Positions 1 to 64,000 of a DNA stretch of 64,000 nt are shown here, in pieces. Both the position numbers and the translations under genes were made by a program. Origin of the DNA: a virus. The notes under the pieces are model-generated. The model did no database searches. It was not told where the DNA came from and saw nothing but the letters and a program-made list of their open reading frames with translations. The stretch is taken from IMG/VR virus record IMGVR_UViG_3300035698_024626, positions 12,818 through 76,817 of that record; one strand, written 5' to 3'. The number at the start of each line of letters is the position of its first letter. Within the stretch, counting starts at the first letter, position 1.

Positions 1-248
1 TCTTCGACAGGTTCGTAGGTCGCCCGGAATATATCCGGTCTGCACGGGTAGTGCTCGCCCGCAATTCCTCGGATCACATAATCCCCATCACTCACTAGCA
101 TATTCCCCTCTAGGGTATTCACAAAAAACAGGTCCGCCGAATCGTAGCGTATTTGATACTCTTCGCACAGCGATCGATCATACGTCCACAAGCCGGGCGT
201 GAACACAATAGCCTCAATGACAATAGGTTTTTTCCGGTACTTACTCAT
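1..248 (-). CDS. Conserved phage hypothetical protein (MSKYRKKPIVIEA... family), 3' end outside window
   Basis: Manual translation: MSKYRKKPIVIEAIVF...TLEGNMLVSDGDYVIRGIAGEHYPCRPDIFRATYEPVE. Not in the ORF track because it runs off the window edge. Confidence 0.75.
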   Translation of the reverse strand, partial: MSKYRKKPIVIEAIVFTPGLWTYDRSLCEEYQIRYDSADLFFVNTLEGNMLVSDGDYVIRGIAGEHYPCRPDIFRATYEPVE

Positions 249-507
249 CTGCTCGTCCTCCTACCATAGCAACCATTTCCTGTGGAATAGGAGACACACG
301 AGCGTTCTGATCTTCATTGTCCAAAGCCTCAATATCTTTCATGCAACAATTTTTATACTTTTTCTTACTACCACATAGACATAACCAATTCCTACCCCAT
401 TTTGCTCGTTTACGAGTAATGGGCATAGTCACACCAGCAATACGTCTTTTCAAACTTCGTTGCTCACTGGGTCTATCAACATCTCTAGACAACGGCCTTT
501 TCTCCAT
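241..507 (-). CDS. SEC-C motif (Zn-binding) small protein
   Basis: GRNWLCLCGSKKKYKNCC matches the SEC-C motif; the real start may be ATG 426. Confidence 0.7.
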   Translation of the reverse strand: MEKRPLSRDVDRPSEQRSLKRRIAGVTMPITRKRAKWGRNWLCLCGSKKKYKNCCMKDIEALDNEDQNARVSPIPQEMVAMVGGRADE

Positions 508-1558
508 ACTGAACTCCTCTCTCTACACAACTTAAACGAGTATTCATTTCCCAACAATGTTTAACAGCAATATCGCGCCCCACTATTTCTGTCTTCTTAC
601 AACATTCGATCCATCCCAATGAATGAAAAATAGTAGTCAAACGATTAAAATAAGTGTGCGAGTTTGCCACACGCTCCATCGCACCACGGATTTGTGCAAA
701 TCGAAATTCGGCATCATTAATGGCAGCCAAAGTACGATCAATAAAATTAACAGTCTTCGTCGCTACTGCCACATGTTCCCCAAGATATTCAGCGGCCAAC
801 GCATTATTGACAACTTGATATCCGCCACAAAGGGGTATGGTAAAAAGTCGTTCATTAACAGATGTCCCCATTTGCGATTGCGTTTGCGTATGCACATTGG
901 GGCATACTTTGGCGGTCGCATAAACTTGAGCCAACTTATCTGAAGAAAGCGGGCCGCTGTAGCTCAATCCTGTTTGATTCCACAACTCATTTCCAAAAAT
1001 CTGATACGTGTGACCAAGACAATCAAGTTGCCGAAATAAAGGAATAAGCAACTTTCGAGTGACCACAGGACGATGATCAAGATTAGCCACTATTGCCACA
1101 TCTGTTAGTGGATTACAATTCATAGGCAAAGCCCTGACAATGTTCCCAGCCATGGGCAAATGAGTCAGAGGCAAAACCGCATCGACCCAATCGCCCAAAT
1201 AGATAGACCATACGTCCGGTTGTAAGTGCGTATGCAATATCCCTAATCCAATACGATCCAAAACTGCAATTTCATCTGTATGAGCCCCTCCCTTCGCATC
1301 GAACGGCAAGACACTTACAATCACCGCAATTTTACGGTCGTTAATAACGTCAATCGGCAATTGACGAATACCATAGCGCGAAGAAGACATAATTAATTGG
1401 ACATTATGTTTTTCGATCAATTCGCGGGTGCCCAATTTAGTCTTAGGATCACATACATAAACGATCCAACCCGTTGCTCGTAAAGCATCAACATAGCCCC
1501 TCTGAGACATTCCATAAGTGGCTCCCGGTCTTGGAATATATAGTGCAGTCTTGCTCAT
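485..1558 (-). CDS. Glycosyltransferase (GT-B, CgeB/Glyco_trans_1_2-like)
   Basis: C-terminal YATAKVCPNVH...VNERLFTIPLCGG...HTYFNRL signature; start trimmed to MSKTALY next to the upstream stop. Confidence 0.7.
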   Translation of the reverse strand: MSKTALYIPRPGATYGMSQRGYVDALRATGWIVYVCDPKTKLGTRELIEKHNVQLIMSSSRYGIRQLPIDVINDRKIAVIVSVLPFDAKGGAHTDEIAVLDRIGLGILHTHLQPDVWSIYLGDWVDAVLPLTHLPMAGNIVRALPMNCNPLTDVAIVANLDHRPVVTRKLLIPLFRQLDCLGHTYQIFGNELWNQTGLSYSGPLSSDKLAQVYATAKVCPNVHTQTQSQMGTSVNERLFTIPLCGGYQVVNNALAAEYLGEHVAVATKTVNFIDRTLAAINDAEFRFAQIRGAMERVANSHTYFNRLTTIFHSLGWIECCKKTEIVGRDIAVKHCWEMNTRLSCVERGVQYGEKAVV

Positions 1559-1559
1559 T

Positions 1560-2456
1560 TTAATCATCTCCAAAATCGGTTTCTTCATCAACCAAAATCG
1601 GTTCAATGCTCCCGTTCGGAAATTCTTGCGGTTGACGGAAAACTTTCTTAACATCATTGGCGGCAAGTTTAGTTAGTTGAGCATATTTCCCCTGACGGTC
1701 TCGCTCGTCCTGTGAATGTTGAAGAGTAGCCACAAGAGAAAAAAAAGTCTCTTTCCCACCCCTAAGTTCATCCAAACGATCCTTACGAGTGGCAGCTAAA
1801 CTGCTGTAAATCTTTTGTCGTTCTTTTACTAGAGCATCATACCTATCATTAACACTCTTAAGATAGCGATATCTATCTTCTAATTGCCGTTGTTGCATAA
1901 TTCTAAATTTGACAACATCTTTATCTTCATCTGCTTGCTTAGGGTTTTGAACAAACCATTCCTGCAAATCTGCTATTTGTTGTTGTAATGATCGAACCAA
2001 AATGAGTTGCCTATCTACCAAAATACGATGCTTAAGGAAATCATCTATCTGAAAGAACTCACTCAGTACGATATCTTCAAATTGACAACACAGGTTACCA
2101 TAATCCTCAATGTATACATCAACTTCATGCGATTCAAATTGTTTGCGAATAGTTTGATAAAGATGTGTCTTCTTGAATTGTCCCCTGAACCATTGAGCTT
2201 TATCGGATTCGTTTAACCCCGGCTGAGGGGTACACAACATGGGAGCATCAGAAATCCCTATCTCGGCTGGTTGACCCGATTTCTTGATAATCCCCAGACC
2301 TCTGCGTCGTTTGCTAATGGTATCGATGTTCCAACGATAATGACATTGATCCAATAGTACTTCCTGGATTCTTTTGTCAGTCCATCCTTGCCGCAAACCA
2401 TCTTCGAATATTTTGATAGCTTGAGGATCATTGGCCAAACGACGGAATTTAGCCAT
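1560..2456 (-). CDS. Hypothetical protein with N-terminal HTH-like region and coiled coil
   Basis: 298 aa ORF overlapping the sigma-like gene; no catalytic motif recognised. Confidence 0.6.
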   Translation of the reverse strand: MAKFRRLANDPQAIKIFEDGLRQGWTDKRIQEVLLDQCHYRWNIDTISKRRRGLGIIKKSGQPAEIGISDAPMLCTPQPGLNESDKAQWFRGQFKKTHLYQTIRKQFESHEVDVYIEDYGNLCCQFEDIVLSEFFQIDDFLKHRILVDRQLILVRSLQQQIADLQEWFVQNPKQADEDKDVVKFRIMQQRQLEDRYRYLKSVNDRYDALVKERQKIYSSLAATRKDRLDELRGGKETFFSLVATLQHSQDERDRQGKYAQLTKLAANDVKKVFRQPQEFPNGSIEPILVDEETDFGDD

Positions 2457-2991
2457 AACTATCCCTTTCTGTCAAAAGACGTGCAACTTCTGTACGGACA
2501 CTATCTATTAAAGCCTTCCTAACTTTATTGCCACTTACTAAATTATCAAAAGCCACCAAGAGTTCACCCGAAAGATTGCTCCGTAAATATTCCAACGTTT
2601 CATTACAAATGGCGCGACCCAAAGGGTCAGCATCAATAGAACTAGACCCAAGAACAACACCCCCAGAATCAGCATTGCCACTATCTAGAGGCAGAGCATT
2701 GATTAGATTAATGCGAACATGCGCATGGCCAGATGTCTCCACGTCTGATCCAGGACGAAAATACTTATCTCGTTTCAAGTTCTTGAGACGATTGGATACG
2801 TGACTCACCAAATAATTTTCAAGTGGACCTATGGATGGATCGTATCTCTCGACAGCATCGAGACACATCAACCAAACTTCTTGCGAAACGTCATCACCAG
2901 TGTAATACGCAAAAGCCCCATTTTTCCTTCGAATAGTGGCTATGCGTTGGATAATCGGATATGCTTCATCCAGCAGAGTTTGACTCACCAT
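2449..2991 (-). CDS. Phage RNA polymerase sigma factor-like protein (sigma70 region 2)
   Basis: DDVSQEVWLMCLDAVERYDPSIGPLENYLVSHVSNRLKNLKRD resembles region 2.2-2.4. Confidence 0.75.
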   Translation of the reverse strand: MVSQTLLDEAYPIIQRIATIRRKNGAFAYYTGDDVSQEVWLMCLDAVERYDPSIGPLENYLVSHVSNRLKNLKRDKYFRPGSDVETSGHAHVRINLINALPLDSGNADSGGVVLGSSSIDADPLGRAICNETLEYLRSNLSGELLVAFDNLVSGNKVRKALIDSVRTEVARLLTERDSYG

Positions 2992-3160
2992 CGCTTTGGT
3001 CCTCTAACGCTCGCTTAACAATACCTTCTCCGACTACAGGATCGGGATCGTCCCTGTCAAGGTCATCATCTACCTGAGCCTCTATCTTGTCAGTCCCCTT
3101 AGCCGTCAAATTCACCATTACTCGTGTTGCTTCTAATTCACTCATTTTATCATCACCCAT
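2966..3160 (-). CDS. Small acidic hypothetical protein
   Basis: 64 aa ORF upstream of the sigma gene, preceded by GTGTATAA. Confidence 0.5.
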   Translation of the reverse strand: MGDDKMSELEATRVMVNLTAKGTDKIEAQVDDDLDRDDPDPVVGEGIVKRALEDQSDGESNSAG

Positions 3161-3292
3161 TTTTTATACACCGTCCGATAAAATCTCCCCCTATAGTACT
3201 ATACAGAGCCTTTTGGTCAAAAGCGCTCCATCTTTTTATTTTTTCCAAACAAAAGTGGCTCCTATACGTATAACCCTTTGTGATATCTAAGT

Positions 3293-3400
3293 TTATGGGG
3301 AAGTGGTCTTTTCAGCAGGGGATGTTACTATGGTAGTGCTGGAACTGTGAGTTCTGCTACTATCCAGAAATACATAGAAAACCAGAAACACAATGACTAA
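3293..3400 (+). pseudogene. tnpA: C-terminal remnant of IS200-type Y1 transposase
   Basis: Translates LWGSGLFSRGCYYGSAGTVSSATIQKYIENQKHND*, the TnpA C-terminal helix with the catalytic Tyr (YIENQ). No start or HUH motif upstream. Confidence 0.8.
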
Positions 3401-4571
3401 CACCAAAGCATTCAAATACAGATTGTATCCAACCAAGAAACAAGAACAAGGTCTACAACAGACTTTGACCACTTGTAGGTTCTTGTATAACAATGCTTTG
3501 GCTCAACGAATTGACACCTACAAAAATACTCAAGAATCAGTCACTTATTGTGACCAAGCAAATACACTTGTAAAACAAAAGAACGACTACCAAAAACAAG
3601 TCCACTCACAAGTGCTACAAGAATCACTCAAACGTCTTGACACTTCCTTTGGGAACTTCTTTCGTAGAATCAAACAACAGAAGGCAGGAAAGAAAGTCAA
3701 AGCAGGTTTCCCACGTTTCAAGCCAGACCAGCGTTACAATTCGTTCTGTTACCCACAATCAGGTTTTAGATTAACCAACGATAGTAGGAGAATTACACTC
3801 AGTAAGATTGGTGATGTAAGACTCAAATATTCAAGACCAACAGAAGGTAAGATTAAAACTTGTAGAATTGTTCGTGATGTAGACCAATGGTTTGTGGTTC
3901 TAACTTGTGAGCAAGAAGTTTCTGAGCCACTCAAATCTACTAATCCTACAGTCGGTGTTGATGTGGGTATTAAGACCTTTGCTTTTCTTTCAGATGGAAC
4001 GCAGTTTGAGAACCCACGTCATACACGGAACTCAGAAGTTAAGTTAGCACAAACACAACGTAGATTGTCACAGAAAGTAAAAGGCAGTCAGAACAGAAAC
4101 AAACAACGACTTGAAGTTGGGAAGGTACATCGTAAAACACGTAGACAACGTGAGGATTTCTTACATAAGTTAAGTAGGGAGTTAGTAGACAATTACGGTT
4201 GTCTTGTGTTTGAGCAGTTAAACATTAAAGGAATGGTTCGTAATCACAAGTTAGCTAAGCATATAAGTGATTGTGCTTGGAGAAAACTAATTGAGTATAC
4301 TACATACAAAGCGGAGGAAGCTGGTGTGGAAGTTAGATTAGTTAATCCCAAGAATACAACTCAGATGTGTTCAAGTTGTGGTAAGATTGTTCCAAAGACT
4401 TTAGCAGACAGAACTCATGATTGTTCTCACTGTGGCTTAGTGATGGACAGGGATTTGAATGCTGCTAAGAATATATTAAGTAGGGTAGGGACTACCCAAA
4501 GTTACGCCTATGGAGATTTAACCGCTACTCAAGGACATTGTGTTCTTGAGCAAGTTGAGTCTGTGAAGTAG
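3393..4571 (+). CDS. tnpB: TnpB RNA-guided endonuclease (IS200/IS605 family)
   Basis: AFKYRLYPT N-terminus; RuvC residues GVDVG, FEQL and DRDLNAA intact; CSSCG/CSHCG Zn finger. Confidence 0.95.
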   Translation: MTNTKAFKYRLYPTKKQEQGLQQTLTTCRFLYNNALAQRIDTYKNTQESVTYCDQANTLVKQKNDYQKQVHSQVLQESLKRLDTSFGNFFRRIKQQKAGKKVKAGFPRFKPDQRYNSFCYPQSGFRLTNDSRRITLSKIGDVRLKYSRPTEGKIKTCRIVRDVDQWFVVLTCEQEVSEPLKSTNPTVGVDVGIKTFAFLSDGTQFENPRHTRNSEVKLAQTQRRLSQKVKGSQNRNKQRLEVGKVHRKTRRQREDFLHKLSRELVDNYGCLVFEQLNIKGMVRNHKLAKHISDCAWRKLIEYTTYKAEEAGVEVRLVNPKNTTQMCSSCGKIVPKTLADRTHDCSHCGLVMDRDLNAAKNILSRVGTTQSYAYGDLTATQGHCVLEQVESVK

Positions 4572-4660
4572 GAATCCCCTCCCCTTGTGGGAGGGGTAGT
4601 TCAAGATAAAAGATACCTTATTATTAAGAGACAAGACAAACCAACGGATGAGAGGCAAAT

Positions 4661-5365
4661 GTGATCAAGCTAATCCACAAAAAAATCGAAGATATTTATA
4701 AATCGGAAATTGGAGATGTCAATTTAATTATTGCAGATATCCCTGATTGTCTAAATCAAAAATATCCCGATTACATAGACAAAATGACCCACGGAGAATA
4801 TACACATAAATTGCATTGCTGGTTAAATAAGATGGTAACACTAACAGATGGTCCTATATTCCTTCTATTCAACGAACGCTGGACAAAAGAGATTGAAGAT
4901 GCTATTAGCAATACCAATATTCAACTAATCCAACGATTGTTATGGCAATACAATTTTGGAATGGATCAATCTCGTCATAATAGATATAGTTTATGTTATA
5001 GACCAATATATTGGTTGAATAATCCCTATATGCAACCAGAAAATATTAAAATACCAAGTGATAGACAATTGAAATACGGCGATTCAAGAGCGGCAATGAA
5101 AGGTAAAATCCCACAAAATGTTTGGAGTTTCCCTAGGATTTGCGGAACTTTCAAAGAACGCAAAAAATGGTTCCCAAACCAAATTAATCAAAAAGTAATT
5201 GAACGTATTATTTCAGGACATTGCCCTGAGAACGGAACAATTTTAGACCCTTTTATTGGAAGTGGAACCTCAGTTTTTGCCGCAATTGCAACAAATAGAA
5301 ACGCCATTGGCTCAGATATAAGCAAAACATGCATTGAAAAAATTAGAAAAAGTTTAAAGTTATGA
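4661..5365 (+). CDS. DNA N6-adenine/N4-cytosine methyltransferase (beta class)
   Basis: ILDPFIGSGTS SAM-binding motif in the C-terminal part; motif IV reads ADIPD instead of DPPY. Confidence 0.8.
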   Translation: MIKLIHKKIEDIYKSEIGDVNLIIADIPDCLNQKYPDYIDKMTHGEYTHKLHCWLNKMVTLTDGPIFLLFNERWTKEIEDAISNTNIQLIQRLLWQYNFGMDQSRHNRYSLCYRPIYWLNNPYMQPENIKIPSDRQLKYGDSRAAMKGKIPQNVWSFPRICGTFKERKKWFPNQINQKVIERIISGHCPENGTILDPFIGSGTSVFAAIATNRNAIGSDISKTCIEKIRKSLKL

Positions 5366-5522
5366 CCAAACAATGTAAACAATGCAACAACCCCTTCCAA
5401 TACAGACGAAACCGAACTTTCTGTTCTCGCCAATGCTATATAAAATATCAAAATAAAATAAAGAAAATCCCGAACATTATATATTTTGCTGGTACTACTC
5501 CAATACAAGGAAACTAACGGAA

Positions 5523-5867
5523 ATGAATAAAAATAAGGTGGAGACAATACTTAGTGACTGGATAATAGCCATAGAATCGGGACGATCCGGGTCTTTACAT
5601 AAAATAAAGAGGCTACCAGATGGTTCACATGGACGAATTAAACGAACAAGCGGCAATCCAATTGTTTTTGATGCCAAATATCATAAAAACATGGGAATAT
5701 TAAGGAGTCAGCTATGCGCAGAACTTCCCCATCTAGCTGATGTCATTCGCAGTGATCCTGATTTATTTAATGGTTTTGCTTGGACAAGAGGTGATTACGT
5801 TGAACTGTATTTCTCACATTACGAAATGGTTATTGCCAAAATCCGACGCGCACTGCCTAGTACCTAA
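5523..5867 (+). CDS. Hypothetical protein
   Basis: 114 aa ORF with upstream AAGGA. Confidence 0.55.
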   Translation: MNKNKVETILSDWIIAIESGRSGSLHKIKRLPDGSHGRIKRTSGNPIVFDAKYHKNMGILRSQLCAELPHLADVIRSDPDLFNGFAWTRGDYVELYFSHYEMVIAKIRRALPST

Positions 5868-6144
5868 TCGTATTGGCTGCGACATTTGTGGCAAATACCG
5901 AGAAAACGTTAAAATAATTCTGTCCGGTATCTGCATCTGCGATCAGTGTGTGGAAAAGATTCTCATATGGTATGTCTATACTTTTCCTATTAAATCCCTG
6001 TGTCCCCATTGCCTTAACAAAAAAAGCAATAAACAATGTAGATACTGCAATTTAAACCTACTTCTCGCGAATGCAATGAAAACTATACCTAGCGATGATT
6101 GATTTGGTTGGACAACGATTTGGGCGACTTAACAAGGAGAAACA

Positions 6145-6864
6145 ATGAGCAATTATGCGAAAGATGATATCGACAGGTGGTTCGAGTTCAGCTACTTACC
6201 CTCTAAAAGAACAATCTACGTTGGCTCTCGGGATTCTGAAACACAAAGTGGAGAAGGTGAATCTGGAACTGACTGCAAAATGAGCGAATTTTTCCTTAAG
6301 GCAATGCTCCACCTTACCAATGTGTCGTCCAAGCCTATTTTTGTTCACATGAACAACATAGGTGGAGATTACCAGCACGGAATGGCGATATACGATGCCA
6401 TCAGATTATCCCCAGCACATGTTTATGGAATTGCCTGGAGTTACGCGACGAGCATGGGCTCCATTATCCTACAAGCTTTTGATACTAGAATAATTACACC
6501 AAATTGTATTTTCATGCTACACGATGGAACCGAAGAATTAAGCGGTACTTGCAAAACTGTCGAAGCGTGGGCTAAAAATACAACAAAAACACGACAACTA
6601 ATGTACAAAATTTATTACAGTAGAATGAAAGCGTCAAAGCCTCGCATTACAATAAAGAAAATTGAAGAATTATGTTCCCACGATACAATTTTCAATGCCG
6701 AAGAGGCGGTAGCTAGTGGCCTTGCTGACTGGATCATGGAGGGGATAAATGATCAATATAGATTTTTCGCAACAGATACACAAGACGCCAAATGGACCTC
6801 TGGAATGACAAGCGATAAGCGTGAGATAGAAGGTGAGCACGAAGCAGAAGAAAATGGTGACTAA
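6145..6864 (+). CDS. clpP: ClpP-like serine protease
   Basis: GMAIYDAI, ATSMGSIILQA (Ser), FMLHDG (His), DTIFNAEEAVASGLAD (Asp); RBS AAGGAG. Confidence 0.88.
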   Translation: MSNYAKDDIDRWFEFSYLPSKRTIYVGSRDSETQSGEGESGTDCKMSEFFLKAMLHLTNVSSKPIFVHMNNIGGDYQHGMAIYDAIRLSPAHVYGIAWSYATSMGSIILQAFDTRIITPNCIFMLHDGTEELSGTCKTVEAWAKNTTKTRQLMYKIYYSRMKASKPRITIKKIEELCSHDTIFNAEEAVASGLADWIMEGINDQYRFFATDTQDAKWTSGMTSDKREIEGEHEAEENGD

Positions 6865-6866
6865 TA

Positions 6867-7439
6867 ATGAATCTGAATGTTTTCCAAAAACAAGCTAGAA
6901 GGACGGCAGTATACCCCAATGTCGGCAATAACATGTTGTACCCTGTTCTTGGATTACTGGGGGAATGTGGAGAAATATGCGAAAAAGTAAAAAAACTAGA
7001 ACGCGACGACAATGGAATAATGACTGATCAACGTCGAGAAGCAATCGCAAAAGAGCTAGGTGATGCAATGTGGTATATTTCCAGCATTTGTTCGGAAATT
7101 GGCGCAGAATTGGATATGGTCTACGCAATGCGGGGTTTCAGGGCCGCCAATCATACCGGAGGTTTCGATCTATCAAGGGTCACACTCCACCTAATGTTTT
7201 GCGCAACAGAAGTGGCCAAAGCCATCGAATCGTGGTACTACCATCATAACAGTGCAATTCATCAGCACCCCTATTATATGGACACCACATCCCAAATGTC
7301 ATATGTTATACATTGCATAACGGAAATCGCTCGTCAAGTTTGCAATATGTCTATTGAAGAAATATGTGCAGCTAATATGAAAAAGTTGTTAGATCGTAAA
7401 AGTCGCGGAACTCTATTAGGAGAAGGCGATAATCGCTAG
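6867..7439 (+). CDS. MazG-like NTP pyrophosphohydrolase
   Basis: LGLLGECGEICEKVKK...KELGDAMWY...NMKKLLDRKSRGTLLGEGDNR. Confidence 0.85.
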   Translation: MNLNVFQKQARRTAVYPNVGNNMLYPVLGLLGECGEICEKVKKLERDDNGIMTDQRREAIAKELGDAMWYISSICSEIGAELDMVYAMRGFRAANHTGGFDLSRVTLHLMFCATEVAKAIESWYYHHNSAIHQHPYYMDTTSQMSYVIHCITEIARQVCNMSIEEICAANMKKLLDRKSRGTLLGEGDNR

Positions 7440-7501
7440 AGTAAATGGTGTATAATAACTATGATAAAAGTCCTATTCTATAAAAAGAAGGGATACAATC
7501 A

Positions 7502-7924
7502 ATGATTGATGTTGCTTGGATAGTTATTCGAAAACAAAGCCGTTTCCTATTAGCACAACGCTCCCCTAACGACAAGGCGGGTGGAGCCTGGGTGTTCCCA
7601 GGTGGCAAAAAGGATTCAATAGATAATAATTTGATCCAAACTGCTCGCAGAGAACTATTAGAAGAAGTGGGGCTAAAAGGTAGTGACTTCCACCAATTGT
7701 TGCAAATATCCCAAAATAAGTATCGCATTTGGATTTTTGCGTGTCTCAAGTGGATCGGTCAACCACAACCTAATTGCAACGATATTGTCGGCATAGGATG
7801 GTTTACGTTACAAGAAATGTACGCAATGAAAGAGAACTTAGCTCCGTATGTCAATACCATGCTGCCTGAACTTGCATATTGCGCACAACACTACAAAGCC
7901 CATCCAGAAGAATGGAAGTGGTAG
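7502..7924 (+). CDS. Nudix hydrolase (MutT-like)
   Basis: WVFPGGK...ARRELLEEVGL Nudix box. Confidence 0.88.
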   Translation: MIDVAWIVIRKQSRFLLAQRSPNDKAGGAWVFPGGKKDSIDNNLIQTARRELLEEVGLKGSDFHQLLQISQNKYRIWIFACLKWIGQPQPNCNDIVGIGWFTLQEMYAMKENLAPYVNTMLPELAYCAQHYKAHPEEWKW

Positions 7925-7946
7925 CAAGAGAAAGCTGGTGGATTCT

Positions 7947-8207
7947 ATGGCAAAAATTATAAAACCGGTTTTAGCAGAAAAATTTGAAAATCTATTGTGG
8001 GCGAACACCCCCGTCGATTGGATTGTTAAAGGACTTTTCATAAACGGCGCTCTTCATATCATAGTTATTCTCCCACAACACAACTCTTATAGAATGCGAA
8101 GAAAATTCCCCATAGACGTACTCGAAGCAAGAAAAGACGATTTACAAGGGCTAGCTCAAGATTGCGTACATGAGATGCGATCTGAAACCGATAAAATTCC
8201 GCAATAA
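7947..8207 (+). CDS. Hypothetical protein
   Basis: Co-oriented ORF (MAKIIKPV...) between the Nudix gene and the next gene. Confidence 0.5.
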   Translation: MAKIIKPVLAEKFENLLWANTPVDWIVKGLFINGALHIIVILPQHNSYRMRRKFPIDVLEARKDDLQGLAQDCVHEMRSETDKIPQ

Positions 8208-8574
8208 GGAAAATAACGTGCATATTTCACAGAATAATCGCAAGCCCATATTGGAGTTCTTACTACATAGATGGCAACTCTTAACATCACTTTCGGCAGC
8301 AGAAATAGTATGGTATGCAGAAAAAACTTGCGATCCAAAAGATGGTGACCTTATACAACTAATACCCATCGTCATTTCCGCCCAGCCTACAAAACAGATT
8401 ATGATAATTAAACGACACATCATCTCCATATTGCCAGAAGCAAGGTTCATAGACTACAATTACGAGACTCCCTGCGAACTTATTCCCAAAGATTTTATAG
8501 AACTTTATGCCAACGAACAAACACAGTGCATTAGCAAAGTACGGGAACTCATAAAGAAGCTCAAAGTTCAATGA
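8170..8574 (+). CDS. Hypothetical protein
   Basis: Stop overlaps the next ATG (ATGA coupling). Confidence 0.5.
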   Translation: MRCDLKPIKFRNKENNVHISQNNRKPILEFLLHRWQLLTSLSAAEIVWYAEKTCDPKDGDLIQLIPIVISAQPTKQIMIIKRHIISILPEARFIDYNYETPCELIPKDFIELYANEQTQCISKVRELIKKLKVQ

Positions 8575-9482
8575 AACAAGAACGCGCCCTAGAACGTTGT
8601 TTACAGAACCCAGATTATCTCGTCGTCGCCGGGTCTAAGCTATATGGCACCGCCACTCCAAAAAGTGACCACGACCTTAGAGGATTCGTGGTGCCCCCTT
8701 TCGAGTACACGACAGGTCTCAGTAGATTCGACCAACAAGTCATTCGAGAACCAGACACGGTAATCTATTCCATCAAACGAACATTCGAATTGTTGATTAG
8801 GGGAGACCCACTCATCTATGAGATTCTGTGCGCACCAGAACCAAATATTATTGAACAGAGCGACATTGGTAGGGTTTTACGCCGAAATCGCGAACTGTTC
8901 GCTTGCAAAAAATTCGCTCGCCGTATCAGCGGATACGCTCAATCAGAATGGCGCAAAGTTACTGGCACCCAATTGGTCCCAATCAAAAGAACACCAAACG
9001 AAGATGAAGTGATTGAAAATATCCGCCAAATATTCCGTCCACAGAAAGGAGAAATGGATGAAATTATTCGTCTTCTACTCTTACGATACCCCAGAGAGAC
9101 AAGACCTGCCCGACGCAAACTAGGGGCGAAAAGGAAACTCCAGATAGAGAGATATGGATATTGTACCTCCAGCGCATCACACACTATTCGGCTTTTGGGC
9201 CAACTCAAAGAATTGATGGAGACTGGCAATCTTACTTTTCCTAGACCTGATGCCAAACTCCTGCTAGCAATCAAACAAGGAACCGTGAAGCTCGCACAGG
9301 TAACGGAAATCTATAACGAATCACTACACGAAGCTAAACAAGCAGAAGGAAACTCCACGCTTCCTGGTCGTGCGCCAATCAAAAAGATAAGGGATATCTT
9401 CCACGAAATTATTGCAGCAGCATTGATCCAAGACAAACGGGCTACGACCTACGCCCAGGCTTATCGAAAGAAGTGGGAGTGA
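8571..9482 (+). CDS. Pol-beta superfamily nucleotidyltransferase (RlaP/YcgL-like)
   Basis: GSKLYGTATPKSDHDLRG (GS..DxD) and C-terminal ASHTIRLL...LLAIKQG. Confidence 0.82.
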   Translation: MKQERALERCLQNPDYLVVAGSKLYGTATPKSDHDLRGFVVPPFEYTTGLSRFDQQVIREPDTVIYSIKRTFELLIRGDPLIYEILCAPEPNIIEQSDIGRVLRRNRELFACKKFARRISGYAQSEWRKVTGTQLVPIKRTPNEDEVIENIRQIFRPQKGEMDEIIRLLLLRYPRETRPARRKLGAKRKLQIERYGYCTSSASHTIRLLGQLKELMETGNLTFPRPDAKLLLAIKQGTVKLAQVTEIYNESLHEAKQAEGNSTLPGRAPIKKIRDIFHEIIAAALIQDKRATTYAQAYRKKWE

Positions 9483-9922
9483 TGGGGAAAACTATACCTG
9501 TTGAATGTGCTGTTTGCGGCACAACTTTTGACAAGCCACTCAAACGATTCAATCAAACGATCAAGCTGGGTAAGCAACACACATGCTCTCGCACGTGCGC
9601 CTCTAAACTCACAAATGAACAGCGTAGATGCGAACCAATTACTTCGAGTGCGAAGAACACCCGTAAGGACAAGGAGAAATATCCTGAGAAAAACAAGGCT
9701 CGCGAATTGGTGCGTCGAGCATTAAAAACTGGCAAGCTCATACCACCAGAAGAATGTGAGTATTGTTTCAGGGACGACAAATCGTTGGAGGCTCACCATC
9801 CAGATCATTTAAGACCATTTTTGATTTCGTTTTTTTGCAAAGAATGTCATGCGCTCGCAGACAGCGATTCGGATAAATGGGAAGATTTGGCAACCGATTA
9901 CTCTAGCCAGATCAAATCATAA
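9482..9922 (+). CDS. Zn-finger / HNH-like protein
   Basis: CAVC...CSRTC N-terminal finger; CEYC...EAHHPDH...CKECH. Confidence 0.65.
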   Translation: MGKTIPVECAVCGTTFDKPLKRFNQTIKLGKQHTCSRTCASKLTNEQRRCEPITSSAKNTRKDKEKYPEKNKARELVRRALKTGKLIPPEECEYCFRDDKSLEAHHPDHLRPFLISFFCKECHALADSDSDKWEDLATDYSSQIKS

Positions 9923-10342
9923 CTCCTCATCGTGAGGATCGAACTGACACGCCTCCCCTTCGCCATATGGCAAACGATAATTGCTCAAATCGAATGGCAA
10001 TAAATCAATATCTGTTTTGGTTTCATTTAATGTTACTTCCACAGCCTCCATCCCGCATACAAATGCCACAAACGCTTCCGTATTTGCGCCAAGACTGTCT
10101 TTCCAACTAGGCAATAAGGCAATCTTATTGCATCTATTGACGATTGCGTTGATATCTGTTGTCATACAACTCGCAAATGAAGATCGAAGGTAACTCCCAT
10201 GTTCCGATGGATTAAAGACCGTAAATCCTTTATCTCTTAATAGACCGGCCACCAAAGTGAACATTTCTTTATTCAAATTGGGAATACCCCGCATACATCC
10301 TGCGAGATAGAAATCGTACTTCTTCTTTTTTTTCCCAAACAC
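9917..10342 (-). CDS. DUF4406 / nucleoside 2-deoxyribosyltransferase-like protein
   Basis: YLAGCMRG..N...F...VFNP...LLPSWKDSLGANTE. Confidence 0.78.
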   Translation of the reverse strand: MFGKKKKKYDFYLAGCMRGIPNLNKEMFTLVAGLLRDKGFTVFNPSEHGSYLRSSFASCMTTDINAIVNRCNKIALLPSWKDSLGANTEAFVAFVCGMEAVEVTLNETKTDIDLLPFDLSNYRLPYGEGEACQFDPHDEEL

Positions 10343-10944
10343 ATTAACCCCCTAGTCAACACGACTCATCCCATCATCTTCCCGCCTTCATTCCTCCTAA
10401 TGTCTCTAGATAAACCAACGAATCCCTTTCTTAGACACAAGTCGGCACATCGTTGTCTGCACGCATCCCAAACGAAGCGGCATTGATTCTTAATGAAAAG
10501 ATAATCAAATGGGTCCATCCCGGCCATAAGGAGTTCATGGCACCACGCATCGAATTCTAAATCTAACGTTTCCACTACTCTTCCCTGCGCTTCCAAATAG
10601 CATCTTGCTTGCGTTTGATCATTATATCGAATGTCTCGTTTGATAGAGGTTCATGTTCATCGGTGTCCGCATCAGCCTCATCGCTCGACGATATAATTGG
10701 CGCGTCTTCCTCTGACCCATCTTCAACAAAATCGAAGTGAAGTTGTTCGCCCTCCATTGTGTCGTAGCCTCCCTTAAATCAATCAATTTCGGCATTTTGT
10801 TCCGAGTCCTTTAGTATCAAAATCCCAACATCAGCTTGTTGCAATATATTTGCAATACGATATAAATTAACTGCAATGACAGTCATCGCCAAAGTCAATA
10901 TAAACACCCTAATCCATTTACCCAAACTCGAAACACGAAAAACC

Positions 10945-12000
10945 TTAAACTGTGCTGGCTCCATCTTCCGTCTCCGTAACGGTGTTAAAACAAAACAGTT
11001 GTTGCAACACATATTCCCAATCTTCGCAATGGGCTTCTACGTGAGGAACATTATGATTGCGCAAAAATATCTCGATCTGATTATCAATCGAACGCGCTGT
11101 AGCCTCGTCATGGAAGCGTATACCGTTTTCTCGGTATTGCTGAAATCGTAGGAACACCATGTCGGTATAGTTATGAAGATCAAGCAACACCCATTTGTAA
11201 AGCTTGCTAAGTATCAAGCGGTTAACAGAGCTTCGGGTTTCTCCCCTATGTAAAGCTGCATAGATGTATGATAGGAATGTTGGACAATCCGAAACAACAA
11301 TGTCAGATCGTTTTGCTGCATCCAACTCCCTGGCTCGTTGTCCTGCGTAAATCAAAATCTGTTCAGTAAAACCTGGATTGCGATCATACTTCTGAACAAA
11401 GGACGTAGCGTATTCTTGTACAGGAAAAGAGTTGCCGTCAAGCGTAGTGTTCAGTGCGGTGGTGAACAATCGAGACACTTCGGACTTTCCAGAGCTTGGT
11501 GCACCACAAATACCAATCCGACGAACAAAATAGTCCCAGGCAGAGAACGGACATGTAGTGAAGGCGTGTGGATACCCTAAAATCTGATGTAGAGGCGGGA
11601 TATCCCGCTCACCACACACCTCACATTCTACGACAGCGACTTTGAGAGGAAGCTCCACGAAATCTACGGTCACAGCAATCCACAGATAACTAGGGAGTAG
11701 CAATTTATATCGTTGCTTTTTGACAACCAGTTCGGCTTGCGGAATCAACAAACGAGCAGCCTCGACAGAAAGCCCTACAGACTCTTCAACACGAACACCA
11801 GACAACTTCTTTCCGACTTTGTTTTGAAGAAAATGCCTGATTTGTCCACCTGTTGTCTCCACACGAATACGAGTATCTTTCGAGAGATAGTGGTCAACAA
11901 CATCTATAGGGTCGGCTAACTTATGACCACCTTGATCGAGCAACCGTTTAATAGATGCGTAATCGAAAATATATGAGTCTTCCTTTTCATTATTGACCAT
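10945..12000 (-). CDS. CYTH-like domain fused to NadR/AAA_28-type P-loop kinase
   Basis: YLSKDTRIR...KVG...RVEE...KQRY...VDF...VECE, then IGICGAPSSGKS and QEYA. Confidence 0.72.
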   Translation of the reverse strand: MVNNEKEDSYIFDYASIKRLLDQGGHKLADPIDVVDHYLSKDTRIRVETTGGQIRHFLQNKVGKKLSGVRVEESVGLSVEAARLLIPQAELVVKKQRYKLLLPSYLWIAVTVDFVELPLKVAVVECEVCGERDIPPLHQILGYPHAFTTCPFSAWDYFVRRIGICGAPSSGKSEVSRLFTTALNTTLDGNSFPVQEYATSFVQKYDRNPGFTEQILIYAGQRARELDAAKRSDIVVSDCPTFLSYIYAALHRGETRSSVNRLILSKLYKWVLLDLHNYTDMVFLRFQQYRENGIRFHDEATARSIDNQIEIFLRNHNVPHVEAHCEDWEYVLQQLFCFNTVTETEDGASTV

Positions 12001-12313
12001 CTAATTCTCCTACGTTGTTCGTCTTACAGCCGGACACATTAGGGTCAAGAATTGCAAAATCATTCAAACATTTCTCCAACTCTTCTGGACCCATCCTGAT
12101 AGTGAAAAAATGGCCATTAGTTTTAGGATTGTAATCTTCTGCCATAATGCCAAATACAGTTATGTCCCCAACTTCATACTTGTATAATGCGGCAGTAACT
12201 CGATAGTTTTTAATGGGCAAACATTTATAGTGTAACCCCTTGGGACGAACTATCTGATTATGCCATTTCTCCTCAAAAGCGACACTCTCTTCTTTATCTA
12301 CACTATTTATCAA
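11990..12313 (-). CDS. Hypothetical protein
   Basis: Overlapping start/stop in the leftward gene train. Confidence 0.55.
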   Translation of the reverse strand: MINSVDKEESVAFEEKWHNQIVRPKGLHYKCLPIKNYRVTAALYKYEVGDITVFGIMAEDYNPKTNGHFFTIRMGPEELEKCLNDFAILDPNVSGCKTNNVGELDGQ

Positions 12314-12612
12314 TTGCTCTCCTCTGTATCGTCCCAGGTGAGAACTAAAGCTTTCGTCTTAACTAAATCCGCCTGAAGTGATTCAATTCTTGCAGCCCGC
12401 ATTTCTTCAGCACGCACAATAGCGCAAAGAGGGGTGATATGCCAATCTGATTTACCATACCAACGACCTTCTTTTTTATTTTTTCCAATGATAAAGAGAA
12501 AACTACCAAACTGCCAAATATCGTTTTTTTGGATACTTACAACCTGGACCCCTTCTTCCAGAGCATGTTTCGTAAGATAGATCGGTGTTTTTATATTCCA
12601 ATTGACCGACAT
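12310..12612 (-). CDS. Hypothetical phage protein
   Basis: YLTKHALEEG...WH...AEEMRAARIESL; RBS GGAG. Confidence 0.6.
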   Translation of the reverse strand: MSVNWNIKTPIYLTKHALEEGVQVVSIQKNDIWQFGSFLFIIGKNKKEGRWYGKSDWHITPLCAIVRAEEMRAARIESLQADLVKTKALVLTWDDTEESN

Positions 12613-12627
12613 ACACGTTCTCCCTAC

Positions 12628-12924
12628 CTAATCACCACATTCTGGACTTATTGGCAATAATTCCAACAAAGATTGAGGAACAAATGATCCCTCCCAGGCA
12701 CCCGCTTGTTCCCGTGCCATTTCGGGGGATAGGTCACTATTCATCCGATGATGTTCGCAAGCCATTGCGGCGAGTAATGTACCCTCATCTACAAGACAGG
12801 TATCCCAAACCATGACTCCACCACCAACTTCGTCACTAAAATATGTAAAGCCACCTACACAGTTAGGCTTCCTATACAATCGCGCTCCGTTGGCAAGACA
12901 TCCCAAATCTTCGGTCTTATCCAT
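12628..12924 (-). CDS. Hypothetical phage protein
   Basis: RBS GGAGG; YFSDEVGGGVMVWDT. Confidence 0.6.
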   Translation of the reverse strand: MDKTEDLGCLANGARLYRKPNCVGGFTYFSDEVGGGVMVWDTCLVDEGTLLAAMACEHHRMNSDLSPEMAREQAGAWEGSFVPQSLLELLPISPECGD

Positions 12925-12946
12925 TTTCCTACCTCCTCAATTCCAA

Positions 12947-12986
12947 CAAAAAAGGGGGGATGGCCATCCTGGACCACCCCCGCCCT
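12947..12986 (-). terminator. Rho-independent terminator
   Basis: On the minus strand GGGGGTGGTC-cagga-TGGCCATCCCCC forms a stem followed by a T-run. Confidence 0.7.
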
Positions 12987-12992
12987 GGTTTA

Positions 12993-13172
12993 CTAGTGAA
13001 CCAACTTCACGTCGCTCTTACGGTACGTCTCAGGACGATCCGTAGTTGGACGCCCGCGCCCAAAATTAAGATCGACAAAACAGTCCGTTACCGCCTTGAT
13101 CGTTCCAGTCTTTCCAATTATCTTCGGGCACTTATTACACTGAACCACCTCTACAACATCACCAATCTCCAT
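12993..13172 (-). CDS. 59 aa KOW/SH3-like small protein (below the ORF-track cutoff)
   Basis: MEIGDVVEVVQCNKCPKIIGKTGTIKAVTDCFVDLNFGRGRP...; strong RBS AAGGAG and its own terminator. Confidence 0.7.
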   Translation of the reverse strand: MEIGDVVEVVQCNKCPKIIGKTGTIKAVTDCFVDLNFGRGRPTTDRPETYRKSDVKLVH

Positions 13173-13243
13173 TTTCTTCTCCTTTACACCTTAAAACCCT
13201 GAACACGAAAACACAAAAACACAAAAACACCAACCGAATATCA

Positions 13244-13765
13244 TTAGGCTATATGTCTCCACCACTTGCCACGAGCTATATCCCCAATAGTGGTGTGACT
13301 CACATCAAATAATCCGGCAATACAACGATGCGTAAAACCATCAGCCAGTAATCGTTTAATATTACGGACCTGAGCCTCGAACAAAATAGAAGTTCCAATT
13401 TTAGAACCATAAGCTTTTGTCCCATGATCAATCTTATCTTTTTCATTTTCAACATAAGAGCCCCATCTTAAATTACTAAGATAATTATTTGATCTATTAC
13501 CGTCTAAATGGCGAGTAATTTGACCGGATGGACACAACCCGACAAATGATTCAAGGACCAATCTATGGATTAACTTAGTAGATACAAAACTATTCCTACC
13601 ATTTCTTAAACCAACTCGCAAATATCCGTCTCGATCAACAGAAGGCTTTAAGATTCTACCAACCCGAGCCCCATGCCCACGAGCTATCCTCTTAACTCGA
13701 CCATAATCAGATACTTGATAAATGCCTGGATGACTTACGATATCTTTCCAAGTTTCATCGGTCAT
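13244..13765 (-). CDS. NUMOD4-HNH homing endonuclease
   Basis: ETWKDI...YQVSDYGRVK; IHRLVLESF...RHLDGNRSNNYLSNLRWG. Confidence 0.9.
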   Translation of the reverse strand: MTDETWKDIVSHPGIYQVSDYGRVKRIARGHGARVGRILKPSVDRDGYLRVGLRNGRNSFVSTKLIHRLVLESFVGLCPSGQITRHLDGNRSNNYLSNLRWGSYVENEKDKIDHGTKAYGSKIGTSILFEAQVRNIKRLLADGFTHRCIAGLFDVSHTTIGDIARGKWWRHIA

Positions 13766-13768
13766 TAT

Positions 13769-14964
13769 TCACCAGCCCTTAAGTGATTTAATAGCCCTAG
13801 CTATTGAAATAATCTGATCAGCCGCTATTCCTCGTTGAGCCTTACACACACCATAGCCAACTCTGTGTCCACCCCTCTTTATCGGTATGGAGGCTCTCAT
13901 CTTGGCCTTCAATACTGCTACAGCATCATCGAGTTGGACCAACAATGCAGTATCGACATTAGCAAGATAATCCTCTTCAACATAAATGTTGGCTTTCTGT
14001 GCCATTATTCTACCTCAACATTGCCATATCTCTTCTCCCTTCGCTGCCGAGCTAGACACAATAGGGATTCAGCCTGCCATACAGAGAATTCACGGTTACA
14101 GGTATCGCATTGCATCATCCGATCGTCTCCCGATAAAATCATGGGCTTTAGCTGATCAATATCGTGATCACGATTCTTGCAAATCGGACATAGTTCGAAA
14201 GCTAACATCACAGGATTATACGTCTGGGGAGAGTATTTGTTTAATCTTTTTTCTGACATGCAAAAAGCTTCTCTTTATCGGTCTAAAATGGACCATAGAC
14301 TTTCGGCGACCTCAGCCAATCTTTCTCTGCTGGGAAATGATACTGAAGTTCCGCTTATACCGATGAGGGGGCAAGAACCAGCCAATTCCATAGACGATGA
14401 ATCGCGATTGGAAATTTCAACCACCGCCATAGCCACCAAAGGATCGAGATAGATTTCAACAATCCATCCACAACGAGGACACGCATTCGTCTCTGCCTGA
14501 CTAAGCTCCCATTCCTCACTACAATGAAAACACTTGACTTTGATCATATCGATTCCTTCAAAGCTTTTTCTAGTTGCGACTGCAAAATACGGGCCAACCT
14601 ATTATCCAATATAATGGTATTAGTCTGTGTAAAAGTTGATTCATCAAGCTCAATACTCTCGGTAAAAATCAACCGAACACCCATAGAACATCCCACCAGT
14701 GGTTTTATCTTTTCAACTTCTGTAACTTCTGCTTGGAAAACAACATTCATTATATCATCCCTCTAACTAAATTGAGCCCCACGCTAGCATTTCTTCTCCT
14801 TGAGGTATGGGATCGAAAATCTTAGACCCATAATTTCCCGTAGATCGAAAGATTAACCCGCCATAAACCGGCGAGATAGACAGTGGATTATTTTCTGATA
14901 TGTCCACATCTCCCTCAACTCGCTTACCACAACAAATACAACTTCTTCTATCGTACTCACTCAT
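13769..14964 (-). other. Train of five small hypothetical genes (13769-14005, 14005-14259, 14275-14547, 14544-14750, 14767-14964), several with CxxC Zn ribbons
   Basis: Tightly packed co-oriented ORFs of 65-90 aa. Confidence 0.55.
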
Positions 14965-15068
14965 TACTCACTTCCTTCTGTAAGTTGTGAATTCCTTTTA
15001 CAATTTCGCCACTGCAATTACAACGCCCAGAGAGTGACTTTCGGCAGGGCGAGCCCTGCCGCTTCATA

Positions 15069-16298
15069 TTAGTTCAAACTACACGGATGTAATTCAAGAC
15101 CTAATACTTCTTTTTCCTGCTTCTTAGACTGGCACTGAACCGAAGTTCTGCAACCTCCAATCTCCACAGGCGTTTTGCAAAGCAAACGAGCTTCGCTAAA
15201 TTTCTGAGTGTCCCTCAGTATTTTTGTTCCTACATTTCTTATATTTACAGCAGCGTTCAAATCTCTATCCATCACTTCACCACAATCCAAGCACTTGAAC
15301 TCTCTATCTTTCAGTGTTAAGTTTTTGTTAATCCATCCACAACCACTACAAGTCTTAGATGATGGTTCAAATCTATCAATCTCAACAAGTGGTTTACCAC
15401 TCCATTCTGACTTGTATCGTAGTTGTCTCTTGAACTCAAACCAACCACAATCTGAAACTGCCTTTGATAGACAATGGTTAGACATAATGCCCTTAATGTT
15501 CAAATCTTCCATAGCAAATCCTTCATACTTGGCTATTATATGAGCAGTTGCTTTGTGTTGAAAATCTCGTCTGACATTTCTAACCTTTCGATGTAGTCTC
15601 TGAACTTTGTTACGCTGTTTACTTCTATTGTTACTCTCTTTCTGCTTTCTTGATAATCTTCTCTGTGCTTTCGAGAGTTGTTGTCCATACTTATTGAGTG
15701 TTTTAGGATTTTCTATGACACTCCCATCGCTCATAGTGGCATATGTCTTAATCCCTACATCAATGCCAACCAGTAAGTCTTGCTTACAAATTGGTTCTTT
15801 GACTTTGAGTTCCACATTTACGGCACAATGCCATTGCTCACCATCTTGAGAAATAGTAAGATGTTTTACTTTTCCTTTGATTGGTCTGTGCTTAACCCAC
15901 TGAATTTCTCCAATCTTAGGAATGAAAACAAAATGCTTTCCTATTCTAAACTTCTGAGGCACAGCGAAACTGTCGTTTTGCTTGCCTTTCTTCTTAAACA
16001 CAGGAAACCGCTTGGTCTTACTGAAACAGTCTTTGAGTGCTCTATCTAATTGACGGGCTACCTGCTGAAGTGATTGACTAAAACTCAGTTGAAGAAAATC
16101 GTGTTCCTTCTTGAATTGTGGAAGTGAAGTAACCATATCGTGAACAAATACGAACTTCTTTTCGTTTTCGTATTTGTCTTGATTTTGTTTAAGAAGAGCA
16201 TTCCACAAGAAACGAGTATTACCACCGTGCTGTCGTAAGGCAGCAGATTGTTCCTTAGTGGGATAAAGTCTAAACTTGTATGCTCTTCTAATCTTCAC
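15069..16298 (-). CDS. tnpB: TnpB RNA-guided endonuclease (IS200/IS605 family)
   Basis: RAYKFRLYPT; RuvC residues GIDVG, MEDL and DRDLNAA intact; CSGCG/CLDCG Zn finger. Confidence 0.95.
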   Translation of the reverse strand: MKIRRAYKFRLYPTKEQSAALRQHGGNTRFLWNALLKQNQDKYENEKKFVFVHDMVTSLPQFKKEHDFLQLSFSQSLQQVARQLDRALKDCFSKTKRFPVFKKKGKQNDSFAVPQKFRIGKHFVFIPKIGEIQWVKHRPIKGKVKHLTISQDGEQWHCAVNVELKVKEPICKQDLLVGIDVGIKTYATMSDGSVIENPKTLNKYGQQLSKAQRRLSRKQKESNNRSKQRNKVQRLHRKVRNVRRDFQHKATAHIIAKYEGFAMEDLNIKGIMSNHCLSKAVSDCGWFEFKRQLRYKSEWSGKPLVEIDRFEPSSKTCSGCGWINKNLTLKDREFKCLDCGEVMDRDLNAAVNIRNVGTKILRDTQKFSEARLLCKTPVEIGGCRTSVQCQSKKQEKEVLGLELHPCSLN

Positions 16299-16372
16299 TA
16301 CCGTCTTTCTCTTTTTGGTCTGCTATGTATTTCTTTACTGTTTCAGCACTGACCACTCCAATAGTAGAGATA
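16289..16372 (-). pseudogene. tnpA: C-terminal remnant of IS200-type Y1 transposase
   Basis: ISTIGVVSAETVKKYIADQKEKDGSED* overlapping the tnpB start. Confidence 0.75.
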
Positions 16373-16457
16373 ACCATTTATAATTACGAGATTTGTTCTT
16401 CCCATTCTGGTTTACAACAGTAAGTCTACCGAATTTTTGCCCTACTAGGTCGATCAT
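16371..16457 (-). pseudogene. N-terminal fragment of an HNH homing endonuclease, interrupted by the TnpB element
   Basis: MIDLVGQKFGRLTVVNQNGKNKSRNYKWL, clearly similar to the N-terminus of 56561..57187 (IDLTGQRFGRLVVLKLIGKNKWGSYQWL). Confidence 0.75.
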
Positions 16458-16481
16458 TAAATCATCGCCACAGTAATATTA

Positions 16482-16925
16482 TTATTGTTTTTCTCTTTTG
16501 TTTTCATTAATCATCTTCTTTCTCGCCTCCAAGGACAATCGTTTCAAATTTAACCACGAACGATCACTACTACCACTCCCCCAACAACCATCACAGACAT
16601 CGTTAGTGATCATTTGCCCACCAAAACCGCCACGCCAACCCGACGTACTGCCATAAGCCCGTACACCAGCACCACCACATTTTTTACAAGGATTCTCTAT
16701 CCCTCGCCAATCAAGACAATATTGATTTACTCTTTGTTGAAATTCTCCTAATTGACAAAGCGAGTATTGATCTCGAAGAGATTGTGCCTGTTCGTCATGC
16801 CAGTCGGCGGCTGCTTTGCAAGCACGTTGCACCATAGCCCGCTGCTCTTTGGTTGGAACAGTTTCTATCCCGTGTAGGAGTTGCGCGAGCAACTCTTGTA
16901 ATGGATGATGTGATTTGACGTTCAC
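16482..16925 (-). CDS. Hypothetical protein with DnaJ-type Zn finger
   Basis: CKKCGGAG ... CDGCWGSG. Confidence 0.65.
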   Translation of the reverse strand: MNVKSHHPLQELLAQLLHGIETVPTKEQRAMVQRACKAAADWHDEQAQSLRDQYSLCQLGEFQQRVNQYCLDWRGIENPCKKCGGAGVRAYGSTSGWRGGFGGQMITNDVCDGCWGSGSSDRSWLNLKRLSLEARKKMINENKREKQ

Positions 16926-17522
16926 TTTTTAATCCTTTCCAAAAGACGATTCCACCAATACATACACTTAGCCATCAAACAATAATATCGCCGTATACAC
17001 CAAACTCCATCACGATAAAATAAACAATCGGGACTATTTTCAATCCCAGACAAACAGTTGCGGTCTTTACCCCGGTATACTGCTACACACCCGATTCGTT
17101 CGTCATAATGAATAACCTTTACTATTTCTTTTGGAGTCTTATTCATTTTCTTTCTCCCAGAACAACTCTTCCATCACCTGCTGAATAACCATCAATTTCC
17201 ATTCCAGAGATAGGCCCGACAACAAAGTGAGTACCTCATCGCATTTTCCGTCTTGCCAATTAATCTGATTATACGAATTCTGATACGTCACTTCTGGTAC
17301 CCTTTCCATTCGTCAATCAATTTTATAATTTTACTCATGACGCATCGTGAATTATCAGCATCCCCAGCCATAAAACTCAATTCATTGGAACAACGATCGC
17401 ATAGATGGAAATTTATACCAAATTCAACAGGGCCGATGCGGTATTCCCATGTTGCGTCTTTGGTACAACATGATTTGCACATAGGTACGGGTGTGGTTTT
17501 ATCTATGATATTTATTCTAATG

Positions 17523-18464
17523 TTATCCATTGGCCTTCATCCTTTTAACTGCTATTTTAAGGGTCGGTATGTTCCGTGGCGTTATATCGTGTGGGTAAAT
17601 CTCGATGAATGACGCCTCGGCAACCAGACCCTTTTGCAAACCTTCGCGTAACGAACCCCCAAAGCGGTGCGATTTCGCACCGCAAAGCATCTGAAACCCA
17701 ACCGGATGTGGATATTGCTCGATTACCCTATACGGTACGAAAGTATCTAAGGGAATCTTAGCAGATAGCCAGTTCCCTTGAATCCCCACTTTGTGTGTCT
17801 TGCAATATTTTACCACGTTGTAAATTACTTGTTCGGGAGTCCCAAAATTAACCGGCCTTGAAATTGCAACAGAAAGATGCTGTCTGGGAAATGCCTCGCG
17901 GAATATATCGATACATTGTTTCCATGCCCGAATTAGTGCAGTTTCGGTATAACTTCCCGAACAATACCAAGCAAATGAGTCTTTCTTCCCAGGTAAATGC
18001 ATTTCGCCACCGGCCCCCGCCCCGGTAATCGCAACAATCCGCAGACATTTGTGACCTGCGTATCTTTTCCCTAATGCTCGAACAAAACGACCCCACTCTG
18101 CAAGATATCCGGAATCCCAAGGAATTGGAATATGAACGCGATCATCACCAACTTCGATATTGTTGGCGAGAGCATATATCCAATCAGGCGAATAAACCCC
18201 AGCCAATACCCGAAGCATAACTTTCCCGTCAGCCGCCGCCATTAGATCGTCAAGTTTTTCCCAACGAAAATCCCCACGATATGGCTCAAGGTCCGACCAT
18301 CGAAGCCTTATGCTCAACCCATCGACACCGTTGTTTCCGTAGAGAATCTTCCTACTCCACGCAGCAGAGTGTCTTTCTGCGCCGAGAGAATAAATTCCGG
18401 CAAAACTCTCTAAACTTTCCAAGCCCATTAACCGTTGCCAAAATTTCGCCCACCATGTCATCAC
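17523..18464 (-). CDS. Glycoside hydrolase-like TIM-barrel protein (GH42/beta-galactosidase N-terminal-like)
   Basis: IRLRWSDLEP..GDFRWEKLD, SPDW, PIPWD..YL..W..FVRALGKRY, GGEMHL. Confidence 0.7.
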   Translation of the reverse strand: MMTWWAKFWQRLMGLESLESFAGIYSLGAERHSAAWSRKILYGNNGVDGLSIRLRWSDLEPYRGDFRWEKLDDLMAAADGKVMLRVLAGVYSPDWIYALANNIEVGDDRVHIPIPWDSGYLAEWGRFVRALGKRYAGHKCLRIVAITGAGAGGEMHLPGKKDSFAWYCSGSYTETALIRAWKQCIDIFREAFPRQHLSVAISRPVNFGTPEQVIYNVVKYCKTHKVGIQGNWLSAKIPLDTFVPYRVIEQYPHPVGFQMLCGAKSHRFGGSLREGLQKGLVAEASFIEIYPHDITPRNIPTLKIAVKRMKANG

Positions 18465-18550
18465 ACATCTCCATCTTCATTTGGAACTATCCATGAAAAA
18501 ATTGCAATTACTACACAAATTATCACTAAATCTGTCAATATCATCGTATA

Positions 18551-18970
18551 CTAACTACCACCTTCTATCATCTCTTTATGTTTTGAACACCCTGGCCAAT
18601 GATAACTCAATTTAGCTTCTGCCATATCCGTTAAAAACCATTGGCTCTTTTGTTCTGACCACAGCCAATCAATTGACCATGCCCCAGGAATCTCGGCACC
18701 TACTTTACTGCTAAGCTGAGATAGCAAACCAATTTCATCTTTATCCTCTATATTCATCGCGTCAAGACGTTTTCTCCAACCTCCAATCGAGACTCTTGCA
18801 TCGTCGAATACACTTGGAGGCCAATATGGATGATGGCATACCACTTTGGCGTCTTGCACAAAATATCGACGTTCCTTCACGATAGGCATATTGCCACGAA
18901 ATGCTGTGAAAGCAGCTATGGTCGGTATCATTGCTCTAGCTATCCAACAATCAGTCGGAAAACCCAGCAT
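18551..18970 (-). CDS. Hypothetical protein, possibly a truncated ATP-grasp-like C-terminal part
   Basis: ERRYFV...HHPYWP...WSIDWL...WFLTDMA; no clear RBS. Confidence 0.4.
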   Translation of the reverse strand: MLGFPTDCWIARAMIPTIAAFTAFRGNMPIVKERRYFVQDAKVVCHHPYWPPSVFDDARVSIGGWRKRLDAMNIEDKDEIGLLSQLSSKVGAEIPGAWSIDWLWSEQKSQWFLTDMAEAKLSYHWPGCSKHKEMIEGGS

Positions 18971-19105
18971 GTCAGCTCCGGTCTAGCAGTTTTTTTGTAA
19001 GGTCATATTTGTATCACTCACTTCTTCTTCCTCTCTTTAATAGGGCTAGGCCGTGCTCTTGGTTTTCTTCACTTTCCAATTCATTTCATTTTCTCTTTTT
19101 GTAAA

Positions 19106-19345
19106 TTAGGGTAAATTACGACGGAAAATTTTCTGAAAAGCATCGCCGAGTCGTTGTTCTATTGCGTTCATCACATCACTAGCAACCTCGCCTTGTTTCT
19201 CAAACAACAGCGTTCCATCTAAAGTCCTAACATCTCCATTCCATTTATACGTACAAGTGGAGCGATGACACACACATGCCGTAACTAATCCAAAATCCGC
19301 AACGTACATGCCTTCTTCTTCGTAAACCCATTTTCCTTTAGTCAT
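19106..19345 (-). CDS. Hypothetical protein
   Basis: RBS AAGGA; 79 aa. Confidence 0.55.
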   Translation of the reverse strand: MTKGKWVYEEEGMYVADFGLVTACVCHRSTCTYKWNGDVRTLDGTLLFEKQGEVASDVMNAIEQRLGDAFQKIFRRNLP

Positions 19346-19474
19346 ATTGCTTGTTCCTTTTCTGCGGCTTCGATCACCTTATTATACGTATAAATCGGCC
19401 ATTTGTTTTGTGGCCCTCCGATTTTTTTTGGGGGTGATAAAGTGGGTTCCACCTAAAGGTTATGGGACGTGTTT

Positions 19475-20101
19475 CTAATTTTCATGGTTCAAGATTTTTT
19501 GTATGGTCGATCGACAAACACCATAATTGTGAGCCAATTCCCTTTGACTCAATTTTGAAGCTTTAATTGCGAGGATTTGATCTGATGTAAATTTTCGACT
19601 ATATGCAGGTATTTTTTTTTCACATGGATTGGGCACATGACCCCACACTGTTTTACCTCGTAGCGCCAAAGAAATGTTCGGTTGCGATACACCGTATTTC
19701 TTTGCTAACTGAGCCTGATTCATCTGCCCAGTACGATATAATTCACGCATTTCAACTACGTAAACCTCAGTCAATTTGCTTCTGGGGTGTTTTGAGCCGC
19801 GTATACTGCCAAGCCTGATCGTATCATCAGCATTCTCTCTGGATGTACCATATCTTAAATTCTCTGGGCGCGCATTGTTTTTGTCACCATCAAGATGCCG
19901 GCATTGTAAGCCCTTGGGCCTGGGTCCATAGAATGCTAAACAGACGAGCTTATGAACATAATGTTTACTATTCTGACGAACCGATACTCTGGGGTAACCT
20001 TCTTTATTGTAGTTCCATTTCAAGATATAGCCCCTTAGACCCCAAATGTTCCCATCGGAGTCTGCAAAATAGCCAGGATACTCAGGAATCGCTTTCTTCA
20101 T
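19475..20101 (-). CDS. HNH homing endonuclease with C-terminal HTH repeats
   Basis: YVHKLVCLAF...CRHLDGDKNNARPENLRYG; two helix-turn-helix-like repeats. Confidence 0.88.
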   Translation of the reverse strand: MKKAIPEYPGYFADSDGNIWGLRGYILKWNYNKEGYPRVSVRQNSKHYVHKLVCLAFYGPRPKGLQCRHLDGDKNNARPENLRYGTSRENADDTIRLGSIRGSKHPRSKLTEVYVVEMRELYRTGQMNQAQLAKKYGVSQPNISLALRGKTVWGHVPNPCEKKIPAYSRKFTSDQILAIKASKLSQRELAHNYGVCRSTIQKILNHEN

Positions 20102-20513
20102 ATATAATTATACGTTCAAGTCGATCGTTTGTTTTGATTTTTTTTGGTCAGTTGTTGAAAACTACAAGGCGATTGATATGGTGGTCGGGAAAGTGTCACC
20201 CCCCTTTTTTTCTTCCTCCTTAGTCGGCGAAGTGCGAGAAAGAGTGTAAACGAAAAGTTGTAGGTCGTTTGAAAATGGAGCCTACTATGTTTCGCACCCC
20301 TTACGTTATAGGACCATGTAATGTTATCGGAATCTATTTGTATTATACGCCGCCCCCTCCCACATCCAGGTTATCGGACTACCATCCACCAAACCTACTT
20401 ATAGGACTATCTTGCACAAGGTGAGTTATAGGACCATCGAGCATCCTGAGTTATCGGACTGTATCCTACCTTGCTGGACATTATCGGACGAAAAATAAAT
20501 CTTGGGATTCACC

Positions 20514-20542
20514 TTGACAATCGGCAACAGGGATCATATAAT
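20514..20542 (+). promoter_or_regulatory. Consensus sigma70 promoter P1
   Basis: TTGACA-17 bp-TATAAT, with an upstream A-tract. Confidence 0.9.
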
Positions 20543-20810
20543 ACATTGTAGAAACGAGGCTTTTATTATCGGAGGATAGAAAAATGACTATGATACTGGG
20601 AAGCGCTGTTATGGTTGTTATCGGGGTTGTTTGGTTTAGGCACATAGCCAAAGACTTATAGGACGACAATGATGAAGACTTTATTCGGACTAACAGGAAT
20701 GGGGTTGGTTATCGGAACCTTGACCGCGATGGGGTTATCAGACCTGTTCGGACGTATGTTATCGGCGATGAGCATCTAGAACCGAATAACAAAGAGAAAG
20801 GTAGGTTATT

Positions 20811-20936
20811 ATGAGACGCTTGCTATTGTTGGTATGCTTGGCTATAGGACCATGCTCTGTATGGGCCGATAACGAGGGAGTAGGGTTTATAAGCCCGATA
20901 GGAGGATATTATCAGGCGTGGAGAAGCAATGGGTAA
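20811..20936 (+). CDS. 41 aa peptide with signal-peptide-like N-terminus
   Basis: MRRLLLLVCLAIGPCSVWADNEG...; upstream AAGGTAGG; stop overlaps the next gene. Confidence 0.45.
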   Translation: MRRLLLLVCLAIGPCSVWADNEGVGFISPIGGYYQAWRSNG

Positions 20937-21141
20937 AGCACGACTTGAAATTCCTAATTATGGGACGGCAACTGGATTCTCGGACGTACTAGCTATGGGT
21001 TATGGGAGGTTACTTGCACTGACGTTATCGGACAATGAGGGATTCGTGGTTGTTACGTTATCGGACAGAAGCGAGAGAGTTATCGGACGTGACGCTCTGA
21101 CCGGCGAAATTACTATAGGACTTTTAATTAAGGAGCGATAA
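20929..21141 (+). CDS. Early hypothetical protein
   Basis: RBS GGAG; 70 aa; contains about six copies of the repeat motif. Confidence 0.6.
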   Translation: MGKARLEIPNYGTATGFSDVLAMGYGRLLALTLSDNEGFVVVTLSDRSERVIGRDALTGEITIGLLIKER

Positions 21142-21317
21142 TATGGGATCAATATCGGACATTGAAGCTAGACTGGAAAATTGGAAGATGCGATCATAAT
21201 GTTATCGGACGGAGTTGAAACACTGGATTCTCGAACCTCGTCCGATAGCGACAAAGAATGTGGACATTATATTCGGACGCCTAATATCGACGACTAGCCC
21301 GATAACCAAAAGGAAGT

Positions 21318-21342
21318 AGGTTCGATTTTATCGGACCTTTTC
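21318..21342 (+). terminator. Rho-independent terminator whose 3' arm is the repeat motif
   Basis: AGGTTCGAT-ttt-ATCGGACCT followed by TTTC. Confidence 0.75.
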
Positions 21343-21643
21343 CTTTGCCCCGGCGAAACATTATAGGACGTTCGGCGATTCGGGATGTTATCGGACCCTT
21401 CTCGGTCGGGCATTATCGGACTTGAAACCGTAAGGTTATAGGACTATGCTGGGGGAAAAATTATCGGACGAGGCTGCGTTTATCGGACCTGACGTATAAT
21501 AGCTTACCCTGTGTGTTGTAGGGCATGTTCTGATAATATCGCAACAGGTCCGTTTTACTTAATTATGCGGACCAGGACGTTACTTGCCGATAATAGCCGC
21601 GATTCTAGTCTAAAAACGCGGAAACTTTTTTCTCACATTTCAC

Positions 21644-21672
21644 TTGACGTTATACGATAACAAAGCTATAAT
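21644..21672 (+). promoter_or_regulatory. Sigma70 promoter P2
   Basis: TTGACG-17 bp-TATAAT, with an upstream T-tract. Confidence 0.85.
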
Positions 21673-21718
21673 AGAGTATAGAATCGAACGATGGATTATC
21701 AGACCTAGGAGAAACGCG

Positions 21719-22069
21719 ATGGGTAGGATTATGGGACGAACGGGAAGTCAAGTCTTATCGGACAGCGCCGCTCGTTATCGGCTGGCGCGTAGTCGGACGG
21801 TAAAATGCCAACATTATCGGCACGGTCCGAAAAACTGGGATTGTTGGGTAGTTGGGCCATTTCATAGTCGATATTATGGGACTACTGGTTTTGGGACCAC
21901 CCGAAGTAAGGCTAAAGTGGCACTTGAATACTTACTAGCCACAGAGTTCGGTTTTATCGGGCGACTAATGTTATCGGCAATCGATTCCGCCGATAACGTA
22001 GGAATCCGTTATGGGGCGTTAGATACTCCGATAACGATACAAGATTTATTGGGACGTGCCGGCGCGTAA
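21719..22069 (+). CDS. Early hypothetical protein (116 aa)
   Basis: Start reassigned to ATG 21719 after AGGAG; lies between P2 and a terminator. Confidence 0.65.
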   Translation: MGRIMGRTGSQVLSDSAARYRLARSRTVKCQHYRHGPKNWDCWVVGPFHSRYYGTTGFGTTRSKAKVALEYLLATEFGFIGRLMLSAIDSADNVGIRYGALDTPITIQDLLGRAGA

Positions 22070-22085
22070 TATAGGACTAAGAACC

Positions 22086-22110
22086 GGGTTCGATTTATCG
22101 GACCCTTTTC
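22086..22110 (+). terminator. Rho-independent terminator, paralogous to 21318-21342
   Basis: GGGTTCGAT-tt-ATCGGACCC-TTTTC; the outer A-T pair of the first copy is G-C here. Confidence 0.75.
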
Positions 22111-22759
22111 TTCGCGCCCATGACGATATTATCGGACCTGTGGGACGGCTGCATTATCGGACCTAAACCAGAGTAGATTTATCGGGCCTTTGAGCGGCAA
22201 GTTTTTATAGGACGTGACGTATAATCATTTGGCCTGTGTGCTCGTATCCACGTTTTTATAAGCCACGACCGAGAAAATCGATCACCCTCACAGCCTTGAA
22301 TCGGAACTATTATAGGACCGGCGGAGAAATATTATCGGACTACAGCCAGTTTTAGTTATCGGACGGAGCTGCCATTATCGGACGTGGCTAAGAATCGTTT
22401 ACTTCGTGTGATAATAACCCTCCATTTGACCAATTAAACGCCTCTTTTGTGTTATAGGGCGCATTTCTTATAGGATGTGGCCAATAAAATCGATTTTTTG
22501 CCGGTTATAGGACCAAAACGGGCGATATAGGACTAGCATAACCAGTCTTATCGGTCGGTCCGGATAAAGGGTCCGAGAAAATAGCCCATTCTAGCCTAAA
22601 AAACGTGTATAGTTATGGGAATACGCGATTGTGGCGCGTGAACAGCGTTATTATAGGAGCCTAAAAAGGGACGTGTTTCCTATAGGACCAGGACGTAGTT
22701 TGCCGATAATATCCCGCCTGGCGCTGTCAAAAACGGCGATTTTTCTTTTGTATAACAAT

Positions 22760-22788
22760 TTGACCCTCCCGTATAACTATGGTATGAT
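22760..22788 (+). promoter_or_regulatory. Sigma70 promoter P3 (extended -10)
   Basis: TTGACC-17 bp-TATGAT with TGn extension. Confidence 0.75.
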
Positions 22789-23007
22789 CTTATGATAAGA
22801 GAAACTGAGGTTCGATAATAAAAGGCGTTTTCGCGCCCGATTTATCGGACACCCGCCCCACGGGTGTTATGGGACGCAACCGTTCTGGTTATCGGTCCCA
22901 CCTTAGTCCGAAAAAAAACTTAGTCTGATAACGCGATCTACTCGTCCTATAATCTGGGGCGGCGTAGTCACGGGTTATAGGACGGGGTTCAGTTATGGGA
23001 GTCTACC

Positions 23008-23331
23008 ATGAGTGAAACCGATACCATGACCAGTCAGGCAACCGTTGTAGAGTTTGGTGCTGACGATCTGATTCGAGTCGCTAAGGCTTACGCTGAAGCC
23101 AAGCGTATTGTCGATGCCAGTAGTCGGTACGACAATCTCGAAGATGCTGTCGCTGCGCTTACCGAAGCGTGGGAACAGTTGGAGAGTCAGGCCAATAACG
23201 GCGGAAGGTACACTCCGGCTAAGGAGTTGGGGTTTGGGTCTGATAACGCGGCGACCATCGCTGATGCGTTATTGGGACGTAAGCCGACCGTCGGCGCTAC
23301 TCGCAAGGCGTTTGCCGCATTGGGCAAGTAG
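23008..23331 (+). CDS. Early hypothetical protein (107 aa, Ala-rich, helical)
   Basis: RBS GGGAG; downstream of P3. Confidence 0.7.
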   Translation: MSETDTMTSQATVVEFGADDLIRVAKAYAEAKRIVDASSRYDNLEDAVAALTEAWEQLESQANNGGRYTPAKELGFGSDNAATIADALLGRKPTVGATRKAFAALGK

Positions 23332-23334
23332 TCC

Positions 23335-24690
23335 GCGTGTCTCTCGTACCGCGCTTTGGGTATAGTCACCGCTCCGAGCGCGGACCGACAGACATGTTAT
23401 AGGACCGTCCGGTAACGACGGACGTTATATGGCGCGCTAGACCGATAAGTCGCGCTGGTTCGATCTGTCAGTCGGGCACGAAGTCCGATAAGTGCGGGGG
23501 GGCGATTCGTTATCGCTAGAACCGTCAGTCGCGCAAAGCGTGCGGATTTAGTCAACGGATTATCGGTCTTAGGGTCTATAGTCTGTATCCGTCCGTGAGC
23601 ACGTCTAAGCCGCTCATTCCGGGAGGTCGATATAGGCAGAGAGTCCGCGCCTAAGTCGGTGGAAACCGTCTTCGCGAATCATCTGGGGTAGCGCCTAGTG
23701 TGACGGATGTTAGTAGCGTAGTCCGAGCAAGTAACCGATGGTAAAGCGTGCTTTTTTTGACTCCGAAAATCGTCTAAGTAGGCTATTGGTCTGCCCTTCG
23801 CGGGTGGGGGTCGTAGTCAACATTCGTTTTTCCCTATATCGCAAATCGCCGTAGGGATAGGTCGTCAGGCGCGCCGCACGTCAATTTCGTCACAACGATT
23901 TCACTGAACAATCTACAATCGCTCGACGCCAAATAGCTATGCGGCAAGGGCCGTTGGTTTAGTGGATAGTGTCGGAACTTCTGTTGTTCGTCTGATGCGA
24001 CTGGTGTTTACCTGTAGCAAGGTACGTTCTGGTCGGGACGCTGAACGACTACGGCGCAACGGCGAGCGTAAAATCAGGTCAAAAACCGACTGTCCGGTCT
24101 GGTGGCACGCTCCGAAACACTCCGTTGTAAATCAAGACTTCATAGAAACCATCCACGGCGTGCGACTGGCAGTATCAGTCAGGCTGTGGGTGTAAGTCAT
24201 ATAAACTGTGTGCGCACCGAAAGGTGTGGGAGCAATTGGGTGGCCCGGCTAATAACTGGGGCGCTCAGTTGTCGATTAGGATCGGTGGGGATTCTAGTCA
24301 ACTTTTCTGTAGGATGTACGACGATGAAAGCGGTCATACGGCCGCGAATAATCCCGCATCCGAAAGCTATGTTGTCGATACTGGTGAGACGGGTAGCCCC
24401 GCCGTAGCGCCGGGTTCAAGTCCCGGAAAGTCCAAGCCAGTTGCCAAGTATGGGGAAGTTCCCCAAGCGTTATCGACAGCATAGCCAGGCGCGCCTAGTG
24501 CTGATAAAGTCACAAAATTGGGTTTGGCCGACTGGGGAGTCGCAGACCTCTTAGGATGTGCTGGGCGCGTTTGGGTATGCTGTTAAGTATTAGGAGTGGT
24601 ACCGAAGTTTCCCTAGTTTTTGAACGTAAGTTCATAATCGAGCGCGGGGTTAGCGTCACAATTATCCTTCATATCTGTAGTTACAAACTT
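23335..24690 (+). ncRNA. Candidate large structured non-coding RNA (family unknown)
   Basis: No credible ORF; GC-rich; helix 24475-24498/24561-24584 with G-U pairs on the + strand; GNRA hairpins at 23657-23668 and 24214-24227; T-arm at 24410-24426. Confidence 0.6.
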
Positions 24691-25571
24691 TAGTTTTCAC
24701 TCTTTCTTGTACCCCCTAGTTATCACACTACAAAAACTACACCCCTACAAAAACACACTTTAGGGGGTCACCAGAACACTTTCGGGGCGTTTTAATTAGT
24801 CTAGTCTTAGCGTGCATCTGTCCCAGGCGCGCCAAGAGAGAACTGTTCTGTAGCCTTTTTGGTGGTTGGTGCTCTTTTGCTTGTAGGTGGGGTATGGGGT
24901 AGATTGGATAAAGGGGGTTTACAGAGTCGTGAGAGCGGCTTCTGGCACTGCAAACAGACAATCGTCACCAAGTCCGTTTACCCCGTATATGTGGGATCGT
25001 CAACCACTCCGTGGGAATCTAAACCACTTTGTGGGAGTGAAGTACGATAGGGAAAAACACATAGTATCGTCGGATTCCGGTAGTATTATCTGTCGGGCAA
25101 CAATACGTATTTCAGGGTACAAAAAATGCGACAAGAAGAGTACGAATATCACCTTGCTCTAAGATGGCACCAACTCAAATGGGCGGGTTGGGATATAGCC
25201 AAGTGGATTAGAGCGGGATGGTGTCCTCAACACGGAATAAGGTTTTCTCGCAAATGTCCCGTTTGCACAGAAATGAAAGACCGAACGGAAACCGAACAAA
25301 GGATGAATGTAAAATGAAACTTCGTAACATCTCTTTCTATAAGAATCCCCTCGATCTTGATATCCGACCGCACTTACCGGCAACCAGTCCAATCCTCTAT
25401 TACATTATTAATAGGAACATTATAGTAGGACATTTTCACAAAAAACACAAAAAACACGAATGGTATCTCTCGCTAGAACCCAATGTAAGTATCTCCCCCA
25501 GTCTCGTAGTTAGCCTTTACGAACGACTCATATCTTCCTTGTCTTGCTATAAGTTACCATAATCCCGCCTG

Positions 25572-25906
25572 ACAGCGTGGCAAAATGCCCCTGGCGCACA
25601 ATTGCCCAAGACCGAAATGGTCAAGGCTTGTGTTGATCCGGGGGTGTCTTGTTGCGCTGTTGTGTATAATCCACAGAAGGAGGTGAAAACAATGGGAAAG
25701 AAACTATGGTTGTGTGCGTGTATACTAGCGCTGGCATCCTGCGGTTGTGTAGAGAAAAACGATTCGTGCCCCTACACAGAATTCTTTAGTAATCTACCCG
25801 GTTTAATTATCAGTGATTAACAGCATGATAAAATACCCCTGACTCGTAGTTACCCAAGACCGAAACGGTCAAGGCGACGGTAGTCGGGGGTATCTTGTTG
25901 CGCTGT
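25572..25906 (+). repeat. Two copies (25572-25660, 25820-25906) of an ~88 nt long-hairpin element
   Basis: Shared ACAGC..AAAAT(G/A)CCCCTG...CCCAAGACCGAAA(T/C)GGTCAAGGC...GGGGT(G/A)TCTTGTTGCGCTGT. Confidence 0.8.
25692..25820 (+). CDS. Small lipoprotein-like peptide
   Basis: RBS AAGGAGG; MGKKLWLCACILALASCGC lipobox-like. Confidence 0.6.
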   Translation: MGKKLWLCACILALASCGCVEKNDSCPYTEFFSNLPGLIISD

Positions 25907-26182
25907 CTAGGGAGAAAACTGATGATCGAAGCTGTAAAAATATTGCGAGCCCTCATCGCTGAATCGCCGAAGAAAGAGATAGGCTCCCCCCCCTTGGTGC
26001 ATTGAGGCGAAGCATGGGTAATAATTACCTGATTAATTGTATAGGGTTAATCATCAAGGATTGCGTTAAAAAGTGGCCCGATACAGCTGAGTTTCTGGAA
26101 GAGATAATACGTCAAGCGAAAAAGTAGGAGATTTCGTCCCGAAGGCTGCAATCTAGTCCACGCATCCTAGCCAGTTTGACGT

Positions 26183-28116
26183 ATGTCAAATCAAAAGGAA
26201 GTCAAAATGAAAATCAACAACATAGGGACAGTCTCTACAGATAGTAACCCCGGCGTCGAAACACGGTTCCCTGTCGGAACAAGAGTGATAGTGCCAAATT
26301 GGCCAACAGGCGGAAAAGTAATGGGGCATCACGAAGGTTCTGTGATAGTAGAAGTGTTGCCGATATCATACTGTCCATCACAACTCCAACTCGATTATGG
26401 ACAGTAGTCTACACTCTTTTTTGTAGGGAACGAATTCCAATGATTGATAGATAAAAAATCGTAGTTTTGTGGGATTGGTGGGGACAGAAATTTGATGGGT
26501 CCACCGGAGATGCAAAATCAGCACGGAAGAAAGTCGGCAGCATGAGCGAAGCTTACGATTTAGTGCACAAAATAAAACTCCGCTATGCAGACCGGCCCAC
26601 TTTGGCGTCGGGCAATCTTCTGGCCGTGAAGATAGTGGTCACTCATATCATGTACCCCGCCGAGTAAACTTGTACTCTAAAAGAAGTAAGCCATCGTTTT
26701 AGTCTTTACTCTTTCTTGTAGGGAAAACCATGGAAATCAAATGTACCAACAGCGAACTGGCCACAAAACGTTTTGACGAACTATTAATCGGCGATGCATT
26801 TCGGTTGCCGTTCGGACACAATCCTATGATTAAAACCGAAAAATGCCAACAAGTTGTCCCAGATGGCGCACCCATATTAAGGAATGTCTTCAACCTCGGA
26901 AACGGCGGATTTACACGGCTTAGTGACTTGGAACGTAAGTTCATAAAGGAGGACCAACGTGCATTATTGTCAAGTGTGTACTGATAAATCGTTTGCACGA
27001 CAAGGAAGGTGGGGATAAACATAAAAGAAATCCAGCTACCGTGCTATGGAATCTGTGTGACCATCGTTGATGGGAGTGGGAATATCACCCATAGCGGACT
27101 AGAAGAAACATGTCCATATTGCGAAGATACGGATTGCTGTTACAGTTGTGACCTATCGGAGGCAGTATGGGATTGGGACGTTCCCGATCGCCTAAAGTTC
27201 AACGGAGCAATTACTGGCATCATGTCTATGATCCTTGCCCACGCCTGTGCTGGAGTGGATATTGAATCACCGGAATACATTGAAGGTATCGAAACCGCCA
27301 TCCAGACTAGCAACGACAATCTCTAACAGGTTCATTAGAAGTCGTCTAGACAAGGAAAGTGGGAGTAAAAACATATGGGACAGGCTGTGGTTGACGGTAA
27401 ATTAGAGCCTGGAACATATTACATCCGAATTATTTGGTAATCGACGGAACACGTATTTCAGGGTACAAAAATCGCCTGCAACAACAAGTGGAGGTAAGGA
27501 CGATGACCGCTGAAGACTTGGGCACAGCCACTAGGCGACGGGCTATTCTGGATTTGCTGTGGAACTCTCTATCAGCCGACCCAGAGAACAAAGACCGCGT
27601 GCGTACCGGATGGGGCACCAAAAGACAAGAGGGACTCGTGGCGTGCATCGAAAACATCATGGGTGACAAATTTGTTTTCGTGCTCGAAGATACCATGTTC
27701 ATTTTTGTCAGCATCCACCACACCCTAGCAGGAGCAATCGCTGCTTTTATCAGACACAATCGTGTAAAAGATGAGCACAATATTATTGTGGACAAAGTGG
27801 ATGATGGTTGGTTCATATATTCACGCAAAGAGCCTGGAATCAAGTGGTCAATATATAAAGAAGAGATACAAGAATGAAATTTGAAGTTTCAGATATTTTT
27901 GCTTAACAAACTAACAGAAAGGACAGAAACATGACTCTTGCTCAAGTTTTCATTATCGGAATGGGTGCTGGTGGACTTTTCATCCTAGTCCGCGACATAT
28001 CGCTTTGCCTAAGTACTAACGCGAAAGGGCAAGTTTTTGGGATTGCGAGGTATATATCCGGGGCTGTAATAGGAGGAATAACGGGCGTAGCCGTTAACCT
28101 TCTTTGGCATCTATAG
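26183..28116 (+). other. Cluster of small early hypothetical genes (26207-26407, 26730-26984, 27009-27326, 27503-27877, 27931-28116)
   Basis: Co-oriented short ORFs, most with an RBS; the last is a two-TM membrane protein. Confidence 0.55.
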
Positions 28117-28159
28117 TCTTAGCAATGAGAATTGACGCTCGATTCAAATAGGAGACTGC

Positions 28160-29766
28160 CCATGATTGACGACGGAGGACCGGCGTTTCCGGTGACAGGA
28201 ACTTGTGGTTACGATCCAGAATATGAACGTAAAATGTCGAGCCGAGCAAAAGAATTGCCTGAACTAACAGGCTTGGAACGGTTAGGGCTCTTAGGGGTTG
28301 TCCACGGGTAAGTACCCGTAGAAACGGCGATGGCCAATCTCCGGTGCTCTCGGCAGGATGTAGAGGCGTATGTTTGGCGCGAGAAACTACGTGCAGCGGC
28401 AGACCGAGAGAGTTATGGCGGGATCACGGCATGATCCTCTGCGCCATGGCCATCGTCATCGAACTGGTTGAATATCGGTACGCACAACGCGGTATCCCCG
28501 CAGCGCTTGTACGATACCCAACTTGGCGAGATGCCCTCGCCGAATGGGAGCGGTTGACGGAGAAAAGCGATGGAAATTGACGGGCAAACGATCACGCAGA
28601 TACGTGATGAACTGCGTAAAGTAAGGCGCGAACGCGACACGCTGGCGGGCCAGCTAGAAGCAGTAGAAGCGGAACGTGACGCTTTAGGGTTGGACCTGGA
28701 AAGGGCGGAAACTGAACTCAAAGGTGTCCAGGCAGATGCCACAGCTCGGCGAAGGTCCCTTGCCGAATGAGAGCGACTGACGGAGCAAAAGTAATGAGCG
28801 CTAAACTTATTGCCACGTTTAAGCACATGAGCATTACACGGTATGGTCGAATCGGCGTAGAGGAAAGCTATACGATCCGTTCGCAGATTCTCCTCGGCCA
28901 TATACGGTTTTACAGCCCGTGGGGACAATGGTGTTTCTTTCCCTTTGCAGATACGGTCTGGAGCGAGGACTGTCTTGCGGACGTGCGGAAGTTCATGTTG
29001 GGATTGAAAACATGATGGGAGCGAAAAAACCTAAGAGCGTAGCCGCTCTGCTGGACAACTTGAAGGCGGAGTATGCGGTCGTCGAACGGGGTTGGAAGAC
29101 GCGGGTGGCGCTGGTCACAGTGGAGAACCAATGGCGACAGTTAGAGATGGAGTGCTTCGAGGCCAGAATACGCTGCGAAACAGCGGAGCGCGAATATGAG
29201 AAAGCCAAAGTCGCTGTCGTGGGTGCGCGGGGCCGTCTGCGCAAACAGACTGCAAGGGTCGCGAAAGCTGGGAGGGCGGTTACTGATCTTCCCGCTCCCG
29301 AAACCGAAGCGATTGCCACCCAGATCGCCGAATGGGAGCGGTTGATGAATACAGTGGAGAACGGGACTGGTTAAAACAGGAGACAGAATGATGACAGTAA
29401 AAGAATGCATGATCAGATATTCCGCAGGCGCGCGATTGGTATTAGAAGCGGCCATACGGAAAGTTGCCCTCAAATGGATCAATGCGAACTGTCCGGATGC
29501 TTGGTTCCGGGCAGCGTTCGCGAGGGAGACCCCCGATGCCTAAGCAGACGGCGGAGAACGTGGTAAAGGCTCTAGAGGCGGCCTTTGGTTGGTTGCTTCC
29601 TTCGCTAACCTGGAACGACCAAGGCCGAACGGCCGGGAACGTTCTATGGACGAAGATAGGCAACGTCAAGTCTGTAACAATTTTGAGATCAACGCCAACG
29701 GTGGCGGGCTTACGGATAAAGTTGTCCGACGACTCCGAATTCGTGATCACCATTGCCAAGGGATAA
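28160..29766 (+). other. GC-richer block of overlapping small genes (incl. 28570-28770 coiled coil, 28767-29015, 29012-29374, 29536-29766)
   Basis: ATGA overlaps and visibly higher GC than the flanks. Confidence 0.5.
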
Positions 29767-30078
29767 CACTATGTCAAATGTATTTAAGGTAAAGTTTGAA
29801 TCAGCTTTCCCGGCCACCGGCAGATTGCAAACAGAAATAATCGCATGGCTAAGCGACAGTATGGTGGTGAAAGTTGATGGCGAAGATTCACAAGTAGCCG
29901 TCGATATGGTGCGGGCTTATGTTTTGTCCAAGGTAAATAAAGCATGTTCCGCTGATGCTCCGATAAATACAGTCAAAGGGTTTCATCTCAGAGGTGTGGA
30001 GTTTATAACTCAGATAGACTTAGAGTAATAAGAGTTCTTGTGCTAAAATCGTTCACACTCTTTCTTGTAGGGGAAAAC

Positions 30079-30336
30079 ATGAAAACTAACAAGGTGAATA
30101 AGAAACTTGATGTAACTTTTGACGAACTATCGATCTCGGCAGCATTTCGGTTACTGTATGGGGATGTCCCCATGATCAAAACCAAAGAACTACAAATGTT
30201 AGTCCCCGATTCGAACTGTATAAAGGAGCAGGATCACTGCACCAAAAATGCCTTCAACCCCGAAACCGGTGAACACGCTTGGATTTTAGGAGCCCAGTTG
30301 GTGGTCCCCCTTCCAAATGCAGAATTCCGGTATTGA
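30079..30336 (+). CDS. Hypothetical protein, paralogue of 26730..26984
   Basis: FDELSISAAFRLLYGDVPMIKTKELQMLVPD vs FDELLIGDAFRLPFGHNPMIKTEKCQQVVPD. Confidence 0.7.
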   Translation: MKTNKVNKKLDVTFDELSISAAFRLLYGDVPMIKTKELQMLVPDSNCIKEQDHCTKNAFNPETGEHAWILGAQLVVPLPNAEFRY

Positions 30337-30913
30337 AATCTTGTATCCCCACAAGGAGACTGATGTGTGTAATTTCGCTTCTATGATTGTCATGAAAAAT
30401 GAAACTGTTCATTGTTTTCCAGGAATTGATGCGCATCACGAGATACTCGAATTGGCGGGTATCAGTGATATTAGGAGTGCTTATCTAACACCTAATTTTG
30501 CTAAAATAGAGATTATCCCAGTAAAAGGGAAAGAGCCTAACGATTGGAGGTTAATAGTAGACGAGTGCACGGACCCTAGCTGGTTCACGGCTTCTCATAA
30601 AAGGGCGTGTTTCGCTGCTCTTCATGGTTTATTGAAAAAAGAAGCAAAGGGTTGCGAAATAGTTTTCCCCGATGGCAGTTGGCGAAAGATTTTTAGAATT
30701 AATGGAGTTTTACATCGGAAAGGGGGTCCAGCTTCTACCACAGTAGAAAAGGATGGTAGCTGGACAGAAGAATACTACTGTAACGGAAAATTCCATAGAA
30801 TCAATGGGCCTGCTCTCATAGAGGTAGGTACCGATGGTGACTGGTTCGAAGATTACTATGTTAAAGGCAAACTCATTCGTTCAATCAGTGGATGTGCGCC
30901 ACCAAATAACTAG
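30317..30913 (+). CDS. Protein with LHRxxGPA-type repeats
   Basis: NGVLHRKGGPA...EEYYCNGKFHRINGPA...EDYYVKGK. Confidence 0.65.
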   Translation: MQNSGIEILYPHKETDVCNFASMIVMKNETVHCFPGIDAHHEILELAGISDIRSAYLTPNFAKIEIIPVKGKEPNDWRLIVDECTDPSWFTASHKRACFAALHGLLKKEAKGCEIVFPDGSWRKIFRINGVLHRKGGPASTTVEKDGSWTEEYYCNGKFHRINGPALIEVGTDGDWFEDYYVKGKLIRSISGCAPPNN

Positions 30914-30941
30914 AAAGCAACAAAGTCCGGAGAATTGATCG

Positions 30942-33233
30942 ATGTCAAAAAAGAAGAAATCGGGAGAAGAAACACTGCTGAGGTGGCGGTGCGAAAAGTG
31001 CGGCGCAATAAGTAAATCAACCAGCGATCCCATTGAATTAGCGCAAATCAACATTCCTGTTTGCTACAATCACGGTGGGGGTTGCTATCCTGCAATGAGT
31101 CTCTGCGAAACTGACCTCCAGCCGATACTTAAAACTCTGCGTCTCTCTACATTTATCCTGTCTAGGATCATCGCGGGAAACGCCGAGGAAGTCAAAAAAG
31201 CGATGATCGGGGCTGCAAAGGTCGTGCCGAATAACATCAAAATGCTGGTGGACTACGGCGAGTACGACCAATGGATGGAGGAATTTTCCCGTGAGTGAAA
31301 ACCCACGATGGATCGGTAGACAATTCTGCAAGACAGAGAAAGTGGGGTAAAATGGCACGGATCAGCGAAATCATCTTAGGTCTTGAGATTCTTGCACAGT
31401 ATTGCCCAGAAGGGGAATCGACTCACTTGGGTAGTGCTGAACAAGATGTCCTCTACCTCTACGGTCCAAAGATAGATGGAAATGTCAGTCCCGACGACGC
31501 CCAAGCATTGGTGGGTCTCGGTTGGTACTTCGACGAGAAAAATCCCTTGTGGGCGTGTTTCGTATAGGGAGCAATCGGACTATGGCGACTAAAATGAAGT
31601 TGGAACTAACCCCCGATATGAGCGACGAAGAAATCAAGGAAGTCGCCGAAAGAGACATTGGGGTGGAGTACGTCTCAGAAATTTGCCGGCGCTGCGGGTC
31701 TTTTTGGGTCGATGGTGACGCTCATACAGACAAGGCAACTATCCTTTCTGTTTGTCACTGTTGTTCTAGACCTGGAAGAAACAATCGTCGATGGCATTGT
31801 TAGAACAATCATTTTTAGGAGAACAAATCGTGGGTAATAATGGAAGATCATCGAGTGACACCTCAAGCAGTAGCATCGGATTCGTTGGTTTACTAACCCT
31901 CCTCTTCATTATCCTCAAACTAAACCCTGGTAGCCATTTAACCACGCCAATTGCAGAATGGCCTTGGTTTGAGTGGTGGGGAGTGTGTGTTATCTGCCCC
32001 TTTCTTTGGTCTGTGTATCTGATCATTGCTATCGTTGTAGCGGCTGGTTGCATCGCCGCAACTCTCTTCGCAATCAAACGCTCATAACCGAAAAAATCCT
32101 TGAAGATAGCTGAGACACATACGATAGGAGAGAACCCGTGGATCAAAAGACAAAAGATTGGGCGGAAAGTCGTGGGTTCTCTTTGCGGGAGCCTACTCGA
32201 AAAATTGAGGGTCAAAAAGGCTTTGGGTATCCCGCCCACCCGTATCGAAGCCACAAGGTCGTCAAACTCACGAGAGGGCTCGACCAACAATGGAAGCGAA
32301 ACAGCAAAACCACCGTCCGCGTCAAGAGTAGCCGGGCAACAGCCAGTCGCAGGGCTCGTCGGATTGACGGGTCTGTCCACTATTTGGTTTCTAGTTCCGA
32401 ACTGGTGGGGATTGCGAGAGACCCAGCAGCGGTTGCCGATCAAGAAAGAGCGTACAAGAAACTCAAGCGTCGGCGTAACAGAAATAATAGGGCGAGGAGG
32501 GGTCATAAACGGTCAAACAATCCTTCCTAAAATGTAGAGGCCAGCCATGAAATGCGAAGTAACAGAATGTGGGTACACCCCAAACGGCTTACGAGTACAA
32601 GCCATAACAGATGCTATGGGGGCGCAAGTGGTTGTTGGAAGAGACCCAACATCTAGCGATGAAAACCTACTAAGCGAACCTCTCGCCGACCATCAGGCAG
32701 CGGTTTCTCTGGGTAAAGATGTTGTAAAACACGGTATTGACGTTTATCATGAATGGCGAGGTCCAATTAATTCGTTAATTGCATTCGCAGAAGCCATGTT
32801 CTATGCAATGGTGATGGACCTGAGCGGGAACTAGTGGATTATGCGACACGATAACGTAACCGATCCAATTTGCGCAGAGAACTGCCTAGACGTATGTGTT
32901 GACTACAACAGCGTGGCCAACAAACATGTCTTGTCTATTTTAATGGAAGAAAACCAGTAATTACTCATACCTCGTAAAAGGAGATCAATCATGAGTTACG
33001 ATTCAAAGTCGAAAAAGAAGCAGGAAACTCCAGTCTGGACTACGGAGAGAGGACTAGCTTTGTTGGATTCTCATAACAACCAACAAAACAACAACCCATT
33101 CTTCAAGAGAGAGGTAGTGATAAAAGTTGATGGCGAAGATAAAAAATTCACCATCGGCCAAAAGTGTCCAGTCTGCAAACACCGCATTCGCGGCGTAAAC
33201 CATTGCGAAGGCGATCATCATAAAAAACGTTAG
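30942..33233 (+). other. Train of small hypothetical genes (30942-31298, 31352-31567, 31582-31803, 31822-32087 membrane protein, 32138-32530 Arg-rich, 32547-32834, 32991-33233)
   Basis: Co-oriented ORFs with GGAG-type RBS; SSSSIGFVGLLTLLFIILKL is a common phage membrane-protein pattern. Confidence 0.55.
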
Positions 33234-34030
33234 AGGTATTCTCTTTTACGCTTAACCACAATTTTCAGGAGATTTTTTAGTGAATGTAGAACCAGTCAAT
33301 AGGGAAATCCGGTCGCCTGTGAAGATTGTTCCTTGTACATGCGTTCATCTATTCCAGGACATGACGTATGGGAGAGGAAATCGAGTGGCCAACAAATGCA
33401 AGGCTGGGGAGGGGTATCGGTGTACCGTGTGCGGCGCAAAGCATCGGTAGGACTGCAAAAAGGGTTCGATGGCGGAACCAGTTTGGAGTGTTTCAATGAA
33501 ACGACTACGGAGGTGGTGGCTATACCAAGATAAGTTGTTCTTTATAATCGTAGCAATATGCATCATACATGTGTGTTTTACGTGGTGTTGGGCAATAACA
33601 CTTATTATCGAAACACTGGAGGAATGCAAATGCGGCAGTTGATGAAACGACCACTGATTGACATCGAAACCAAACTGAGGCGACGTAGCCCGCTTGCTCC
33701 GCTCATTAGATTTGAAGTGGACGCGAGGAAGTAACGGAGACAGGAGAAACAAAGTGAAAGCGATAAAATTCGAGGTGTCCGAAAAAGAATTAGCGTTCCT
33801 TCCAGCAATGTCTATTGACCCCGAACTCTATAGTGTCGTCCACGTCCCCGAAACAGGTAACTACATGGTTCACGTCACGTCCAATTTTGGAGTTGAGTGG
33901 TTGATTAGATGGTTCATTGGTAGAGAGAGACAAAGAAAATAAGGAATGTCTCCTCCCCCAGAGGCCGGTAGTCCAATTGGTGGAACAGCGGTTTTGATCT
34001 CTTCGCTCCCATTTTATTTGGAGAACAGTA

Positions 34031-36220
34031 ATGAGTGTCCCTATTGATGTTAAAAAAATTACTAACGATTACTATAAATGGTGTGAAGAAGCCGGGGTTG
34101 ACAGAATCGAAGAACCATCTTTCCACTATGATTCAATCCCACCCGACAACTTAGGCATTACTTCCCCAGTCGATGGAATGAAACTGACTCCAGAAGAAGC
34201 AGAACGCCACATGAAAGAGAAACGAGATCGAGCTTGGCGAAAAAAGTTTGGATAAACATCGTAAAGGAGAAATAATTATGACTCAGTGTTCTGAATGTGG
34301 AAGCGGGGCAGATTACAGCGCAATCGTGGCGATTGGTGTAAAAATTCCATCAAAGGATTTCTACAGAGAAACCGACACCAAACACCGTGGTTGTTATCAT
34401 CGTGCACAAAATACACACCATTGCCCACAATGTGGGTCAGTAATGTGGATTCCTGACCGACCAACTTGCGTACTACCTTGTTCTAAACACGCAGATCATC
34501 ACAGACCAAATGAAGTAGAGGACGCAACAGGCCACAAGTATCCTGTAATCTACAGTGGTGCGTATAAACCTGATTTTGCTATCGTAGCCACCCATTTTAT
34601 CAAATGCACTGATTCCGGCTGGGAGGACGATTACGGCCTACTTCCTCCAGCTTCGCCAGAAAGAAACGCTTCTCTGAAAGGTTTTTTAGAAGCTTACGAT
34701 CTTTGGAACGAAGATAAGTTTGGTACTTGGTGCGTATTGTTCTGGCATGACTGAGAGTAGAATGGCACACTGCATGAAATAGAAACAAAATCGGAGAAAA
34801 CAATGTCATCGATAGCATTCATAATTGATTATCACAGGGGTATCCACCAGTGGACAGATAAGCAACTCATTACCATACTTCTGGTCATGCTCAATCACTT
34901 CGAGGGTGATTTGATAGACGATGTGGACGTGGAGTGTTATTTCCACGAGGAAAACTTATGACACATTTCGTAGAAATCACACAAATCACCAAACAGGGCA
35001 GACAAAGCCCATATGGACAACAATGGTCGGCGTCCATGGGAGATGACCACAGGGGACATTACGAAACAAAGAACGGTCAAAGGTCTCCAGAAGCAGCGCT
35101 TCGGAATCTGGCAGAAATGGTTCGGGGAGAAAGCATCTGGGGAACTTTTGTCTCAAACGAGTGTGAATCGTACACAACAGAACCTCGAACCGGAGTTGAG
35201 TCACATCTCTACGAAATTCAAAGGGAAAGCCTCGCGGTGGCTGCACGTCACCAGCAGCAAGAAGAACGATTGACTGTTATCATATTTGAGGCAATAGCAA
35301 TAATAACGGCTATTTGTGCGTTAGTCCTTTGAAGGAGAAGACAAATGCTGTCAATCACAATACACGACGCTTTAGTTAAACTTCAACAGATGAAAGCGGA
35401 AAGTACTCTTGGAGACGAAACGGTACTCGTTCTGTCCCTAACCGGGTCGGAAATTTCCAACGTTCCAATCGACGATTTGGTACTCGTATCCGATAACGAC
35501 GGAGCGGTAGTGGAAGTAAGGGCTAGGCCAAGTCCGGGTCTTGGCGACTTGGGGTGCGTGGACGGTTGTTCAGGATGTGGTTACGGTAATGGATGTTTCC
35601 CTAACTATTTTGGGACATAACGATCCAGAAGTCCAAGATGATAAGTCTACGTAGAGGCTGGGGCATTGTGTGCGAAATGGTGGAAAGAGTTGAAGTATGA
35701 AAATTGCACTAATCATATCACAATACAGCGCGATTTCAGAGCTATTTATGAATGTGAACATTGCGGTCACAGACATGAAGCATCCGGCTATGACGACTCG
35801 CACTTTCACCAAACTGTCATTCCTGATATGAAATGTCCACAATGCGACCAAACAGCGAGTGCCGATTACCGTCCACTTGCACCAAAGTATTCTGACGATA
35901 CAACCGTATAAATAAGTATTGACGGTGTTGCCACGAGCATAAAAGTGAGAGGGAAACTAACAATGAGAATGCCAGTTACATACGAACTACGCTATGGGCA
36001 ACACAATATAGGAAATGATACCTATGTCTTCGGATGGACTTGGGCTCTCTATCAAAATAATATAGAAATAGTCCAATCCAACTTTCATACAACCTGTCAA
36101 GAAGCCCTCAACGAACTAACAGAACTCCTAGAATCACTTGGTGCGTCAATATCCACAATGACTGAGCGCTACCCAGACTTGCGGCGGCGGCTTACAAGAG
36201 AATACGATCAATGCGACTAA
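34031..36220 (+). other. Train of small hypothetical genes (34031-34255, 34278-34754, 34958-35332, 35345-35620, ~35690-35911, 35963-36220), several with Zn ribbons
   Basis: Co-oriented ORFs with RBS. Confidence 0.55.
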
Positions 36221-36868
36221 TACCCACGATGGCTAAGTCTAGTTTATAGTAAGTGTTTCTACGAGTCTGGCATTCCTCGATGTCGGATTCCGGAGGCGAA
36301 GCTTCGGAGGTTAGAGGTAAACCAGCCGTACCCGCCTCGCCGTAGATGGGATCGGCTCGTAGAAGCATATTGTAGTTGTGTTGTTTGGAGGTTTGTGGCT
36401 AATACGCTACAGTAATAGGTTGGTGTTGTACCCACCTTCCCTCCAATCAACGCGACGAGAAGTCTCTAAGAACGGAGAAATAAAAAATGACCGCAGACCA
36501 ACACGACGAGATGCTGCAAAACATGACGTTGGATGTACGAGAGCAATACGAGGAAGCAAGCGGCAAGGTGCTGGGTGTATTTGAAACTCAAGCTCTGAAC
36601 GATATGTTGGACAACTTCTTCTGCGAGGAATTGGCGAAATAAGCAAGATTGCAAAATAAAACGGCGTAGGCGGTCAGTAGCTCTCCTAGTCGTCCCGTTT
36701 GGGAGTCGGAGATGAAGTGCCAAAGTGGATGCGCGCTACGGAGGCAGACGCCTATGTCGTTACAAACTTTTTACCATTTCAAATCTTGTTCTTGGCAAAA
36801 CTGGCATAAAAAGATAAGATATGCTGAAAGAATGGTAGCTATAACCATTGTCATCTGGGAGTAACTAT

Positions 36869-37387
36869 ATGTCTTCCTACCTCAACGGATTTTTCAAATC
36901 GCCACAACAAATCGTGGATACGATTGTTCACGAATTGTTTAACCCACTCTTGGGTCAAGTTGACGCAATCGTTGGTAGGGGCGTTAGTGGAATTCTACCA
37001 CTAATGTCCGTATCAATAAGAACTGGCATACCCGCATACGTAGTGCGAAAACCAGGAAATGGTGCTCATTCCACGAGGAGAGTCGAAGGGAGCGGATATC
37101 TCGCAGGACGATATGTCATTATCGACGATCAAATCGACAGTGGTACCACCGTAAGAACAATCCTCAACACGTTGAAAGACCGAGAATGCGCCGGTATTAT
37201 TCTCTACAATGGTTTTGCCGACAACAAGTACAATGAATTCAGTGAGTATGATGGATTAGGGAGGTTTCCCTTTGAAAGCACCGGTTGGGAATCCACTCCA
37301 ATGAATAATTCTAACGGAATCCCAGTTATCAACGTCAGAAAAGATATAGATCAACTCATCTCGATTCATAGACTGTCGAAACCTTGA
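36869..37387 (+). CDS. Type I phosphoribosyltransferase
   Basis: IVGRGVSG...VVRK...YVIIDDQIDSGTT PRPP-binding motif. Confidence 0.82.
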   Translation: MSSYLNGFFKSPQQIVDTIVHELFNPLLGQVDAIVGRGVSGILPLMSVSIRTGIPAYVVRKPGNGAHSTRRVEGSGYLAGRYVIIDDQIDSGTTVRTILNTLKDRECAGIILYNGFADNKYNEFSEYDGLGRFPFESTGWESTPMNNSNGIPVINVRKDIDQLISIHRLSKP

Positions 37388-37394
37388 CAATCGC

Positions 37395-38024
37395 GTGGCG
37401 GAGGCATTAATCATGGGTATGTTAATAGATGTCGATCTAGATTGGTTAAACGACAAAAGAAATCCTGTACGATCGCTAAAGAGTATATTGCAACACCTAC
37501 CCCCGGATACCCCCGCCGTACTCACAATCGAACATCATCACATACTCAAACATATACGGCAATGGATTCAATCGGGAATCATAATGCCACCGTTCGACAT
37601 CATCCATATCGATCAACATCACGACTTTTATTTCAACAACCCCCCACATCACCCAGAAGGTCGAGGAATCAATTGTGGCAACTGGGGATTCAGAATACCT
37701 CTATGGTGGTATAATTCGTTTACGTGGATTCCAAACAGAAACCCTGACACAACAAATTGGGAAGACGCAATGGGGTGGCTCACCAGCCATAAAAAACGAA
37801 TCTCATTCAGGGAAAAATTGCGAGGATCAAGCTGGAAACCCATTGTTGCTACCTTTTGTGTCTCACCTGACTACTCAGACAAAAACGTAATGTCGTACAT
37901 GGACCAATTGATTGACGTTATTGTCCAATATTTTGGACTGCAACGTGCCCCCCGGCCACGCCCCGACTATAAGGGCTTCACAGAAGAAGTCGAGGCTTGG
38001 CAAAGAGTTGCGTGCCATGTTTAA
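37395..38024 (+). CDS. UPF0489 / arginase-deacetylase-fold metallohydrolase
   Basis: DVDLDW, EHHH, IHIDQHHDF, INCGNW, CVSPDY. Confidence 0.7.
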   Translation: MAEALIMGMLIDVDLDWLNDKRNPVRSLKSILQHLPPDTPAVLTIEHHHILKHIRQWIQSGIIMPPFDIIHIDQHHDFYFNNPPHHPEGRGINCGNWGFRIPLWWYNSFTWIPNRNPDTTNWEDAMGWLTSHKKRISFREKLRGSSWKPIVATFCVSPDYSDKNVMSYMDQLIDVIVQYFGLQRAPRPRPDYKGFTEEVEAWQRVACHV

Positions 38025-38035
38025 GGAGATTGACC

Positions 38036-38572
38036 GTGAACATCGACAGGACGCTAGTTATCATAGACATGCAGGATAGCTTTATTTGTTGTGGGGACGA
38101 AGAGGAGTTGATCCCCGCCATATGTAAACTGTGTCATCACGCCAAGCAAAACAAGTGGCCGATCATTCTAGTTGAGTTTAATGCAAGTGGACGTACCACG
38201 AGCGCAATTCTTGAAGCTGTAGAAAATTACCCCTTTACAGAAACGGTGACTAAAGAAACGGGCAGCGGTGGGAAAGAAGTAATGGCATGTCTCCTCCACC
38301 ATCCAGAGTGGCCGCTGAATCTTCTCGTCTGTGGCATCTATGGACCAGAATGTGTTGCCGAAACTGTTGCTGGATTACTTGACAATAGCGATCTGGTAGA
38401 AGTCGATGTCATTATAGACGCCATATATCCACCATATTGCTCATTAGCCGAACTAGACGAACATGGTCAACAACGAGAAGGTGAATTCTTTGTGAGTGAA
38501 ATCGTAGACCCAGAATATTTGGCGCAGTACGAAACTGTGAACAGTCTCCCGAAGAAGATTGTTTTATCGTAA
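38036..38572 (+). CDS. Isochorismatase/nicotinamidase-like cysteine hydrolase
   Basis: LVIIDMQDSF ... VTK ... VCGIYGPECVAETV (Asp-Lys-Cys triad). Confidence 0.78.
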   Translation: MNIDRTLVIIDMQDSFICCGDEEELIPAICKLCHHAKQNKWPIILVEFNASGRTTSAILEAVENYPFTETVTKETGSGGKEVMACLLHHPEWPLNLLVCGIYGPECVAETVAGLLDNSDLVEVDVIIDAIYPPYCSLAELDEHGQQREGEFFVSEIVDPEYLAQYETVNSLPKKIVLS

Positions 38573-38850
38573 TGTACCAAGAGAGATTAAAGGAGATATC
38601 GTATGCCTATTGGACAGAATCGTGGGGGAGAGTGGATCGGACCCCAGTAAATCCTGCACCTATTCCCAAAAAACACAAAGAAACGGATTGGAAACAGATC
38701 AAGCAACGGGTACAAATGAGAGAACTGCCCAAGGAACAAGTCCCTAGATTACTTTTCGAAGCCATACAGGAAATTGGGAGACTTCAAGAACAACTCCGAT
38801 CTTTGAGAGAACAAATACAAAAGCTTTACGACCACAGTAAATCAGATTAA
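38572..38850 (+). CDS. Hypothetical coiled-coil protein
   Basis: TAATG coupling with the upstream gene. Confidence 0.5.
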   Translation: MYQERLKEISYAYWTESWGRVDRTPVNPAPIPKKHKETDWKQIKQRVQMRELPKEQVPRLLFEAIQEIGRLQEQLRSLREQIQKLYDHSKSD

Positions 38851-38917
38851 CCCCCAAAAGGGACTGCAATGTAATCGTATCGTCCAGACCAGTTTGACCT
38901 GTATATGGAGAAATGCA

Positions 38918-39439
38918 ATGAGATTTGCTGACATCCCACAAATGACTCAGGCAAACTATAGTTGCCATCATCCCCTCCATATGCTCCCTTGGGCTATCGA
39001 TAACTACCAAAACAAAAAACTTGCTCCCCTTAATATGAACCCCGATTTCCAACGGGCACATGTCTGGACACAAGAACAAAAAACTCGCTATATGGAATTC
39101 ATCCTACGAGGGGGAAATTCTTCTAAGGACTTCTATTTCAATTGCCCTGGATGGATGGATAACTGGGAAGGGCCATTTGAACTTGTGGATGGAAAACAAC
39201 GACTTGAGGCATGTATGGGTTTTATGTCTGGCAAAGTGCCTATTTTTGGTGGACTCCGCGTCCAAGACTTCTATAACGAACCTTTTAACATTCACCTTTG
39301 TTTCCACATCAACAATCTAAAAACACGGATAGAAGTTCTCCAATGGTACTTGGACATAAACTCTGGTGGAGTTGTCCACACCACCGACGAACTTGAAAAG
39401 GTCAAAAAGCTTCTAAGACAAGAAGAGGAAAGATTATGA
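38918..39439 (+). CDS. DUF262 (ParB/Srx-fold) domain protein
   Basis: NPDFQRAHVWT and LVDGKQRL motifs; stand-alone, no nuclease domain. Confidence 0.85.
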   Translation: MRFADIPQMTQANYSCHHPLHMLPWAIDNYQNKKLAPLNMNPDFQRAHVWTQEQKTRYMEFILRGGNSSKDFYFNCPGWMDNWEGPFELVDGKQRLEACMGFMSGKVPIFGGLRVQDFYNEPFNIHLCFHINNLKTRIEVLQWYLDINSGGVVHTTDELEKVKKLLRQEEERL

Positions 39440-40275
39440 TCCTAAAACAAACCGATGATTATATCTTCATTCACGGACATGCAGGCAGAGTTCTCCTAAA
39501 AAATAACATCACAAAGCAACATGAAGTCTGGGTAAGGGCGGAGCCAGGAGCGTTAGCAAGTATTATCTGGTGCTTTTACAACCATTCATTTTGGTTGACT
39601 TTCGATCACGTAGCTACCGAAGCCGATATTAGCGAAGCACATGAATTGTAGAAAGGAGTGAACTATGTGTAATTATTCATTTATCTGTCCAGCGTGCGGG
39701 AAAAAGGCTGGTGTCGAAGAAATCACCCTCTGTGAAGGCGTGATATCCGAAGTAACTGGCTTTCACAAAGACAAAAATGGCAACTTTTGTGGATGTGAAT
39801 GCAAAGATGGTCATGGTTACGGCGAGATTGTTAACGTAATCTATCAATGCACTGCTTGCGGAGCAGAACTTAACTTTGTTTACGATAATAATGATGATTG
39901 CGAAATTCCGGACTGTATAACTTTAAAAAAGGAGAAACCATAATGAGCCGTTGTTACGAAATAACCATCTCGGTAATGAAGCACAACACTGGTCGTGTCG
40001 AGGAAATAGTTGATGCGTTATTGAGTCTCGGCTACGAAGCCTACTGCGACACTTTTGGGGATGTGATCCAGTTCTACTCCGAGACCATCAACATCACCGC
40101 CGGGCACAATGATGAATCGGTAGCCCGTGAAATCGTGGAGACTATCTGGGAGGCGAACGGCGCATTCTGCAAAGTCGATGTTGAAATGCTTGACTTGGAT
40201 GCTGACTATCCGTCATATTCGTGGGATGAAGCGTCTTTTGACGAATGGCACAAGGCAAGTAAAAATGAAAAGTGA
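39436..40275 (+). other. Three small hypothetical genes (39436-39651, 39665-39943 Zn ribbon, 39943-40275)
   Basis: Coupled ORFs with AAGGAG RBS. Confidence 0.55.
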
Positions 40276-40639
40276 ATTCGAAACAACAATGGAAAAGTTG
40301 AAGCAAAAGGAGTACAAAGATTATGGCAATTCCCTAAAGTGATTACATCGAAGAGGCGTGGGGTACGTGCGTAACAATAGAAATGATTCGATCGCACCAT
40401 ACCGAGACCGAAATTGAACATTTTTGCGCATGGTATTTTGGTCAGACTGGACCAGTCTTGTCAAATGGCACCCTCGGCATCTACTCTTGGGATTACGAAA
40501 GGTGGTGTAGAGAAGGGAATTTGGATCATCAATTACCAGCAACATGGGATTGAATGTAAGTAATGCAAGGATGGATGTTCCATCCTTTGGTCCGTTGTCT
40601 TGGTGGCGCATAGTCACCGATTACACATGGGAGAATGTG

Positions 40640-40879
40640 ATGATTAATGTAACTTTAATTACGAACAATGGTGCGGGCGTACCCGCGAGGATTCCTGTGG
40701 TCGAAGGTACGACCCTGGAAAAGTTCTTGGAAGTTTCGTTTGAAGGCGACCCGGATGAGTTCACTATTCGGGTTCGCGCCAACGGGGAGACTGTTGAAGT
40801 CGAGCAGGATTATGTTCTCCAGGATGGGGATCGCATTTCAATGGCACCTACTAAAATTGATGGTGCAGTAGTACTGTAA
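40640..40879 (+). CDS. Ubiquitin-like (ThiS/MoaD beta-grasp) protein, 79 aa, with C-terminal extension
   Basis: MINVTLITNNGAG...VVEGTTLEKFL...IRVRANG...DYVLQDGDRISMAPTKIDG-AVVL; RBS GGGAGA. Confidence 0.85.
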   Translation: MINVTLITNNGAGVPARIPVVEGTTLEKFLEVSFEGDPDEFTIRVRANGETVEVEQDYVLQDGDRISMAPTKIDGAVVL

Positions 40880-40964
40880 TTTATCAAGCTATACTGTAGG
40901 TTGATTTAGCCGATGGTATAACTTCGATTAACGAGTTTTAGGGAACCAACAAAAGGAGAAGAAC

Positions 40965-41204
40965 ATGAAGGGTCCAGGAACAAAAAGTCAGCAAATCCAA
41001 TCGTTGAGGGACAAGGTTGGCGCTGCCGGTGTGAAAAACGTTGACACTATCGTCAAAGATTATTCGCCAAGCGAAATTGCGTTGGCGTATAGGCTCTCTC
41101 GCAGAAGCACCGCACTTCCCAAGTCAGTTACCAATCTGTTAGGCAACCTTCCTGAAGGTGAAGCCAAGGCAATTCGCGACAAGCTTTTGGCAGCCAAGGG
41201 CTAA
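40965..41204 (+). CDS. Small basic hypothetical protein
   Basis: Strong RBS AAGGAG; followed by a terminator. Confidence 0.7.
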   Translation: MKGPGTKSQQIQSLRDKVGAAGVKNVDTIVKDYSPSEIALAYRLSRRSTALPKSVTNLLGNLPEGEAKAIRDKLLAAKG

Positions 41205-41227
41205 CGGCTACAACAAGTCAAATTCCC

Positions 41228-41266
41228 AGAGGGGGTGGGGGGAGTATTCCCCCGCCCCTTTCTTTA
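41228..41266 (+). terminator. Rho-independent terminator
   Basis: AGAGGGGGTGGGGGA-gtat-TCCCCCGCCCCTTTCTTT. Confidence 0.75.
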
Positions 41267-41315
41267 TGGTGCTAAAGCGGGAAGAAAACCAGAACCTATC
41301 CTCAAGGATTTTCAA

Positions 41316-41600
41316 ATGAATCAAATTACTTTGCAACCAACGATTTTCATCAACTATCCGCAGAAAAGCCTGAGAAGAATTGAGACCTACGGTTATCGTA
41401 TGTACGACGACGAAGGTCAAACTTATTTCAGTAGGTGGAAGTCTATCCCCGATAATAGCCTGGAGGTTCTGAGACAAGCTCTCGAAGATGCAGATGAGGT
41501 CGCTGGAGACATGTTCAGCTACGTACTAGAACACCAATGCGGAATGAACATAGGCGACGAGTGGTATGATTGGGACGAAATTAGCCATCTGTTTGAATAG
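41316..41600 (+). CDS. Hypothetical protein
   Basis: MNQITLQPTIF...; AAGGA upstream. Confidence 0.6.
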   Translation: MNQITLQPTIFINYPQKSLRRIETYGYRMYDDEGQTYFSRWKSIPDNSLEVLRQALEDADEVAGDMFSYVLEHQCGMNIGDEWYDWDEISHLFE

Positions 41601-41613
41601 GCAGAAATTCGTT

Positions 41614-42804
41614 ATGAACGAAAAACTAATACAACGTGCTGCGATTAAATACCAGCAGTGGATGGTTGCCGAATCGCATCGCCCATGCTGTATTTCCAAA
41701 AACACAATCGACAACCATCTCGCAACGGTCTCACTCCAAGTGAGCCAAATGCAAACATGGAGCGAACGGTTTTTTCGCGGTCAATACCCCCGTGTCACTC
41801 ACGGTCTCCTCGGCCCAGAAGTATACAAAAACATTGCCACGAATATGATCCCCGCTTTGGGGATCGATGCGGTAAATGGCATCAACCTCGCAATTAAAAC
41901 CCTCAAGAAAATAATAAAAAACACAATCTCACCCATCACACTAAGAGGAGCAATCGAGGAAATCACGATCGTCACCAAAGCATGGCAAAGGGTTAAATTC
42001 AAAGACAACACGCTGGCAGTTCTCATTTCCGATGTCACCTTGTCTGACGAAAACCAAGAGGTAAACTTAGGAAGCTTTTGGATACATTTGAACCTTACTA
42101 ATCCCAACGAAGAGTTAAGAACCTACTCGGTCGATGAGGTTATGTCGGAAGATGGCAACTACTGCCACCCTCATATAACAAACGGTGAACTCTGCGAAGG
42201 TGATGGCAAGTATCTGATGCAAGAAGCTCTTAGTCAAGGCCGGTTGGAAGATTACTTTAGAATTGTCGAAGCTATCCTTAGAACGTACAACTATAAATCC
42301 CCCTACGCAAAACTCGAAGAATGGTATAATCCTTCACATGAAAGCGAATTCTACTGCGAACAATGCGACGAGTGGCGACTTGAAGAGGATGGGTGTTGGT
42401 GCGAAGGGTGTCAAACACAACACTGTGAGTCCTGCGCTGCCGGTGGTTGCTGTATCGACTGTGGCGAATGGAACTGCGACGAGTGTGGTAAGTATTGTAG
42501 CGACTGTGGAGAAAGAGTGTGTCATGATTGTGTAAGTGATTGCGAGGATTGTGGCAATCACCTTTGTTCATCATGTCTGGTTGGGTGCTCAAACTGTGCA
42601 AATTATTACTGTAAACATTGTATAGTGTCCTGTGATGATTGCGGTGACAACATATGCAAAGAATGTCGAATAGAATGCGACGAGTGTAGGAAAACTCTGT
42701 GCCCTGAGTGTGTACAAAAGTGTTGTGATGAATGTGGTCGAGAATTGTGCGATAATTGTATTAAGCAGGATTGTGGCTGTTTACTAACAAAAATGGACAA
42801 ATAA
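41614..42804 (+). CDS. Prokaryotic E2 (ubiquitin-conjugating-like) protein with C-terminal Cys-rich tandem repeats
   Basis: YCHPHITNGELCEG matches the E2 HPN-x-G-x-IC active site, followed by LRTYNYKSPY; then 39 Cys, mostly in ~15-residue CxxCx4CxxC repeats. Confidence 0.78.
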   Translation: MNEKLIQRAAIKYQQWMVAESHRPCCISKNTIDNHLATVSLQVSQMQTWSERFFRGQYPRVTHGLLGPEVYKNIATNMIPALGIDAVNGINLAIKTLKKIIKNTISPITLRGAIEEITIVTKAWQRVKFKDNTLAVLISDVTLSDENQEVNLGSFWIHLNLTNPNEELRTYSVDEVMSEDGNYCHPHITNGELCEGDGKYLMQEALSQGRLEDYFRIVEAILRTYNYKSPYAKLEEWYNPSHESEFYCEQCDEWRLEEDGCWCEGCQTQHCESCAAGGCCIDCGEWNCDECGKYCSDCGERVCHDCVSDCEDCGNHLCSSCLVGCSNCANYYCKHCIVSCDDCGDNICKECRIECDECRKTLCPECVQKCCDECGRELCDNCIKQDCGCLLTKMDK

Positions 42805-42809
42805 AATCA

Positions 42810-43562
42810 TCATAAGCGATAATCATGAATTTTTTGGACGAGAGCAAGAAATTCGTCGGGCGTTTGATCAGCCTTCATTTTATTCACATCCCTCGTTACC
42901 CATTCTAGATTGGTTATATTTGAGGCTAGATCAGGGAACTTAGCTCGTGGAAATTTATGATCTAATGAATCGTTCAACCCCAATATGAGATGCTCACCGG
43001 TATATGGACATTTCCAATCTTGTGATTCCAACAAGGCCAGTAATGTTTGCCAATAGCCAACCGTTTTCAAATGATAACGAGACTTATTCTTGATGTAACA
43101 GACCTGGCATAAAACAGCATAATGCATCCTGTAATTTTTCCCACAATAATGGCATAAACCGGCATCTGTCAATGATGCCCTACGTTGCTTTTCCCAATTC
43201 CTTATTCTCATCAAACAGGATTCACATGATTTTTTACCAGAAGTTTTTCCGCCACATTGACCACACAATCCTTGTCTAATCCAAGTATCTCGTCGTTGTT
43301 TACAATAAGCATTTTTCTGCTCTAAACAACTAGAACAGCGAGTACGCCCGTGCTCAACCTTCTGATTACATTGCACACACTGCCCTTGGATTTTCCTTTT
43401 TTCTATTGCAATAAGTAATTGATGACATCTTTTGTTAGCGCACTTGTCACAATACGCCCCGCCATCTGTTTTAACTCCACATGAGAGACACAAGTGCTTC
43501 TTACGTCTTGCCTGAGAGTATTCTTTTGAGTATTCACGAAATTTCTCTTTAGTCCACGCCAT
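42810..43562 (-). CDS. Zn-ribbon repeat + HNH endonuclease, antisense within the Ubl cluster
   Basis: Four CxxC...CxxC repeats, then CPYTG...SLDHKFP...NLEWV...VNKMK; own GTGTATAAT element. Confidence 0.75.
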   Translation of the reverse strand: MAWTKEKFREYSKEYSQARRKKHLCLSCGVKTDGGAYCDKCANKRCHQLLIAIEKRKIQGQCVQCNQKVEHGRTRCSSCLEQKNAYCKQRRDTWIRQGLCGQCGGKTSGKKSCESCLMRIRNWEKQRRASLTDAGLCHYCGKNYRMHYAVLCQVCYIKNKSRYHLKTVGYWQTLLALLESQDWKCPYTGEHLILGLNDSLDHKFPRAKFPDLASNITNLEWVTRDVNKMKADQTPDEFLALVQKIHDYRL

Positions 43563-43606
43563 CGCAAATATTATACACCAACTCAAACCCTTTTAAGGAG
43601 AAAAAG

Positions 43607-44533
43607 ATGGATATGACAAAAAAAACTTTAAAAATCACAAAGCCCAAAACATCTTATGCCGACACGCTAAGAATTTCACCATTCGCTTTTGCAAAGATAC
43701 GGTATTGGAGAGACTATGGGGACGTAGAGGTGGCGGCATATGCCACAACTGGAACAGATAATCCTCTGCTCATTACTGACTTTCGACTAATTAAGCAACA
43801 ATCCTCAATAGGAGACTTTGATCTCGATCCTAATGATTTAGCCAAAGATGTCGAACGCACACTAGATGATGGGCTATGCCCATGGCAGACCCACAACATC
43901 TTGGTGCACAGTCACCCAGGCAATTGCCCAAACCCATCTGGCACTGACGAACATAACTTTCAGAAAGCATTTTCCCATCCTGATTGGGCAATCATGTTGA
44001 TTATAGCCCAAGATGATTCTATGTATTGTCGTCTAAAACTCAACACCGGCCCAGGCGCAGAAAAACTACTGAAAGTCCAAATTGATTTTAGTCAAGAATT
44101 CCAAGCCTCCGACCATACGGCGTGGAAAACAGAGTACGAAAAGAAGGTTACAAAACAGCAATTCTTTATGATTGATGAAGAAGGCTTCTCAGCACAAGCA
44201 CGAATACCAACAAACAAGATACAAACCGCCTGGGAAAAATACCTTGAAGGGTCTAATGACAACCAAGACATGGAACTTGACTGCGACTGGGATGAAGACG
44301 GAGCCGTTTCCTGTTTCAACGATGAAGACGGTACGTGGTATGTGTATGATCCTGTTACTCGACAGTGGTATGTAGAAGACCTTTTCGGTAATGATGAACA
44401 CGTATCAGAAATCCAAGCTCCAAATGGACCATGGACAGCAAAAATCCTAGCGTGGGCAGAAAAACACGCTGATGAACGCAAATTGGCAATGGAACGAAAG
44501 GACGATTATAATCGCAGTGGTTGCAGACCATAG
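43607..44533 (+). CDS. JAB/MPN+ (JAMM) metallopeptidase, deubiquitinase-like
   Basis: VEVAA ... HSHPGNCPNPSGTD (E...HxH-x7-S-x2-D); acidic C-terminal extension. Confidence 0.85.
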   Translation: MDMTKKTLKITKPKTSYADTLRISPFAFAKIRYWRDYGDVEVAAYATTGTDNPLLITDFRLIKQQSSIGDFDLDPNDLAKDVERTLDDGLCPWQTHNILVHSHPGNCPNPSGTDEHNFQKAFSHPDWAIMLIIAQDDSMYCRLKLNTGPGAEKLLKVQIDFSQEFQASDHTAWKTEYEKKVTKQQFFMIDEEGFSAQARIPTNKIQTAWEKYLEGSNDNQDMELDCDWDEDGAVSCFNDEDGTWYVYDPVTRQWYVEDLFGNDEHVSEIQAPNGPWTAKILAWAEKHADERKLAMERKDDYNRSGCRP

Positions 44534-44552
44534 GACAATCAAGGATTAACCC

Positions 44553-44828
44553 ATGAACAAATCACAACGTTATGTTGGACTGACTTACCCTCGTCTTTTA
44601 GAGTGGAAAGTAATCCATAGTCTGTGGAAGAAATTCTTGTGTCCCAAACATATCCATCTGTTCGACGAAACCTTATCCTCTGAACACACCTTAAACTGTA
44701 GTGCTTGTGGATTAGTGGTCCACATTGCCCTTATTGAAACTGAAGAAGAAGCTTGTGCCAGAGCGAAGAAGGGATTATATATAGCAACTTGGGCAATAAA
44801 ACAAAGGGTAAGCCTGATGCTACGATAG
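44553..44828 (+). CDS. Hypothetical protein
   Basis: 91 aa; CPKH...CSAC. Confidence 0.55.
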   Translation: MNKSQRYVGLTYPRLLEWKVIHSLWKKFLCPKHIHLFDETLSSEHTLNCSACGLVVHIALIETEEEACARAKKGLYIATWAIKQRVSLMLR

Positions 44829-44884
44829 AAGTAGATATGTCTAGATTTATTTGACCTGACTAGGGAACGGTTAAGGAGAAAAAA

Positions 44885-45541
44885 ATGACCATAATCGCAG
44901 ACAGAAATATCCGCCAACGCGAACTTATCCCTCCAGACAAACTAGCACAAACAAGAATCACATTAATAGGTGTGGGCGCAATAGGCCGTCAAGCTGCGTT
45001 ACAATTAAGTGCTATCGGCGTGCCCAAACTTCAATTGATAGACTTTGATTTTGTTGCGCCTGAAAATCTCGCTGCTCAAGGCTTTTATGAGCAAGACCTA
45101 AACTCGCCAAAAGTCGAAGCCGTAGCTAATGTTTGCAGAGCAATCAACTCAGAAATCGAAGTAACCACTGCAAATAAACGATTCACGGGGTTGCAATTTA
45201 CTGGAGGTGTGATTTTTTGCTGTGTCGATAAAATCGAAACTCGCAGATCAATCTTCAATTCTGTAAAAAATCGTGCCAACTTGTGGATTGACTCCAGAAT
45301 GTCTGCTGAGTACCTGCGGATACTAACAATCTATGATAATCCCTCCCAGGAATACTATTTGACAACTCTATTCCCTGCCGCAGAAGCATACCAAGGAAGT
45401 TGCACAAACAAAAGTATCATTTATTGTGCCAATATCGCCGCAGGAATGATGGTAGCACAGTTCGCCAAATGGCTTCGTGGATGCGACCTCAACATGGACA
45501 TTGATCTTAATCTTCTCACCAATGAAATGGGAGTAAAATAA
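44885..45541 (+). CDS. ThiF/MoeB family E1-like adenylyltransferase
   Basis: RQ...LIGVGAIG...IDFDFVAPENL..Q...KV...CVD...R...DSRM; candidate catalytic Cys in QGSCT. Confidence 0.9.
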   Translation: MTIIADRNIRQRELIPPDKLAQTRITLIGVGAIGRQAALQLSAIGVPKLQLIDFDFVAPENLAAQGFYEQDLNSPKVEAVANVCRAINSEIEVTTANKRFTGLQFTGGVIFCCVDKIETRRSIFNSVKNRANLWIDSRMSAEYLRILTIYDNPSQEYYLTTLFPAAEAYQGSCTNKSIIYCANIAAGMMVAQFAKWLRGCDLNMDIDLNLLTNEMGVK

Positions 45542-45979
45542 ATGCTTACCTGTCCACTGTGCAACGGAGATGCAGAAGAATCTGGTACGCCAGATAAAAT
45601 AACGTGCCTTTTCTGTGGTTATGAAGGCCTAGATGGGGGTAAAATATTCAAGACGGTTCGCATCTTAATGAAATCACGAGGAAAAGCAATCAATATCAAC
45701 GTAATAGCATTAACCTTCGAAGAAGCATTTGGTTTCGTAGAAAAACACAATCTACGGGTAGACCCACTAATTGTGAAATGCGACGACCCCCCAGGATACC
45801 GAAAAAAACACTGGCATGTGGGACAAACCGTACTCTCAAGCAACGGGTGGACTAATATTTCCAATTGGCTTGTCAAAGGGAAAACAGCACTAGAAGCCAT
45901 CTCTATCACAAAATCATTCATAGAAACAGGGGAAAACCATAAACTATACAACGAAGGTGTTCTCAACAAATCGGAGTGA
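45542..45979 (+). CDS. Zn-ribbon hypothetical protein
   Basis: CPLC...CLFC N-terminus. Confidence 0.55.
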   Translation: MLTCPLCNGDAEESGTPDKITCLFCGYEGLDGGKIFKTVRILMKSRGKAININVIALTFEEAFGFVEKHNLRVDPLIVKCDDPPGYRKKHWHVGQTVLSSNGWTNISNWLVKGKTALEAISITKSFIETGENHKLYNEGVLNKSE

Positions 45980-46842
45980 AAGATGTAGCAGTCTTGTGCC
46001 AGACATTAAACGAGGTTAATATTACGATGCGAAGCATGTCAGGACAGGAAACGCTAGGAATTGATGATTGGTATAATGTATGGAACGACACCAATGATTA
46101 TAACGATTCGTGCGTTATTCGAGTAACAAATAAATGTAACGAGCAATGTCAACATTGCTGCTTTAGGTCAGGCCCCCTATGGAAAAAATATATATCAACT
46201 GAAAAAGCCATTAAGATAAATCAATGGTTGCCTAAAAAAATCACAATGTATATTATGGGGGGCGAATTTACCGTCTTAAAAAATTATCCCGAAATTATAT
46301 TAGCTTTAACGAAAAATAGAAAAAAAGTTCGTCTAGCTACTAACGGCCAATGGGCAACAACAAAAAAGAAATTACAAAAATTTGTCACAACTGTCAAACA
46401 AATCAAGAAGAATTGTAATGACTTAGATATATCCATTTCCGATGATCAATGGCATATCTCAAAAGGGGCAGTTAGTAAATATAAATTTATCAAATATAAC
46501 ACTGGCATCCCCGTTGCATTAAATCAAAACTGTAATCCAGCACCCATAGGAAGAGCGTGGGATAACAAATTAGTGTGTTTCCCAGAAATGTATGCATTAT
46601 GTAAAACAAAAAAGTATTTAATTATAACAGAAGATAGTATGATCCATAGATGCTCATCCGGGTATTTCCCTTGGAAATCTTTCGAAGAAACCACTTGGGA
46701 TGATGCCAGAGATTATATCTGGAGATGGAGATCAGAAAAACTTTCAGAAGGCATGAATTGCCATATTTGCATGGAAATAGTAGCAGCAGCTCGACATAGA
46801 ATCGTTGGAAGTGAAGCACCACCAAACACAAAAGAGGAATAA
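45976..46842 (+). CDS. Radical SAM protein
   Basis: CNEQCQHC, MGGE, ATNG; C-terminal Cys cluster. Confidence 0.88.
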   Translation: MKDVAVLCQTLNEVNITMRSMSGQETLGIDDWYNVWNDTNDYNDSCVIRVTNKCNEQCQHCCFRSGPLWKKYISTEKAIKINQWLPKKITMYIMGGEFTVLKNYPEIILALTKNRKKVRLATNGQWATTKKKLQKFVTTVKQIKKNCNDLDISISDDQWHISKGAVSKYKFIKYNTGIPVALNQNCNPAPIGRAWDNKLVCFPEMYALCKTKKYLIITEDSMIHRCSSGYFPWKSFEETTWDDARDYIWRWRSEKLSEGMNCHICMEIVAAARHRIVGSEAPPNTKEE

Positions 46843-47427
46843 ATGCCTAAAAAAATCCACAGAATTGTAGTCATCGATCTAGAATGTACATGCTGGGACG
46901 ATCCAGGAGATCAGAAACCAGAAATTATAGAAATAGGCGCATGCCTGTACAACAATCGAACGAGGGAAATTACTAACTCAATCAACCTAGTGGTCCGTCC
47001 CCATCACTTGGATATCAGCGACTATTGCACAAACCTTACGGGCCTGACAGAAAAAGCGGTGATACAGGGCATATGGCTCCACGAAGCTCTAGGGACACTA
47101 AAGAAAGACCTGCCTTTGCGGTCCTGCGCTTGGGCTAGTTGGGGAGATTTTGATCGTGTTCATTTAGCGAAAGAGTGTGCGGGAAAATCCATTGAATATC
47201 CCTTTAGTCAGACGCATATCAATATCAAATCCCTCTTCGGCCTGATGATGCACGATAAGGTCGGGGTAGGCTTAGGCAAGGCAATAGATCGTTTAGGGAT
47301 GACTTTTGAAGGTAAACCCCACCGAGCAGTAGATGATGCTTACAATGCAGCTAAAGTTTTGCAGAAACTTTCAGAGTTTGAGTTACCAACGGGTATTGTT
47401 GATTGTATTTTGGAGCCAACACCATGA
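46843..47427 (+). CDS. DEDDh 3'-5' exonuclease (ERI-1/KapD-like)
   Basis: IDLECTCW, EIIEIG, WGDFD, HRAVDDAYN. Confidence 0.9.
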   Translation: MPKKIHRIVVIDLECTCWDDPGDQKPEIIEIGACLYNNRTREITNSINLVVRPHHLDISDYCTNLTGLTEKAVIQGIWLHEALGTLKKDLPLRSCAWASWGDFDRVHLAKECAGKSIEYPFSQTHINIKSLFGLMMHDKVGVGLGKAIDRLGMTFEGKPHRAVDDAYNAAKVLQKLSEFELPTGIVDCILEPTP

Positions 47428-48189
47428 CGAGTCAAGACAAACTACTATGTTATGAGGTGTAAAACAATGACATGGAATGAATTAAAACCCTTGATAGAAC
47501 GCATGTCTCCTGAGCAACAACAAACAGATGTGACAATATATGTGTCTGCCATAGACGAAACATATGTGGCAACAACTCTAGCAGAAGTGCCTTATGGGCC
47601 TATTAAAAATAGTCTGTGTGGCGGCGTACTTGATGATGGCCACCCATTTCTTGTCACAGTTTAGGAGTAATAACAATGTCCAAAGGAAAACCTGACCCTC
47701 AATGCCAGGACTGTAAAGGGACAGGGCAAATCACGCTCTTTACCTCAATAAGCATATGTGATTGCGTTAATCGTAAGTCGGTAATCACAGATTTGAAGGA
47801 AGACTATCCCCACCCCTCAAAATACATCAAGAGCGAAGATTTCAAAATTAAGACGATTTACCCGTCGGACATTCCCTTTTAAAAAGAGAAAATAATGAAC
47901 AACGAAACGGAAAAGAATCGCACTTACGATCATCTCACCACTGAGCAGCTTATCATACTCGATGAACTATTGTTCGAGGTCATGTTTGAAGATATGCAGA
48001 GAGACCCGTACTATCTGGAGGACTGTTTACTTGATTACATTGAGAGGATGGACGTTGCAACTAAGCTTGCTGCACTATCTAGTGATGAAGAATCTCGCCG
48101 GGAGTTGTTGGGATTTGATCCAGAGGACTGCAACAACGATTAGTATCTTAGACTAGTTTAGTGTGTAAGATTTTAGGAGTGATAAACCA

Positions 48190-48456
48190 ATGAAGTGGAT
48201 AAATGTAAACGACAGAATCCCGCCCATATTCGACAAATTTCTTGGAGACAGCGAAAAAGTGCTATGTCAAGATAGCAAAGGACAGACCTTTATAGGTTAT
48301 GTTAGACACGAAACAGACGTGGCATTCGACCGCCTTCCCAGTTGGATTCAAGACGGAGGAGATATGTATGATCTACAGGACATCATTAGATGGATTCCTC
48401 TGAAGTATGTGGTTGAATCAATCTCACCAAATCAACAGGAGCTTATCGATGAATGA
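48190..48456 (+). CDS. DUF551-like phage protein
   Basis: MKWINVNDRIP ... IIRWIPL. Confidence 0.7.
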   Translation: MKWINVNDRIPPIFDKFLGDSEKVLCQDSKGQTFIGYVRHETDVAFDRLPSWIQDGGDMYDLQDIIRWIPLKYVVESISPNQQELIDE

Positions 48457-49122
48457 CGAAACAAGTAAACGAAACGTTAAGGCGCTGGTTAGTGAATATC
48501 ATCAGTTAAGTGGGGCCTGTAGCAGAGCGCAAGCTAAAATTATTCAAGTTACCAACCGTCGCGAACGAATTTTGGAGGAAATTGCCAAGAAAATCACTAC
48601 GCCATCGCCCGTTGTTATCCGTATCGGCAGTCAATCATTCGTGGTAGAATCTGGCACGGGGAAAATAGCGGCCATTCGTCTCGCAGTAACAATTACTTGA
48701 CACGAATTCCAATTAGAAAATAGGTTTGTGAAAACAAATTCCCAAGTTCAACGTATAACCTCTATGTCTTAAGTTAATTGAAGCTGGTTCGTTGTTGAAT
48801 CAGTATGAATTGTAATCGCTACCGAAAGGAATAAACCATGTCCGATGAAGCACCAACAGTCCAAAAGGATTCGGCATTCGAAATTATTGAACTAAACACC
48901 AAAACCGGAGAAACCATTGTCATTATTCAAAAGGGCATTATAGGTGCTTTGGCGAATCAGTTGAAAAACACTAGTGACAAGCGCAAGGCCAGTTCAATTT
49001 TAAGAAAACTTGGATATACCCTTAGCGATTGTGGAGACATACATTATGAGACCAAGCAAGTAAGCGATACTGATATCAACCCAAGTATTGTAACAGACCG
49101 AATGGAGGAGTGATAAGTTAGG

Positions 49123-50043
49123 ATGCTATCCCTGTACGACCAACGATTTGGGAAACTAGTAGCCATAGAACCACGTGGAAGCAATAAAAATAAACAAATT
49201 CTATGGCTATGTTTGTGCGATTGTGGGAATGAAGTAATTGTAGAAGGTAGAGCCCTTAAAGCCGGGCAAACAAAGAGTTGCGGATGTTTAGCCCTAGAAC
49301 AAGCAAAAAAGATGGGACTCAACAATAAAACCCACGGCCATAGTAAAAATGGAAAAAAGTCTAAAGTTTATATGGCGTGGGAAGCAATGATTCAAAGATG
49401 CACCAACCATAAACACAAATATTATAATATCTACGGAGGTCGTGGAATCACTGTTTGCGATCGTTGGTTGAAATTTGAAAACTTTCTTGAAGATATGGGA
49501 GAGTGTCCACCGGGTCTTACATTAGAACGTAGGAATAATAATAAAGGATACTCTCCCTCGAATTGTTATTGGGCAACATGGAAACAACAACAAAGAAACA
49601 GACGAAACAATAGACCAATAACACACAATGGGAAAACACAACTCTTGATAGAATGGGCAGAAGAAACAGGTATCGATAGAAAGACTATTACTGCGAGACT
49701 TAAGAGGGGTTGGTCAACAGAAAGAGCCCTTAAAACTCCGGTCAGAAAATGTAAAAGGAGAAATCAGATGGATGAGCTAGCAATGAAAACAATTGCGACG
49801 AATGTCGCCGAAGTATTCGAATCCCTGACTGACGTAAACGCAGAGGACTTCAAAGAGGTAAAACGATTATCGCAAAAAACCGTTGGTTTGCGCGAAACTG
49901 GAGCATTTAATGTTGGCGTAAGAATGCTGCGACGGAAGGACATCCGTGAACAACATGCCAAGCTGATGGCCGCGATCGCTGCGGAAAAGTGGGGCGAGGG
50001 GTTCCTGATGGCGCTGCAACTCATGGCAGCTTTTGGAGTGTAG
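49123..50043 (+). CDS. HNH-type homing endonuclease fused in frame to a downstream ~91 aa gene (internal start 49768)
   Basis: QRFGKL..WLCLCDCG..KSCGC..MIQRC..YGGRGITVCDRW..TLER..N; internal AAGGAG-ATG at MDELAMK. Confidence 0.8.
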   Translation: MLSLYDQRFGKLVAIEPRGSNKNKQILWLCLCDCGNEVIVEGRALKAGQTKSCGCLALEQAKKMGLNNKTHGHSKNGKKSKVYMAWEAMIQRCTNHKHKYYNIYGGRGITVCDRWLKFENFLEDMGECPPGLTLERRNNNKGYSPSNCYWATWKQQQRNRRNNRPITHNGKTQLLIEWAEETGIDRKTITARLKRGWSTERALKTPVRKCKRRNQMDELAMKTIATNVAEVFESLTDVNAEDFKEVKRLSQKTVGLRETGAFNVGVRMLRRKDIREQHAKLMAAIAAEKWGEGFLMALQLMAAFGV

Positions 50044-50053
50044 AGGTGAAAAA

Positions 50054-50590
50054 ATGTTGAAGAAAACTGTTCCGATAACGATGGTCTGTGTATTATTGCT
50101 GAGTGGTTGTACCTCTATGCGGCTGGCTCAAGAATCTCTGGCGATTGGTCAAGACTCAAACTTAGAAATTCGCAATGCCTTTTTGGCTAAATCGTGGGGA
50201 CTCAACAGGGCCTTGGTTACCGAATCGCGACGGGGATATGTGGCCGAAGCAAAGCTAGTCCTCCTGTCTATTGGTTCTAATGGGACAGTAGATATTCAAA
50301 CGGCAATGCAAAGCCTAGACAATCTCGCCAATGAACTCGCTACAGATGAAATTACTACTTCGGAAAATTTCGCATATTTGGCCCTCCTTAGCATCATGGG
50401 TGAACGGGCCGATTCGTATCTCGATCAGACATACGGATTCATTGAAGCTCAAAAACCAATCTGGATGAGAAGTGCTTTACTACGATCAGCGATTATGGAA
50501 ACAACTACAGAAATCGAAATGTGGACGATGCTGCTGGGCGACGTACTGCCCAAGTTCAAAGGTCTTATCGACAAAATACCGACAAGATAA
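50054..50590 (+). CDS. Lipoprotein
   Basis: MLKKTVPITMVCVLLLSGC lipobox; RBS GAGGT. Confidence 0.72.
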   Translation: MLKKTVPITMVCVLLLSGCTSMRLAQESLAIGQDSNLEIRNAFLAKSWGLNRALVTESRRGYVAEAKLVLLSIGSNGTVDIQTAMQSLDNLANELATDEITTSENFAYLALLSIMGERADSYLDQTYGFIEAQKPIWMRSALLRSAIMETTTEIEMWTMLLGDVLPKFKGLIDKIPTR

Positions 50591-50887
50591 AAATACCAAC
50601 AACAAAAAAGGAGACTTAGTATGGGCGTTGATCCACCTCAATATCCAACATCTCCCAAACCTGAACCTTATCCATTATTGGACACCAAGAAAAAACGACC
50701 TACCGCAACAGTCACAATCTTCGGAGCCGCTCACGTTCCGGCATTTCACTGGGAGGCGTTAGTATTTGGCATAAGATGTATCAATGATACCACATATACG
50801 ACTGTCAGGTCTGCTAAAAGAGCAGCAAAACAATGGTGTAATCGCGTCGGTCTATCTATTATATTGCCATACTGAACAGGAGAAGCC

Positions 50888-51634
50888 ATGATAACACACA
50901 CAGAAGCATCGGCTAAATTCAAGAGATGCCGAAATGAAAAGCGGGGCTACAAACTAGCAAACAATACCTATCTTAAAAAACGTGGAAATGCTTTCGCTGT
51001 TCTACTCTACGAGACAAATATTGTAACGATTCGTCCCAACGGGACATACCGGCTAGATACAGATGGACATCGCACAGTCACAACCCAAAAACGAATGAAC
51101 ATGATACTACCCTGTACTGTTTCACAAACGAAAGGCATTTGGCACATCGGAGACAATCTCTACACAGATAATATGCTTATTAAGCCAGACGGAAAAGTTG
51201 TGGAGGGCAAACCTGTTGGGGATATACTAAAGATTAAAGCTGAGGTTGATCGTCGGGTCAACAAATTTATTAAGCTTCTGGTACAATGGTGTTCTGGGTG
51301 TGATTTGGGAAATTGGGAGAGTTATGTGAGAAAATATGCCCTTCCTTGTCCTGCTAACAAAATCCACCTAAGCAAATTGTGGCAAACAATCGTGGAGGAA
51401 ACCAACTATCAAACGCATTATGGGTTGAACAGTCCCACTCATCTGTTCAAATGGGTCTATTTGGCTATACTGGCTCGTGGCTACAAAGACCCCTCAATCG
51501 TCTGGCGGATTACGAGGCATGAATGTATGGAAGGGTGCAAAACAGCCCTCGGCTTATCCGACCTGCGACCGTTCATGCGCCCCAGTAAACCATTAATCGC
51601 AGAAATGATCGCTAACGGAGGACTCAGTAGATGA
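50888..51634 (+). CDS. Conserved phage hypothetical protein
   Basis: KLANNTYL...LYETNIVT...GHRTVTTQKRMN. Confidence 0.65.
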   Translation: MITHTEASAKFKRCRNEKRGYKLANNTYLKKRGNAFAVLLYETNIVTIRPNGTYRLDTDGHRTVTTQKRMNMILPCTVSQTKGIWHIGDNLYTDNMLIKPDGKVVEGKPVGDILKIKAEVDRRVNKFIKLLVQWCSGCDLGNWESYVRKYALPCPANKIHLSKLWQTIVEETNYQTHYGLNSPTHLFKWVYLAILARGYKDPSIVWRITRHECMEGCKTALGLSDLRPFMRPSKPLIAEMIANGGLSR

Positions 51635-52601
51635 CTATCTTTTCTGGCAGAAAATGGAAACTTAGGAAATTTGAACGACAAAGCCCTGCAAAAGAACGGG
51701 TGAAGGAAAATATCGTTATGGGACCGAGTGTTGGAAGATGCATTATAAAGAAGATCACCTTATCTGTCCAGCAAGCTAGCGAAGTTTGTCGCGACCTGGA
51801 GCAACTGGAGAACACCGGAATATGGGATTGCCCCACGTGGGCAACAGAGTTGTCGAAGCACTACCACGCAAATAGATGGTTTGTCGGAGAAACCCACTCT
51901 GTTATTCATCTTGAGGGCTGGCGGGCTGTCGCTAAGGCGTATAAAGATTCATGGGAACGACAAGCCTGGAAGGAACTGGGAGAATAAGAATGTATAGATA
52001 TACAGTCATAGGAATACACAACAGCGGTTTAGGGTTAATATTACACCTAGCGGCTGACTCTGCCAAGGACGCCCTTAAAGAATTCGAGAGCCGGGATGTT
52101 GGCGTGGCTCTGGCGATCCTCTCAGGTTTTCACGATAACTTAGTACCCAGGAACATATGGCCTGGATCGTCACCTCCACGTTTTCCCGCGAAAGAATAGA
52201 AATGGACCAATGCGAGTTCCCCCGATGCAGGAATCCAGCCGATATGACCTACATAAGAGTGCCACTCTGCGACAAACATTGGAACCAACTCAGTAACTCA
52301 GAAGGCAAAGTCGAAAAAAGGTTGTTGGCCAAAATCAACCTACAAAGAGACGAAAACGGGAAAGTAGTACCGATAACTTGAAGAACCAATAAGGAGTAAA
52401 ATGATGGATGTTGATAAATTGTTTGATCTGGTTAAGGAGCATTGCGGTCACGGTACTTTACATGCAGATGATGTAAAAAAAACAATAGCTTTTGTTATTA
52501 GGTGTCTTGCTTATGAATGGCAAGATGGTGGAGAAATAGAAGTAATACAACTATTTAAAAGTTGCTTAAAAAATTAGTATTTTCCTAAACAAAAGGTCTC
52601 T

Positions 52602-52616
52602 TTCAACGTATAACCT
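52602..52616 (+). promoter_or_regulatory. TTCAACGTATAACCT element, identical copy at 48747-48761; candidate phage promoter
   Basis: 15 bp exact repeat in two intergenic gaps, each a few nt before an ATG. Confidence 0.55.
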
Positions 52617-53116
52617 TACATGAACACGAAAGAGGTGGCATCCCAATTGCGCAAAATTCTGAACAGGGAAGACACGGAAACAGATGGCCTGATTAGGCGT
52701 GGCAAGTCATCCAAACACACCCATGAACTCGAAGTCCTGATGGAGCATGTTGCCTTGTTGGTAGCAGACCTGAGATTCGATGCTGAAGCATCTAAGAGAG
52801 AATTATTTGTAGCTCGTTCCCTTCTTGAAGAAATGCCCTAACAATCTGTTTAGTCTTTTTTTTTAATTGCCTTGGGAAAAGTGGACACTAAAAGGAAAGG
52901 AAATGAAAATGGAAAAGAAGTCAGAAGAACAAAAGCCACCAAGAAGTAGTCAAGTAAGAACAGTAGCCGATCTTAAAAGGATAATCGCTGAATGTCCTAA
53001 TGATCTACCAGTTGTTGGATTTTCTGGAGATGATGCAAAAGGCAATTGTTCCGTATATGTTAACGACGCCAGATACCCAACACTTCATATCAGACTTTGA
53101 GTTTCGAGGAAAGAAC

Positions 53117-54682
53117 ATGGATACATTTCAAAAGAACCTTATCGATTATCTTTGCTCAGGCCATTGTTTACTGCACGTCAGCACCTTTGAAAAAGACCGA
53201 GCAATAAATAGAATTAGCGAGGCCGCTAAGCAAATCAATCGCACGGTTCATATATGGTCAGTTGCGACAGGTTGGAAGAACGACCAGGGAGTCGTGGTGT
53301 CGGATGCTAAGCCGGGTTGCCCGGTAGAAGAAAGCCTCATGGCTATCACGGAATTCCCTCAGAATACTGTCTGTATCTTACAGGATTTCGATTGTTATTT
53401 GCGGCACGAAACCTACCCCGGTTTCGACATTATTATCTCATGGCTAAATGAATTACGACAAATGTTGTCAACTAATCAACAATCTATCATATTCGTAGGG
53501 CCAGCGTTTGAACCACCAATCGGATTGAAACATGATATTACTATGATAGATTTCGCCCTACCTGACACAAATCAAATTGAAGCTCAAATTATGTTCTCGT
53601 GCGAAGATGTGATGACAAAAGATGGAAAAAAGTTTGAGCCCAATCTAGACTTGCTCCCTCAAATAGTTGCTGCTTGTCGAGGCATGACGCAGCAGCAAAC
53701 CATTGACCGAGCTACGCTCACTTTAAGAAAGCATGGAGATTTTAACGAAGCTGCGATCAAAACAATTACTCGTGAAAAGGCTGCGGTCGTAAACGCATCC
53801 GGTCTTTTAACTTACATTGAACCGCCTGAAGGTGGGTTGTCGATTGTGGGTGGATATAGCGCTTTGAAACAGCACGTCCAACTCGATAAACCATGTTTTA
53901 CTACCGAAGCGAGAGAGTTTGGTATTGAATTTCCGAGGGGAATCATGCTCGTAGGAATCCCTGGTTGTGGAAAGACATTGCTGTCTCTTGCAATCGCATC
54001 GGAACTTGGTTTGCCACTCATAGCGATGGATGTTGGCAACCTAATGTCTAAGTACGTGGGCGAATCAGAATTGCACATGAGGGAAGCGATCGGTATGTTG
54101 GAGAGTATCGCGCCTTGTGTTTTGGTCTTGGACGAAATTGAGAAAGGCTTCGGGGGTGTGGGAGATATGGACGGGGGAGCATCACGTCGCGTATTTGGTA
54201 CATTTTTAAAATGGATGAACGACCGTACTTCTCCAGTTTATATAGTAGCAACAGCCAATCAGGTCCAGTCACTACCCCCGGAATTCTCCAGGAAAGGAAG
54301 ATTTGATGAAATATACGGACTTGACCTACCGGCAACTGAAGAGCGCGAAGAAATTTTTCGTATACATATAGCCAAAAGAGATAGGAAACCAGATGACTTT
54401 GACTTAGAAAAATTGGCCAACACTACTCCTGGGTATACAGGGGCAGATATTGAACAGATTGTTAAACTTGGCCTGAAGGTAGCATTCTCTGCCAAATTAC
54501 GACAACTCCAAACCGAGCATCTATTACAATGTGTAGAAGATATCATTCCGTTGTCTCAGACTGAAGAACAACGAATCAAGAACGTAAGAGATTGGTGCTC
54601 GCGACATGCTAAGCCTGCCAATCCACCAATAGAAAAGATATCCAAAGGTGGCGGCAGTAACAGAAAAGTTACCCTGAACTAG
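53117..54682 (+). CDS. AAA+ ATPase, Ycf46-like
   Basis: GIPGCGKT Walker A, LVLDEIEK Walker B, ATAN, LPPEFSRKGRFDE; degenerate N-terminal AAA domain. Confidence 0.9.
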   Translation: MDTFQKNLIDYLCSGHCLLHVSTFEKDRAINRISEAAKQINRTVHIWSVATGWKNDQGVVVSDAKPGCPVEESLMAITEFPQNTVCILQDFDCYLRHETYPGFDIIISWLNELRQMLSTNQQSIIFVGPAFEPPIGLKHDITMIDFALPDTNQIEAQIMFSCEDVMTKDGKKFEPNLDLLPQIVAACRGMTQQQTIDRATLTLRKHGDFNEAAIKTITREKAAVVNASGLLTYIEPPEGGLSIVGGYSALKQHVQLDKPCFTTEAREFGIEFPRGIMLVGIPGCGKTLLSLAIASELGLPLIAMDVGNLMSKYVGESELHMREAIGMLESIAPCVLVLDEIEKGFGGVGDMDGGASRRVFGTFLKWMNDRTSPVYIVATANQVQSLPPEFSRKGRFDEIYGLDLPATEEREEIFRIHIAKRDRKPDDFDLEKLANTTPGYTGADIEQIVKLGLKVAFSAKLRQLQTEHLLQCVEDIIPLSQTEEQRIKNVRDWCSRHAKPANPPIEKISKGGGSNRKVTLN

Positions 54683-54694
54683 AAGGAGAAAAAA

Positions 54695-55708
54695 ATGACC
54701 ACTACCGTTACGCAAGAACCAATGTTAGAGAAAGACACTATCAATCTTTTCAATGTCGGAGCGCTCATGAATCTCCGCGTAAAAATGTGGTCGGGTCGAA
54801 AAATGCTAACCCGCACCGACTTGATAAAAGTTGGATACGATCCAGATCATTTACCAGCAGACATAGTGAATCTTGGGCGAAAAAGTTTGGTGCCAAAAGC
54901 AGAACTACAGAATCTTACGCGCATCGAACAACAGGCTAGAAAGGGCCTCGAAAGATTTTCCGTGCCTTTTGGTATTGCCAACTCGCACTTTGTCCCTATC
55001 AAAATGTTACCCACGATAGTGCAACAACTAGAAGGCTTAAAAGAAGAATTCTTCACCAGAGTAGATAGCTTTATCACTCGTTTTGAAGACCTCAAAGCTA
55101 AAGTCGCAGCACAACACCCAGTATTCTGGACTAAATGTTTACAGGGCAACTATCCATCGAACCCCCAAGCACTAAGGCAATACTTCCATTTTGAGTGGTT
55201 TATCTTCAAAATCGCTGGCATGGATGCTATTCAACAATCCAGTGTGGAGGAAATGGTTGCTCAACAACAAGTCACTGATGAAAAACAATTAGAACTTCGT
55301 ACCCAGATGAAAAGCCAAATAGGCGAATTCGTCGGAGAATATGTTGGTGTAATGCGGGGAGAAGTTATTCGTTTTTGCGATCTAGTCACCAGTCGTATTA
55401 ACGGCAAGCCTTTTGGCGACGAAACTGAAGCGAAAAGACTCACCCCAAAATCTCTTTCCTGCTTCAGAAAATACATTGATCGATTCCATAATATGAATGT
55501 TTTTGGTGACACGGAAATCGAAAAGATGTTAAGAGAATTTAAGGAACAATTCCTCGATGACTTTTCAAGTCCTACAGATTTCGAGGGAGCTTCCGTAAAA
55601 ACTGGCATCACTACAGCACTAAGCGCTTTGCGGGAAAAGGCTCGCGCCGAAGGCGATAGCGGATCAAAGTTTATTGGTGGGTTAAAGCGAAAAGTGGTTT
55701 TAGATTAA
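54695..55708 (+). CDS. DUF3150-like protein
   Basis: WSGRKML...LGRKSLVP...FVP...YP pattern and position next to the Ycf46-like ATPase. Confidence 0.6.
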   Translation: MTTTVTQEPMLEKDTINLFNVGALMNLRVKMWSGRKMLTRTDLIKVGYDPDHLPADIVNLGRKSLVPKAELQNLTRIEQQARKGLERFSVPFGIANSHFVPIKMLPTIVQQLEGLKEEFFTRVDSFITRFEDLKAKVAAQHPVFWTKCLQGNYPSNPQALRQYFHFEWFIFKIAGMDAIQQSSVEEMVAQQQVTDEKQLELRTQMKSQIGEFVGEYVGVMRGEVIRFCDLVTSRINGKPFGDETEAKRLTPKSLSCFRKYIDRFHNMNVFGDTEIEKMLREFKEQFLDDFSSPTDFEGASVKTGITTALSALREKARAEGDSGSKFIGGLKRKVVLD

Positions 55709-55757
55709 AACAAGGAGAATTAGAACCCCAGTACTCACGAGATAAAAGGAGAAAAGC

Positions 55758-56174
55758 GTGAGCAGATTTTGCACAGTCGAAACCCAGTTTAAGGACGAAA
55801 ATGCTCTAATAGCGGCATTAATGGAAACAGGCGAATGGTCACAAGAACAGATAGAAATCCACGCTGAACCGCAGCATCTTTTTGGATATCATGGTGATAG
55901 ACGTTCCGAGACTGCCACAATTATTGTTCGACGAAAATTTATTAACTCTGCTTCCAACGATATCGGTTTCGTCAGGGGAGAAAGTGGTAACTACGAAGCT
56001 ATAATATCAGAATACGACAGATCGAAATATGGCATTAAATGGATGGCCACACTTAAAGCAAACTATTGCTACCACAAAATTAAAAAAGAACAAGAAAATC
56101 GTGGTAGGAAAGTGGCAAGAACGAGGTGTCCCCAAACTGGAAAGCAAAGAATCGAAATCGTAGGATATAGATAA
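55758..56174 (+). CDS. DUF1257 (Ycf35-like) protein
   Basis: SRFCTVETQFKDENALIAAL...GYHG...NDIGF...YEAIISEYD. Confidence 0.8.
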   Translation: MSRFCTVETQFKDENALIAALMETGEWSQEQIEIHAEPQHLFGYHGDRRSETATIIVRRKFINSASNDIGFVRGESGNYEAIISEYDRSKYGIKWMATLKANYCYHKIKKEQENRGRKVARTRCPQTGKQRIEIVGYR

Positions 56175-56179
56175 TCCCT

Positions 56180-56560
56180 ATGAATAATCTGTTGCGACAC
56201 ATATGTATTCAAAAGGCGACACAAATATTTAAGCATAGTAACGTCAAAAGAGCTAAGGTATCTGCGATTGCGATAAGCAGAGGAGGCAAAATTATAGCCT
56301 TCACTACCAATAGAAGAATCTACGGAGATAAGCACAGATTCACTCAACATGCAGAAGAAAGATTAATAATAAAATTGCAAAAAATAAAAGCTTTTCAAAG
56401 ATTCGGCAAAATTACTATTTTAGTAATAAGGTTTAATAGTAGAGGAATCGCGATGGCTAAGCCATGTTTAGATTGCCAACGAATACTTAGCCAATACAAT
56501 ACAGAAGTGTTCTATACAGCAAACGACGGCCTTATAAAAAGGTTACGGATGAGTAATTAA
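56180..56560 (+). CDS. Cytidine/deoxycytidylate deaminase-like protein
   Basis: HAE ... AKPCLDC zinc motif. Confidence 0.8.
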   Translation: MNNLLRHICIQKATQIFKHSNVKRAKVSAIAISRGGKIIAFTTNRRIYGDKHRFTQHAEERLIIKLQKIKAFQRFGKITILVIRFNSRGIAMAKPCLDCQRILSQYNTEVFYTANDGLIKRLRMSN

Positions 56561-57187
56561 ATGCCAAGATTCATTGATTTGACTGGACAAAGATTTGGGA
56601 GACTTGTTGTTCTGAAATTAATTGGAAAGAATAAATGGGGCAGTTACCAATGGCTATGTCGATGTGATTGTGGCAAAGAAAAAATCGTGCGAATCGATAG
56701 TCTCAAAAGTGGTAGAACAAAGAGTTGTGGATGTTTGAATAGAGAAAGATTAACCAAGCATGGTCATTATGGAGATAGAACCTACAAATCGTGGAGCCAA
56801 ATGATTCAACGATGTACCAACCCTAATAATAAATATTTTAAAGATTACGGTGGTCGAGGTATTACGGTTTGCGAAAGATGGTTAAATTCTTTCCCGAATT
56901 TTCTTGAGGATATGGGAGAGAGCCCTAAAGGACACCAAATTGATCGAATGAATAACGATAAGGGGTATCACAAATCTAATTGTCTATGGGTTACGCCAAA
57001 ACAAAATAGCCGTAACAGACGAAGCAATCATCTGGAAACCCATAATGGAAAGACACAATGTATAACAGCTTGGAGCGAAGAGGTGGGAATTCCAGAATAT
57101 GTTATTAGACAACGACTTAAACACGGTTGGTCAATAGAAAGAGCATTAACAACACCAGTCAAAAAATATAAAAGGAGAAAATCTTGA
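56561..57187 (+). CDS. HNH-type homing endonuclease
   Basis: DLTGQRFGRL..CRCDCG..KSCGC..YGGRGITVCERW..IDR.NND; paralogue of 49123. Confidence 0.85.
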   Translation: MPRFIDLTGQRFGRLVVLKLIGKNKWGSYQWLCRCDCGKEKIVRIDSLKSGRTKSCGCLNRERLTKHGHYGDRTYKSWSQMIQRCTNPNNKYFKDYGGRGITVCERWLNSFPNFLEDMGESPKGHQIDRMNNDKGYHKSNCLWVTPKQNSRNRRSNHLETHNGKTQCITAWSEEVGIPEYVIRQRLKHGWSIERALTTPVKKYKRRKS

Positions 57188-59046
57188 TAGATATTAAGCT
57201 ATTAGAAAAAGCCTCCGCTGCGTACTATTCTGGCGAGCCTATTCTGTCCGATTCCGAATTCGACAAAATGTGCGCCGAATTACGACAAGTTGATCCTGAA
57301 AATCCTTTTCTAAAAAGAATCGGAGCCCCGCCCCCAGGAACAGTCAAGGCCAAACACAAAATTGCAATGGGCTCCCTATCTAATGCAAACAACGAAGAAG
57401 AATTTAAGCATTGGCTACAGACACTCCCGTCTAATCAAGTTCATCTGAGTCACAAGATGGACGGATTAAGCGTAGAACTGATATATCAAAATGGTTCTTT
57501 TATTCGCGCGATCACGAGAGGCGACGGTGAAATAGGGGAAGATGTAACGAAAAATGTCATCAAATCTGGAAATATACCTCTATTGATCGACAGAAACATC
57601 ACATCGATTCGGTGTGAATGCATTATCCTAAAAAGTGATTGGGCCGAATATTTCCAAGGAGATGCAAACCCAAGAAATAGTGCCGCAGGGACTCTTCGCA
57701 GAAAAGATGGACACAATGCAGAATACTTGCGTTTCTATGCCTTTGACGCAATCGGAATAAATTGGGATACAGAGTTCACAGCATTACTCACTCTACAGGG
57801 ATGGTTTTTCATCCCAGAATGGGAAATTGAAATAGATACCGATGTGAAATTCATTATCCGATGGTGCAAAAACCAAGAAAACAACAGAGATAATTTGAAG
57901 TATGAAATTGATGGCATTGTAGCTAAATTAGACGATCGCGTTCAATCACAAAAGATGGGAAGCCAAAATGATCGACCAAAATCGCAAATCGCCTTCAAAT
58001 TTACGCCCCGTGCGGCAGAAACCATTCTCCAAGAAGTTGTCTGGCAAATAGGAGCCACGGGCGCAATTGTTCCAGTGGCGGTAGTGTCCCCAGTCGGGGT
58101 CGGCGGAACAATTATCAAAAGAGCGTCCCTTTGCAACATGGACGAAATAGATCGCTTACAAATTGCTATCGGAGATACAATTGAGGTCATTAGGGCTGGA
58201 GATGTTATCCCCAAGATCATCCGACGAATTTCCAAAAGCACCAGTCGTCAAAAAATCCAAGCACCCACAACATGCCCAATCTGTAACTCACCACTTCAAA
58301 AAAATGGAGCACATCTATTCTGCTATAATTCCATGTGCGAAGGACGATCATTCTGTCGTGTAATGACTTGGATTAAAAAACGCAACATTCTTAACCTTGG
58401 TCCTGAAATCGTCAAAGCGATCGGCGTAGATTCTATCCATCATCTCTATGTCCTCAATAAAGATAAATTAGCGAACACACAAATAGGTAATGGAAGATTA
58501 GGCGAATCTCGCGCAAACAAAATCATAGCAGAACTTGAGAAATCTAGAACGGTTACTCTCTGGGAGTTCTTGGGCTGCTTAGGGATCAAAGGTATCGGTA
58601 GAACATTAGCAAAACAAATCGTTGTCAATCTGAAAATGAAAACTCTTGAAGACATCTTTGCTCTAACACCCAACGACATCCAAGGACTAGAAGGTTTCGC
58701 GGAACAACGAGCAGAAGATTTCTGTAATTGGTTAAAAGAACACGAACTAGAAATTGCTAAACTGGAGATGCAAATGGATTTTGAAGAAGAAAAAGAAACC
58801 ACTTCCACGGACAACTCTCTTAACGGAGAAGTAATTTGTTTTACTGGTAAGAGTCCCAAACCCCGGAGTGAAATGGCAGAAATGGCTGCAAAAGCAGGGG
58901 CAACGGTGGGCAGTTCTGTAACAGGCAAAACAACTATTTTGGTTATTGCCGACCCAAACTCTGTGTCAAGCAAAGCCGTTAAGGCAAGAAAAGCTGGTGT
59001 CAAATTGATCAGCCCAGAAAACTTTCTCGAAGTTGTAAGTCAATAA
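57184..59046 (+). CDS. ligA: NAD-dependent DNA ligase
   Basis: YY..D..FD, KMDG, TRGDG..GEDVT, NPRN.AAG, DGIV, RAGDVIP, Zn finger, HhH and BRCT. Confidence 0.95.
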   Translation: MIDIKLLEKASAAYYSGEPILSDSEFDKMCAELRQVDPENPFLKRIGAPPPGTVKAKHKIAMGSLSNANNEEEFKHWLQTLPSNQVHLSHKMDGLSVELIYQNGSFIRAITRGDGEIGEDVTKNVIKSGNIPLLIDRNITSIRCECIILKSDWAEYFQGDANPRNSAAGTLRRKDGHNAEYLRFYAFDAIGINWDTEFTALLTLQGWFFIPEWEIEIDTDVKFIIRWCKNQENNRDNLKYEIDGIVAKLDDRVQSQKMGSQNDRPKSQIAFKFTPRAAETILQEVVWQIGATGAIVPVAVVSPVGVGGTIIKRASLCNMDEIDRLQIAIGDTIEVIRAGDVIPKIIRRISKSTSRQKIQAPTTCPICNSPLQKNGAHLFCYNSMCEGRSFCRVMTWIKKRNILNLGPEIVKAIGVDSIHHLYVLNKDKLANTQIGNGRLGESRANKIIAELEKSRTVTLWEFLGCLGIKGIGRTLAKQIVVNLKMKTLEDIFALTPNDIQGLEGFAEQRAEDFCNWLKEHELEIAKLEMQMDFEEEKETTSTDNSLNGEVICFTGKSPKPRSEMAEMAAKAGATVGSSVTGKTTILVIADPNSVSSKAVKARKAGVKLISPENFLEVVSQ

Positions 59047-59109
59047 GGAAATTCATATGAAAATGGATTGGCTAGAACTTGAAACACGAAGACGTTAGAG
59101 GCAAAGCAA

Positions 59110-59511
59110 ATGGATGAATACCACCAAGCTGGTCTTGATAACGAAGTAATCTGTTTCACTGGGAAGAGTCCAAAACCCAGAAAAGAAATGACAAAAATAG
59201 CCAACCAAGCAGGCGCTACGGTAAGTAATTCTATCACCAAAAAAGTAACTATATTGGTAATGGGTAATCTGAATTCTACATCAAGCAAAGCTGTGAAAGC
59301 CCGAGCCCTCGGAATACAACTCATTACTCCAGAAACATTTCTTCAATTGGCTGAAAATATGTCTTGGTCCGATGGTTTGAAGGAAGCGCATGGCATGCTA
59401 TACGGGAAAAACAGCCCAATAACTATTAATAAACATACTAAACACCATAGAAAAGATCAACAATCCAAAAAACAAGGACCGCCACGTAGACGAGTAATAT
59501 TAGATAAATGA
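59110..59511 (+). CDS. Stand-alone BRCT domain protein, duplicate of the ligase C-terminus
   Basis: EVICFTGKSPKPR...AGATV..S.T.K.TILV...SSKAVKAR shared with ligA. Confidence 0.85.
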   Translation: MDEYHQAGLDNEVICFTGKSPKPRKEMTKIANQAGATVSNSITKKVTILVMGNLNSTSSKAVKARALGIQLITPETFLQLAENMSWSDGLKEAHGMLYGKNSPITINKHTKHHRKDQQSKKQGPPRRRVILDK

Positions 59512-59645
59512 GGTAAAGGGAAAAGAATTGTTAGCAGCCCTTGGACTGACAGCAGATGAAATCATAGAATTAGGACGCTTGTGATTACTCAAACAAATTT
59601 GCCCTGTATTGTACATAATTGGCATTAGGAGAAAGATAAAATAAT

Positions 59646-60665
59646 ATGATAGATAAACAATATGATCTATGTTTTAACGACATTTTGCTCATTCCGCAGT
59701 ATTCAGAACTCGATTCTCGCACAACTCCCAGCACAGCAACTCATCTTGGATGGCTCAAATTAGAGACGCCAATCATCTCAGCACCTATGGATTCGATTAC
59801 AGGAAAACACATGCTGACCACCATGGCCAAATTGGGTGGCCTTGGAATTCTAAGTCGTCATATCAATTTGCCCGACAAAGAAGAGTTGGCTACACAAATA
59901 AAAGAAGTCCAGTGGGCTCGCAACCAGGGAGCAAACAACATTGGTTGTGCCATTGGGGTGAAGGAAAATGTTGGCCATAAGGCTCAGTCGTTGCTCAATG
60001 CTGGGTGCAACGTCATCTGTTTGGATGTAGCTCATGGCGATCATCTAAAAATGTACGAAGCAATAGAAACATTAGCGCATCTAAAAGAGAAGTATCGTTT
60101 CATTATCATGGCTGGTAACGTATGCACATACGACGCCGCCTTTAGATTTGCCGATTGTGGAGTTGACGCGATCAAGGTGGGCATTGGTCCTGGCGCGGCT
60201 TGCACGACCAGACTTATTACCGGATTTGGACGTGGACAACTATCTGCTATCCAAGACTGTTGTGTCGCAGTCAAAAATGAGTTTCCCGAAGTTTCCATTA
60301 TAGCAGACGGGGGATTACGAAATTCTGGCAATATGATCAAATCCTTCTGGGGGGGTGCCGATGCGTGCATGATCGGGTATATGCTCGCTGGAACCAGCGA
60401 TACACCCAAGATAGAAGGCAAAAGAATCTACCGAGGCATGAGCAGCCGAAGCGTTTCTGGTCGTTCAGACATTGCTCCAGAAGGAATTGAGATCAATGTA
60501 GCTGATAAGGGGGAAACAAAAAAAGTTATAGAGGAATATGTTAAAGGAATAAAGGCGGGATTAGCCATGGGTGGAGCAAAAAACCTTAACGAATTAAGAG
60601 AAAATGTGACACATGTGATTGTCAGTCCCCTCTCTATGGACGAAACAATGCCAAAAACTCAGTAA
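59646..60665 (+). CDS. IMP dehydrogenase / GMP reductase family protein (no CBS domains)
   Basis: PIISAPMD, LDVAHG, AGNV, KVGIGPGAACTTR, IIADGG, YRGMSS. Confidence 0.9.
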   Translation: MIDKQYDLCFNDILLIPQYSELDSRTTPSTATHLGWLKLETPIISAPMDSITGKHMLTTMAKLGGLGILSRHINLPDKEELATQIKEVQWARNQGANNIGCAIGVKENVGHKAQSLLNAGCNVICLDVAHGDHLKMYEAIETLAHLKEKYRFIIMAGNVCTYDAAFRFADCGVDAIKVGIGPGAACTTRLITGFGRGQLSAIQDCCVAVKNEFPEVSIIADGGLRNSGNMIKSFWGGADACMIGYMLAGTSDTPKIEGKRIYRGMSSRSVSGRSDIAPEGIEINVADKGETKKVIEEYVKGIKAGLAMGGAKNLNELRENVTHVIVSPLSMDETMPKTQ

Positions 60666-61059
60666 CAAAGGAGAGTAAAACAATGGAAGAAAGAGAAAAA
60701 CGACTGCTACAAGAACCACTAAAAGTAGATGATATTATGCCCGCCGGAACTATTACCGATCCAAACAGATGGGTGGTAGCTCGGGTTAATGGTAATCCTA
60801 TGAGTAATGAAGAACGTAATAGGGTTGCATCTCAATTAGTCGATCGTTGGAACAATTGTGACGCACTAGCAATAGCATTGCAGAAATTAATCAGTGTTGC
60901 CAAGGCAGACCTTGCATCTACCCTTTCCGACGATTGTACAGAATTCAAAGAACAAGTAGCCAGAGCAGAACTGATTTACAATAAATATTCTGGATAATCA
61001 AAAGTGTATATCAATATTAATCGAACAATCTATCACTAAAAACGAAACTGGAGAACAGG

Positions 61060-61314
61060 ATGAGAATCGTATTGGAAGTTGACGACAATGGCAATTTACA
61101 CGGCCTCTATACCGATAGAATTAATTTGTTTTCCATCGGACGAGTTACTAACGTCCAAAAAGCCTCCAACGTTGAATTTGATGAATTATCACAATCTTGG
61201 CAAGTATTGTCTCTCGATGGAAAAGTTTTGCATACAAATGCGAACAGAGAAGCGGCGATAGAGTGGGAGATAGAGCATTTCTCTGTCAGAGGGATTTATT
61301 ATTTGGAACAGTAA
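61060..61314 (+). CDS. Small conserved protein recalled from AAA/DUF1257/DUF2997 neighbourhoods
   Basis: GLYTDRINL..IG....KASNVEFD....W...REAAIEWE. Confidence 0.6.
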   Translation: MRIVLEVDDNGNLHGLYTDRINLFSIGRVTNVQKASNVEFDELSQSWQVLSLDGKVLHTNANREAAIEWEIEHFSVRGIYYLEQ

Positions 61315-61775
61315 TAATGTCACCATACGTCTGGCATGTTTACGAAACAATATAAGGAAAAAATTTCACCACGAATAAAAAACACATCATAACAGCTATC
61401 AGAAAAGAGTCGCTAGACCTTCCACCTAGCAAGTTCGTAGCTATTCTCGAAGAGTTCCAATTGGAATCATATTCAAAAAGATGTCTCAATGAAATGCCTC
61501 TATGTAGACTTCAAGATATGCTAGAAAGACTTAGAAGATTAATAATATTGGGTTAATACCCTAGAAAGGAAAATGACATAATATGAGAAAAGTACATTAC
61601 AGAGTTGTATTGGATGTGTACGTACACGAAGATGACGGTGCAGACATGACAGATCGCTTGATGGAATCTGGTTTTGTTATTGATTATTATCAAGACGAAG
61701 TTGGAGAAGTAGGCGACATACAAGATATCTCCACAGAGAGTGTCGAAGCCATTGATTCTCGTTGAGGAGAAAATC

Positions 61776-61979
61776 ATGCAGAAAAAAAAGGTTGTAGTGG
61801 AAATTGATGCAGAAGGAAACTGTTCTATAGATGGGCAAGGGTTTCAAGGAACAGAATGTAGTCATTTTATTGGCGAAATTGAAGAGGCTTTAGGACAGAA
61901 AATATTTCAAAGAGATAAGCCTGAATATAGACAAAGGCGAACAATTAGTAATCGGAACCTTCAGAAAGGAGGCCGATGA
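61776..61979 (+). CDS. DUF2997 protein
   Basis: VVVEIDAEG.CSIDGQGFQGTEC....IEEALG......KPEY. Confidence 0.82.
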   Translation: MQKKKVVVEIDAEGNCSIDGQGFQGTECSHFIGEIEEALGQKIFQRDKPEYRQRRTISNRNLQKGGR

Positions 61980-62215
61980 TGACAAACGACCAGCTTCCTA
62001 TGGTGTGGGTTGCCCAAGATACAGATGGCAGTTGGAAGTGGTGTGTAGGGGAGCAAAGTGGCGGAAATCCAACATATCTATCAACCAACTCATTTAAAAC
62101 AGCGCAATACGCCAAGGAAAATGCTCGACTCACATTAAGTCGTGGTAGTGTCCCATTTGTCTTTGCTCCAAACTTGAGAGTTGATGATAACGAATAATGT
62201 AGTCGGGAGAAAGTA

Positions 62216-62755
62216 ATGGCTAAGAAAATAATAGAGATATGGAAAGACATCCCTGAGTATGAAAAACTTTATCAGATTTCTACCGTAGGACGAGTCAAAA
62301 GGATATCTCGGGGACCGGGTATTCGTCAAGGAAGAATCCTCAAGTCAGATATAAGCAACTGCAACTATCTATATGTTAGACTATATCTTCACGGTCGAGC
62401 AAAAAGATTCTCCATCCACAGACTAGTCTTAACAACTTTCGTAGGACAATGTCCACCCAATCACGAATGCAGACATCTAGATGGAAATCGCCAAAACAAT
62501 TACTTAAACAATTTAATGTGGGGAACACACCTAGAAAATGTACAAGATTGCCACAGACATGGACATTATAAAGGTCTTTCTGGGTCAAAAAACCCAATGT
62601 CTAAATTAAACATATCACAGGTTAAATCTATCATAGAGATGTCTAAACCAGGAAGAAACGGCAACACAGGTAAAAAGTTATCCTATCAAACGATAGCTGA
62701 TCTCTTCAGGATCGGCAGGCAAGAGGTATCGTTGATATCCAGAAGGAAAAGATAG
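62216..62755 (+). CDS. NUMOD4-HNH homing endonuclease
   Basis: EIWKDIPEYEKLYQISTVGRVK; IHRLVL...CRHLDGNRQNNYLNNL; paralogue of 13244..13765. Confidence 0.9.
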   Translation: MAKKIIEIWKDIPEYEKLYQISTVGRVKRISRGPGIRQGRILKSDISNCNYLYVRLYLHGRAKRFSIHRLVLTTFVGQCPPNHECRHLDGNRQNNYLNNLMWGTHLENVQDCHRHGHYKGLSGSKNPMSKLNISQVKSIIEMSKPGRNGNTGKKLSYQTIADLFRIGRQEVSLISRRKR

Positions 62756-62771
62756 AGGCATGTGAAAACAA

Positions 62772-63638
62772 ATGAATAGCCTATTGAACAGAAAACAAAC
62801 AAAAAAATTTATTATAGCGAAATTTATCTCAATGCGGCCTGGAATGGGTATCAACAGAGTCTCAAAAGAATCCCTTGATGTACTAGAAGCTCGTCTTAGA
62901 GCAATTATCATAGAAGAAGTGCGTATTTGTCCATCAATAGGGAAAACATTCAAATTATAATCGATTAGGAGAAAGTACAGAAGTCTGGTACTGCAAAAAG
63001 GTTTTGAAAATCAAACTAGTTTGGCCTGCGGGGTATCGGTTAGTGGAAAAGAAAACCAGACAACGAACGTTGCATCAAATCATCATTGGTTGTCTAAAAG
63101 AAACAATCCGTGTTCATGGTCCTATAAATAGTCGCCTAGTAAGTTCCGCAGCAAAGCGGATTGCTGGTACGCTAAATGCTAGAAGAAAGGAGAAAAGAAA
63201 ATGATTATGAATGAAAAACAAGCCAATGTTATTTTTGACATTCTTGTCGCTAAATGTGGCGCAATAGAATATGATCGTCGATCCTTTGTCTGTCATATAT
63301 CTAGTGGATGCAAAGAGTTTCGTTTCGGCGGAAATCTTGGATTTGGTGGCAAGTTTTGGTCAGATGAGATGCGTGTTGATTATTACCAAGAAGATCGAAC
63401 ACCAAAACGAGAATCCATTGTAAAAACCACCAATGCGAGGCTTGTTCAACTCAAAGTCGGCTTGACAACAACAGTAGGTGAACTTAAAGCAGCTATCTCA
63501 GAATTACCCGATAATATGCCAGTACAAGGATATGACGGATCAAATAGGGAGCATCCCGTCATTGTCTTTGTACACGGTTATTTCGATGTGGACTCAGATG
63601 TTAAATCACCACCGACTCTCATTGTTAGCGTAGACTAA
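62772..63638 (+). other. Three small hypothetical genes (62772-62960, 63004-63204, 63201-63638)
   Basis: Co-oriented ORFs; the last has EFRFGGNLGFGGKFW plus a TVGELKAAISELPD domain. Confidence 0.55.
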
Positions 63639-64000
63639 TTTTAGACAGAAATCCAACAACTACTTTGTCAGTTCTAAAAATCGTGTATCAGAAAAGACGC
63701 GTAAGGCACAGAGATAAAGGGGTAGTGAAAAAATTCTGTGATTTTCCAGATTTTGTTGGAGCGCTTTTGGCAAAAAGGAACTGTTATAAAGGTACAGACG
63801 TATACTATCTACTCGCTTTGACTTGCTCACAGATTTTACGACAAAAAAACATTGGTGTGATGGATTATACTGGTGGTAAACAATCTCCACAGAATTTCCT
63901 TGTCTAGCATCTTTCCCGAATCGGAGTCACCAGTATATTGCAACGACTAAAGTCTCAATGAACACATGATAATAGATACAAAAAGTGCATAAAAATAATC

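Follow-up and report, generated by a model that had tools for sequence, protein, structure and literature searches.

An irregular, strand-biased array of a 9-bp word among promoter-like sequences of an uncultured salt-lake phage: a candidate multi-site protein-binding region

Introduction

Arrays of sites for a single protein are known as operators, stoperators, iterons, centromeres and the boxes of phage T5, although to our knowledge none has been described with the combination of features reported here. Iterons and centromeres (P1 oriR/incA, P4 ori/crr, F sopC and R1 parC) consist of many direct repeats for one protein and often overlap promoters; their 4-20 units, however, are regular, 11-43 bp long and placed beside rep or par genes, none of which is true of the present locus. 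The multimeric p6 protein of phi29 coats the early control and origin region with a period of ~24 bp, but it recognises DNA bendability rather than a sequence word, and its coating starts from the ends of the genome. At the middle promoters of T4, which lack a -35 element, a good -10 hexamer is preceded by the MotA box, likewise 9 bp long; this box is single and centred near -30, whereas here the proximal copy lies at about -27 to -19 and whole arrays stand before it.

The stoperators of mycobacteriophage L5 (cluster A) are bound by a monomeric repressor at more than 20 oriented asymmetric sites per genome (PMC9283540). The locus described here resembles them in its short asymmetric word, in the location of sites in promoters and short intergenic spaces, and, within its own phage group, in an orientation that correlates with transcription. 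Stoperators, however, are 13-mers spread genome-wide in temperate phages, while our 9-mer reaches 7-11 copies per kb within a single domain of 3-5 kb and occurs outside it at the rate of chance; no immunity repressor or integrase was recognised in this phage, and the orientation in other phage groups is not tied to transcription. The injection stop signal of T5 is a non-coding repeat zone beside the early genes, better conserved than the neighbouring ORFs, and in some T5-like phages, including T5, an HNH endonuclease gene is inserted beside it (10.1101/866236). Both systems use asymmetric 9-bp words with equal first five positions, TTATN, but T5 has eight boxes, matching TTWTNCACA, in fixed pairs within long inverted repeats, in contrast to the 37-60 copies of TTATNGGAC found here with neither long inverted repeats nor canonical boxes.

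Results

The record under study (G000) comes from an uncultured salt-lake phage of ~165 kb; the analysis covered a 64 kb stretch of it (the window) and, for word density, the whole 76.8 kb record. The window contains 42 exact copies of TTATNGGAC, where shuffled sequence gives 2.1 +/- 1.5, and 36 of the 42 fall within 20306-23491, 34 of them on the + strand. An earlier note on this DNA had counted about 37 exact and about 70 near copies, mostly on the + strand; with a 3.5 kb definition of the domain we also obtain 37 exact copies (35 + and 2 -), and 40 further copies with one mismatch (26 + and 14 -) make the second figure right in order of magnitude. The motif-saturated domain (20305..23570, + strand, 36-37 exact copies) holds 10.6 copies per kb. 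Elsewhere in the 76.8 kb record the density is 0.068 per kb, as base composition predicts, and the word forms no second cluster. The Poisson probability of the clustering is ~5e-67 and that of the strand bias ~1e-8.

Spacing between copies is irregular, with a mode of 25 bp, minor peaks at 16-18 and 33-35 bp and a range of 19-422 bp, and the 9-mer has no conserved flanks, the spacers being mutually unrelated and random in appearance, as the note had described. It had also set the array apart from tandem repeats, CRISPRs and DnaA boxes, and all three tests were negative. Tandem Repeats Finder (TRF) returned no row at a minimum score of 30; a 9-bp core with copies 19-422 bp apart and within ORFs is unlike the 24-48 bp repeats of constant period, separated by spacers of nearly equal length, that define CRISPRs; and canonical DnaA boxes (TTWTNCACA) number seven in the window against 7.9 expected, with none in the domain, positions 6-9 of TTATNGGAC being GGAC, unlike the DnaA box. 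As a control for specificity, a scan with the reversed word found only in-frame coding repeats, whose spacings are all multiples of 3, whereas about one third of the spacings of the real word are divisible by 3. A full-text literature search for the word gave only primers and unrelated matches.

Genes run leftward to the left of 20.1 kb and rightward to its right, in agreement with the divergence claimed earlier, and array 1 (20306..20489, + strand, like all features below unless stated) occupies the divergent intergenic region with six exact copies at spacings of 65, 28, 27, 25 and 30 bp. It is followed by a sigma-70-type consensus promoter, TTGACA-17-TATAAT (20514..20542), the nearest motif copy ending 24 bp upstream, and by a run of small ORFs of 25, 36, 41, 70 and 18 aa with Shine-Dalgarno sites (20585..21200). 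The 70-aa ORF (20929-21141) carries four exact copies in frames 2, 0, 0 and 1. Array 2 (21328..21488; seven exact copies at spacings of 33, 27, 25, 23, 25 and 19 bp) begins in a terminator-like hairpin with a T run (21318..21338), the 3' arm of which is its first copy, and it runs into a promoter module, motif-N10-motif-N6-TATAAT (21495-21500)-N3-TTACCCTGTGTG, that has no -35 consensus (21461..21515; family D1). A hairpin with a T run (21597..21633), paralogous to 22685-22750 (family D13), closes an untranslated stretch of ~130 nt; beyond it lie a sigma-70-type promoter, TTGACG-17-TATAAT (21644..21672), and the gene for a 116-aa basic protein (21719..22069), in which three exact copies and several near ones are spread over three frames. 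Array 3 (22095..22213; four exact copies and one near copy) likewise has its first copy enclosed in a terminator-like hairpin (22086..22105), and a second promoter module, motif-N6-TATAAT (22220-22225)-N3-TTTGGCCTGTGTG, spans 22186..22240. Array 4, with four exact copies, and a third D1-type module, motif-N6-AAGAAT, occupy 22310..22410. A terminator-like hairpin (22722..22738) and a sigma-70-type promoter with a TG extension, TTGACC-17-TATGAT (22760..22788), precede the right fringe (22842..23491, both strands), where the density fades (six exact copies, 4 + and 2 -) and where a 107-aa helical protein (23008..23331) closes the array.

The arrays of this window are located between terminator-like hairpins and sigma-70-type promoters. 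Promoters and terminators are identified here as consensus matches only, and the overall promoter scan of the window gave 22 hits against 16.6 +/- 4.2 in shuffles, a number not above the shuffles. The same placement is found in an unrelated phage (G005/L111), in the order terminator, array, TTGACC-17-TAGAAT. In four genomes one copy lies 6-7 bp upstream of the -10 hexamer within a conserved promoter module, motif-N10..17-motif-N6/7-(-10 hexamer)-N3-TTTRSCYTGTGTG, which occurs twice in G000; G001, L378 and L379 also have it, though there either the proximal copy or the -10 hexamer is degenerate. Three strong promoters in G001 and G002 have a copy whose end is 33-34 bp upstream of the -35 element; the fixed register with the -10 element is seen at some promoters only. 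Both the terminator-promoter placement and this register had gone unremarked in the earlier note.

The stretch is present with 0 differences in the contigs of four other salt-lake runs, one of these contigs covering 20268-23325, and an assembly artefact is thus ruled out. Analogous arrays at the syntenic place, which the note had proposed to look for, are present in at least six related phage contigs of ~120-166 kb with 23-60 copies each. G000, G001 and G002 hold 7-11 exact copies per kb in array DNA that cannot be aligned between them, their matches being limited to coding and promoter islands of 64-80% identity. Besides these three, two genomes of ~166 kb have 25 and 23 copies there. Because the copies are kept while the DNA around them no longer aligns, selection acts, judging from these comparisons, on the word itself; the retention of arrays in unalignable DNA, together with the negative TRF result, also rules out a decayed tandem duplication. 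Strand ratios in the ~160 kb group are 35:2, 24:1, 55:5, 21:4 and 18:5, and there the word is oriented with transcription. Two unrelated phage groups also carry it in irregular arrays; in one of them, which is YuA-like, orientation is mixed or opposite to transcription, and the first array is convergent (+ + + - - -) and adjoins a second repeat family, AGGGTGGGTTGG x8. The arrays of group C also adjoin other repeats. No near DNA match was found among deposited phages; the nearest cultured phages share only 30-32% identity, in the ligase and an AAA ATPase, and the relatives of TnpB carry no organism names. The window contains no tRNA genes or Rfam families.

Clusters of the word were also found at 106 loci in bacterial genomes. 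The idea of a universal binding word was dropped, since many of these loci are perfect or coding tandem repeats of a kind that any 9-mer may hit. In the Planctomycetota loci, 3-4 copies stand between a tRNA or tmRNA gene and a divergent integrase-like gene, while Neobacillus, Fredinandcohnia and Porphyromonas somerae have a 4-5x genome-wide enrichment in dispersed small clusters; one Anaerolineae and one Thermoguttaceae genome showed no enrichment. The bacterial occurrences are separate phenomena and uninformative on the phage host.

Within the arrays, copies inside two conserved ORFs occupy all three reading frames. The 70-aa ORF has a homologue in G002 with 44% identity, and the 116-aa protein is kept within the arrays of G001, G002 and G003 at 46, 42 and 34% identity; the latter belongs to no family, and its fold, predicted with low confidence (pLDDT 54), gave no Foldseek match at E <= 0.001. 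The 107-aa protein closes the array in every related genome (55-62% identity), has at least 278 metagenomic relatives and no family assignment, and its fold was likewise predicted with low confidence (pLDDT 48). Its C-terminal part looks helix-turn-helix-like, though by eye only. The ORFs neighbouring the arrays belong to no family, and no initiator gene was recognised beside them.

The note had named a stand-alone DUF262 protein (38918) as a candidate binder. This is not supported by its distribution, as PF03235 is found in G000 only and DUF262/GmrSD_N is absent from the array-bearing G001, G002, G004 and G005 (completeness 96% for G001 and 97% for G004). ParB_N was not detected in G000, G001, G002, G004 or G005, and a search for the DnaA C-terminal domain was negative. 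We rejected AlbA_2/Schlafen, which adjoins some bacterial arrays but is missing from the phages, and an integrase-like protein (L172) that has no phage relative. Comparison of the ~160 kb group with the YuA-like genome by BLAST and 212 family HMMs yielded nothing in common beyond HNH endonucleases and one unannotated stretch of ~100 residues; across the phage groups, peptides with a SEC-C motif and a few small proteins of unrelated kinds also matched. The searches gave no binder.

Discussion

We propose, with a probability of roughly 40%, that the domain is a multi-site array through which a sequence-specific DNA-binding protein, bound as a monomer, controls early transcription; both the binding of a protein to the word and its action on transcription are what we infer from the arrangement of sites. 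Of the earlier note's proposal, the general part fits the sequence best: a zone in which protein would load onto the DNA at high density. Its more specific options are candidates at most, ParB_N, the DnaA C-terminal domain and canonical DnaA boxes in the domain having been looked for and not found. The word is asymmetric and only 9 bp long, its flanks are unconserved and its spacing is flexible around 25 bp, and for these reasons monomeric binding is probable. With many copies occupied side by side, a nucleoprotein zone would form over the control region, covering the start of early rightward transcription by the host RNA polymerase. At promoters that lack a -35 element, copies 6-7 bp upstream of the -10 hexamer may allow the protein to switch promoters directly, either by substituting for -35 recognition or by blocking the promoter, while the arrays upstream would increase occupancy nearby and keep successive short transcription units insulated from one another. 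Against promoter control, 37-60 sites over 3-5 kb are far beyond any known need, sites also lie inside genes, and the convergent YuA-like layout is more origin-like.

That layout, reminiscent of the opposed halves of oriC and situated beside AGGGTGGGTTGG x8, is among the points in favour of a replication origin, copy-control or partition locus, in which iteron-like sites would serve an initiator or centromere-binding protein that melts or pairs DNA with the help of the neighbouring strong promoters. Oriented direct repeats with unrelated spacers at a transcription divergence point would suit such a locus, as would the other repeats next to the group C arrays and a cumulative GC skew minimum at ~19-20 kb, although the skew switch is confounded with gene orientation. 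Iterons, however, are 17-22 bp long at ~22 bp intervals, whereas the core here is 9 bp with a modal spacing of 25 bp and no helical phasing; the domain extends over 3-5 kb and 37-60 sites with genes included, there is a single 60-bp A+T-rich stretch (73%), at 20101, no adjacent initiator gene was recognised, and the searches for ParB_N, the DnaA C-terminal domain and canonical DnaA boxes were negative. We regard an origin as somewhat unlikely. Less likely still is a function at a genome end or in DNA entry, modelled on the untranslated repeat regions of T5 first-step-transfer DNA. The domain would then enter the cell first, and a host or virion protein bound to its sites would pause or anchor entry, shield the end from nucleases or initiate packaging. 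Leading ends usually carry a cluster of strong host-type promoters, and in T5-like phages the first-transferred DNA keeps conserved untranslated repeat regions, in which there are eight 9-bp DnaA boxes (10.1101/866236); TTATNGGAC and the DnaA box TTATNCACA have TTATN in common, but in its last four bases the word matches no DnaA box variant. The contigs of four near-complete relatives end inside the domain or 0.5-1.7 kb away, yet at differing places and without a common sequence, as expected of assembly trouble in a repeat-rich variable region, and those of G000 and G002 continue through both borders. At 99 bp, the terminal repeat of G005 is as long as an assembly overlap, and the contig word depth of ~2-3 to the left of 20.15 kb against 5-7.7 to the right (four runs) is a weak hint, as it derives from contigs rather than reads, and depth of this kind is no basis for ranking parts of a stretch.

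The strand bias that tracks transcription in this phage group, the GGA core of the word and the hairpins with T runs that close untranslated stretches would also suit transcripts carrying many copies of UUAUNGGAC as a sponge for an RNA-binding protein, in the manner of CsrB for CsrA. The copies, however, lie in all three frames and their orientation relative to transcription varies between groups, being mixed or opposite in the YuA-like phages, which argues for action at the level of DNA. The densest arrays come after a terminator-like hairpin and before the next promoter, where transcription is least likely, and no strong rightward promoter lies upstream of array 1; two untranslated stretches, including the one closed by the hairpin at 21597..21633, fold no better than their shuffles (z = -0.69 and +0.10), and there is no Rfam match. 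An RNA-level role is accordingly very improbable. The chance that the array has no function, as an assembly artefact, a decayed tandem duplication or a coincidence, is vanishingly small given the contigs of four runs, the null TRF result, the unrelated spacers, the kept arrays and the Poisson P of ~5e-67.

The preferred reading, a binding array at early promoters, can be extended to a bolder one that we consider rather unlikely, in which the 9-mer serves as a common landing code: uncultured phages of at least three unrelated lineages would load one conserved DNA-binding protein, possibly a hijacked host factor, to build over kilobases of the first-expressed DNA an early-region chromatin that gates entry, protects the DNA or times the switch from early transcription. 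What is new in the locus is the combination of a 9-bp word, a density of 7-11 per kb over 3-5 kb and one dominant orientation, with a word that is kept amid sequence turnover and is common to lineages sharing almost no genes. The phage clade is large, its 107-aa marker having at least 278 metagenomic relatives, and because it has no cultured member the element offers a handle on the start of infection. The binder, once found, would define a new regulator-site pair, and may prove to be a host factor exploited by several phages.

Distribution of the word within the window

Across the 64 kb window there are 42 copies of the 9-mer TTATNGGAC, as compared with 2.1 ± 1.5 expected from dinucleotide-preserving shuffles, and 36 of these copies fall within 20306-23491, all but two of them (34 of 36) on the + strand. 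No further copy is present in the remaining 12.8 kb of the 76.8 kb record (G000; 46% complete by CheckV), of which the window forms bases 12818-76817. The earlier note had claimed a dense, oriented 9-mer domain, and this description holds: the density of exact copies is 10.6 per kb within the domain, as against 0.068 per kb elsewhere, the latter being the rate expected from base composition, while one-mismatch copies reach 11.4 and 0.7 per kb respectively. The Poisson probability of the clustering is ~5e-67 and that of the strand bias ~1e-8.

Conservation is confined to the nine bases, and the flanks are random. Among one-mismatch copies T2 and G7 are invariant; substitutions are tolerated at positions 1, 6 (G to A), 8 and 9, and position 5 is unconstrained. 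When three genomes are pooled, start-to-start spacing has its mode at 25 bp (range 22-27), with lesser peaks at 16-18, 33-35 and 51 bp. Canonical DnaA boxes show no enrichment.

Conservation of the array in related phages

At least part of the stretch is present in 16 salt-lake metagenome runs; in four of these the run's own contigs cover it with zero differences, one contig corresponding to 20268-23325, which rules out an assembly artefact. The syntenic arrays that the earlier note proposed to look for in related phages were found, with gene order colinear with the window on both sides of the domain and, G004 apart, 23-60 copies in each domain. There are 25 copies in 2.9 kb in G001 (160 kb, 96% complete), 60 in 5.3 kb in G002 (119.6 kb), about 27 in the domain of G003 (a 46.7 kb fragment, 28% complete), and 25 and 23 in the domains of L378 and L379 (both ~166 kb); in G004 (160.7 kb) the contig end cuts the array and only the first cluster is seen. 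The proteins of these relatives are 30-90%, mostly 40-70%, identical to those of the window. The array DNA cannot be aligned between relatives, and blastn matches are limited to coding and promoter islands of 64-80% identity. Since the arrays are kept in place while their DNA is unalignable, we infer that the word is selected for itself and that its positions turn over. A decayed duplication is ruled out by this syntenic retention and by TRF, which found no tandem repeat.

Organization of the domain

Genes to the left of 20.1 kb run leftward and include an HNH endonuclease and, farther left, glycosyltransferase, terminase-like and portal-like genes; genes on the right side run rightward. The domain itself is laid out as a chain of short units, whose promoters and terminators are predicted sites identified as consensus matches, the overall promoter scan not rising above shuffles. 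Array 1 (20306-20489) is followed by a perfect predicted promoter (TTGACA-17-TATAAT, 20514) and five small ORFs. Next comes a terminator-like hairpin at 21318, and array 2 (21328-21488) begins with a copy that forms its 3' arm. The last copy there ends 6 bp before the TATAAT (21495) of a promoter module (21461-21515) that has no -35 consensus, and the untranslated stretch of ~130 nt that follows ends in a hairpin and T run. A predicted promoter at 21644 (TTGACG-17-TATAAT) then precedes a conserved 116-aa ORF (21719-22069), a hairpin at 22086 contains the first copy of array 3, and a second promoter module (22186-22240) has its TATAAT at 22220. Array 4 and a third module lie between this and a hairpin at 22722, after which come a predicted promoter at 22760 and a conserved 107-aa ORF (23008-23331), beyond which the word fades. 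By their coordinates, the copies within a conserved 70-aa ORF (20929-21141) fall in frames 2, 0, 0 and 1 and those within the 116-aa ORF in frames 1, 0 and 2.

Several other elements accompany the domain. In two paralogous 3' modules (21569-21640 and 22685-22750) GGACCAGGACGTnnnTTGCCGATAATA leads into a hairpin and T run, and a strong predicted promoter lies after each; they could be small-RNA ends, but they do not fold better than shuffled sequences. Another repeat, CACTCTTTCTTGTA, has five copies in the record (window 20233 on the - strand; 24698, 26412, 26707 and 30056 on the + strand), of which two directly precede a Shine-Dalgarno sequence and ATG and one faces left at the domain's left edge; it resembles a further class of promoter or leader. 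The region 23400-30300 has few long ORFs, with only a few small ORFs conserved in G002, and is richer in G+C in part (~0.50-0.53 near 22-25 and 27-30 kb). Nothing matching the wider stretch 23.4-48.8 kb is present in the G001 contig, which both starts and stops in that interval. The phage genome also carries two full-length TnpB (IS605 OrfB) genes (3393-4571, +; 15069-16298, -), with metagenomic relatives of up to 92% identity.

Association with promoters

A module of the form motif-N10..17-motif-N6/7-(-10 hexamer)-N3-TTTRSCYTGTGTG recurs in G000 (twice), G001, L378 and L379, within arrays that are otherwise unalignable between genomes; copies of the downstream element outside arrays lack the word. 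In G001 and G002, three strong predicted sigma-70-type promoters have a copy whose end lies 33-34 bp upstream of the -35, and in the YuA-like genome the window's order of predicted terminator hairpin, array and promoter (TTGACC-17-TAGAAT) recurs. The densest arrays sit downstream of terminator-like hairpins and upstream of the next promoter. Copies in the ~160 kb group are oriented with transcription (35:2, 24:1, 55:5, 21:4 and 18:5), whereas in the YuA-like group orientations are mixed, often a + run then a - run, and most copies point against transcription. The folds of the untranslated stretches are not better than those of shuffled sequences. This mixed orientation, the terminator-to-promoter placement and the folding result favor action of the arrays on DNA.

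The word in other phages and in bacteria

Scanning IMG/VR for two nearby copies gave many single hits and about two dozen loci with 8-37 copies, which by gene content form at least three groups: the ~160 kb group that includes the window; a ~60 kb group, with a large terminase sharing 53% identity with those of Pseudomonas phage YuA and Sphaerotilus phage SN1; and a third for which no cultured relative was found. Multi-copy loci also came up in a control scan for the reversed word; in 26 of 26 of these all spacings are multiples of three, marking in-frame coding repeats, whereas about one third are in 23 of the 24 loci of the real word. Only the real word, therefore, forms irregular non-coding arrays.

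G005, a complete YuA-like genome, has no detected protein in common with the ~160 kb group beyond HNH endonucleases and one unannotated stretch of ~100 residues; when family HMMs were applied to it and to the remaining loci with arrays, the sole additions were SEC-C-motif peptides and a few unrelated small proteins. A small protein with a SEC-C-type CxCGSGKKYKxCC motif is encoded at window 241-507 (-), is conserved in the group and occurs in other array-bearing phage loci. The HNH_3 endonuclease at 19475-20101 (-), 200 bp left of the array, has two helix-turn-helix modules, and three further phage lineages have HNH genes of that HMM family at 0.2-1.5 kb from their arrays (G005 59108-59506; L053 2702-3181; L033 9828-10346). 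This family is one of the few common to array-bearing lineages, and its proximity may merely reflect homing into long intergenic regions. In G005 the array adjoins a second repeat family, AGGGTGGGTTGG, in eight copies (L111 12380-12500), and in L024 (8940-9000) CACTATATATAGTA-like units.

A bacterial scan for three nearby copies returned 106 loci from many phyla, many of them perfect or coding tandem repeats, and the word is enriched in some genomes only; a universal code was accordingly dropped. In Planctomycetota loci 3-4 copies lie between a tRNA or tmRNA gene and a divergent integrase-like gene. In seven loci from Planctomycetota and other MAGs (L140, L159, L166, L172, L198, L211, L221), 3-4 copies of TTATCGGAC at 22-23 bp come after a tRNA-Ser, tRNA-Ala or tmRNA gene, and the next gene encodes 484-548 aa with no Pfam match, which a protein atlas groups with tyrosine integrases; an integrative element may have its arm-type sites in these copies. 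In some Bacillaceae and in Porphyromonas somerae the word is found at 4-5 times control, in dispersed small clusters, while other genomes show no such excess. In Neobacillus (G008), Fredinandcohnia (G010) and P. somerae (G009), TTATCGGAC is 4-5 times its reversed control genome-wide; its copies form small scattered clusters and 21-bp arrays, such as that between cccB and ftsE, and it looks like a dispersed repeat element.

Candidate binding proteins

No cognate binder was found among the families and proteins searched. The DUF262/GmrSD_N gene put forward by the earlier note is present in G000 only, which speaks against it, and the phage genomes searched encode no ParB_N, DnaA C-terminal domain or AlbA_2. 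The two conserved array-embedded proteins matched no Pfam or PHROG family, and their structure models are of low confidence. The 107-aa protein is better conserved than the 116-aa protein and invariably lies at the closing end of the array, and its metagenomic relatives number at least 278; by eye, which is not a result, its C-terminal part could be a helix-turn-helix. As the word occurs in unrelated phages that have hardly any genes in common, a host-encoded binder has to be taken seriously as an alternative. G001 (IMGVR_UViG_3300014914_000003, 160,023 bp) is filed at NCBI inside a Chloroflexi bacterium MAG (locus tag DRJ03_00885), which may be a host hint or a binning accident.

Functional interpretation

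We favor, with a probability of roughly 0.4, a promoter-wired array of multiple putative binding sites, which would account for the placement, the fixed register and the selection at the DNA level, and leaves the need for so many sites unexplained. The nearest parallel is the L5 repressor, which is monomeric and has over 20 asymmetric, oriented sites (PMC9283540). A role as an origin or iteron region is possible though less probable; the convergent layout of copies in the YuA-like group and a GC-skew minimum are consistent with it, but the array departs from the usual features of iterons.

A DNA-entry or terminus function would be modelled on the T5 injection-stop region, which has untranslated repeats and eight 9-bp DnaA boxes and is conserved better than neighboring ORFs (10.1101/866236). 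The contig ends of relatives cluster near the domain and four runs show a step in depth at ~20.15-20.27 kb, both of which support it weakly, but the G000 and G002 contigs continue through the domain, and we regard this function as unlikely. The step, from a contig word depth of ~2-3 left of 20138-20283 to 5-7.7 right of it in these runs, might mark the border of a repeat or of packaging, reflect a variable HNH insertion, or be low-depth noise. A function at the RNA level seems very improbable, and that so conserved an array has no function is hardly credible. The array is a real, conserved and unusually dense cis-element, which we class as a putative multi-site protein-binding array.

Follow-up and report, generated by a model that had tools for sequence, protein, structure and literature searches.

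Besides ribosomal RNAs and self-splicing introns, structured RNAs of more than 500 nt are, to our knowledge, few in bacteria and phages (OLE, GOLLD, ROOL, and HEARO). Such large RNAs have opened new lines of research on membrane ribonucleoproteins, RNA cages, and RNA-guided nucleases. GOLLD RNA (Rfam RF01998) has a length of about 800 nt and is borne by phages and prophages, often beside tRNA genes, while ROOL RNA (Rfam RF03087; about 580 nt) is frequent in prophages near tRNAs; the function of GOLLD and the biochemical function of ROOL are unknown. We know of no report of a strict linkage to a protein gene for either of them. OLE RNA, with about 610 nt, is encoded chromosomally in extremophilic Bacillota and forms a ribonucleoprotein with Oap proteins that are encoded nearby. 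The early region of phage T7 combines three strong host-type promoters, a first small gene, and hairpins for processing by RNase III. ROOL and GOLLD form multimers, and ROOL self-assembles (10.1101/2024.12.08.627333).

Here, we describe a conserved stretch of roughly 1 kb from an uncultured salt-lake phage, in all likelihood a structured RNA that is new, exceptionally large, and without a known function. It is encoded in a 64,000-nt stretch of the IMG/VR virus record IMGVR_UViG_3300035698_024626 (positions 12,818 to 76,817; hereafter the window). The sequence-only reading had proposed a very large structured non-coding RNA of about 1.35 kb at positions 23335-24690, downstream of an early promoter and assignable to no known family. 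A large structured RNA is supported by ten further loci and strong covariation, and its size has to be corrected: the family-wide core extends from 23335 to ~24310 (+) and comprises about 0.98 kb, and the part from 24310 to ~24600 is common only to the window and its closest relative, L025. The lack of a known family holds as well, since Rfam 15 gave no match for the whole window at gathering score, and a search of 22800-25300 at E-values up to 10 returned only noise (best hit 17 bits against a threshold of 42.5 bits). In eight related loci only tRNAs matched Rfam, and no covariance-model match was found to GOLLD, ROOL, OLE, HEARO, raiA, or any other Rfam 15 family. A group I or group II intron was rejected, as there is no match to an Rfam intron model, no interrupted upstream gene, and no internal ORF; a tRNA or tmRNA was rejected, as neither ARAGORN nor Rfam (RF00005) finds such a gene in the window. 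In the literature no description of the RNA was found, and fragments of it are possibly among the motifs of 29-151 nt reported in a survey of short IMG/VR motifs (PMC10690425).

The comparison with the described systems shows likenesses to several of them and identity with none. As GOLLD, the element is a very large multi-domain phage RNA, and tRNA genes lie 3' of it in several relatives; however, it is longer (core about 980 nt), occurs in other phages, and always follows a gene encoding a 107-aa protein. The location typical for GOLLD and ROOL, in a phage and near tRNA genes, is met in the relatives, and the window itself has only a T-arm mimic. ROOL is similarly large and ornate but differs in size and domain layout and lacks a covariance-model match to the element. 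The likeness to OLE consists in a large RNA with an adjacent, dedicated small protein gene and in the extreme habitats. Since OLE acts with small proteins encoded nearby, it is the model for the proposed pair of RNA and 107-aa protein, although OLE is not phage-borne, has no Rfam match here, and the 107-aa protein is unrelated to named families. With the T7 early region the locus shares sigma-70 promoters and a small early gene at whose boundary a long irregular duplex is located (P1, see below); T7 is not known to have a kilobase structured RNA, and the resemblance would be limited to how the RNA is made and released. A short motif, AGUC, is repeated on one strand of the structured RNA, as known from the protein-sponge RNAs CsrB/RsmZ, but here it often lies inside helices, no partner protein is known, and the RNA has three times the length of CsrB. 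Among the tetramers of all homologues, AGUC shows the strongest over-representation (144 observed versus 49 expected), and many of its copies are part of helices and not of hairpin loops; no such excess is seen for its complement, and GGAG and GAGG are depleted across all homologues.

The region from 23335 to ~24310 is non-coding. As had been read from the sequence, it is poor in ORFs and rich in GC: all ORFs in 23335-24690 are unconserved, have at most 101 aa and mostly GTG or TTG starts, and the two 1-kb bins of the region have GC contents of 0.54 and 0.51, whereas most of the window's remaining bins have about 0.37-0.46. Over 22900-25300, each of the six frames contains 32-41 stops of all three kinds, and reassignment of any single stop codon opens no frame. 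A conserved reading frame was found neither in 23335-24310 (+) nor in the tail to ~24600, so that the coding check also speaks for the non-coding reading. Searches of the region by tblastn gave matches in all six frames, essentially only to L025 (73% identical), and this translated similarity is lost beyond the closest relative; the neighbouring 107-aa protein shows homologues at 44-79% identity. Moreover, the indels that distinguish the window from L025 have lengths that are not multiples of three.

The arrangement of the 107-aa gene followed by an ORF-poor, GC-raised region of 0.9-1.5 kb is found at ten further phage loci besides the window (L002/L025, L003/L029, G003, L022, L026, L027, L028, L031, L032, and L033), and the resulting set comprises 11 loci, ten distinct sequences, and about three clades. 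The RNA lies directly 3' of the gene in 11 of 11 loci and has a single copy in each of five records, of which three are complete; these three complete carrier genomes have sizes of 165-180 kb. All carriers are phage contigs, derived from salt-lake and other environmental habitats, and from the sequences at hand the RNA appears specific to a clade of uncultured 165-180-kb phages. Genes for tRNAs follow on the same strand in L027, L031, L032, L022, and L029, with a tRNA-Asp gene in L027 (4295-4365) within a few nt of the terminal hairpin of the RNA. The RNA alignment does not include the DNA around the other ~70 homologues of the 107-aa protein, which limits its depth. The GenBank phage collection contains no match to the region by blastn or to the 107-aa protein by tblastn, a profile of the protein found no match in GTDB genomes, and an exact 19-mer pattern scan of IMG/VR gave none. 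A pattern scan of metagenomes yielded eight loci, two of which repeat known contigs and one of which (L022) is a true new homologue; L018, L019, L021, L023, and L024 are chance matches without the other conserved blocks. A two-part hairpin pattern matched L012 by chance within high-GC coding DNA and also detected, in the unrelated phage L013, a genuine hairpin that stands alone. The only sequencing runs that contain the sequence are salt-lake DNA metagenomes, with no RNA run among them, and for this reason everything on the transcript, including its ends and its abundance, is inference.

Base pairs of the element are kept by compensatory change on the + strand. The consensus of subgroup B comprises 246 pairs, with 91.0% of the cells paired compared with 82.4% after shuffling, and two-sided changes occur at 87 pairs, a number reached in none of 500 pair shuffles (36.3 +/- 4.4) and far from the 16-22 of slid controls. 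Against column shuffles, 90 compensatory pairs stand versus 27-41 and a consensus energy of -220 versus -46 to -62; the SCI is 0.60. The window aligned with L025 alone has 41 compensatory pairs (12-24 in column-shuffled and 1-3 in slid alignments) and an energy of -275 (-109 to -140 in column shuffles). Non-circular tests are provided by the projection of the structure derived from subgroup B onto subgroup A, to which the window belongs, and by covariance models built from B only. Upon projection by MAFFT, 62.1% of the subgroup-A cells are paired versus 34-41% in slid controls (57.1% versus 36-42% for the window alone), and 156 cells are changed on both sides yet paired, versus 69-99 in controls. 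The B-only model R1 matched the window at 24031-24203 with an E-value of about 8e-8 and also finds every subgroup-A locus; within its alignment 91.3% of the cells pair versus 71.7% in shuffles, and 20 of 30 pairs covary. The E-values of the covariance models derive from a shortened calibration. RNAalifold favours covarying structures, a bias which is mitigated, though not removed, by the column-shuffle null and the cross-group tests, and on the joint MAFFT alignment of subgroup A it returned only 66 pairs because the two halves of this subgroup align poorly.

The strand on which the structure forms can be told from the same data. G-U cells number 206 versus 16 A-C cells, and the consensus energy of the reverse complement amounts to -127 versus -220 for the + strand. 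Folded as a single sequence, the + core reaches a z-score of -2.63, which none of 20 shuffles equals, and the - strand one of +0.06. The excess of G-U over A-C and the folding of one strand only point to a conserved structure of an RNA rather than of duplex DNA or cruciforms. The single-sequence thermodynamics of the + core are only moderate, with local 200-nt windows at z-scores of -2.5 to -4.3 in 23200-23500 and 24100-24600 and of about 0 between. On both covariation and folding energy the data thus side with a large structured RNA: compensatory pairs lie well above every control, the consensus is far better than column shuffles, and only the + strand beats its shuffles. That the element is a genuine structured non-coding RNA leaves, in our judgement, little room for doubt.

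At its 5' end the RNA begins with the hairpin P1 (23337-23395, +). Above an outer stem (23337-23342/23390-23395) follow the pairs UCG/CGA (23344-46/23386-88), then a 2x2 internal loop (UA/AC), which is conserved, and finally the inner stem CCGCGCUU/GAGCGCGG (23349-56/23376-83). The inner stem is paired in 52 of 54 subgroup-A cells, and in nine of these both sides differ from B. It is this hairpin that stands alone between two genes in the unrelated 47.8-kb phage L013 (4669-4719); P1 is possibly a processing or protein-binding site. It is followed by a three-way-junction domain (23383-23473, +), whose closing helix 23383-23392/23464-23473 had been recognised from the sequence together with two enclosed hairpins and is confirmed with 9 of 10 pairs and two compensatory changes relative to L025. 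Enclosed are the helices 23402-06/23457-61, 23407-11/23419-23, and 23431-37/23449-56, and the domain as a whole shows 2+1+1+1 compensatory changes versus L025. An equivalent junction is present in subgroup B (A4 columns 82-178), and the B-only model R2 reaches the window at 23336-23450 with an E-value of about 7e-4. As the closing helix overlaps the 3' strand of P1, the two represent alternative pairings.

The middle region (23474-23847, +) is conserved and covaries only within subgroup A; a model derived from the corresponding part of subgroup B (R3, columns 226-383) remained without a match in subgroup A, also when the filters were switched off. Since this region is not common to subgroup B, the core of the family is smaller than the element of the window. 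The region holds a hairpin (23528-32/23538-41), a long pairing 23628-36/23833-41 with four compensatory changes versus L025, and a pairing 23655-60/23734-39 with three. The latter occupies the site of one of two GNRA hairpins noted earlier (23657 and 24214); both exist in the sequence, neither is kept in L025, and at 23655-23660 it is the different, covarying pairing with 23734-23739 that is found instead. A second hairpin with a GGUGGG loop and a U tract (23786-23830, +) is an insertion relative to L025, which lacks about 40 nt here; its segment 23803-23824 is 82% identical to 24284-24305 of the terminal GGUGGG hairpin, and it would truncate the transcript if it were a working terminator. The middle region further contains the sequence-conserved GUCCGAUAAG (23482-23491), the complement of the TTATCGGAC repeat located upstream. 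Pairing of a sense copy of this motif (23560-23570) with the antisense segments 23439-48 or 23481-91 was considered and set aside, as it receives no compensatory support from L025; it is not excluded.

The central multi-helix domain (23848-24055, +) is closed by GCCGUAG/CUACGGC (23848-54/24049-55), a helix which spans 200 nt, occurs in five different stem versions, and keeps its pairing throughout the alignment rows (30 of 30 subgroup-A cells and all of B). Its inner arms are 23860-62/24040-42, 23885-93/23969-77, 23900-03/23963-66, 23916-24/23948-56, and 23998-24004/24029-35. Preceded by an invariant GCUGAACG block, a conserved hairpin domain follows at 24056-24128 (+), composed of 24056-62/24122-28, 24064-69/24107-12, 24074-78/24098-102, and 24086-88/24095-97 and corresponding to helices 1-3 of model R1. 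The best-supported hairpin of the RNA (24136-24198, +) consists of a lower stem GACUU/AAGUC (24136-40/24194-98) and an upper stem CAUCCACG/UGUGGGUG (24150-57/24185-92), with a conserved unpaired GAAAC between the two; all its cells are paired in ten distinct sequences, and 10 of 13 pairs are changed on both sides. The terminal hairpin (24274-24309, +) has the form GAUUAGGAUC-GGUGGG-GAUUCUAGUC followed by AACUUUUCUG, and a terminator-like hairpin was placed by scan at 24274-24299. Its stems differ in every genome and covary across ten genomes, the GGUGGG loop is invariant, and a tract of U4-6 follows in 9 of 10 genomes (not in L029). With a G+C-containing hairpin, a directly adjoining U tract, and a stem conserved in form, 24274-24309 meets the criteria for an intrinsic terminator, and judged by sequence it likely represents one and with it the 3' limit of the core common to the family; in subgroup B, conservation does not extend past this hairpin. 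An invariant loop such as GGUGGG does not belong to the features of a terminator and is unexplained.

Beyond the terminal hairpin, a lineage-specific structured 3' extension (24310-24600, +) is common only to the window and L025. It includes a hairpin (24331-35/24340-44) and a segment, 24350-24363, that can pair with GGUGGGGAUU of the terminal hairpin. The 24-bp helix 24475-24498/24561-24584 seen in the sequence-only reading is present, with 19 Watson-Crick pairs, four G-U pairs, and one G-G mismatch, and is kept in the nearest relative with one compensatory and four one-sided changes. Two further hairpins of that reading, the T-arm mimic CCGGG-UUCAAGU-CCCGG (24410) and UGGGGA/UCCCCA (24451), exist as described, and both reside in an insertion of roughly 90 nt (24381-24470, +) that is absent in L025. 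A tRNA identity of the mimic was rejected, as ARAGORN finds no tRNA in the window; the only Rfam match to the insertion is weak and mascRNA-like (17 bits, E 5.2), and 24388-24432 is merely T-arm-like.

Consensus-like sigma-70 promoters are located at 20514, 21644, and 22760. The last of them, P3 (22760-22788, +), consists of TTGACC, a 17-nt spacer, and TG-TATGAT, which gives 10 of 12 consensus matches with TG before the -10 element. A promoter of this type precedes the gene start by 238-254 nt in the window as well as in L025, L029, L026, and L033, and this positional conservation in four relatives backs the earlier placement of the RNA downstream of an early promoter. P3 is likely the start of a transcript carrying the 107-aa gene and the RNA, an assignment that rests on the consensus match only, without transcript data. 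The scan found neither a further promoter-like site on the + strand between 22953 and 24324 nor a terminator-like site between gene and RNA. The conserved early gene preceding the RNA (23008-23331, +) ends at its own stop codon, whose place does not differ among the relatives, and encodes an all-helical product of unknown function and fold. A search at E<=1e-3 gives 80 homologues of the 107-aa protein, which belongs to no PHROG family and whose only Pfam match stays below the threshold; its AlphaFold2 model shows five helices (pLDDT 88.8), and by our own count its net charge is negative. Comparison with the PDB gave no fold match (Foldseek E>3; VIA-align Z<=3.5) and no recognised RNA-binding fold by either program, and the wide VIA-align search and the ESM Atlas returned no usable match. 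Its role as partner of the RNA is a guess from gene order alone.

In the mechanism that we propose, the host RNA polymerase would transcribe the RNA very early from the sigma-70-type P3, and leader, 107-aa gene, and RNA would share one transcript. P1, a long duplex that includes the conserved internal loop, would mark the boundary between mRNA and RNA and may be a processing site, e.g., for RNase III, and transcription would end at the terminal hairpin with its invariant GGUGGG loop and U tract. We consider this architecture fairly probable. The folded RNA may then act in trans during host take-over as a protein-binding scaffold or decoy, with the 107-aa protein, always encoded just upstream, as a candidate partner. 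A role as trans-acting scaffold, decoy, or ribonucleoprotein is guessed from context and remains tentative. Taken together, a previously undescribed multi-domain non-coding RNA of ~1 kb with the inferred architecture and an action in trans has, weighted to the first two parts, a probability of roughly 0.6.

Several other explanations have to be weighed against this reading. The RNA could form a self-assembling RNA-only particle, i.e., a homo-oligomeric cage or lattice as ROOL or GOLLD, instead of a protein-bound scaffold. It shares with them size class and ecology (large, ornate, phage-borne, of unknown function). In relatives it is followed 3' by tRNA genes or tRNA-like pieces, the window has the T-arm mimic, and the invariant single-stranded blocks (the GGUGGG loop, GAAAC, and GCUGAACG) could make inter-molecular contacts. 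Without a sequence or structure match to ROOL or GOLLD, without oligomerisation data, and with a strict protein-gene linkage that is not known for either, we regard this as unlikely. The missing promoter of its own also fits a cis-acting 3' untranslated region that protects, processes, or terminates the 107-aa mRNA or sets read-through, with no function in trans. Such a role is in line with the lack of a terminator between gene and RNA, with the P1 duplex, which resembles the RNase III sites known to separate the T7 early messages, and with the terminator-like terminal hairpin, to whose loop 24350-24363 can pair as a possible anti-terminator. However, about 250 conserved pairs over 1 kb, a covarying helix of 200-nt range, and invariant loops exceed what stability or termination need, and the RNA is three times as long as the gene it would serve, which makes a purely cis-acting element improbable, too.

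The surroundings of the locus raise the question of an origin or packaging element acting at the DNA level or through an R-loop primer RNA (as ColE1 RNA II), with replication from the strand-switch point. The region adjoins the point of transcription divergence and the minimum of the cumulative GC skew (about 19-20 kb) as well as an array of some 50 TTATCGGAC/TTATAGGAC sites, which is polar and conserved throughout the relatives, and it contains sense and antisense copies of the array motif. GC skew does not locate an origin here because it also follows the direction of transcription, and the excess of G-U over A-C cells, the folding of one strand only, and compensatory changes in long-range helices, which are unexpected for protein-binding DNA sites, leave this possibility with little weight. 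Still less credit can be given to the idea that small elements independent of each other (e.g., hairpins, terminators, small RNAs, or repeat-derived palindromes) are merely lined up here: most helices are local, the GGUGGG hairpin module is duplicated inside the element of the window, and the middle third is not conserved between the subgroups, but every genome has the domains in collinear order over about 1 kb, the 200-nt closing helix 23848-54/24049-55 covaries in every lineage, and no promoter-like + site lies between 22953 and 24324. A protein-coding region that uses an unusual code, contains frameshifts, or consists of many micro-ORFs, for which some ORFs of 77-101 aa could be cited, can practically be dismissed in view of the stops in every frame, the indels versus L025, and the six-frame similarity that is gone beyond the closest relative.

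A more far-reaching reading goes beyond our preferred one of a kilobase non-coding RNA acting in trans and would make the element the founding member of a new class of kilobase RNAs, larger than GOLLD, made in the first minutes of infection, and with a mechanism undescribed for phages; we consider this rather doubtful. One possibility would then be a ribonucleoprotein with the dedicated 107-aa protein; alternatively, the RNA might communicate with the ~50-copy polar TTATCGGAC array via its conserved complementary GUCCGAUAAG segments, and either route could control early transcripts, genome entry, or host defence.

With ~1 kb and about 250 conserved pairs, the RNA would be the largest of the set formed by OLE, GOLLD, ROOL, and HEARO. 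The neighbouring dedicated protein, the early promoter, the defined 5' duplex and 3' terminator, and a repeat array whose complement is embedded in the RNA offer handles for experiments. The finding indicates that metagenomic phage contigs still hide large RNA genes, which are invisible to ORF-based annotation and to short-motif surveys. If the RNA is a decoy or take-over factor, it would add an RNA-based strategy to the conflict between phages and their hosts.

At window positions 23335 to about 24310 on the + strand, directly 3′ of a gene for a 107-aa protein, the analysis establishes a new, single-copy, kilobase-sized structured RNA gene of a clade of large environmental phages, albeit from few sequences and without expression data. 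The source contig (76.8 kb, IMG/VR), bases 12818–76817 of which form the window, is 46% complete according to CheckV, and a sequencing-run search found near-identical DNA in salt-lake DNA metagenomes only. Genes point leftward before ~20 kb and rightward beyond, and the cumulative GC skew turns at this strand switch. The final leftward gene ahead of the switch and of a repeat array encodes an HNH endonuclease with HTH domain (19475–20101, − strand; phrog_59, E 3e-40), and two TnpB-type genes carrying OrfB_IS605, Cas12f-like TNB and HTH domains are located at 3393–4571 (+) and 15069–16298 (−). Promoter scanning of 20.3–23.6 kb revealed three consensus-like sigma-70 promoters (20514, 21644, 22760), the last being separated by a ~210-nt leader from the 107-aa ORF (23008–23331), four bases past whose stop codon the RNA element starts. 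The genes for a NAD-dependent DNA ligase (57184–59046), an IMPDH/GMP-reductase-family enzyme (59646–60665) and an AAA+ ATPase (53000–54682) are typical large-phage auxiliary genes and uninformative on the host.

The sequence-only reading had described 23335–24690 as ORF-poor and GC-rich, which holds: ORFs are short only and chiefly GTG- or TTG-initiated, and GC is 0.51–0.54 vs ~0.37–0.46 for the majority of the window's remaining bins. Each frame contains 32–41 stops of all three kinds, so that recoding of a single stop is of no help. A second GC-rich block (28000–30000; 0.52–0.53) carries numerous overlapping ORFs on both strands, at least one of which (28570–28770) resembles a genuine coiled-coil protein. 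The helices proposed earlier were recovered, i.e., the 24-bp helix 24475–98/24561–84 (19 Watson-Crick pairs, four G-U, one G-G mismatch), the helix 23383–92/23464–73 enclosing two hairpins, and the TGGGGA/TCCCCA hairpin. Both proposed GNRA hairpins exist in the window and neither is retained in L025, the nearest relative; the tRNA-like T-arm is likewise present, lying in an insertion (24381–24470) that is missing even from L025. Folding better than shuffles, suggested as a check, was met modestly: the 976-nt core reaches −368.5 vs −344 ± 9 kcal/mol (z −2.63; opposite strand +0.06), with local significance at both ends only.

Homologous loci were sought with the 107-aa protein, which has no Pfam or PHROG family and 80 relatives in a collection of 5.8 billion proteins, with a protein profile and with DNA patterns. 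Ten further loci were recovered from IMG/VR and JGI metagenomes, forming a subgroup A nearer the window (L002/L025, L022, L003/L029, G003) and a more distant subgroup B (L026, L027, L028, L031, L032, L033); neither the gene nor the RNA region was found in GenBank phages. Directly 3′ of the gene, each locus has 0.9–1.5 kb of raised GC without conserved ORF, in which the 5′ hairpin, GUCCGAUAAG, GCUGAACG, GAAAC(U/C)GUCC and GGUGGG are conserved collinearly; in G003 this region spans the arbitrary start point of a circularly assembled genome. A one-domain covariance model detected one copy per genome in 5/5 genomes, three of them complete (165–180 kb).

The structure is carried by covariation, which the sequence-only reading had proposed to look for among homologues and which exceeds shuffled and slid controls in two alignments. 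In subgroup B (MAFFT, five sequences, mean column identity 68%), the RNAalifold consensus comprises 246 pairs, and 91.0% of cells are standard pairs vs 82.4% with partners shuffled. Pairs changed on both sides number 87, vs 36.3 ± 4.4 after shuffling (0/500 shuffles) and 16–22 with the 3′ partner slid by 1–3 columns. Since RNAalifold itself favours covariation, columns were also shuffled and refolded, giving a consensus energy of −46 to −62 instead of −220 and 27–41 covarying pairs instead of 90. For the window and L025 (73% of nucleotides identical in aligned columns) the energy is −275 vs −109 to −140 in column shuffles, and compensatory pairs number 41 vs 12–24 (shuffled) and 1–3 (slid); the SCI is ~0.6 in each alignment. 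Transferring the subgroup B structure to subgroup A through a structure-blind MAFFT alignment, 62.1% of cells pair vs 34–41% slid (window alone 57.1% vs 36–42%), and pairing persists in 156 cells where both bases depart from the B consensus, vs 69–99 slid. R1, a covariance model of 163 positions from subgroup B only, matches window 24031–24203 (38 bits, E ~8e-8 by rough calibration) and recovers all other subgroup A loci (E 1e-11 to 3e-7). In the resulting alignment 20/30 pairs covary, and hairpin 24136–24198 is paired in every sequence with 10/13 pairs altered on both sides. A long-range helix (23848–54/24049–55) is paired in all rows in five versions: GCCGUAG/CUACGGC, GUCGUAG/CUACGAC, GUCACG/CGUG(A/G)(U/C), GUCAUA/UAUGAC and GUCG(U/C)G/C(A/G)CGAC. 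The subgroup B structure has 206 G-U vs 16 A-C cells, and its reverse complement reaches just −127.

A second subgroup B model, R2 (5′ hairpin and three-way junction), reaches the window weakly (E ~7e-4), chiefly through the 5′ hairpin P1, and R3, covering the next 150 positions, matched nothing in subgroup A, even when run without filters. The family-wide parts are therefore P1, the following junction and the 3′ half, which begins at 23848 and ends with the terminal hairpin. Conservation and covariation of 23474–23847 are restricted to the window's own lineage, and 24310 to ~24600, including the 24-bp helix, is common to the window and L025 only. P1 (23337–23395) is a ~19-bp irregular duplex with a conserved 2×2 internal loop. 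Its 3′ half has an alternative partner at 23464–73, and as both pairings show compensatory changes against L025, alternative folds are hinted at. At the other end, a terminal hairpin (24274–24309) occurs in every genome with a different stem each time and always the loop GGUGGG, followed by U4–6 except in L029; subgroup B conservation ends there. Most relatives carry same-strand tRNA genes 3′ of the RNA, a tRNA-Asp gene within few nucleotides of the hairpin in L027 (4295–4365) and more distant ones in L031 (4705–4785), L032 (5617–5712, 5967–6039), L022 (9048–9111) and L029 (5347–5411). The window's sole counterpart is a T-arm-like remnant at 24388–24432.

Several readings of this RNA have to be weighed. 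That the stretch encodes protein is practically ruled out, in agreement with the earlier non-coding call: indels against L025 (1, 2, 5, 25, 40, etc.) are not multiples of three, and translated searches with all stop-to-stop segments gave matches to L025 in each of the six frames and virtually none to anything more distant, whereas the flanking 107-aa protein is detectable at 44–79% identity. Across all homologues, GGAG and GAGG rank with the most strongly depleted tetramers. The idea of several small, independent elements in a row is scarcely credible. The layout of P1 (4 bp, UA/AC internal loop, 7 bp) recurs in a stand-alone hairpin (L013 4669–4719) that separates two genes of a phage (IMGVR_UViG_3300031834_000009, 47.8 kb) which is unrelated and lacks both the 107-aa gene and the RNA, so the hairpin looks like a portable module for processing or binding; by analogy with T7, RNase III would be the obvious processing candidate, for which no cleavage data exist. 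The GGUGGG hairpin likewise seems to duplicate or move, as judged from its copies. The window holds two that are 82% identical and end UAGUCAAC...UUUU (23786–23830, 24274–24309), the first being a ~40-nt insertion absent from the nearest relative, and G003 and L029 have two each. This internal terminator-like copy is an unexplained weakness of the RNA reading. A purely cis-acting 3′UTR is unlikely. As to the ends of the RNA, which are inferred, a terminator scan found no terminator-like site between gene and RNA, and a sigma-70-like promoter precedes the gene by 238–254 nt in the window and four relatives. An origin or primer element is very improbable. Upstream, a polar array of ~50 copies of TTATCGGAC/TTATAGGAC (+ strand, 20280–23570; TTATNGG 54 vs 8 on the − strand over 3 kb) traverses small ORFs, terminators and leaders at the strand switch. 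The same 9-mer prevails in the equivalent 3 kb that precede the 107-aa gene, for nearly all relatives inspected (L002, L003, L004, L022, L026, L027, L031, L032, L033; weakest in L002, the closest), the repeat being identical across all, so whatever factor reads it is conserved. The copies may serve as iterons, in Chi-like protection, or as sites that bind RNA or protein.

The RNA resembles the large ornate RNAs in being big, highly structured, phage-borne and near tRNAs, and differs in matching none of the models that define their families when searched against them, which excludes it from the known large-RNA families. ROOL/GOLLD-like self-assembly is improbable. Rfam 15 has no matching family, as the inability to assign one had foreshadowed, and a literature search found no description, and we file it as a new class akin to those RNAs. 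It has a fair, though less than even, chance of also working by a new mechanism. We favour, at a probability of roughly 0.35, a trans-acting early scaffold, decoy or RNP. Given that a strong host-type promoter precedes it where the rightward early region starts, the RNA would be made very early and abundantly. That it is strictly linked to a single small protein gene points to a partnership like that of OLE with its Oap proteins; because the 107-aa protein is all-helical and, by our count, net negative, and structure searches matched no known fold, the RNP idea is inferred from gene order only. The AGUC motif, three-fold over-represented on the + strand only in all homologues, and the conserved GUCCGAUAAG complements of the upstream repeat, for which functional data are lacking, may bear on what this RNA does in the phage.

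What the first reader, a model, noticed from the sequence alone, without database searches (positions are those of the whole stretch)
40640..45541. Complete phage-encoded ubiquitin-like conjugation system (Ubl, E2, JAB, E1)
Seen: within 5 kb on one strand lie a beta-grasp Ubl, an E2 with an HPH-x6-C active site, a JAMM peptidase with intact HxH..S..D and a ThiF/E1 with a candidate catalytic Cys. The Ubl ends ...KIDG-AVVL, so removing 4 residues would expose a Gly on a 75 aa protein. No thiamine or molybdopterin genes are nearby. Established: bacterial E1/E2/JAB systems (CBASS Cap2/Cap3, Bil) conjugate proteins in anti-phage defence, with JAB priming the C-terminus. Inference: here the machinery is on the phage side and could tag host proteins, modify phage proteins or jam host Ubl defence.
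Basis: partly seen in the sequence, partly recalled or inferred. Interest (0 to 1): 0.88.

Follow-up and report, generated by a model that had tools for sequence, protein, structure and literature searches.

The report
Phage-borne ubiquitin-like conjugation gene set
A large phage from salt-lake metagenomes carries genes for a small ubiquitin-like tag, an E1, an E2 and a JAB peptidase, and this set is the viral branch of a large, apparently undescribed family otherwise found mainly in Planctomycetota genomes.

Summary
Ubl (40640-40879), E2-like (41614-42804), JAB (43607-44533) and E1/ThiF (44885-45541) lie on one strand. The contig is an IMG/VR virus record with a terminase and a portal.

- **E2:** its core folds as UBC (best Z 7.8, and all 50 listed rows are E2/UEV/RWD). 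HPH-x6-C is invariant in 51 homologues.
- **JAB:** the full E…HxH-x7-S-xx-D motif is present.
- **E1:** it passes Pfam ThiF, and Cys173 aligns with ThiF Cys184. It lacks the usual NLxRQ arginine.
- **Ubl:** Gly75 is invariant in 10 loci and is followed by variable 1-4 residue tails. In one locus the Ubl is fused in frame to the next gene, which argues for processing at Gly75.
- **Synteny:** the order Ubl-E2-JAB-E1 recurs in 8 related viral contigs and 2 distant metagenome contigs.

New here: the E2 family has 1063 cluster representatives at E≤1e-10 and no model in Pfam, NCBIfam, PADLOC or PHROGs. A Planctomycetota chromosomal group is separated from the virus-holding group.

Conjugation itself, the targets and the biological role are inferred, not shown. 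The Ubl fold was not modelled. I class it as a new variant of the known prokaryotic E1/E2/JAB/Ubl kind. The scan noted this stretch only on this same genome.

The parts
40640..40879 (+). Ubl: 79-aa ThiS/MoaD-like small protein; conserved ...AP-x-K-(I/V)-(D/E)-Gly75 followed by a 4-residue tail (AVVL)
   Evidence: Gly75 is invariant in 8 viral and 2 metagenome loci. The tails after it vary (E, AV, A, P, S, ACR, ACQ, AVVL). In L003 the Ubl is fused in frame to the next gene.
40965..41204 (+). 79-aa small protein of unknown function, an accessory partner of the Ubl
   Evidence: Homologues follow the Ubl in L002 and L003. In L003 the homologue is fused to the Ubl directly after Gly75. No family hit.
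41229..41261 (+). Terminator-like G+C-rich hairpin (15 pairs, 9 G-C) followed by a T-rich tail (6 T in the next 10 bases), after the Ubl and the small gene
   Evidence: Similar G-rich inverted repeats follow the Ubl gene in L001, L003, L004, L005 and L007. Its function is inferred.
41614..41925 (+). E2 N-terminal region (residues 1-104): long two-helix hairpin
   Evidence: AF2 model m7895b2b9b32d has helices 3-57 and 68-102. Structure matches are only generic helical hairpins.
41926..42348 (+). E2 UBC-like core (residues 105-245) with His185-Pro-His187 (42166-42174) and candidate catalytic Cys194 (42193-42195)
   Evidence: Z up to 7.8; all listed rows are E2/UEV/RWD. (ESM Atlas structure: UQ_con clusters at TM 0.52-0.55). 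The motif is invariant.
42349..42804 (+). E2 Cys-rich tail: 39 Cys and 17 CxxC at a period of 7-8 residues, taken to be a chain of zinc-binding hairpins
   Evidence: counts. (beta-hairpins, pLDDT 81-96). (weak profile hits to FYVE/PHD/B-box/RING fingers, E 0.006-0.06). The tail is conserved across the whole family.
42810..43586 (-). HNH endonuclease gene inserted between E2 and JAB; not part of the system
   Evidence: It is present at the same place in L001 and L002 and absent in L003-L008.
43607..44533 (+). JAB/JAMM metallopeptidase (308 aa) with a conserved Trp-rich C-terminal extension of about 170 residues; Glu41 (43727-43729), His101...Asp114 (43907-43948)
44553..44828 (+). 91-aa small Cys-containing protein between JAB and E1, accessory
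   Evidence: A homologue is found only in L007/L008. No family hit.
44885..45541 (+). E1: minimal ThiF-type adenylation domain (218 aa); GxGxxG 29-34 (44969-44986), Asp115 (45227-45229), candidate Cys173 (45401-45403)
45976..46842 (+). Radical SAM protein, often linked downstream; its relation to the system is unknown
   Evidence: Pfam Radical_SAM 1.6e-9. Weak YydG-type hit. Present after E1 in L001, L003 (two copies), L007 and L008.

Best explanation
This is a working four-part ubiquitin-like protein conjugation module carried by a large tailed phage. The phage's relatives have complete genomes of 160-181 kb.

Proposed steps:
1. The Ubl is made as a precursor, in excess over the enzymes. A terminator-like hairpin separates it from the enzyme genes.
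2. The JAB peptidase removes the four residues after Gly75. In a relative it would cut the Ubl from a fused downstream protein.
3. A dimer of the minimal ThiF-type E1 adenylates Gly75 and probably holds it on Cys173.
4. The Ubl passes to Cys194 of the UBC-fold E2.
5. The E2 has no separate E3. Its helical hairpin and long zinc-finger tail serve for docking and for choosing targets, and it transfers the Ubl to lysines of target proteins in the infected cell. The JAB could also reverse the mark.

Shown here: the genes, the catalytic motifs, the E2 fold, the synteny, the phage replicon, and the pattern at Gly75.

Inferred: every chemical step, the targets and the role. My best guess for the role is a conflict function, acting on host proteins or on competing phages. 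This rests on what tested bacterial relatives do and on the fast divergence of E2 and JAB compared with E1.
For: - Four domain families in fixed order in 8 viral and 2 distant metagenome loci.
- E2 core has a UBC fold, with an HPH-x6-C motif placed like the HPN...Cys of classical E2s and invariant in 51 sequences.
- JAMM motif complete and invariant.
- E1 passes Pfam ThiF. GxGxxG, Lys76, Asp115 and Cys173 are invariant in the seven viral E1s, and all but Lys76, which I did not check there, are also kept in the distant L012/L013. Cys173 aligns with ThiF Cys184.
- Invariant Gly75 followed by variable short tails, and one in-frame fusion.
- No sulfur-pathway partner genes on the contig or in four near-complete relatives.
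- Phage identity: terminase and portal. The terminase is 77-81% identical in relatives that CheckV rates 97-100% complete, one with terminal repeats.
- Identity to the window protein is 36-48% for E2 and 43-53% for JAB, against 62-72% for E1.
Against: - No biochemical or expression data; no RNA run holds the stretch.
- The E1 lacks the arginine of the near-universal NLxRQ motif. It is Ala, Pro or Thr here, so adenylation chemistry may differ or be weaker.
- The E1 has no ubiquitin-fold or separate Cys domain, so E2 recruitment is unexplained.
- The Ubl fold rests on weak sequence evidence only.
- Structure Z scores of 7-8 are middling taken singly.
- The role is a guess: all related viral loci were found by searching with the E2, so I cannot say the module is core to the phage clade.
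Confidence: 0.6

Rival explanations
1. Sulfur-carrier pathway. The Ubl is a ThiS/MoaD-type carrier that the E1 adenylates and that is converted to a thiocarboxylate after JAB trimming, as in CysO/Mec+ or QbsE/QbsD. It would feed sulfur into a cofactor, a metabolite or a modified nucleotide of the phage, perhaps together with the nearby radical SAM enzyme.
For: The E1's best family matches are ThiF and MoeB, though far below their cut-offs. The Ubl's only sequence hints are ThiS/MoaD. JAB plus ThiS-like plus E1 sets without an E2 are known sulfur systems (PMC1779556). A radical SAM gene often follows.
Against: A conserved UBC-fold protein with an invariant HPH...Cys motif is part of every locus, and I know of no sulfur pathway with such a component. 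No rhodanese, cysteine desulfurase, MoaE or ThiG was found on the contig. The four near-complete relatives have no rhodanese or cysteine desulfurase. The radical SAM gene is missing in 3 of 8 loci.
Confidence: 0.08
2. Same chemistry, but the module is a defence cargo. A temperate phage carries a Bil-like anti-phage system that protects the lysogen or the infected cell from other phages by tagging their structural proteins. It would not be a tool against the host.
For: All tested bacterial E1/E2/JAB systems act in anti-phage immunity (PMC11601596, PMC10557695, 10.1101/2023.09.04.556158). Every near-complete relative has one tyrosine recombinase. A sister group of the family sits on Planctomycetota chromosomes.
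Against: The module lies among early and DNA-metabolism genes, in conserved synteny. Its proteins have diverged roughly in step with the phage genomes. A single tyrosine recombinase may serve dimer resolution rather than integration. No defence-associated regulator was seen in the ORFs scanned.
Confidence: 0.25
3. Decoy or antagonist. The phage copy interferes with the homologous host pathway. For example, the JAB strips host conjugates, or the phage Ubl, E1 or E2 soaks up host components. Productive conjugation by the phage set would not be needed.
For: Homologous cellular systems exist in the likely host phylum. The E1 lacks a conserved arginine.
Against: All four genes keep their catalytic residues in all viral loci. 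The same missing arginine is seen in the distant L012/L013 copies, so it is a family trait, not a sign of decay in phages.
Confidence: 0.07

Closest known systems
Bil (BilABCD, bacterial ISG15-like; Iyer 2006 class 6d)
   Same: Same four parts as separate genes: Ubl, E2, JAB peptidase, E1. In Bil the JAB cuts the Ubl to expose a Gly, there is no E3, and the E2 is thought to pick targets (PMC11601596, PMC10557695).
   Different: No PADLOC BilA/B/C hit; BilD matches only weakly over part of the E1 (2.1e-6). [quoted passage not shown] Class 6d E2s lack the classical histidine before the Cys (PMC1779556); this one has HPH. A zinc-finger tail and helical hairpin are present here. This set is encoded by a phage.
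Bub / 6E (DUF6527) operons
   Same: Ubl, E2, E1 and JAB-type parts; a Ubl precursor (BubAB fusion) is cleaved by the JAB, which parallels the Ubl fusion in L003 (PMC11601596). The E1 profile hits BubCD at 5.6e-9.
   Different: Bub parts are fused (Ubl-E2, JAB-E1 or E2-E1), work through oxyesters without a catalytic cysteine, and come with a DUF6527 serine protease. Here the genes are separate, the Cys residues are invariant, and no DUF6527 hit was seen in the ORFs scanned.
CBASS Cap2/Cap3
   Same: An E1 domain (PADLOC E1-E2 models down to 1e-13) and a JAB related to Cap3.
   Different: Cap2 is an E1-E2 fusion that conjugates the cyclase itself; there is no Ubl. The matches cover only the E1 Rossmann part and the JAMM motif.
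UBA5-UFC1-UFM1 (and other non-canonical E1s)
   Same: From my own knowledge, not tested here: a minimal homodimeric E1 whose cysteine lies in the adenylation domain, no ubiquitin-fold domain, and a Ubl precursor trimmed to expose one Gly. Tested here: the E1 profile hits UBA5 at 3e-11.
   Different: UFC1 lacks the HPN motif (title of PDB entry 9i9m), whereas this E2 has HPH. There is no UFL1-type E3 here. This is a resemblance in layout, not close kinship.
Classical eukaryotic/archaeal UBC E2s (e.g. UBE2S, Ubc13, E2-25K; Caldiarchaeum operon, PMC5654768)
   Same: Best structural matches (Z 7.2-7.8, up to 21% identity). The H-P-x motif lies shortly before the catalytic Cys.
   Different: No Pfam UQ_con hit. 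Asn is replaced by His. There are large extra N- and C-terminal regions. The partner E1 is of minimal bacterial type.
ThiS/ThiF, MoaD/MoeB and JAB-linked sulfur carriers
   Same: A small beta-grasp-like protein with a C-terminal Gly, a ThiF-type E1 whose Cys aligns with ThiF Cys184, and JAB trimming in some systems (PMC1779556).
   Different: A conserved E2 is present. No sulfur-transfer or ThiG/MoaE partners. The E1 scores far below the ThiF/MoeB equivalog cut-offs.
Lambdoid/T1 phage tail assembly proteins I and K
   Same: Phage-encoded Ubl domain with a C-terminal Gly beside a JAB peptidase (PMC1779556).
   Different: Those have no E1 or E2 and lie in the tail module. This set lies among early and DNA-metabolism genes.

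Membership tests
UBC/E2 fold superfamily | alpha/beta UBC fold: helix, four-stranded meander, active-site loop, two helices | tested here: met
   AF2 core model has pLDDT 86. All 50 listed rows are E2/UEV/RWD (best Z 7.8, rmsd 3.1, 116 residues aligned). The ESM Atlas model also finds UQ_con clusters (TM 0.52-0.55).
UBC/E2 fold superfamily | Catalytic Cys preceded by an HPN-type motif | tested here: met
   HPH185-187, six residues, Cys194, lying before helix 2. Invariant in 51 sequences. The third residue is His, not Asn.
UBC/E2 fold superfamily | Match to the Pfam UQ_con or Prok-E2 sequence models | tested here: not met
   No Pfam family at E<=1. None in NCBIfam, PADLOC or PHROGs either.
E1 / ThiF-MoeB adenylation superfamily | Pfam ThiF above cut-off; GxGxxG loop and catalytic Asp | tested here: met
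   95.5 bits against a cut-off of 28.1. G29xG31xxG34, Lys76 and Asp115 are invariant.
E1 / ThiF-MoeB adenylation superfamily | Arginine of the NLxRQ motif | tested here: not met
   ENLAAQ in the window aligns with ThiF SNLQRQ. The position is Ala or Pro in viral relatives and Thr in L012/L013.
E1 / ThiF-MoeB adenylation superfamily | Cysteine in the crossover-loop region able to accept the Ubl | tested here: inconclusive
   Cys173 aligns with ThiF Cys184 and is kept in the distant copies; Cys181 is not. Activity is untested.
JAMM/JAB metallopeptidases | E...HxH-x7-S-xx-D metal and catalytic motif | tested here: met
   Glu41, His101, His103, Ser111 and Asp114 are invariant.
JAMM/JAB metallopeptidases | Pfam Prok-JAB above cut-off | tested here: inconclusive
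   24.3 bits against a cut-off of 25, E 3e-5. PADLOC JAB 4.3e-5.
Ubiquitin-like beta-grasp (ThiS/MoaD/Ub) | Beta-grasp fold | not tested
Only weak hints exist: ThiS E 0.011 below cut-off, an Atlas neighbour cluster with ThiS on 17% of members, and no PDB profile hit.
Ubiquitin-like beta-grasp (ThiS/MoaD/Ub) | Conserved C-terminal Gly used for activation | tested here: met
   Gly75 is invariant in 10 loci, with variable tails after it.
Bil (BilABCD) | Matches to the BilA, BilB and BilC models | tested here: not met
   PADLOC gives no hit for the Ubl or the E2; the JAB matches only generic JAB models.
Bil (BilABCD) | E1 with inactive plus active adenylation domains and a Cys domain | tested here: not met
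   The E1 is 218 aa with one ThiF domain. The BilD model matches at only 2.1e-6 over 111 residues.
Bub / 6E | Fused Ubl-E2 and JAB-E1 (or E2-E1), a DUF6527 protease, and serine rather than cysteine chemistry | tested here: not met
   The genes are separate, the Cys residues are invariant, and no DUF6527 hit was found in the ten ORFs from 40640 to 46842.
CBASS Cap2/Cap3 | E1-E2 fusion next to a CD-NTase, with no Ubl | tested here: not met
   E1 and E2 are separate and a Ubl is present. None of the ten ORFs scanned gave a nucleotidyltransferase hit.
ThiS/ThiF or MoaD/MoeB sulfur-carrier pathway | Partner genes: ThiG or MoaE, a rhodanese, a cysteine desulfurase | tested here: not met
   None on the 76.8-kb contig. 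No rhodanese or cysteine desulfurase in four relatives that are 97-100% complete. A host could still supply them.

The most novel reading that the evidence does not exclude
A clade of 160-180 kb phages uses its own ubiquitin-like cascade to tag proteins of the infected cell. The cascade has an E2 with a classical-type H-P-x...Cys site, a built-in zinc-finger 'E3' tail and the smallest known type of E1. That would be the first full conjugation system working for a bacterial virus rather than against it. It would also reveal a large, unstudied Ubl system in Planctomycetota. A remote cousin, an E2-like/JAB/E1-like trio, may exist in crAss-like gut phages.
Probability: 0.3. Interest if true: 0.88.

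Novelty: new variant of a known kind. Interest (0 to 1): 0.74.

Why it matters
Every bacterial E1/E2/JAB system tested so far defends cells against phages. Here the same kind of machinery sits in phage genomes, intact in eight related viral contigs. That opens the question of what a phage gains from tagging proteins, as many animal viruses do with ubiquitin.

The E2 family behind it is large: 1063 cluster representatives at E≤1e-10, and one ESM Atlas cluster of 2546 members that is mostly Planctomycetota. It has no model in Pfam, NCBIfam, PADLOC or PHROGs, and I found no paper on it.

It also joins features that known bacterial systems keep apart. These are a classical-looking E2 active site, a single-domain E1 without the usual arginine, and an E2 with its own long zinc-finger tail. 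This bears on how E3-free target choice and minimal E1-E2 hand-over can work. The four proteins are small and should be easy to test in E. coli.

Tried and rejected
I therefore could not read the gene neighbourhoods of the Planctomycetota chromosomal copies (for example WP_092056379.1) or ask whether they lie in prophages.
- **Genome-contig scans** with A1 and with P0085 found nothing. The search goes by short peptide patterns, and named Planctomycetota proteins exist, so this is no evidence of absence. Alignments A7 and A8 were too divergent to scan with.
- **Full-length E2 model.** Foldseek gave only weak rows, and the wide search was filled by helical hairpins. Folding the core alone solved this.
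- **Foldseek on the core** gave no row at E≤0.001.
- **Bacterial E2s.** No Bil, Cap2 or Bub E2 was among the 50 rows listed. I take this only as 'not listed'.
- **PDB profile searches.** The Ubl profile gave no hit. The JAB profile gave one weak hit.
- **GenBank phages.** No E2 or JAB relative in 50,697 records, and no DNA match.
- **Expression.** No RNA holder is listed for the stretch.
- **Host.** The TnpB homologue search did not reveal a host. The genome search draws no relatives for a virus record.
- **crAss001 gp78.** hhalign of the E2 core against it found nothing.
- **Literature.** Six searches found no description of this family or of a phage-encoded full set. Subscription papers are not covered, among them Burroughs et al. 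2011 on prokaryotic RING fingers.
- **Rejected: alternative starts.** The ORF starts at 40544 (Ubl) and 41566 (E2) were rejected because the homologues start at MINVTL and MNEKLI.
- **Rejected: HNH gene as a component.** It is present in only 3 of 9 viral loci.

Full report
**1. What is there**

The window is bases 12818-76817 of a single 76,817-base IMG/VR virus record. CheckV rates the record 46% complete. On the + strand lie, in order:
- a 79-aa gene at 40640-40879
- a 79-aa gene at 40965-41204
- a strong terminator-like hairpin at 41229-41261
- a poorly supported ORF whose listed GTG start (41235) lies inside the hairpin, so it more likely starts at the ATG at 41316; it runs to 41600 and has no relative in the related loci
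- a 396-aa gene at 41614-42804
- an HNH gene on the opposite strand at 42810-43586
- a 308-aa gene at 43607-44533
- a 91-aa gene at 44553-44828
- a 218-aa gene at 44885-45541
- a 145-aa ORF, then a radical SAM gene at 45976-46842

**2. The four components**

*E1.* The 218-aa protein passes Pfam ThiF (95.5 bits, E 3.5e-27). It matches ThiF, MoeB, UBA5, UBA7, MccB, PaaA and BubCD in the PDB. The glycine loop G29xG31xxG34, Lys76 and Asp115 are invariant in seven viral relatives.

Cys173 aligns with ThiF Cys184. It is kept in the distant copies of L012/L013, whereas Cys181 is not.

One hallmark is missing: the arginine of NLxRQ is Ala here, Ala or Pro in viral relatives, and Thr in L012/L013. An invariant Arg35 directly after the glycine loop might take its place, but that is inference. 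The protein scores far below the ThiF and MoeB equivalog cut-offs, so it is not a thiamine or molybdopterin enzyme by those models.

*JAB.* Glu41, His101-x-His103, Ser111 and Asp114 give the full JAMM motif and are invariant. Pfam Prok-JAB lies just under its cut-off (24.3 against 25 bits). PADLOC JAB and NCBIfam Cap3 models match the motif region. A conserved Trp-rich C-terminal part of about 170 residues has no match.

*E2.* No library recognises it. Thirty-one close homologues gave a confident AF2 model (pLDDT 87.7) with three regions: a long helical hairpin (residues 3-102), an alpha/beta core, and a tail of beta-hairpins.

The whole model was uninformative in structure searches, because the hairpin dominated them. 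The core alone (residues 105-245; pLDDT 86, pTM 0.80) gave lists made up only of E2, UEV and RWD proteins:
- UBE2S: Z 7.3, rmsd 3.3, 118 residues aligned, 21% identity, in the search that does not depend on Foldseek
- E2-25K and UBE2S: Z 7.8 in the second look, where 168 chains reached Z≥5

Single Z values of 7-8 are middling. The weight lies in the uniformity of the lists and in agreement with an independent model: the ESM Atlas's own model of this protein has UQ_con clusters as its nearest named folds (TM 0.52-0.55).

His185-Pro-His187, six residues and Cys194 sit between the last strand and helix 2, as HPN...Cys does in classical E2s. They are invariant in 51 sequences that are 22-41% identical to the alignment's reference sequence, P0085.

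The tail holds 39 Cys in 156 residues, as 17 CxxC at a period of 7-8. It has weak profile similarity to FYVE, PHD, B-box and RING fingers (E 0.006-0.06).

The comparative pattern is strong. All ten homologues end ...AP-x-K-(I/V)-(D/E)-Gly at position 75 (76 in L004, which has a one-residue insertion). After the Gly come unrelated tails: E, AV, A, P, S, ACR, ACQ and AVVL.

In L003 the reading frame runs on from this Gly into a homologue of the next small gene (40965-41204 here). This recalls ubiquitin fusion precursors and the BubAB fusion (PMC11601596). It is what one expects if a peptidase exposes Gly75.

**3. Conservation and replicon**

The order Ubl-E2-JAB-E1 is found in all eight IMG/VR loci recovered with the E2 (contigs of 65-181 kb). 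The HNH gene is present in only two of them, and the radical SAM gene in five.

The 12.8 kb before the window encode a terminase large subunit (phrog_2, 1.9e-25) and a portal (8e-12). That terminase is 77-81% identical in five of the related records. Four of these are 97-100% complete by CheckV, at 160-181 kb, and one has direct terminal repeats. So this is one clade of large tailed phages, and the window comes from a fragment of such a genome.

Each of the four near-complete relatives has one tyrosine recombinase, so a temperate life style is possible. Public runs that hold the stretch are salt-lake metagenomes. The host is unknown.

**4. A much larger family**

A profile of the E2 core, scored against 1.84 billion cluster representatives, found the following:

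| E-value threshold | Cluster representatives |
|---|---|
| ≤1e-30 | 30 |
| ≤1e-10 | 1063 |
| ≤1e-3 | 2239 |

The distant members share the whole layout: hairpin, HPH...C core and CxxC tail. None of ten tested has a Pfam domain.

Named members come from Planctomicrobium piriforme, Lignipirellula cremea (on a 9.56-Mb contig) and Planctomycetota MAGs. Other members lie on contigs of 0.8 and 2.3 Mb. The Atlas lists a cluster of 2546 members, 77% bacterial and mostly Planctomycetota, and a second cluster of 335 members that is 71% viral.

Two metagenome contigs with a distant E2 (core E 1e-20) have the same four genes in the same order.

A quick FastTree of 80 E2s splits the rows into two groups with 99% local support:
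- 51 rows, including all seven virus-labelled ones
- 29 rows, including all seven Planctomycetota-named rows and both large-contig rows

The tree is unrooted, has long branches and carries no bootstrap. I claim only that the two groups are distinct. I make no claim about the direction of transfer.

**5. How it most likely works**

See Best explanation for the steps. Three points support conjugation over sulfur transfer:
- A conserved E2 with its Cys is present in every locus.
- The Gly75 processing pattern is conserved.
- Partner genes of sulfur pathways are absent from the contig and from complete relatives.

The terminator-like hairpin after the Ubl gene or genes recurs as G-rich inverted repeats in relatives. 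This fits a tag made in excess of its enzymes, but it is inference.

E2 and JAB have diverged much more than E1 (36-48% and 43-53% identity, against 62-72%). That fits the parts that touch targets, but it is not proof.

**6. Comparison with known systems**

Gene content equals Bil, but the defining features tested are not met: no BilA/B/C hits, a single-domain E1, and a different E2 motif. Bub is fused and uses oxyesters. CBASS has no Ubl.

In layout, the nearest analogue for the E1 is the minimal UBA5 type. For the E2 it is the classical UBC enzymes. I therefore class the set as a new variant of the known kind 'prokaryotic E1/E2/JAB/Ubl operon', and its carriage by phages is a notable point. 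I found no paper describing it; subscription literature was not searchable.

**7. Limits**

- There is no experiment, no expression data and no Ubl model.
- There is no residue-level check that Cys194 superposes on an E2 catalytic Cys.
- The viral loci were found through the E2, so its prevalence in the phage clade is unknown.

Noticed in passing
L010:977-4648 (crAss001 gp78-gp76) and L014:1830-5214 (uncultured phage cr128_1): Foldseek of the E2 core against viral models hits uncharacterised crAss-like phage proteins (prob 0.91-1.00, TMq 0.51-0.53). One is a 435-aa protein of cr128_1. Among the 13 CDS listed around its ThiF-like gene, the only one of that length lies directly before a metalloprotease-domain gene and the ThiF-like gene. 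I have not confirmed that the CDS and the hit are the same protein. crAss001 gp77 carries HSH-x7-S-xx-D, a JAMM motif. The gp78-type proteins share MHSHV...C-x-G-x-G. Sequence profiles show no link to the E2. crAss-like phages may carry an E2-like/JAB/E1-like trio with no recognised Ubl.
   Followed up: partly
window 53000-56174 and 61740-61979: AAA ATPase (PF00004 plus AAA_lid_3), DUF3150 and DUF1257 genes lie in a row. A small ORF at 61740-61979 was called DUF2997 by an earlier first-stage note, which I did not test. AAA, DUF3150 and DUF1257 lie 3-7 kb after the E1 in the phage relatives whose fetched locus reaches that far (L002 shows none of them within about 7.6 kb), and they are absent from the distant loci L012/L013. 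The linkage may only reflect synteny of close phages.
   Followed up: partly
It has 52-59% identical homologues at other places in L001, L002, L005 and L006, so it is probably coding.
   Followed up: partly
L007:5570-6878 and L008:10001-11309: The E2 of these two contigs (identical to P0019, 320 aa, also found in a marine sediment metagenome) stops after about four CxxC pairs. Cys-rich sequence continues in other frames. This could be a frameshift, a programmed shift or a shared assembly error.
   Followed up: no
window 42810-43586 (-), 49123-50043, 62216-62755; L009:494-2260 and 8105-8902: Many HNH or homing-type endonuclease genes are scattered through the contig. The one between E2 and JAB is present in only 3 of 9 viral loci.
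   Followed up: partly
window 3393-4571 (+) and 15069-16298 (-): Two IS605-type TnpB genes lie in a phage genome (phrog_506, about 1e-119). Homologues up to 92% identical are found only on unnamed metagenome contigs.
   Followed up: partly
window 45976-46842: A radical SAM protein with a weak YydG-type (peptide epimerase) match follows the E1 in 5 of 8 viral loci and is duplicated in L003. Its substrate is unknown; it could act on the Ubl or on a small peptide.
   Followed up: no
G001-G004 (complete relatives): Each complete relative has one tyrosine recombinase of about 300 aa (PF00589, E 1e-40 to 1e-42). This may mean a temperate or plasmid-like life style for these 160-181 kb phages.
   Followed up: no
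window 57184-60665: NAD-dependent DNA ligase, a separate BRCT protein, a dCMP deaminase-like gene and a gene matching a PHROG 'dehydrogenase' family (phrog_9582) lie downstream. This shows the module sits in the DNA-metabolism region.
   Followed up: no
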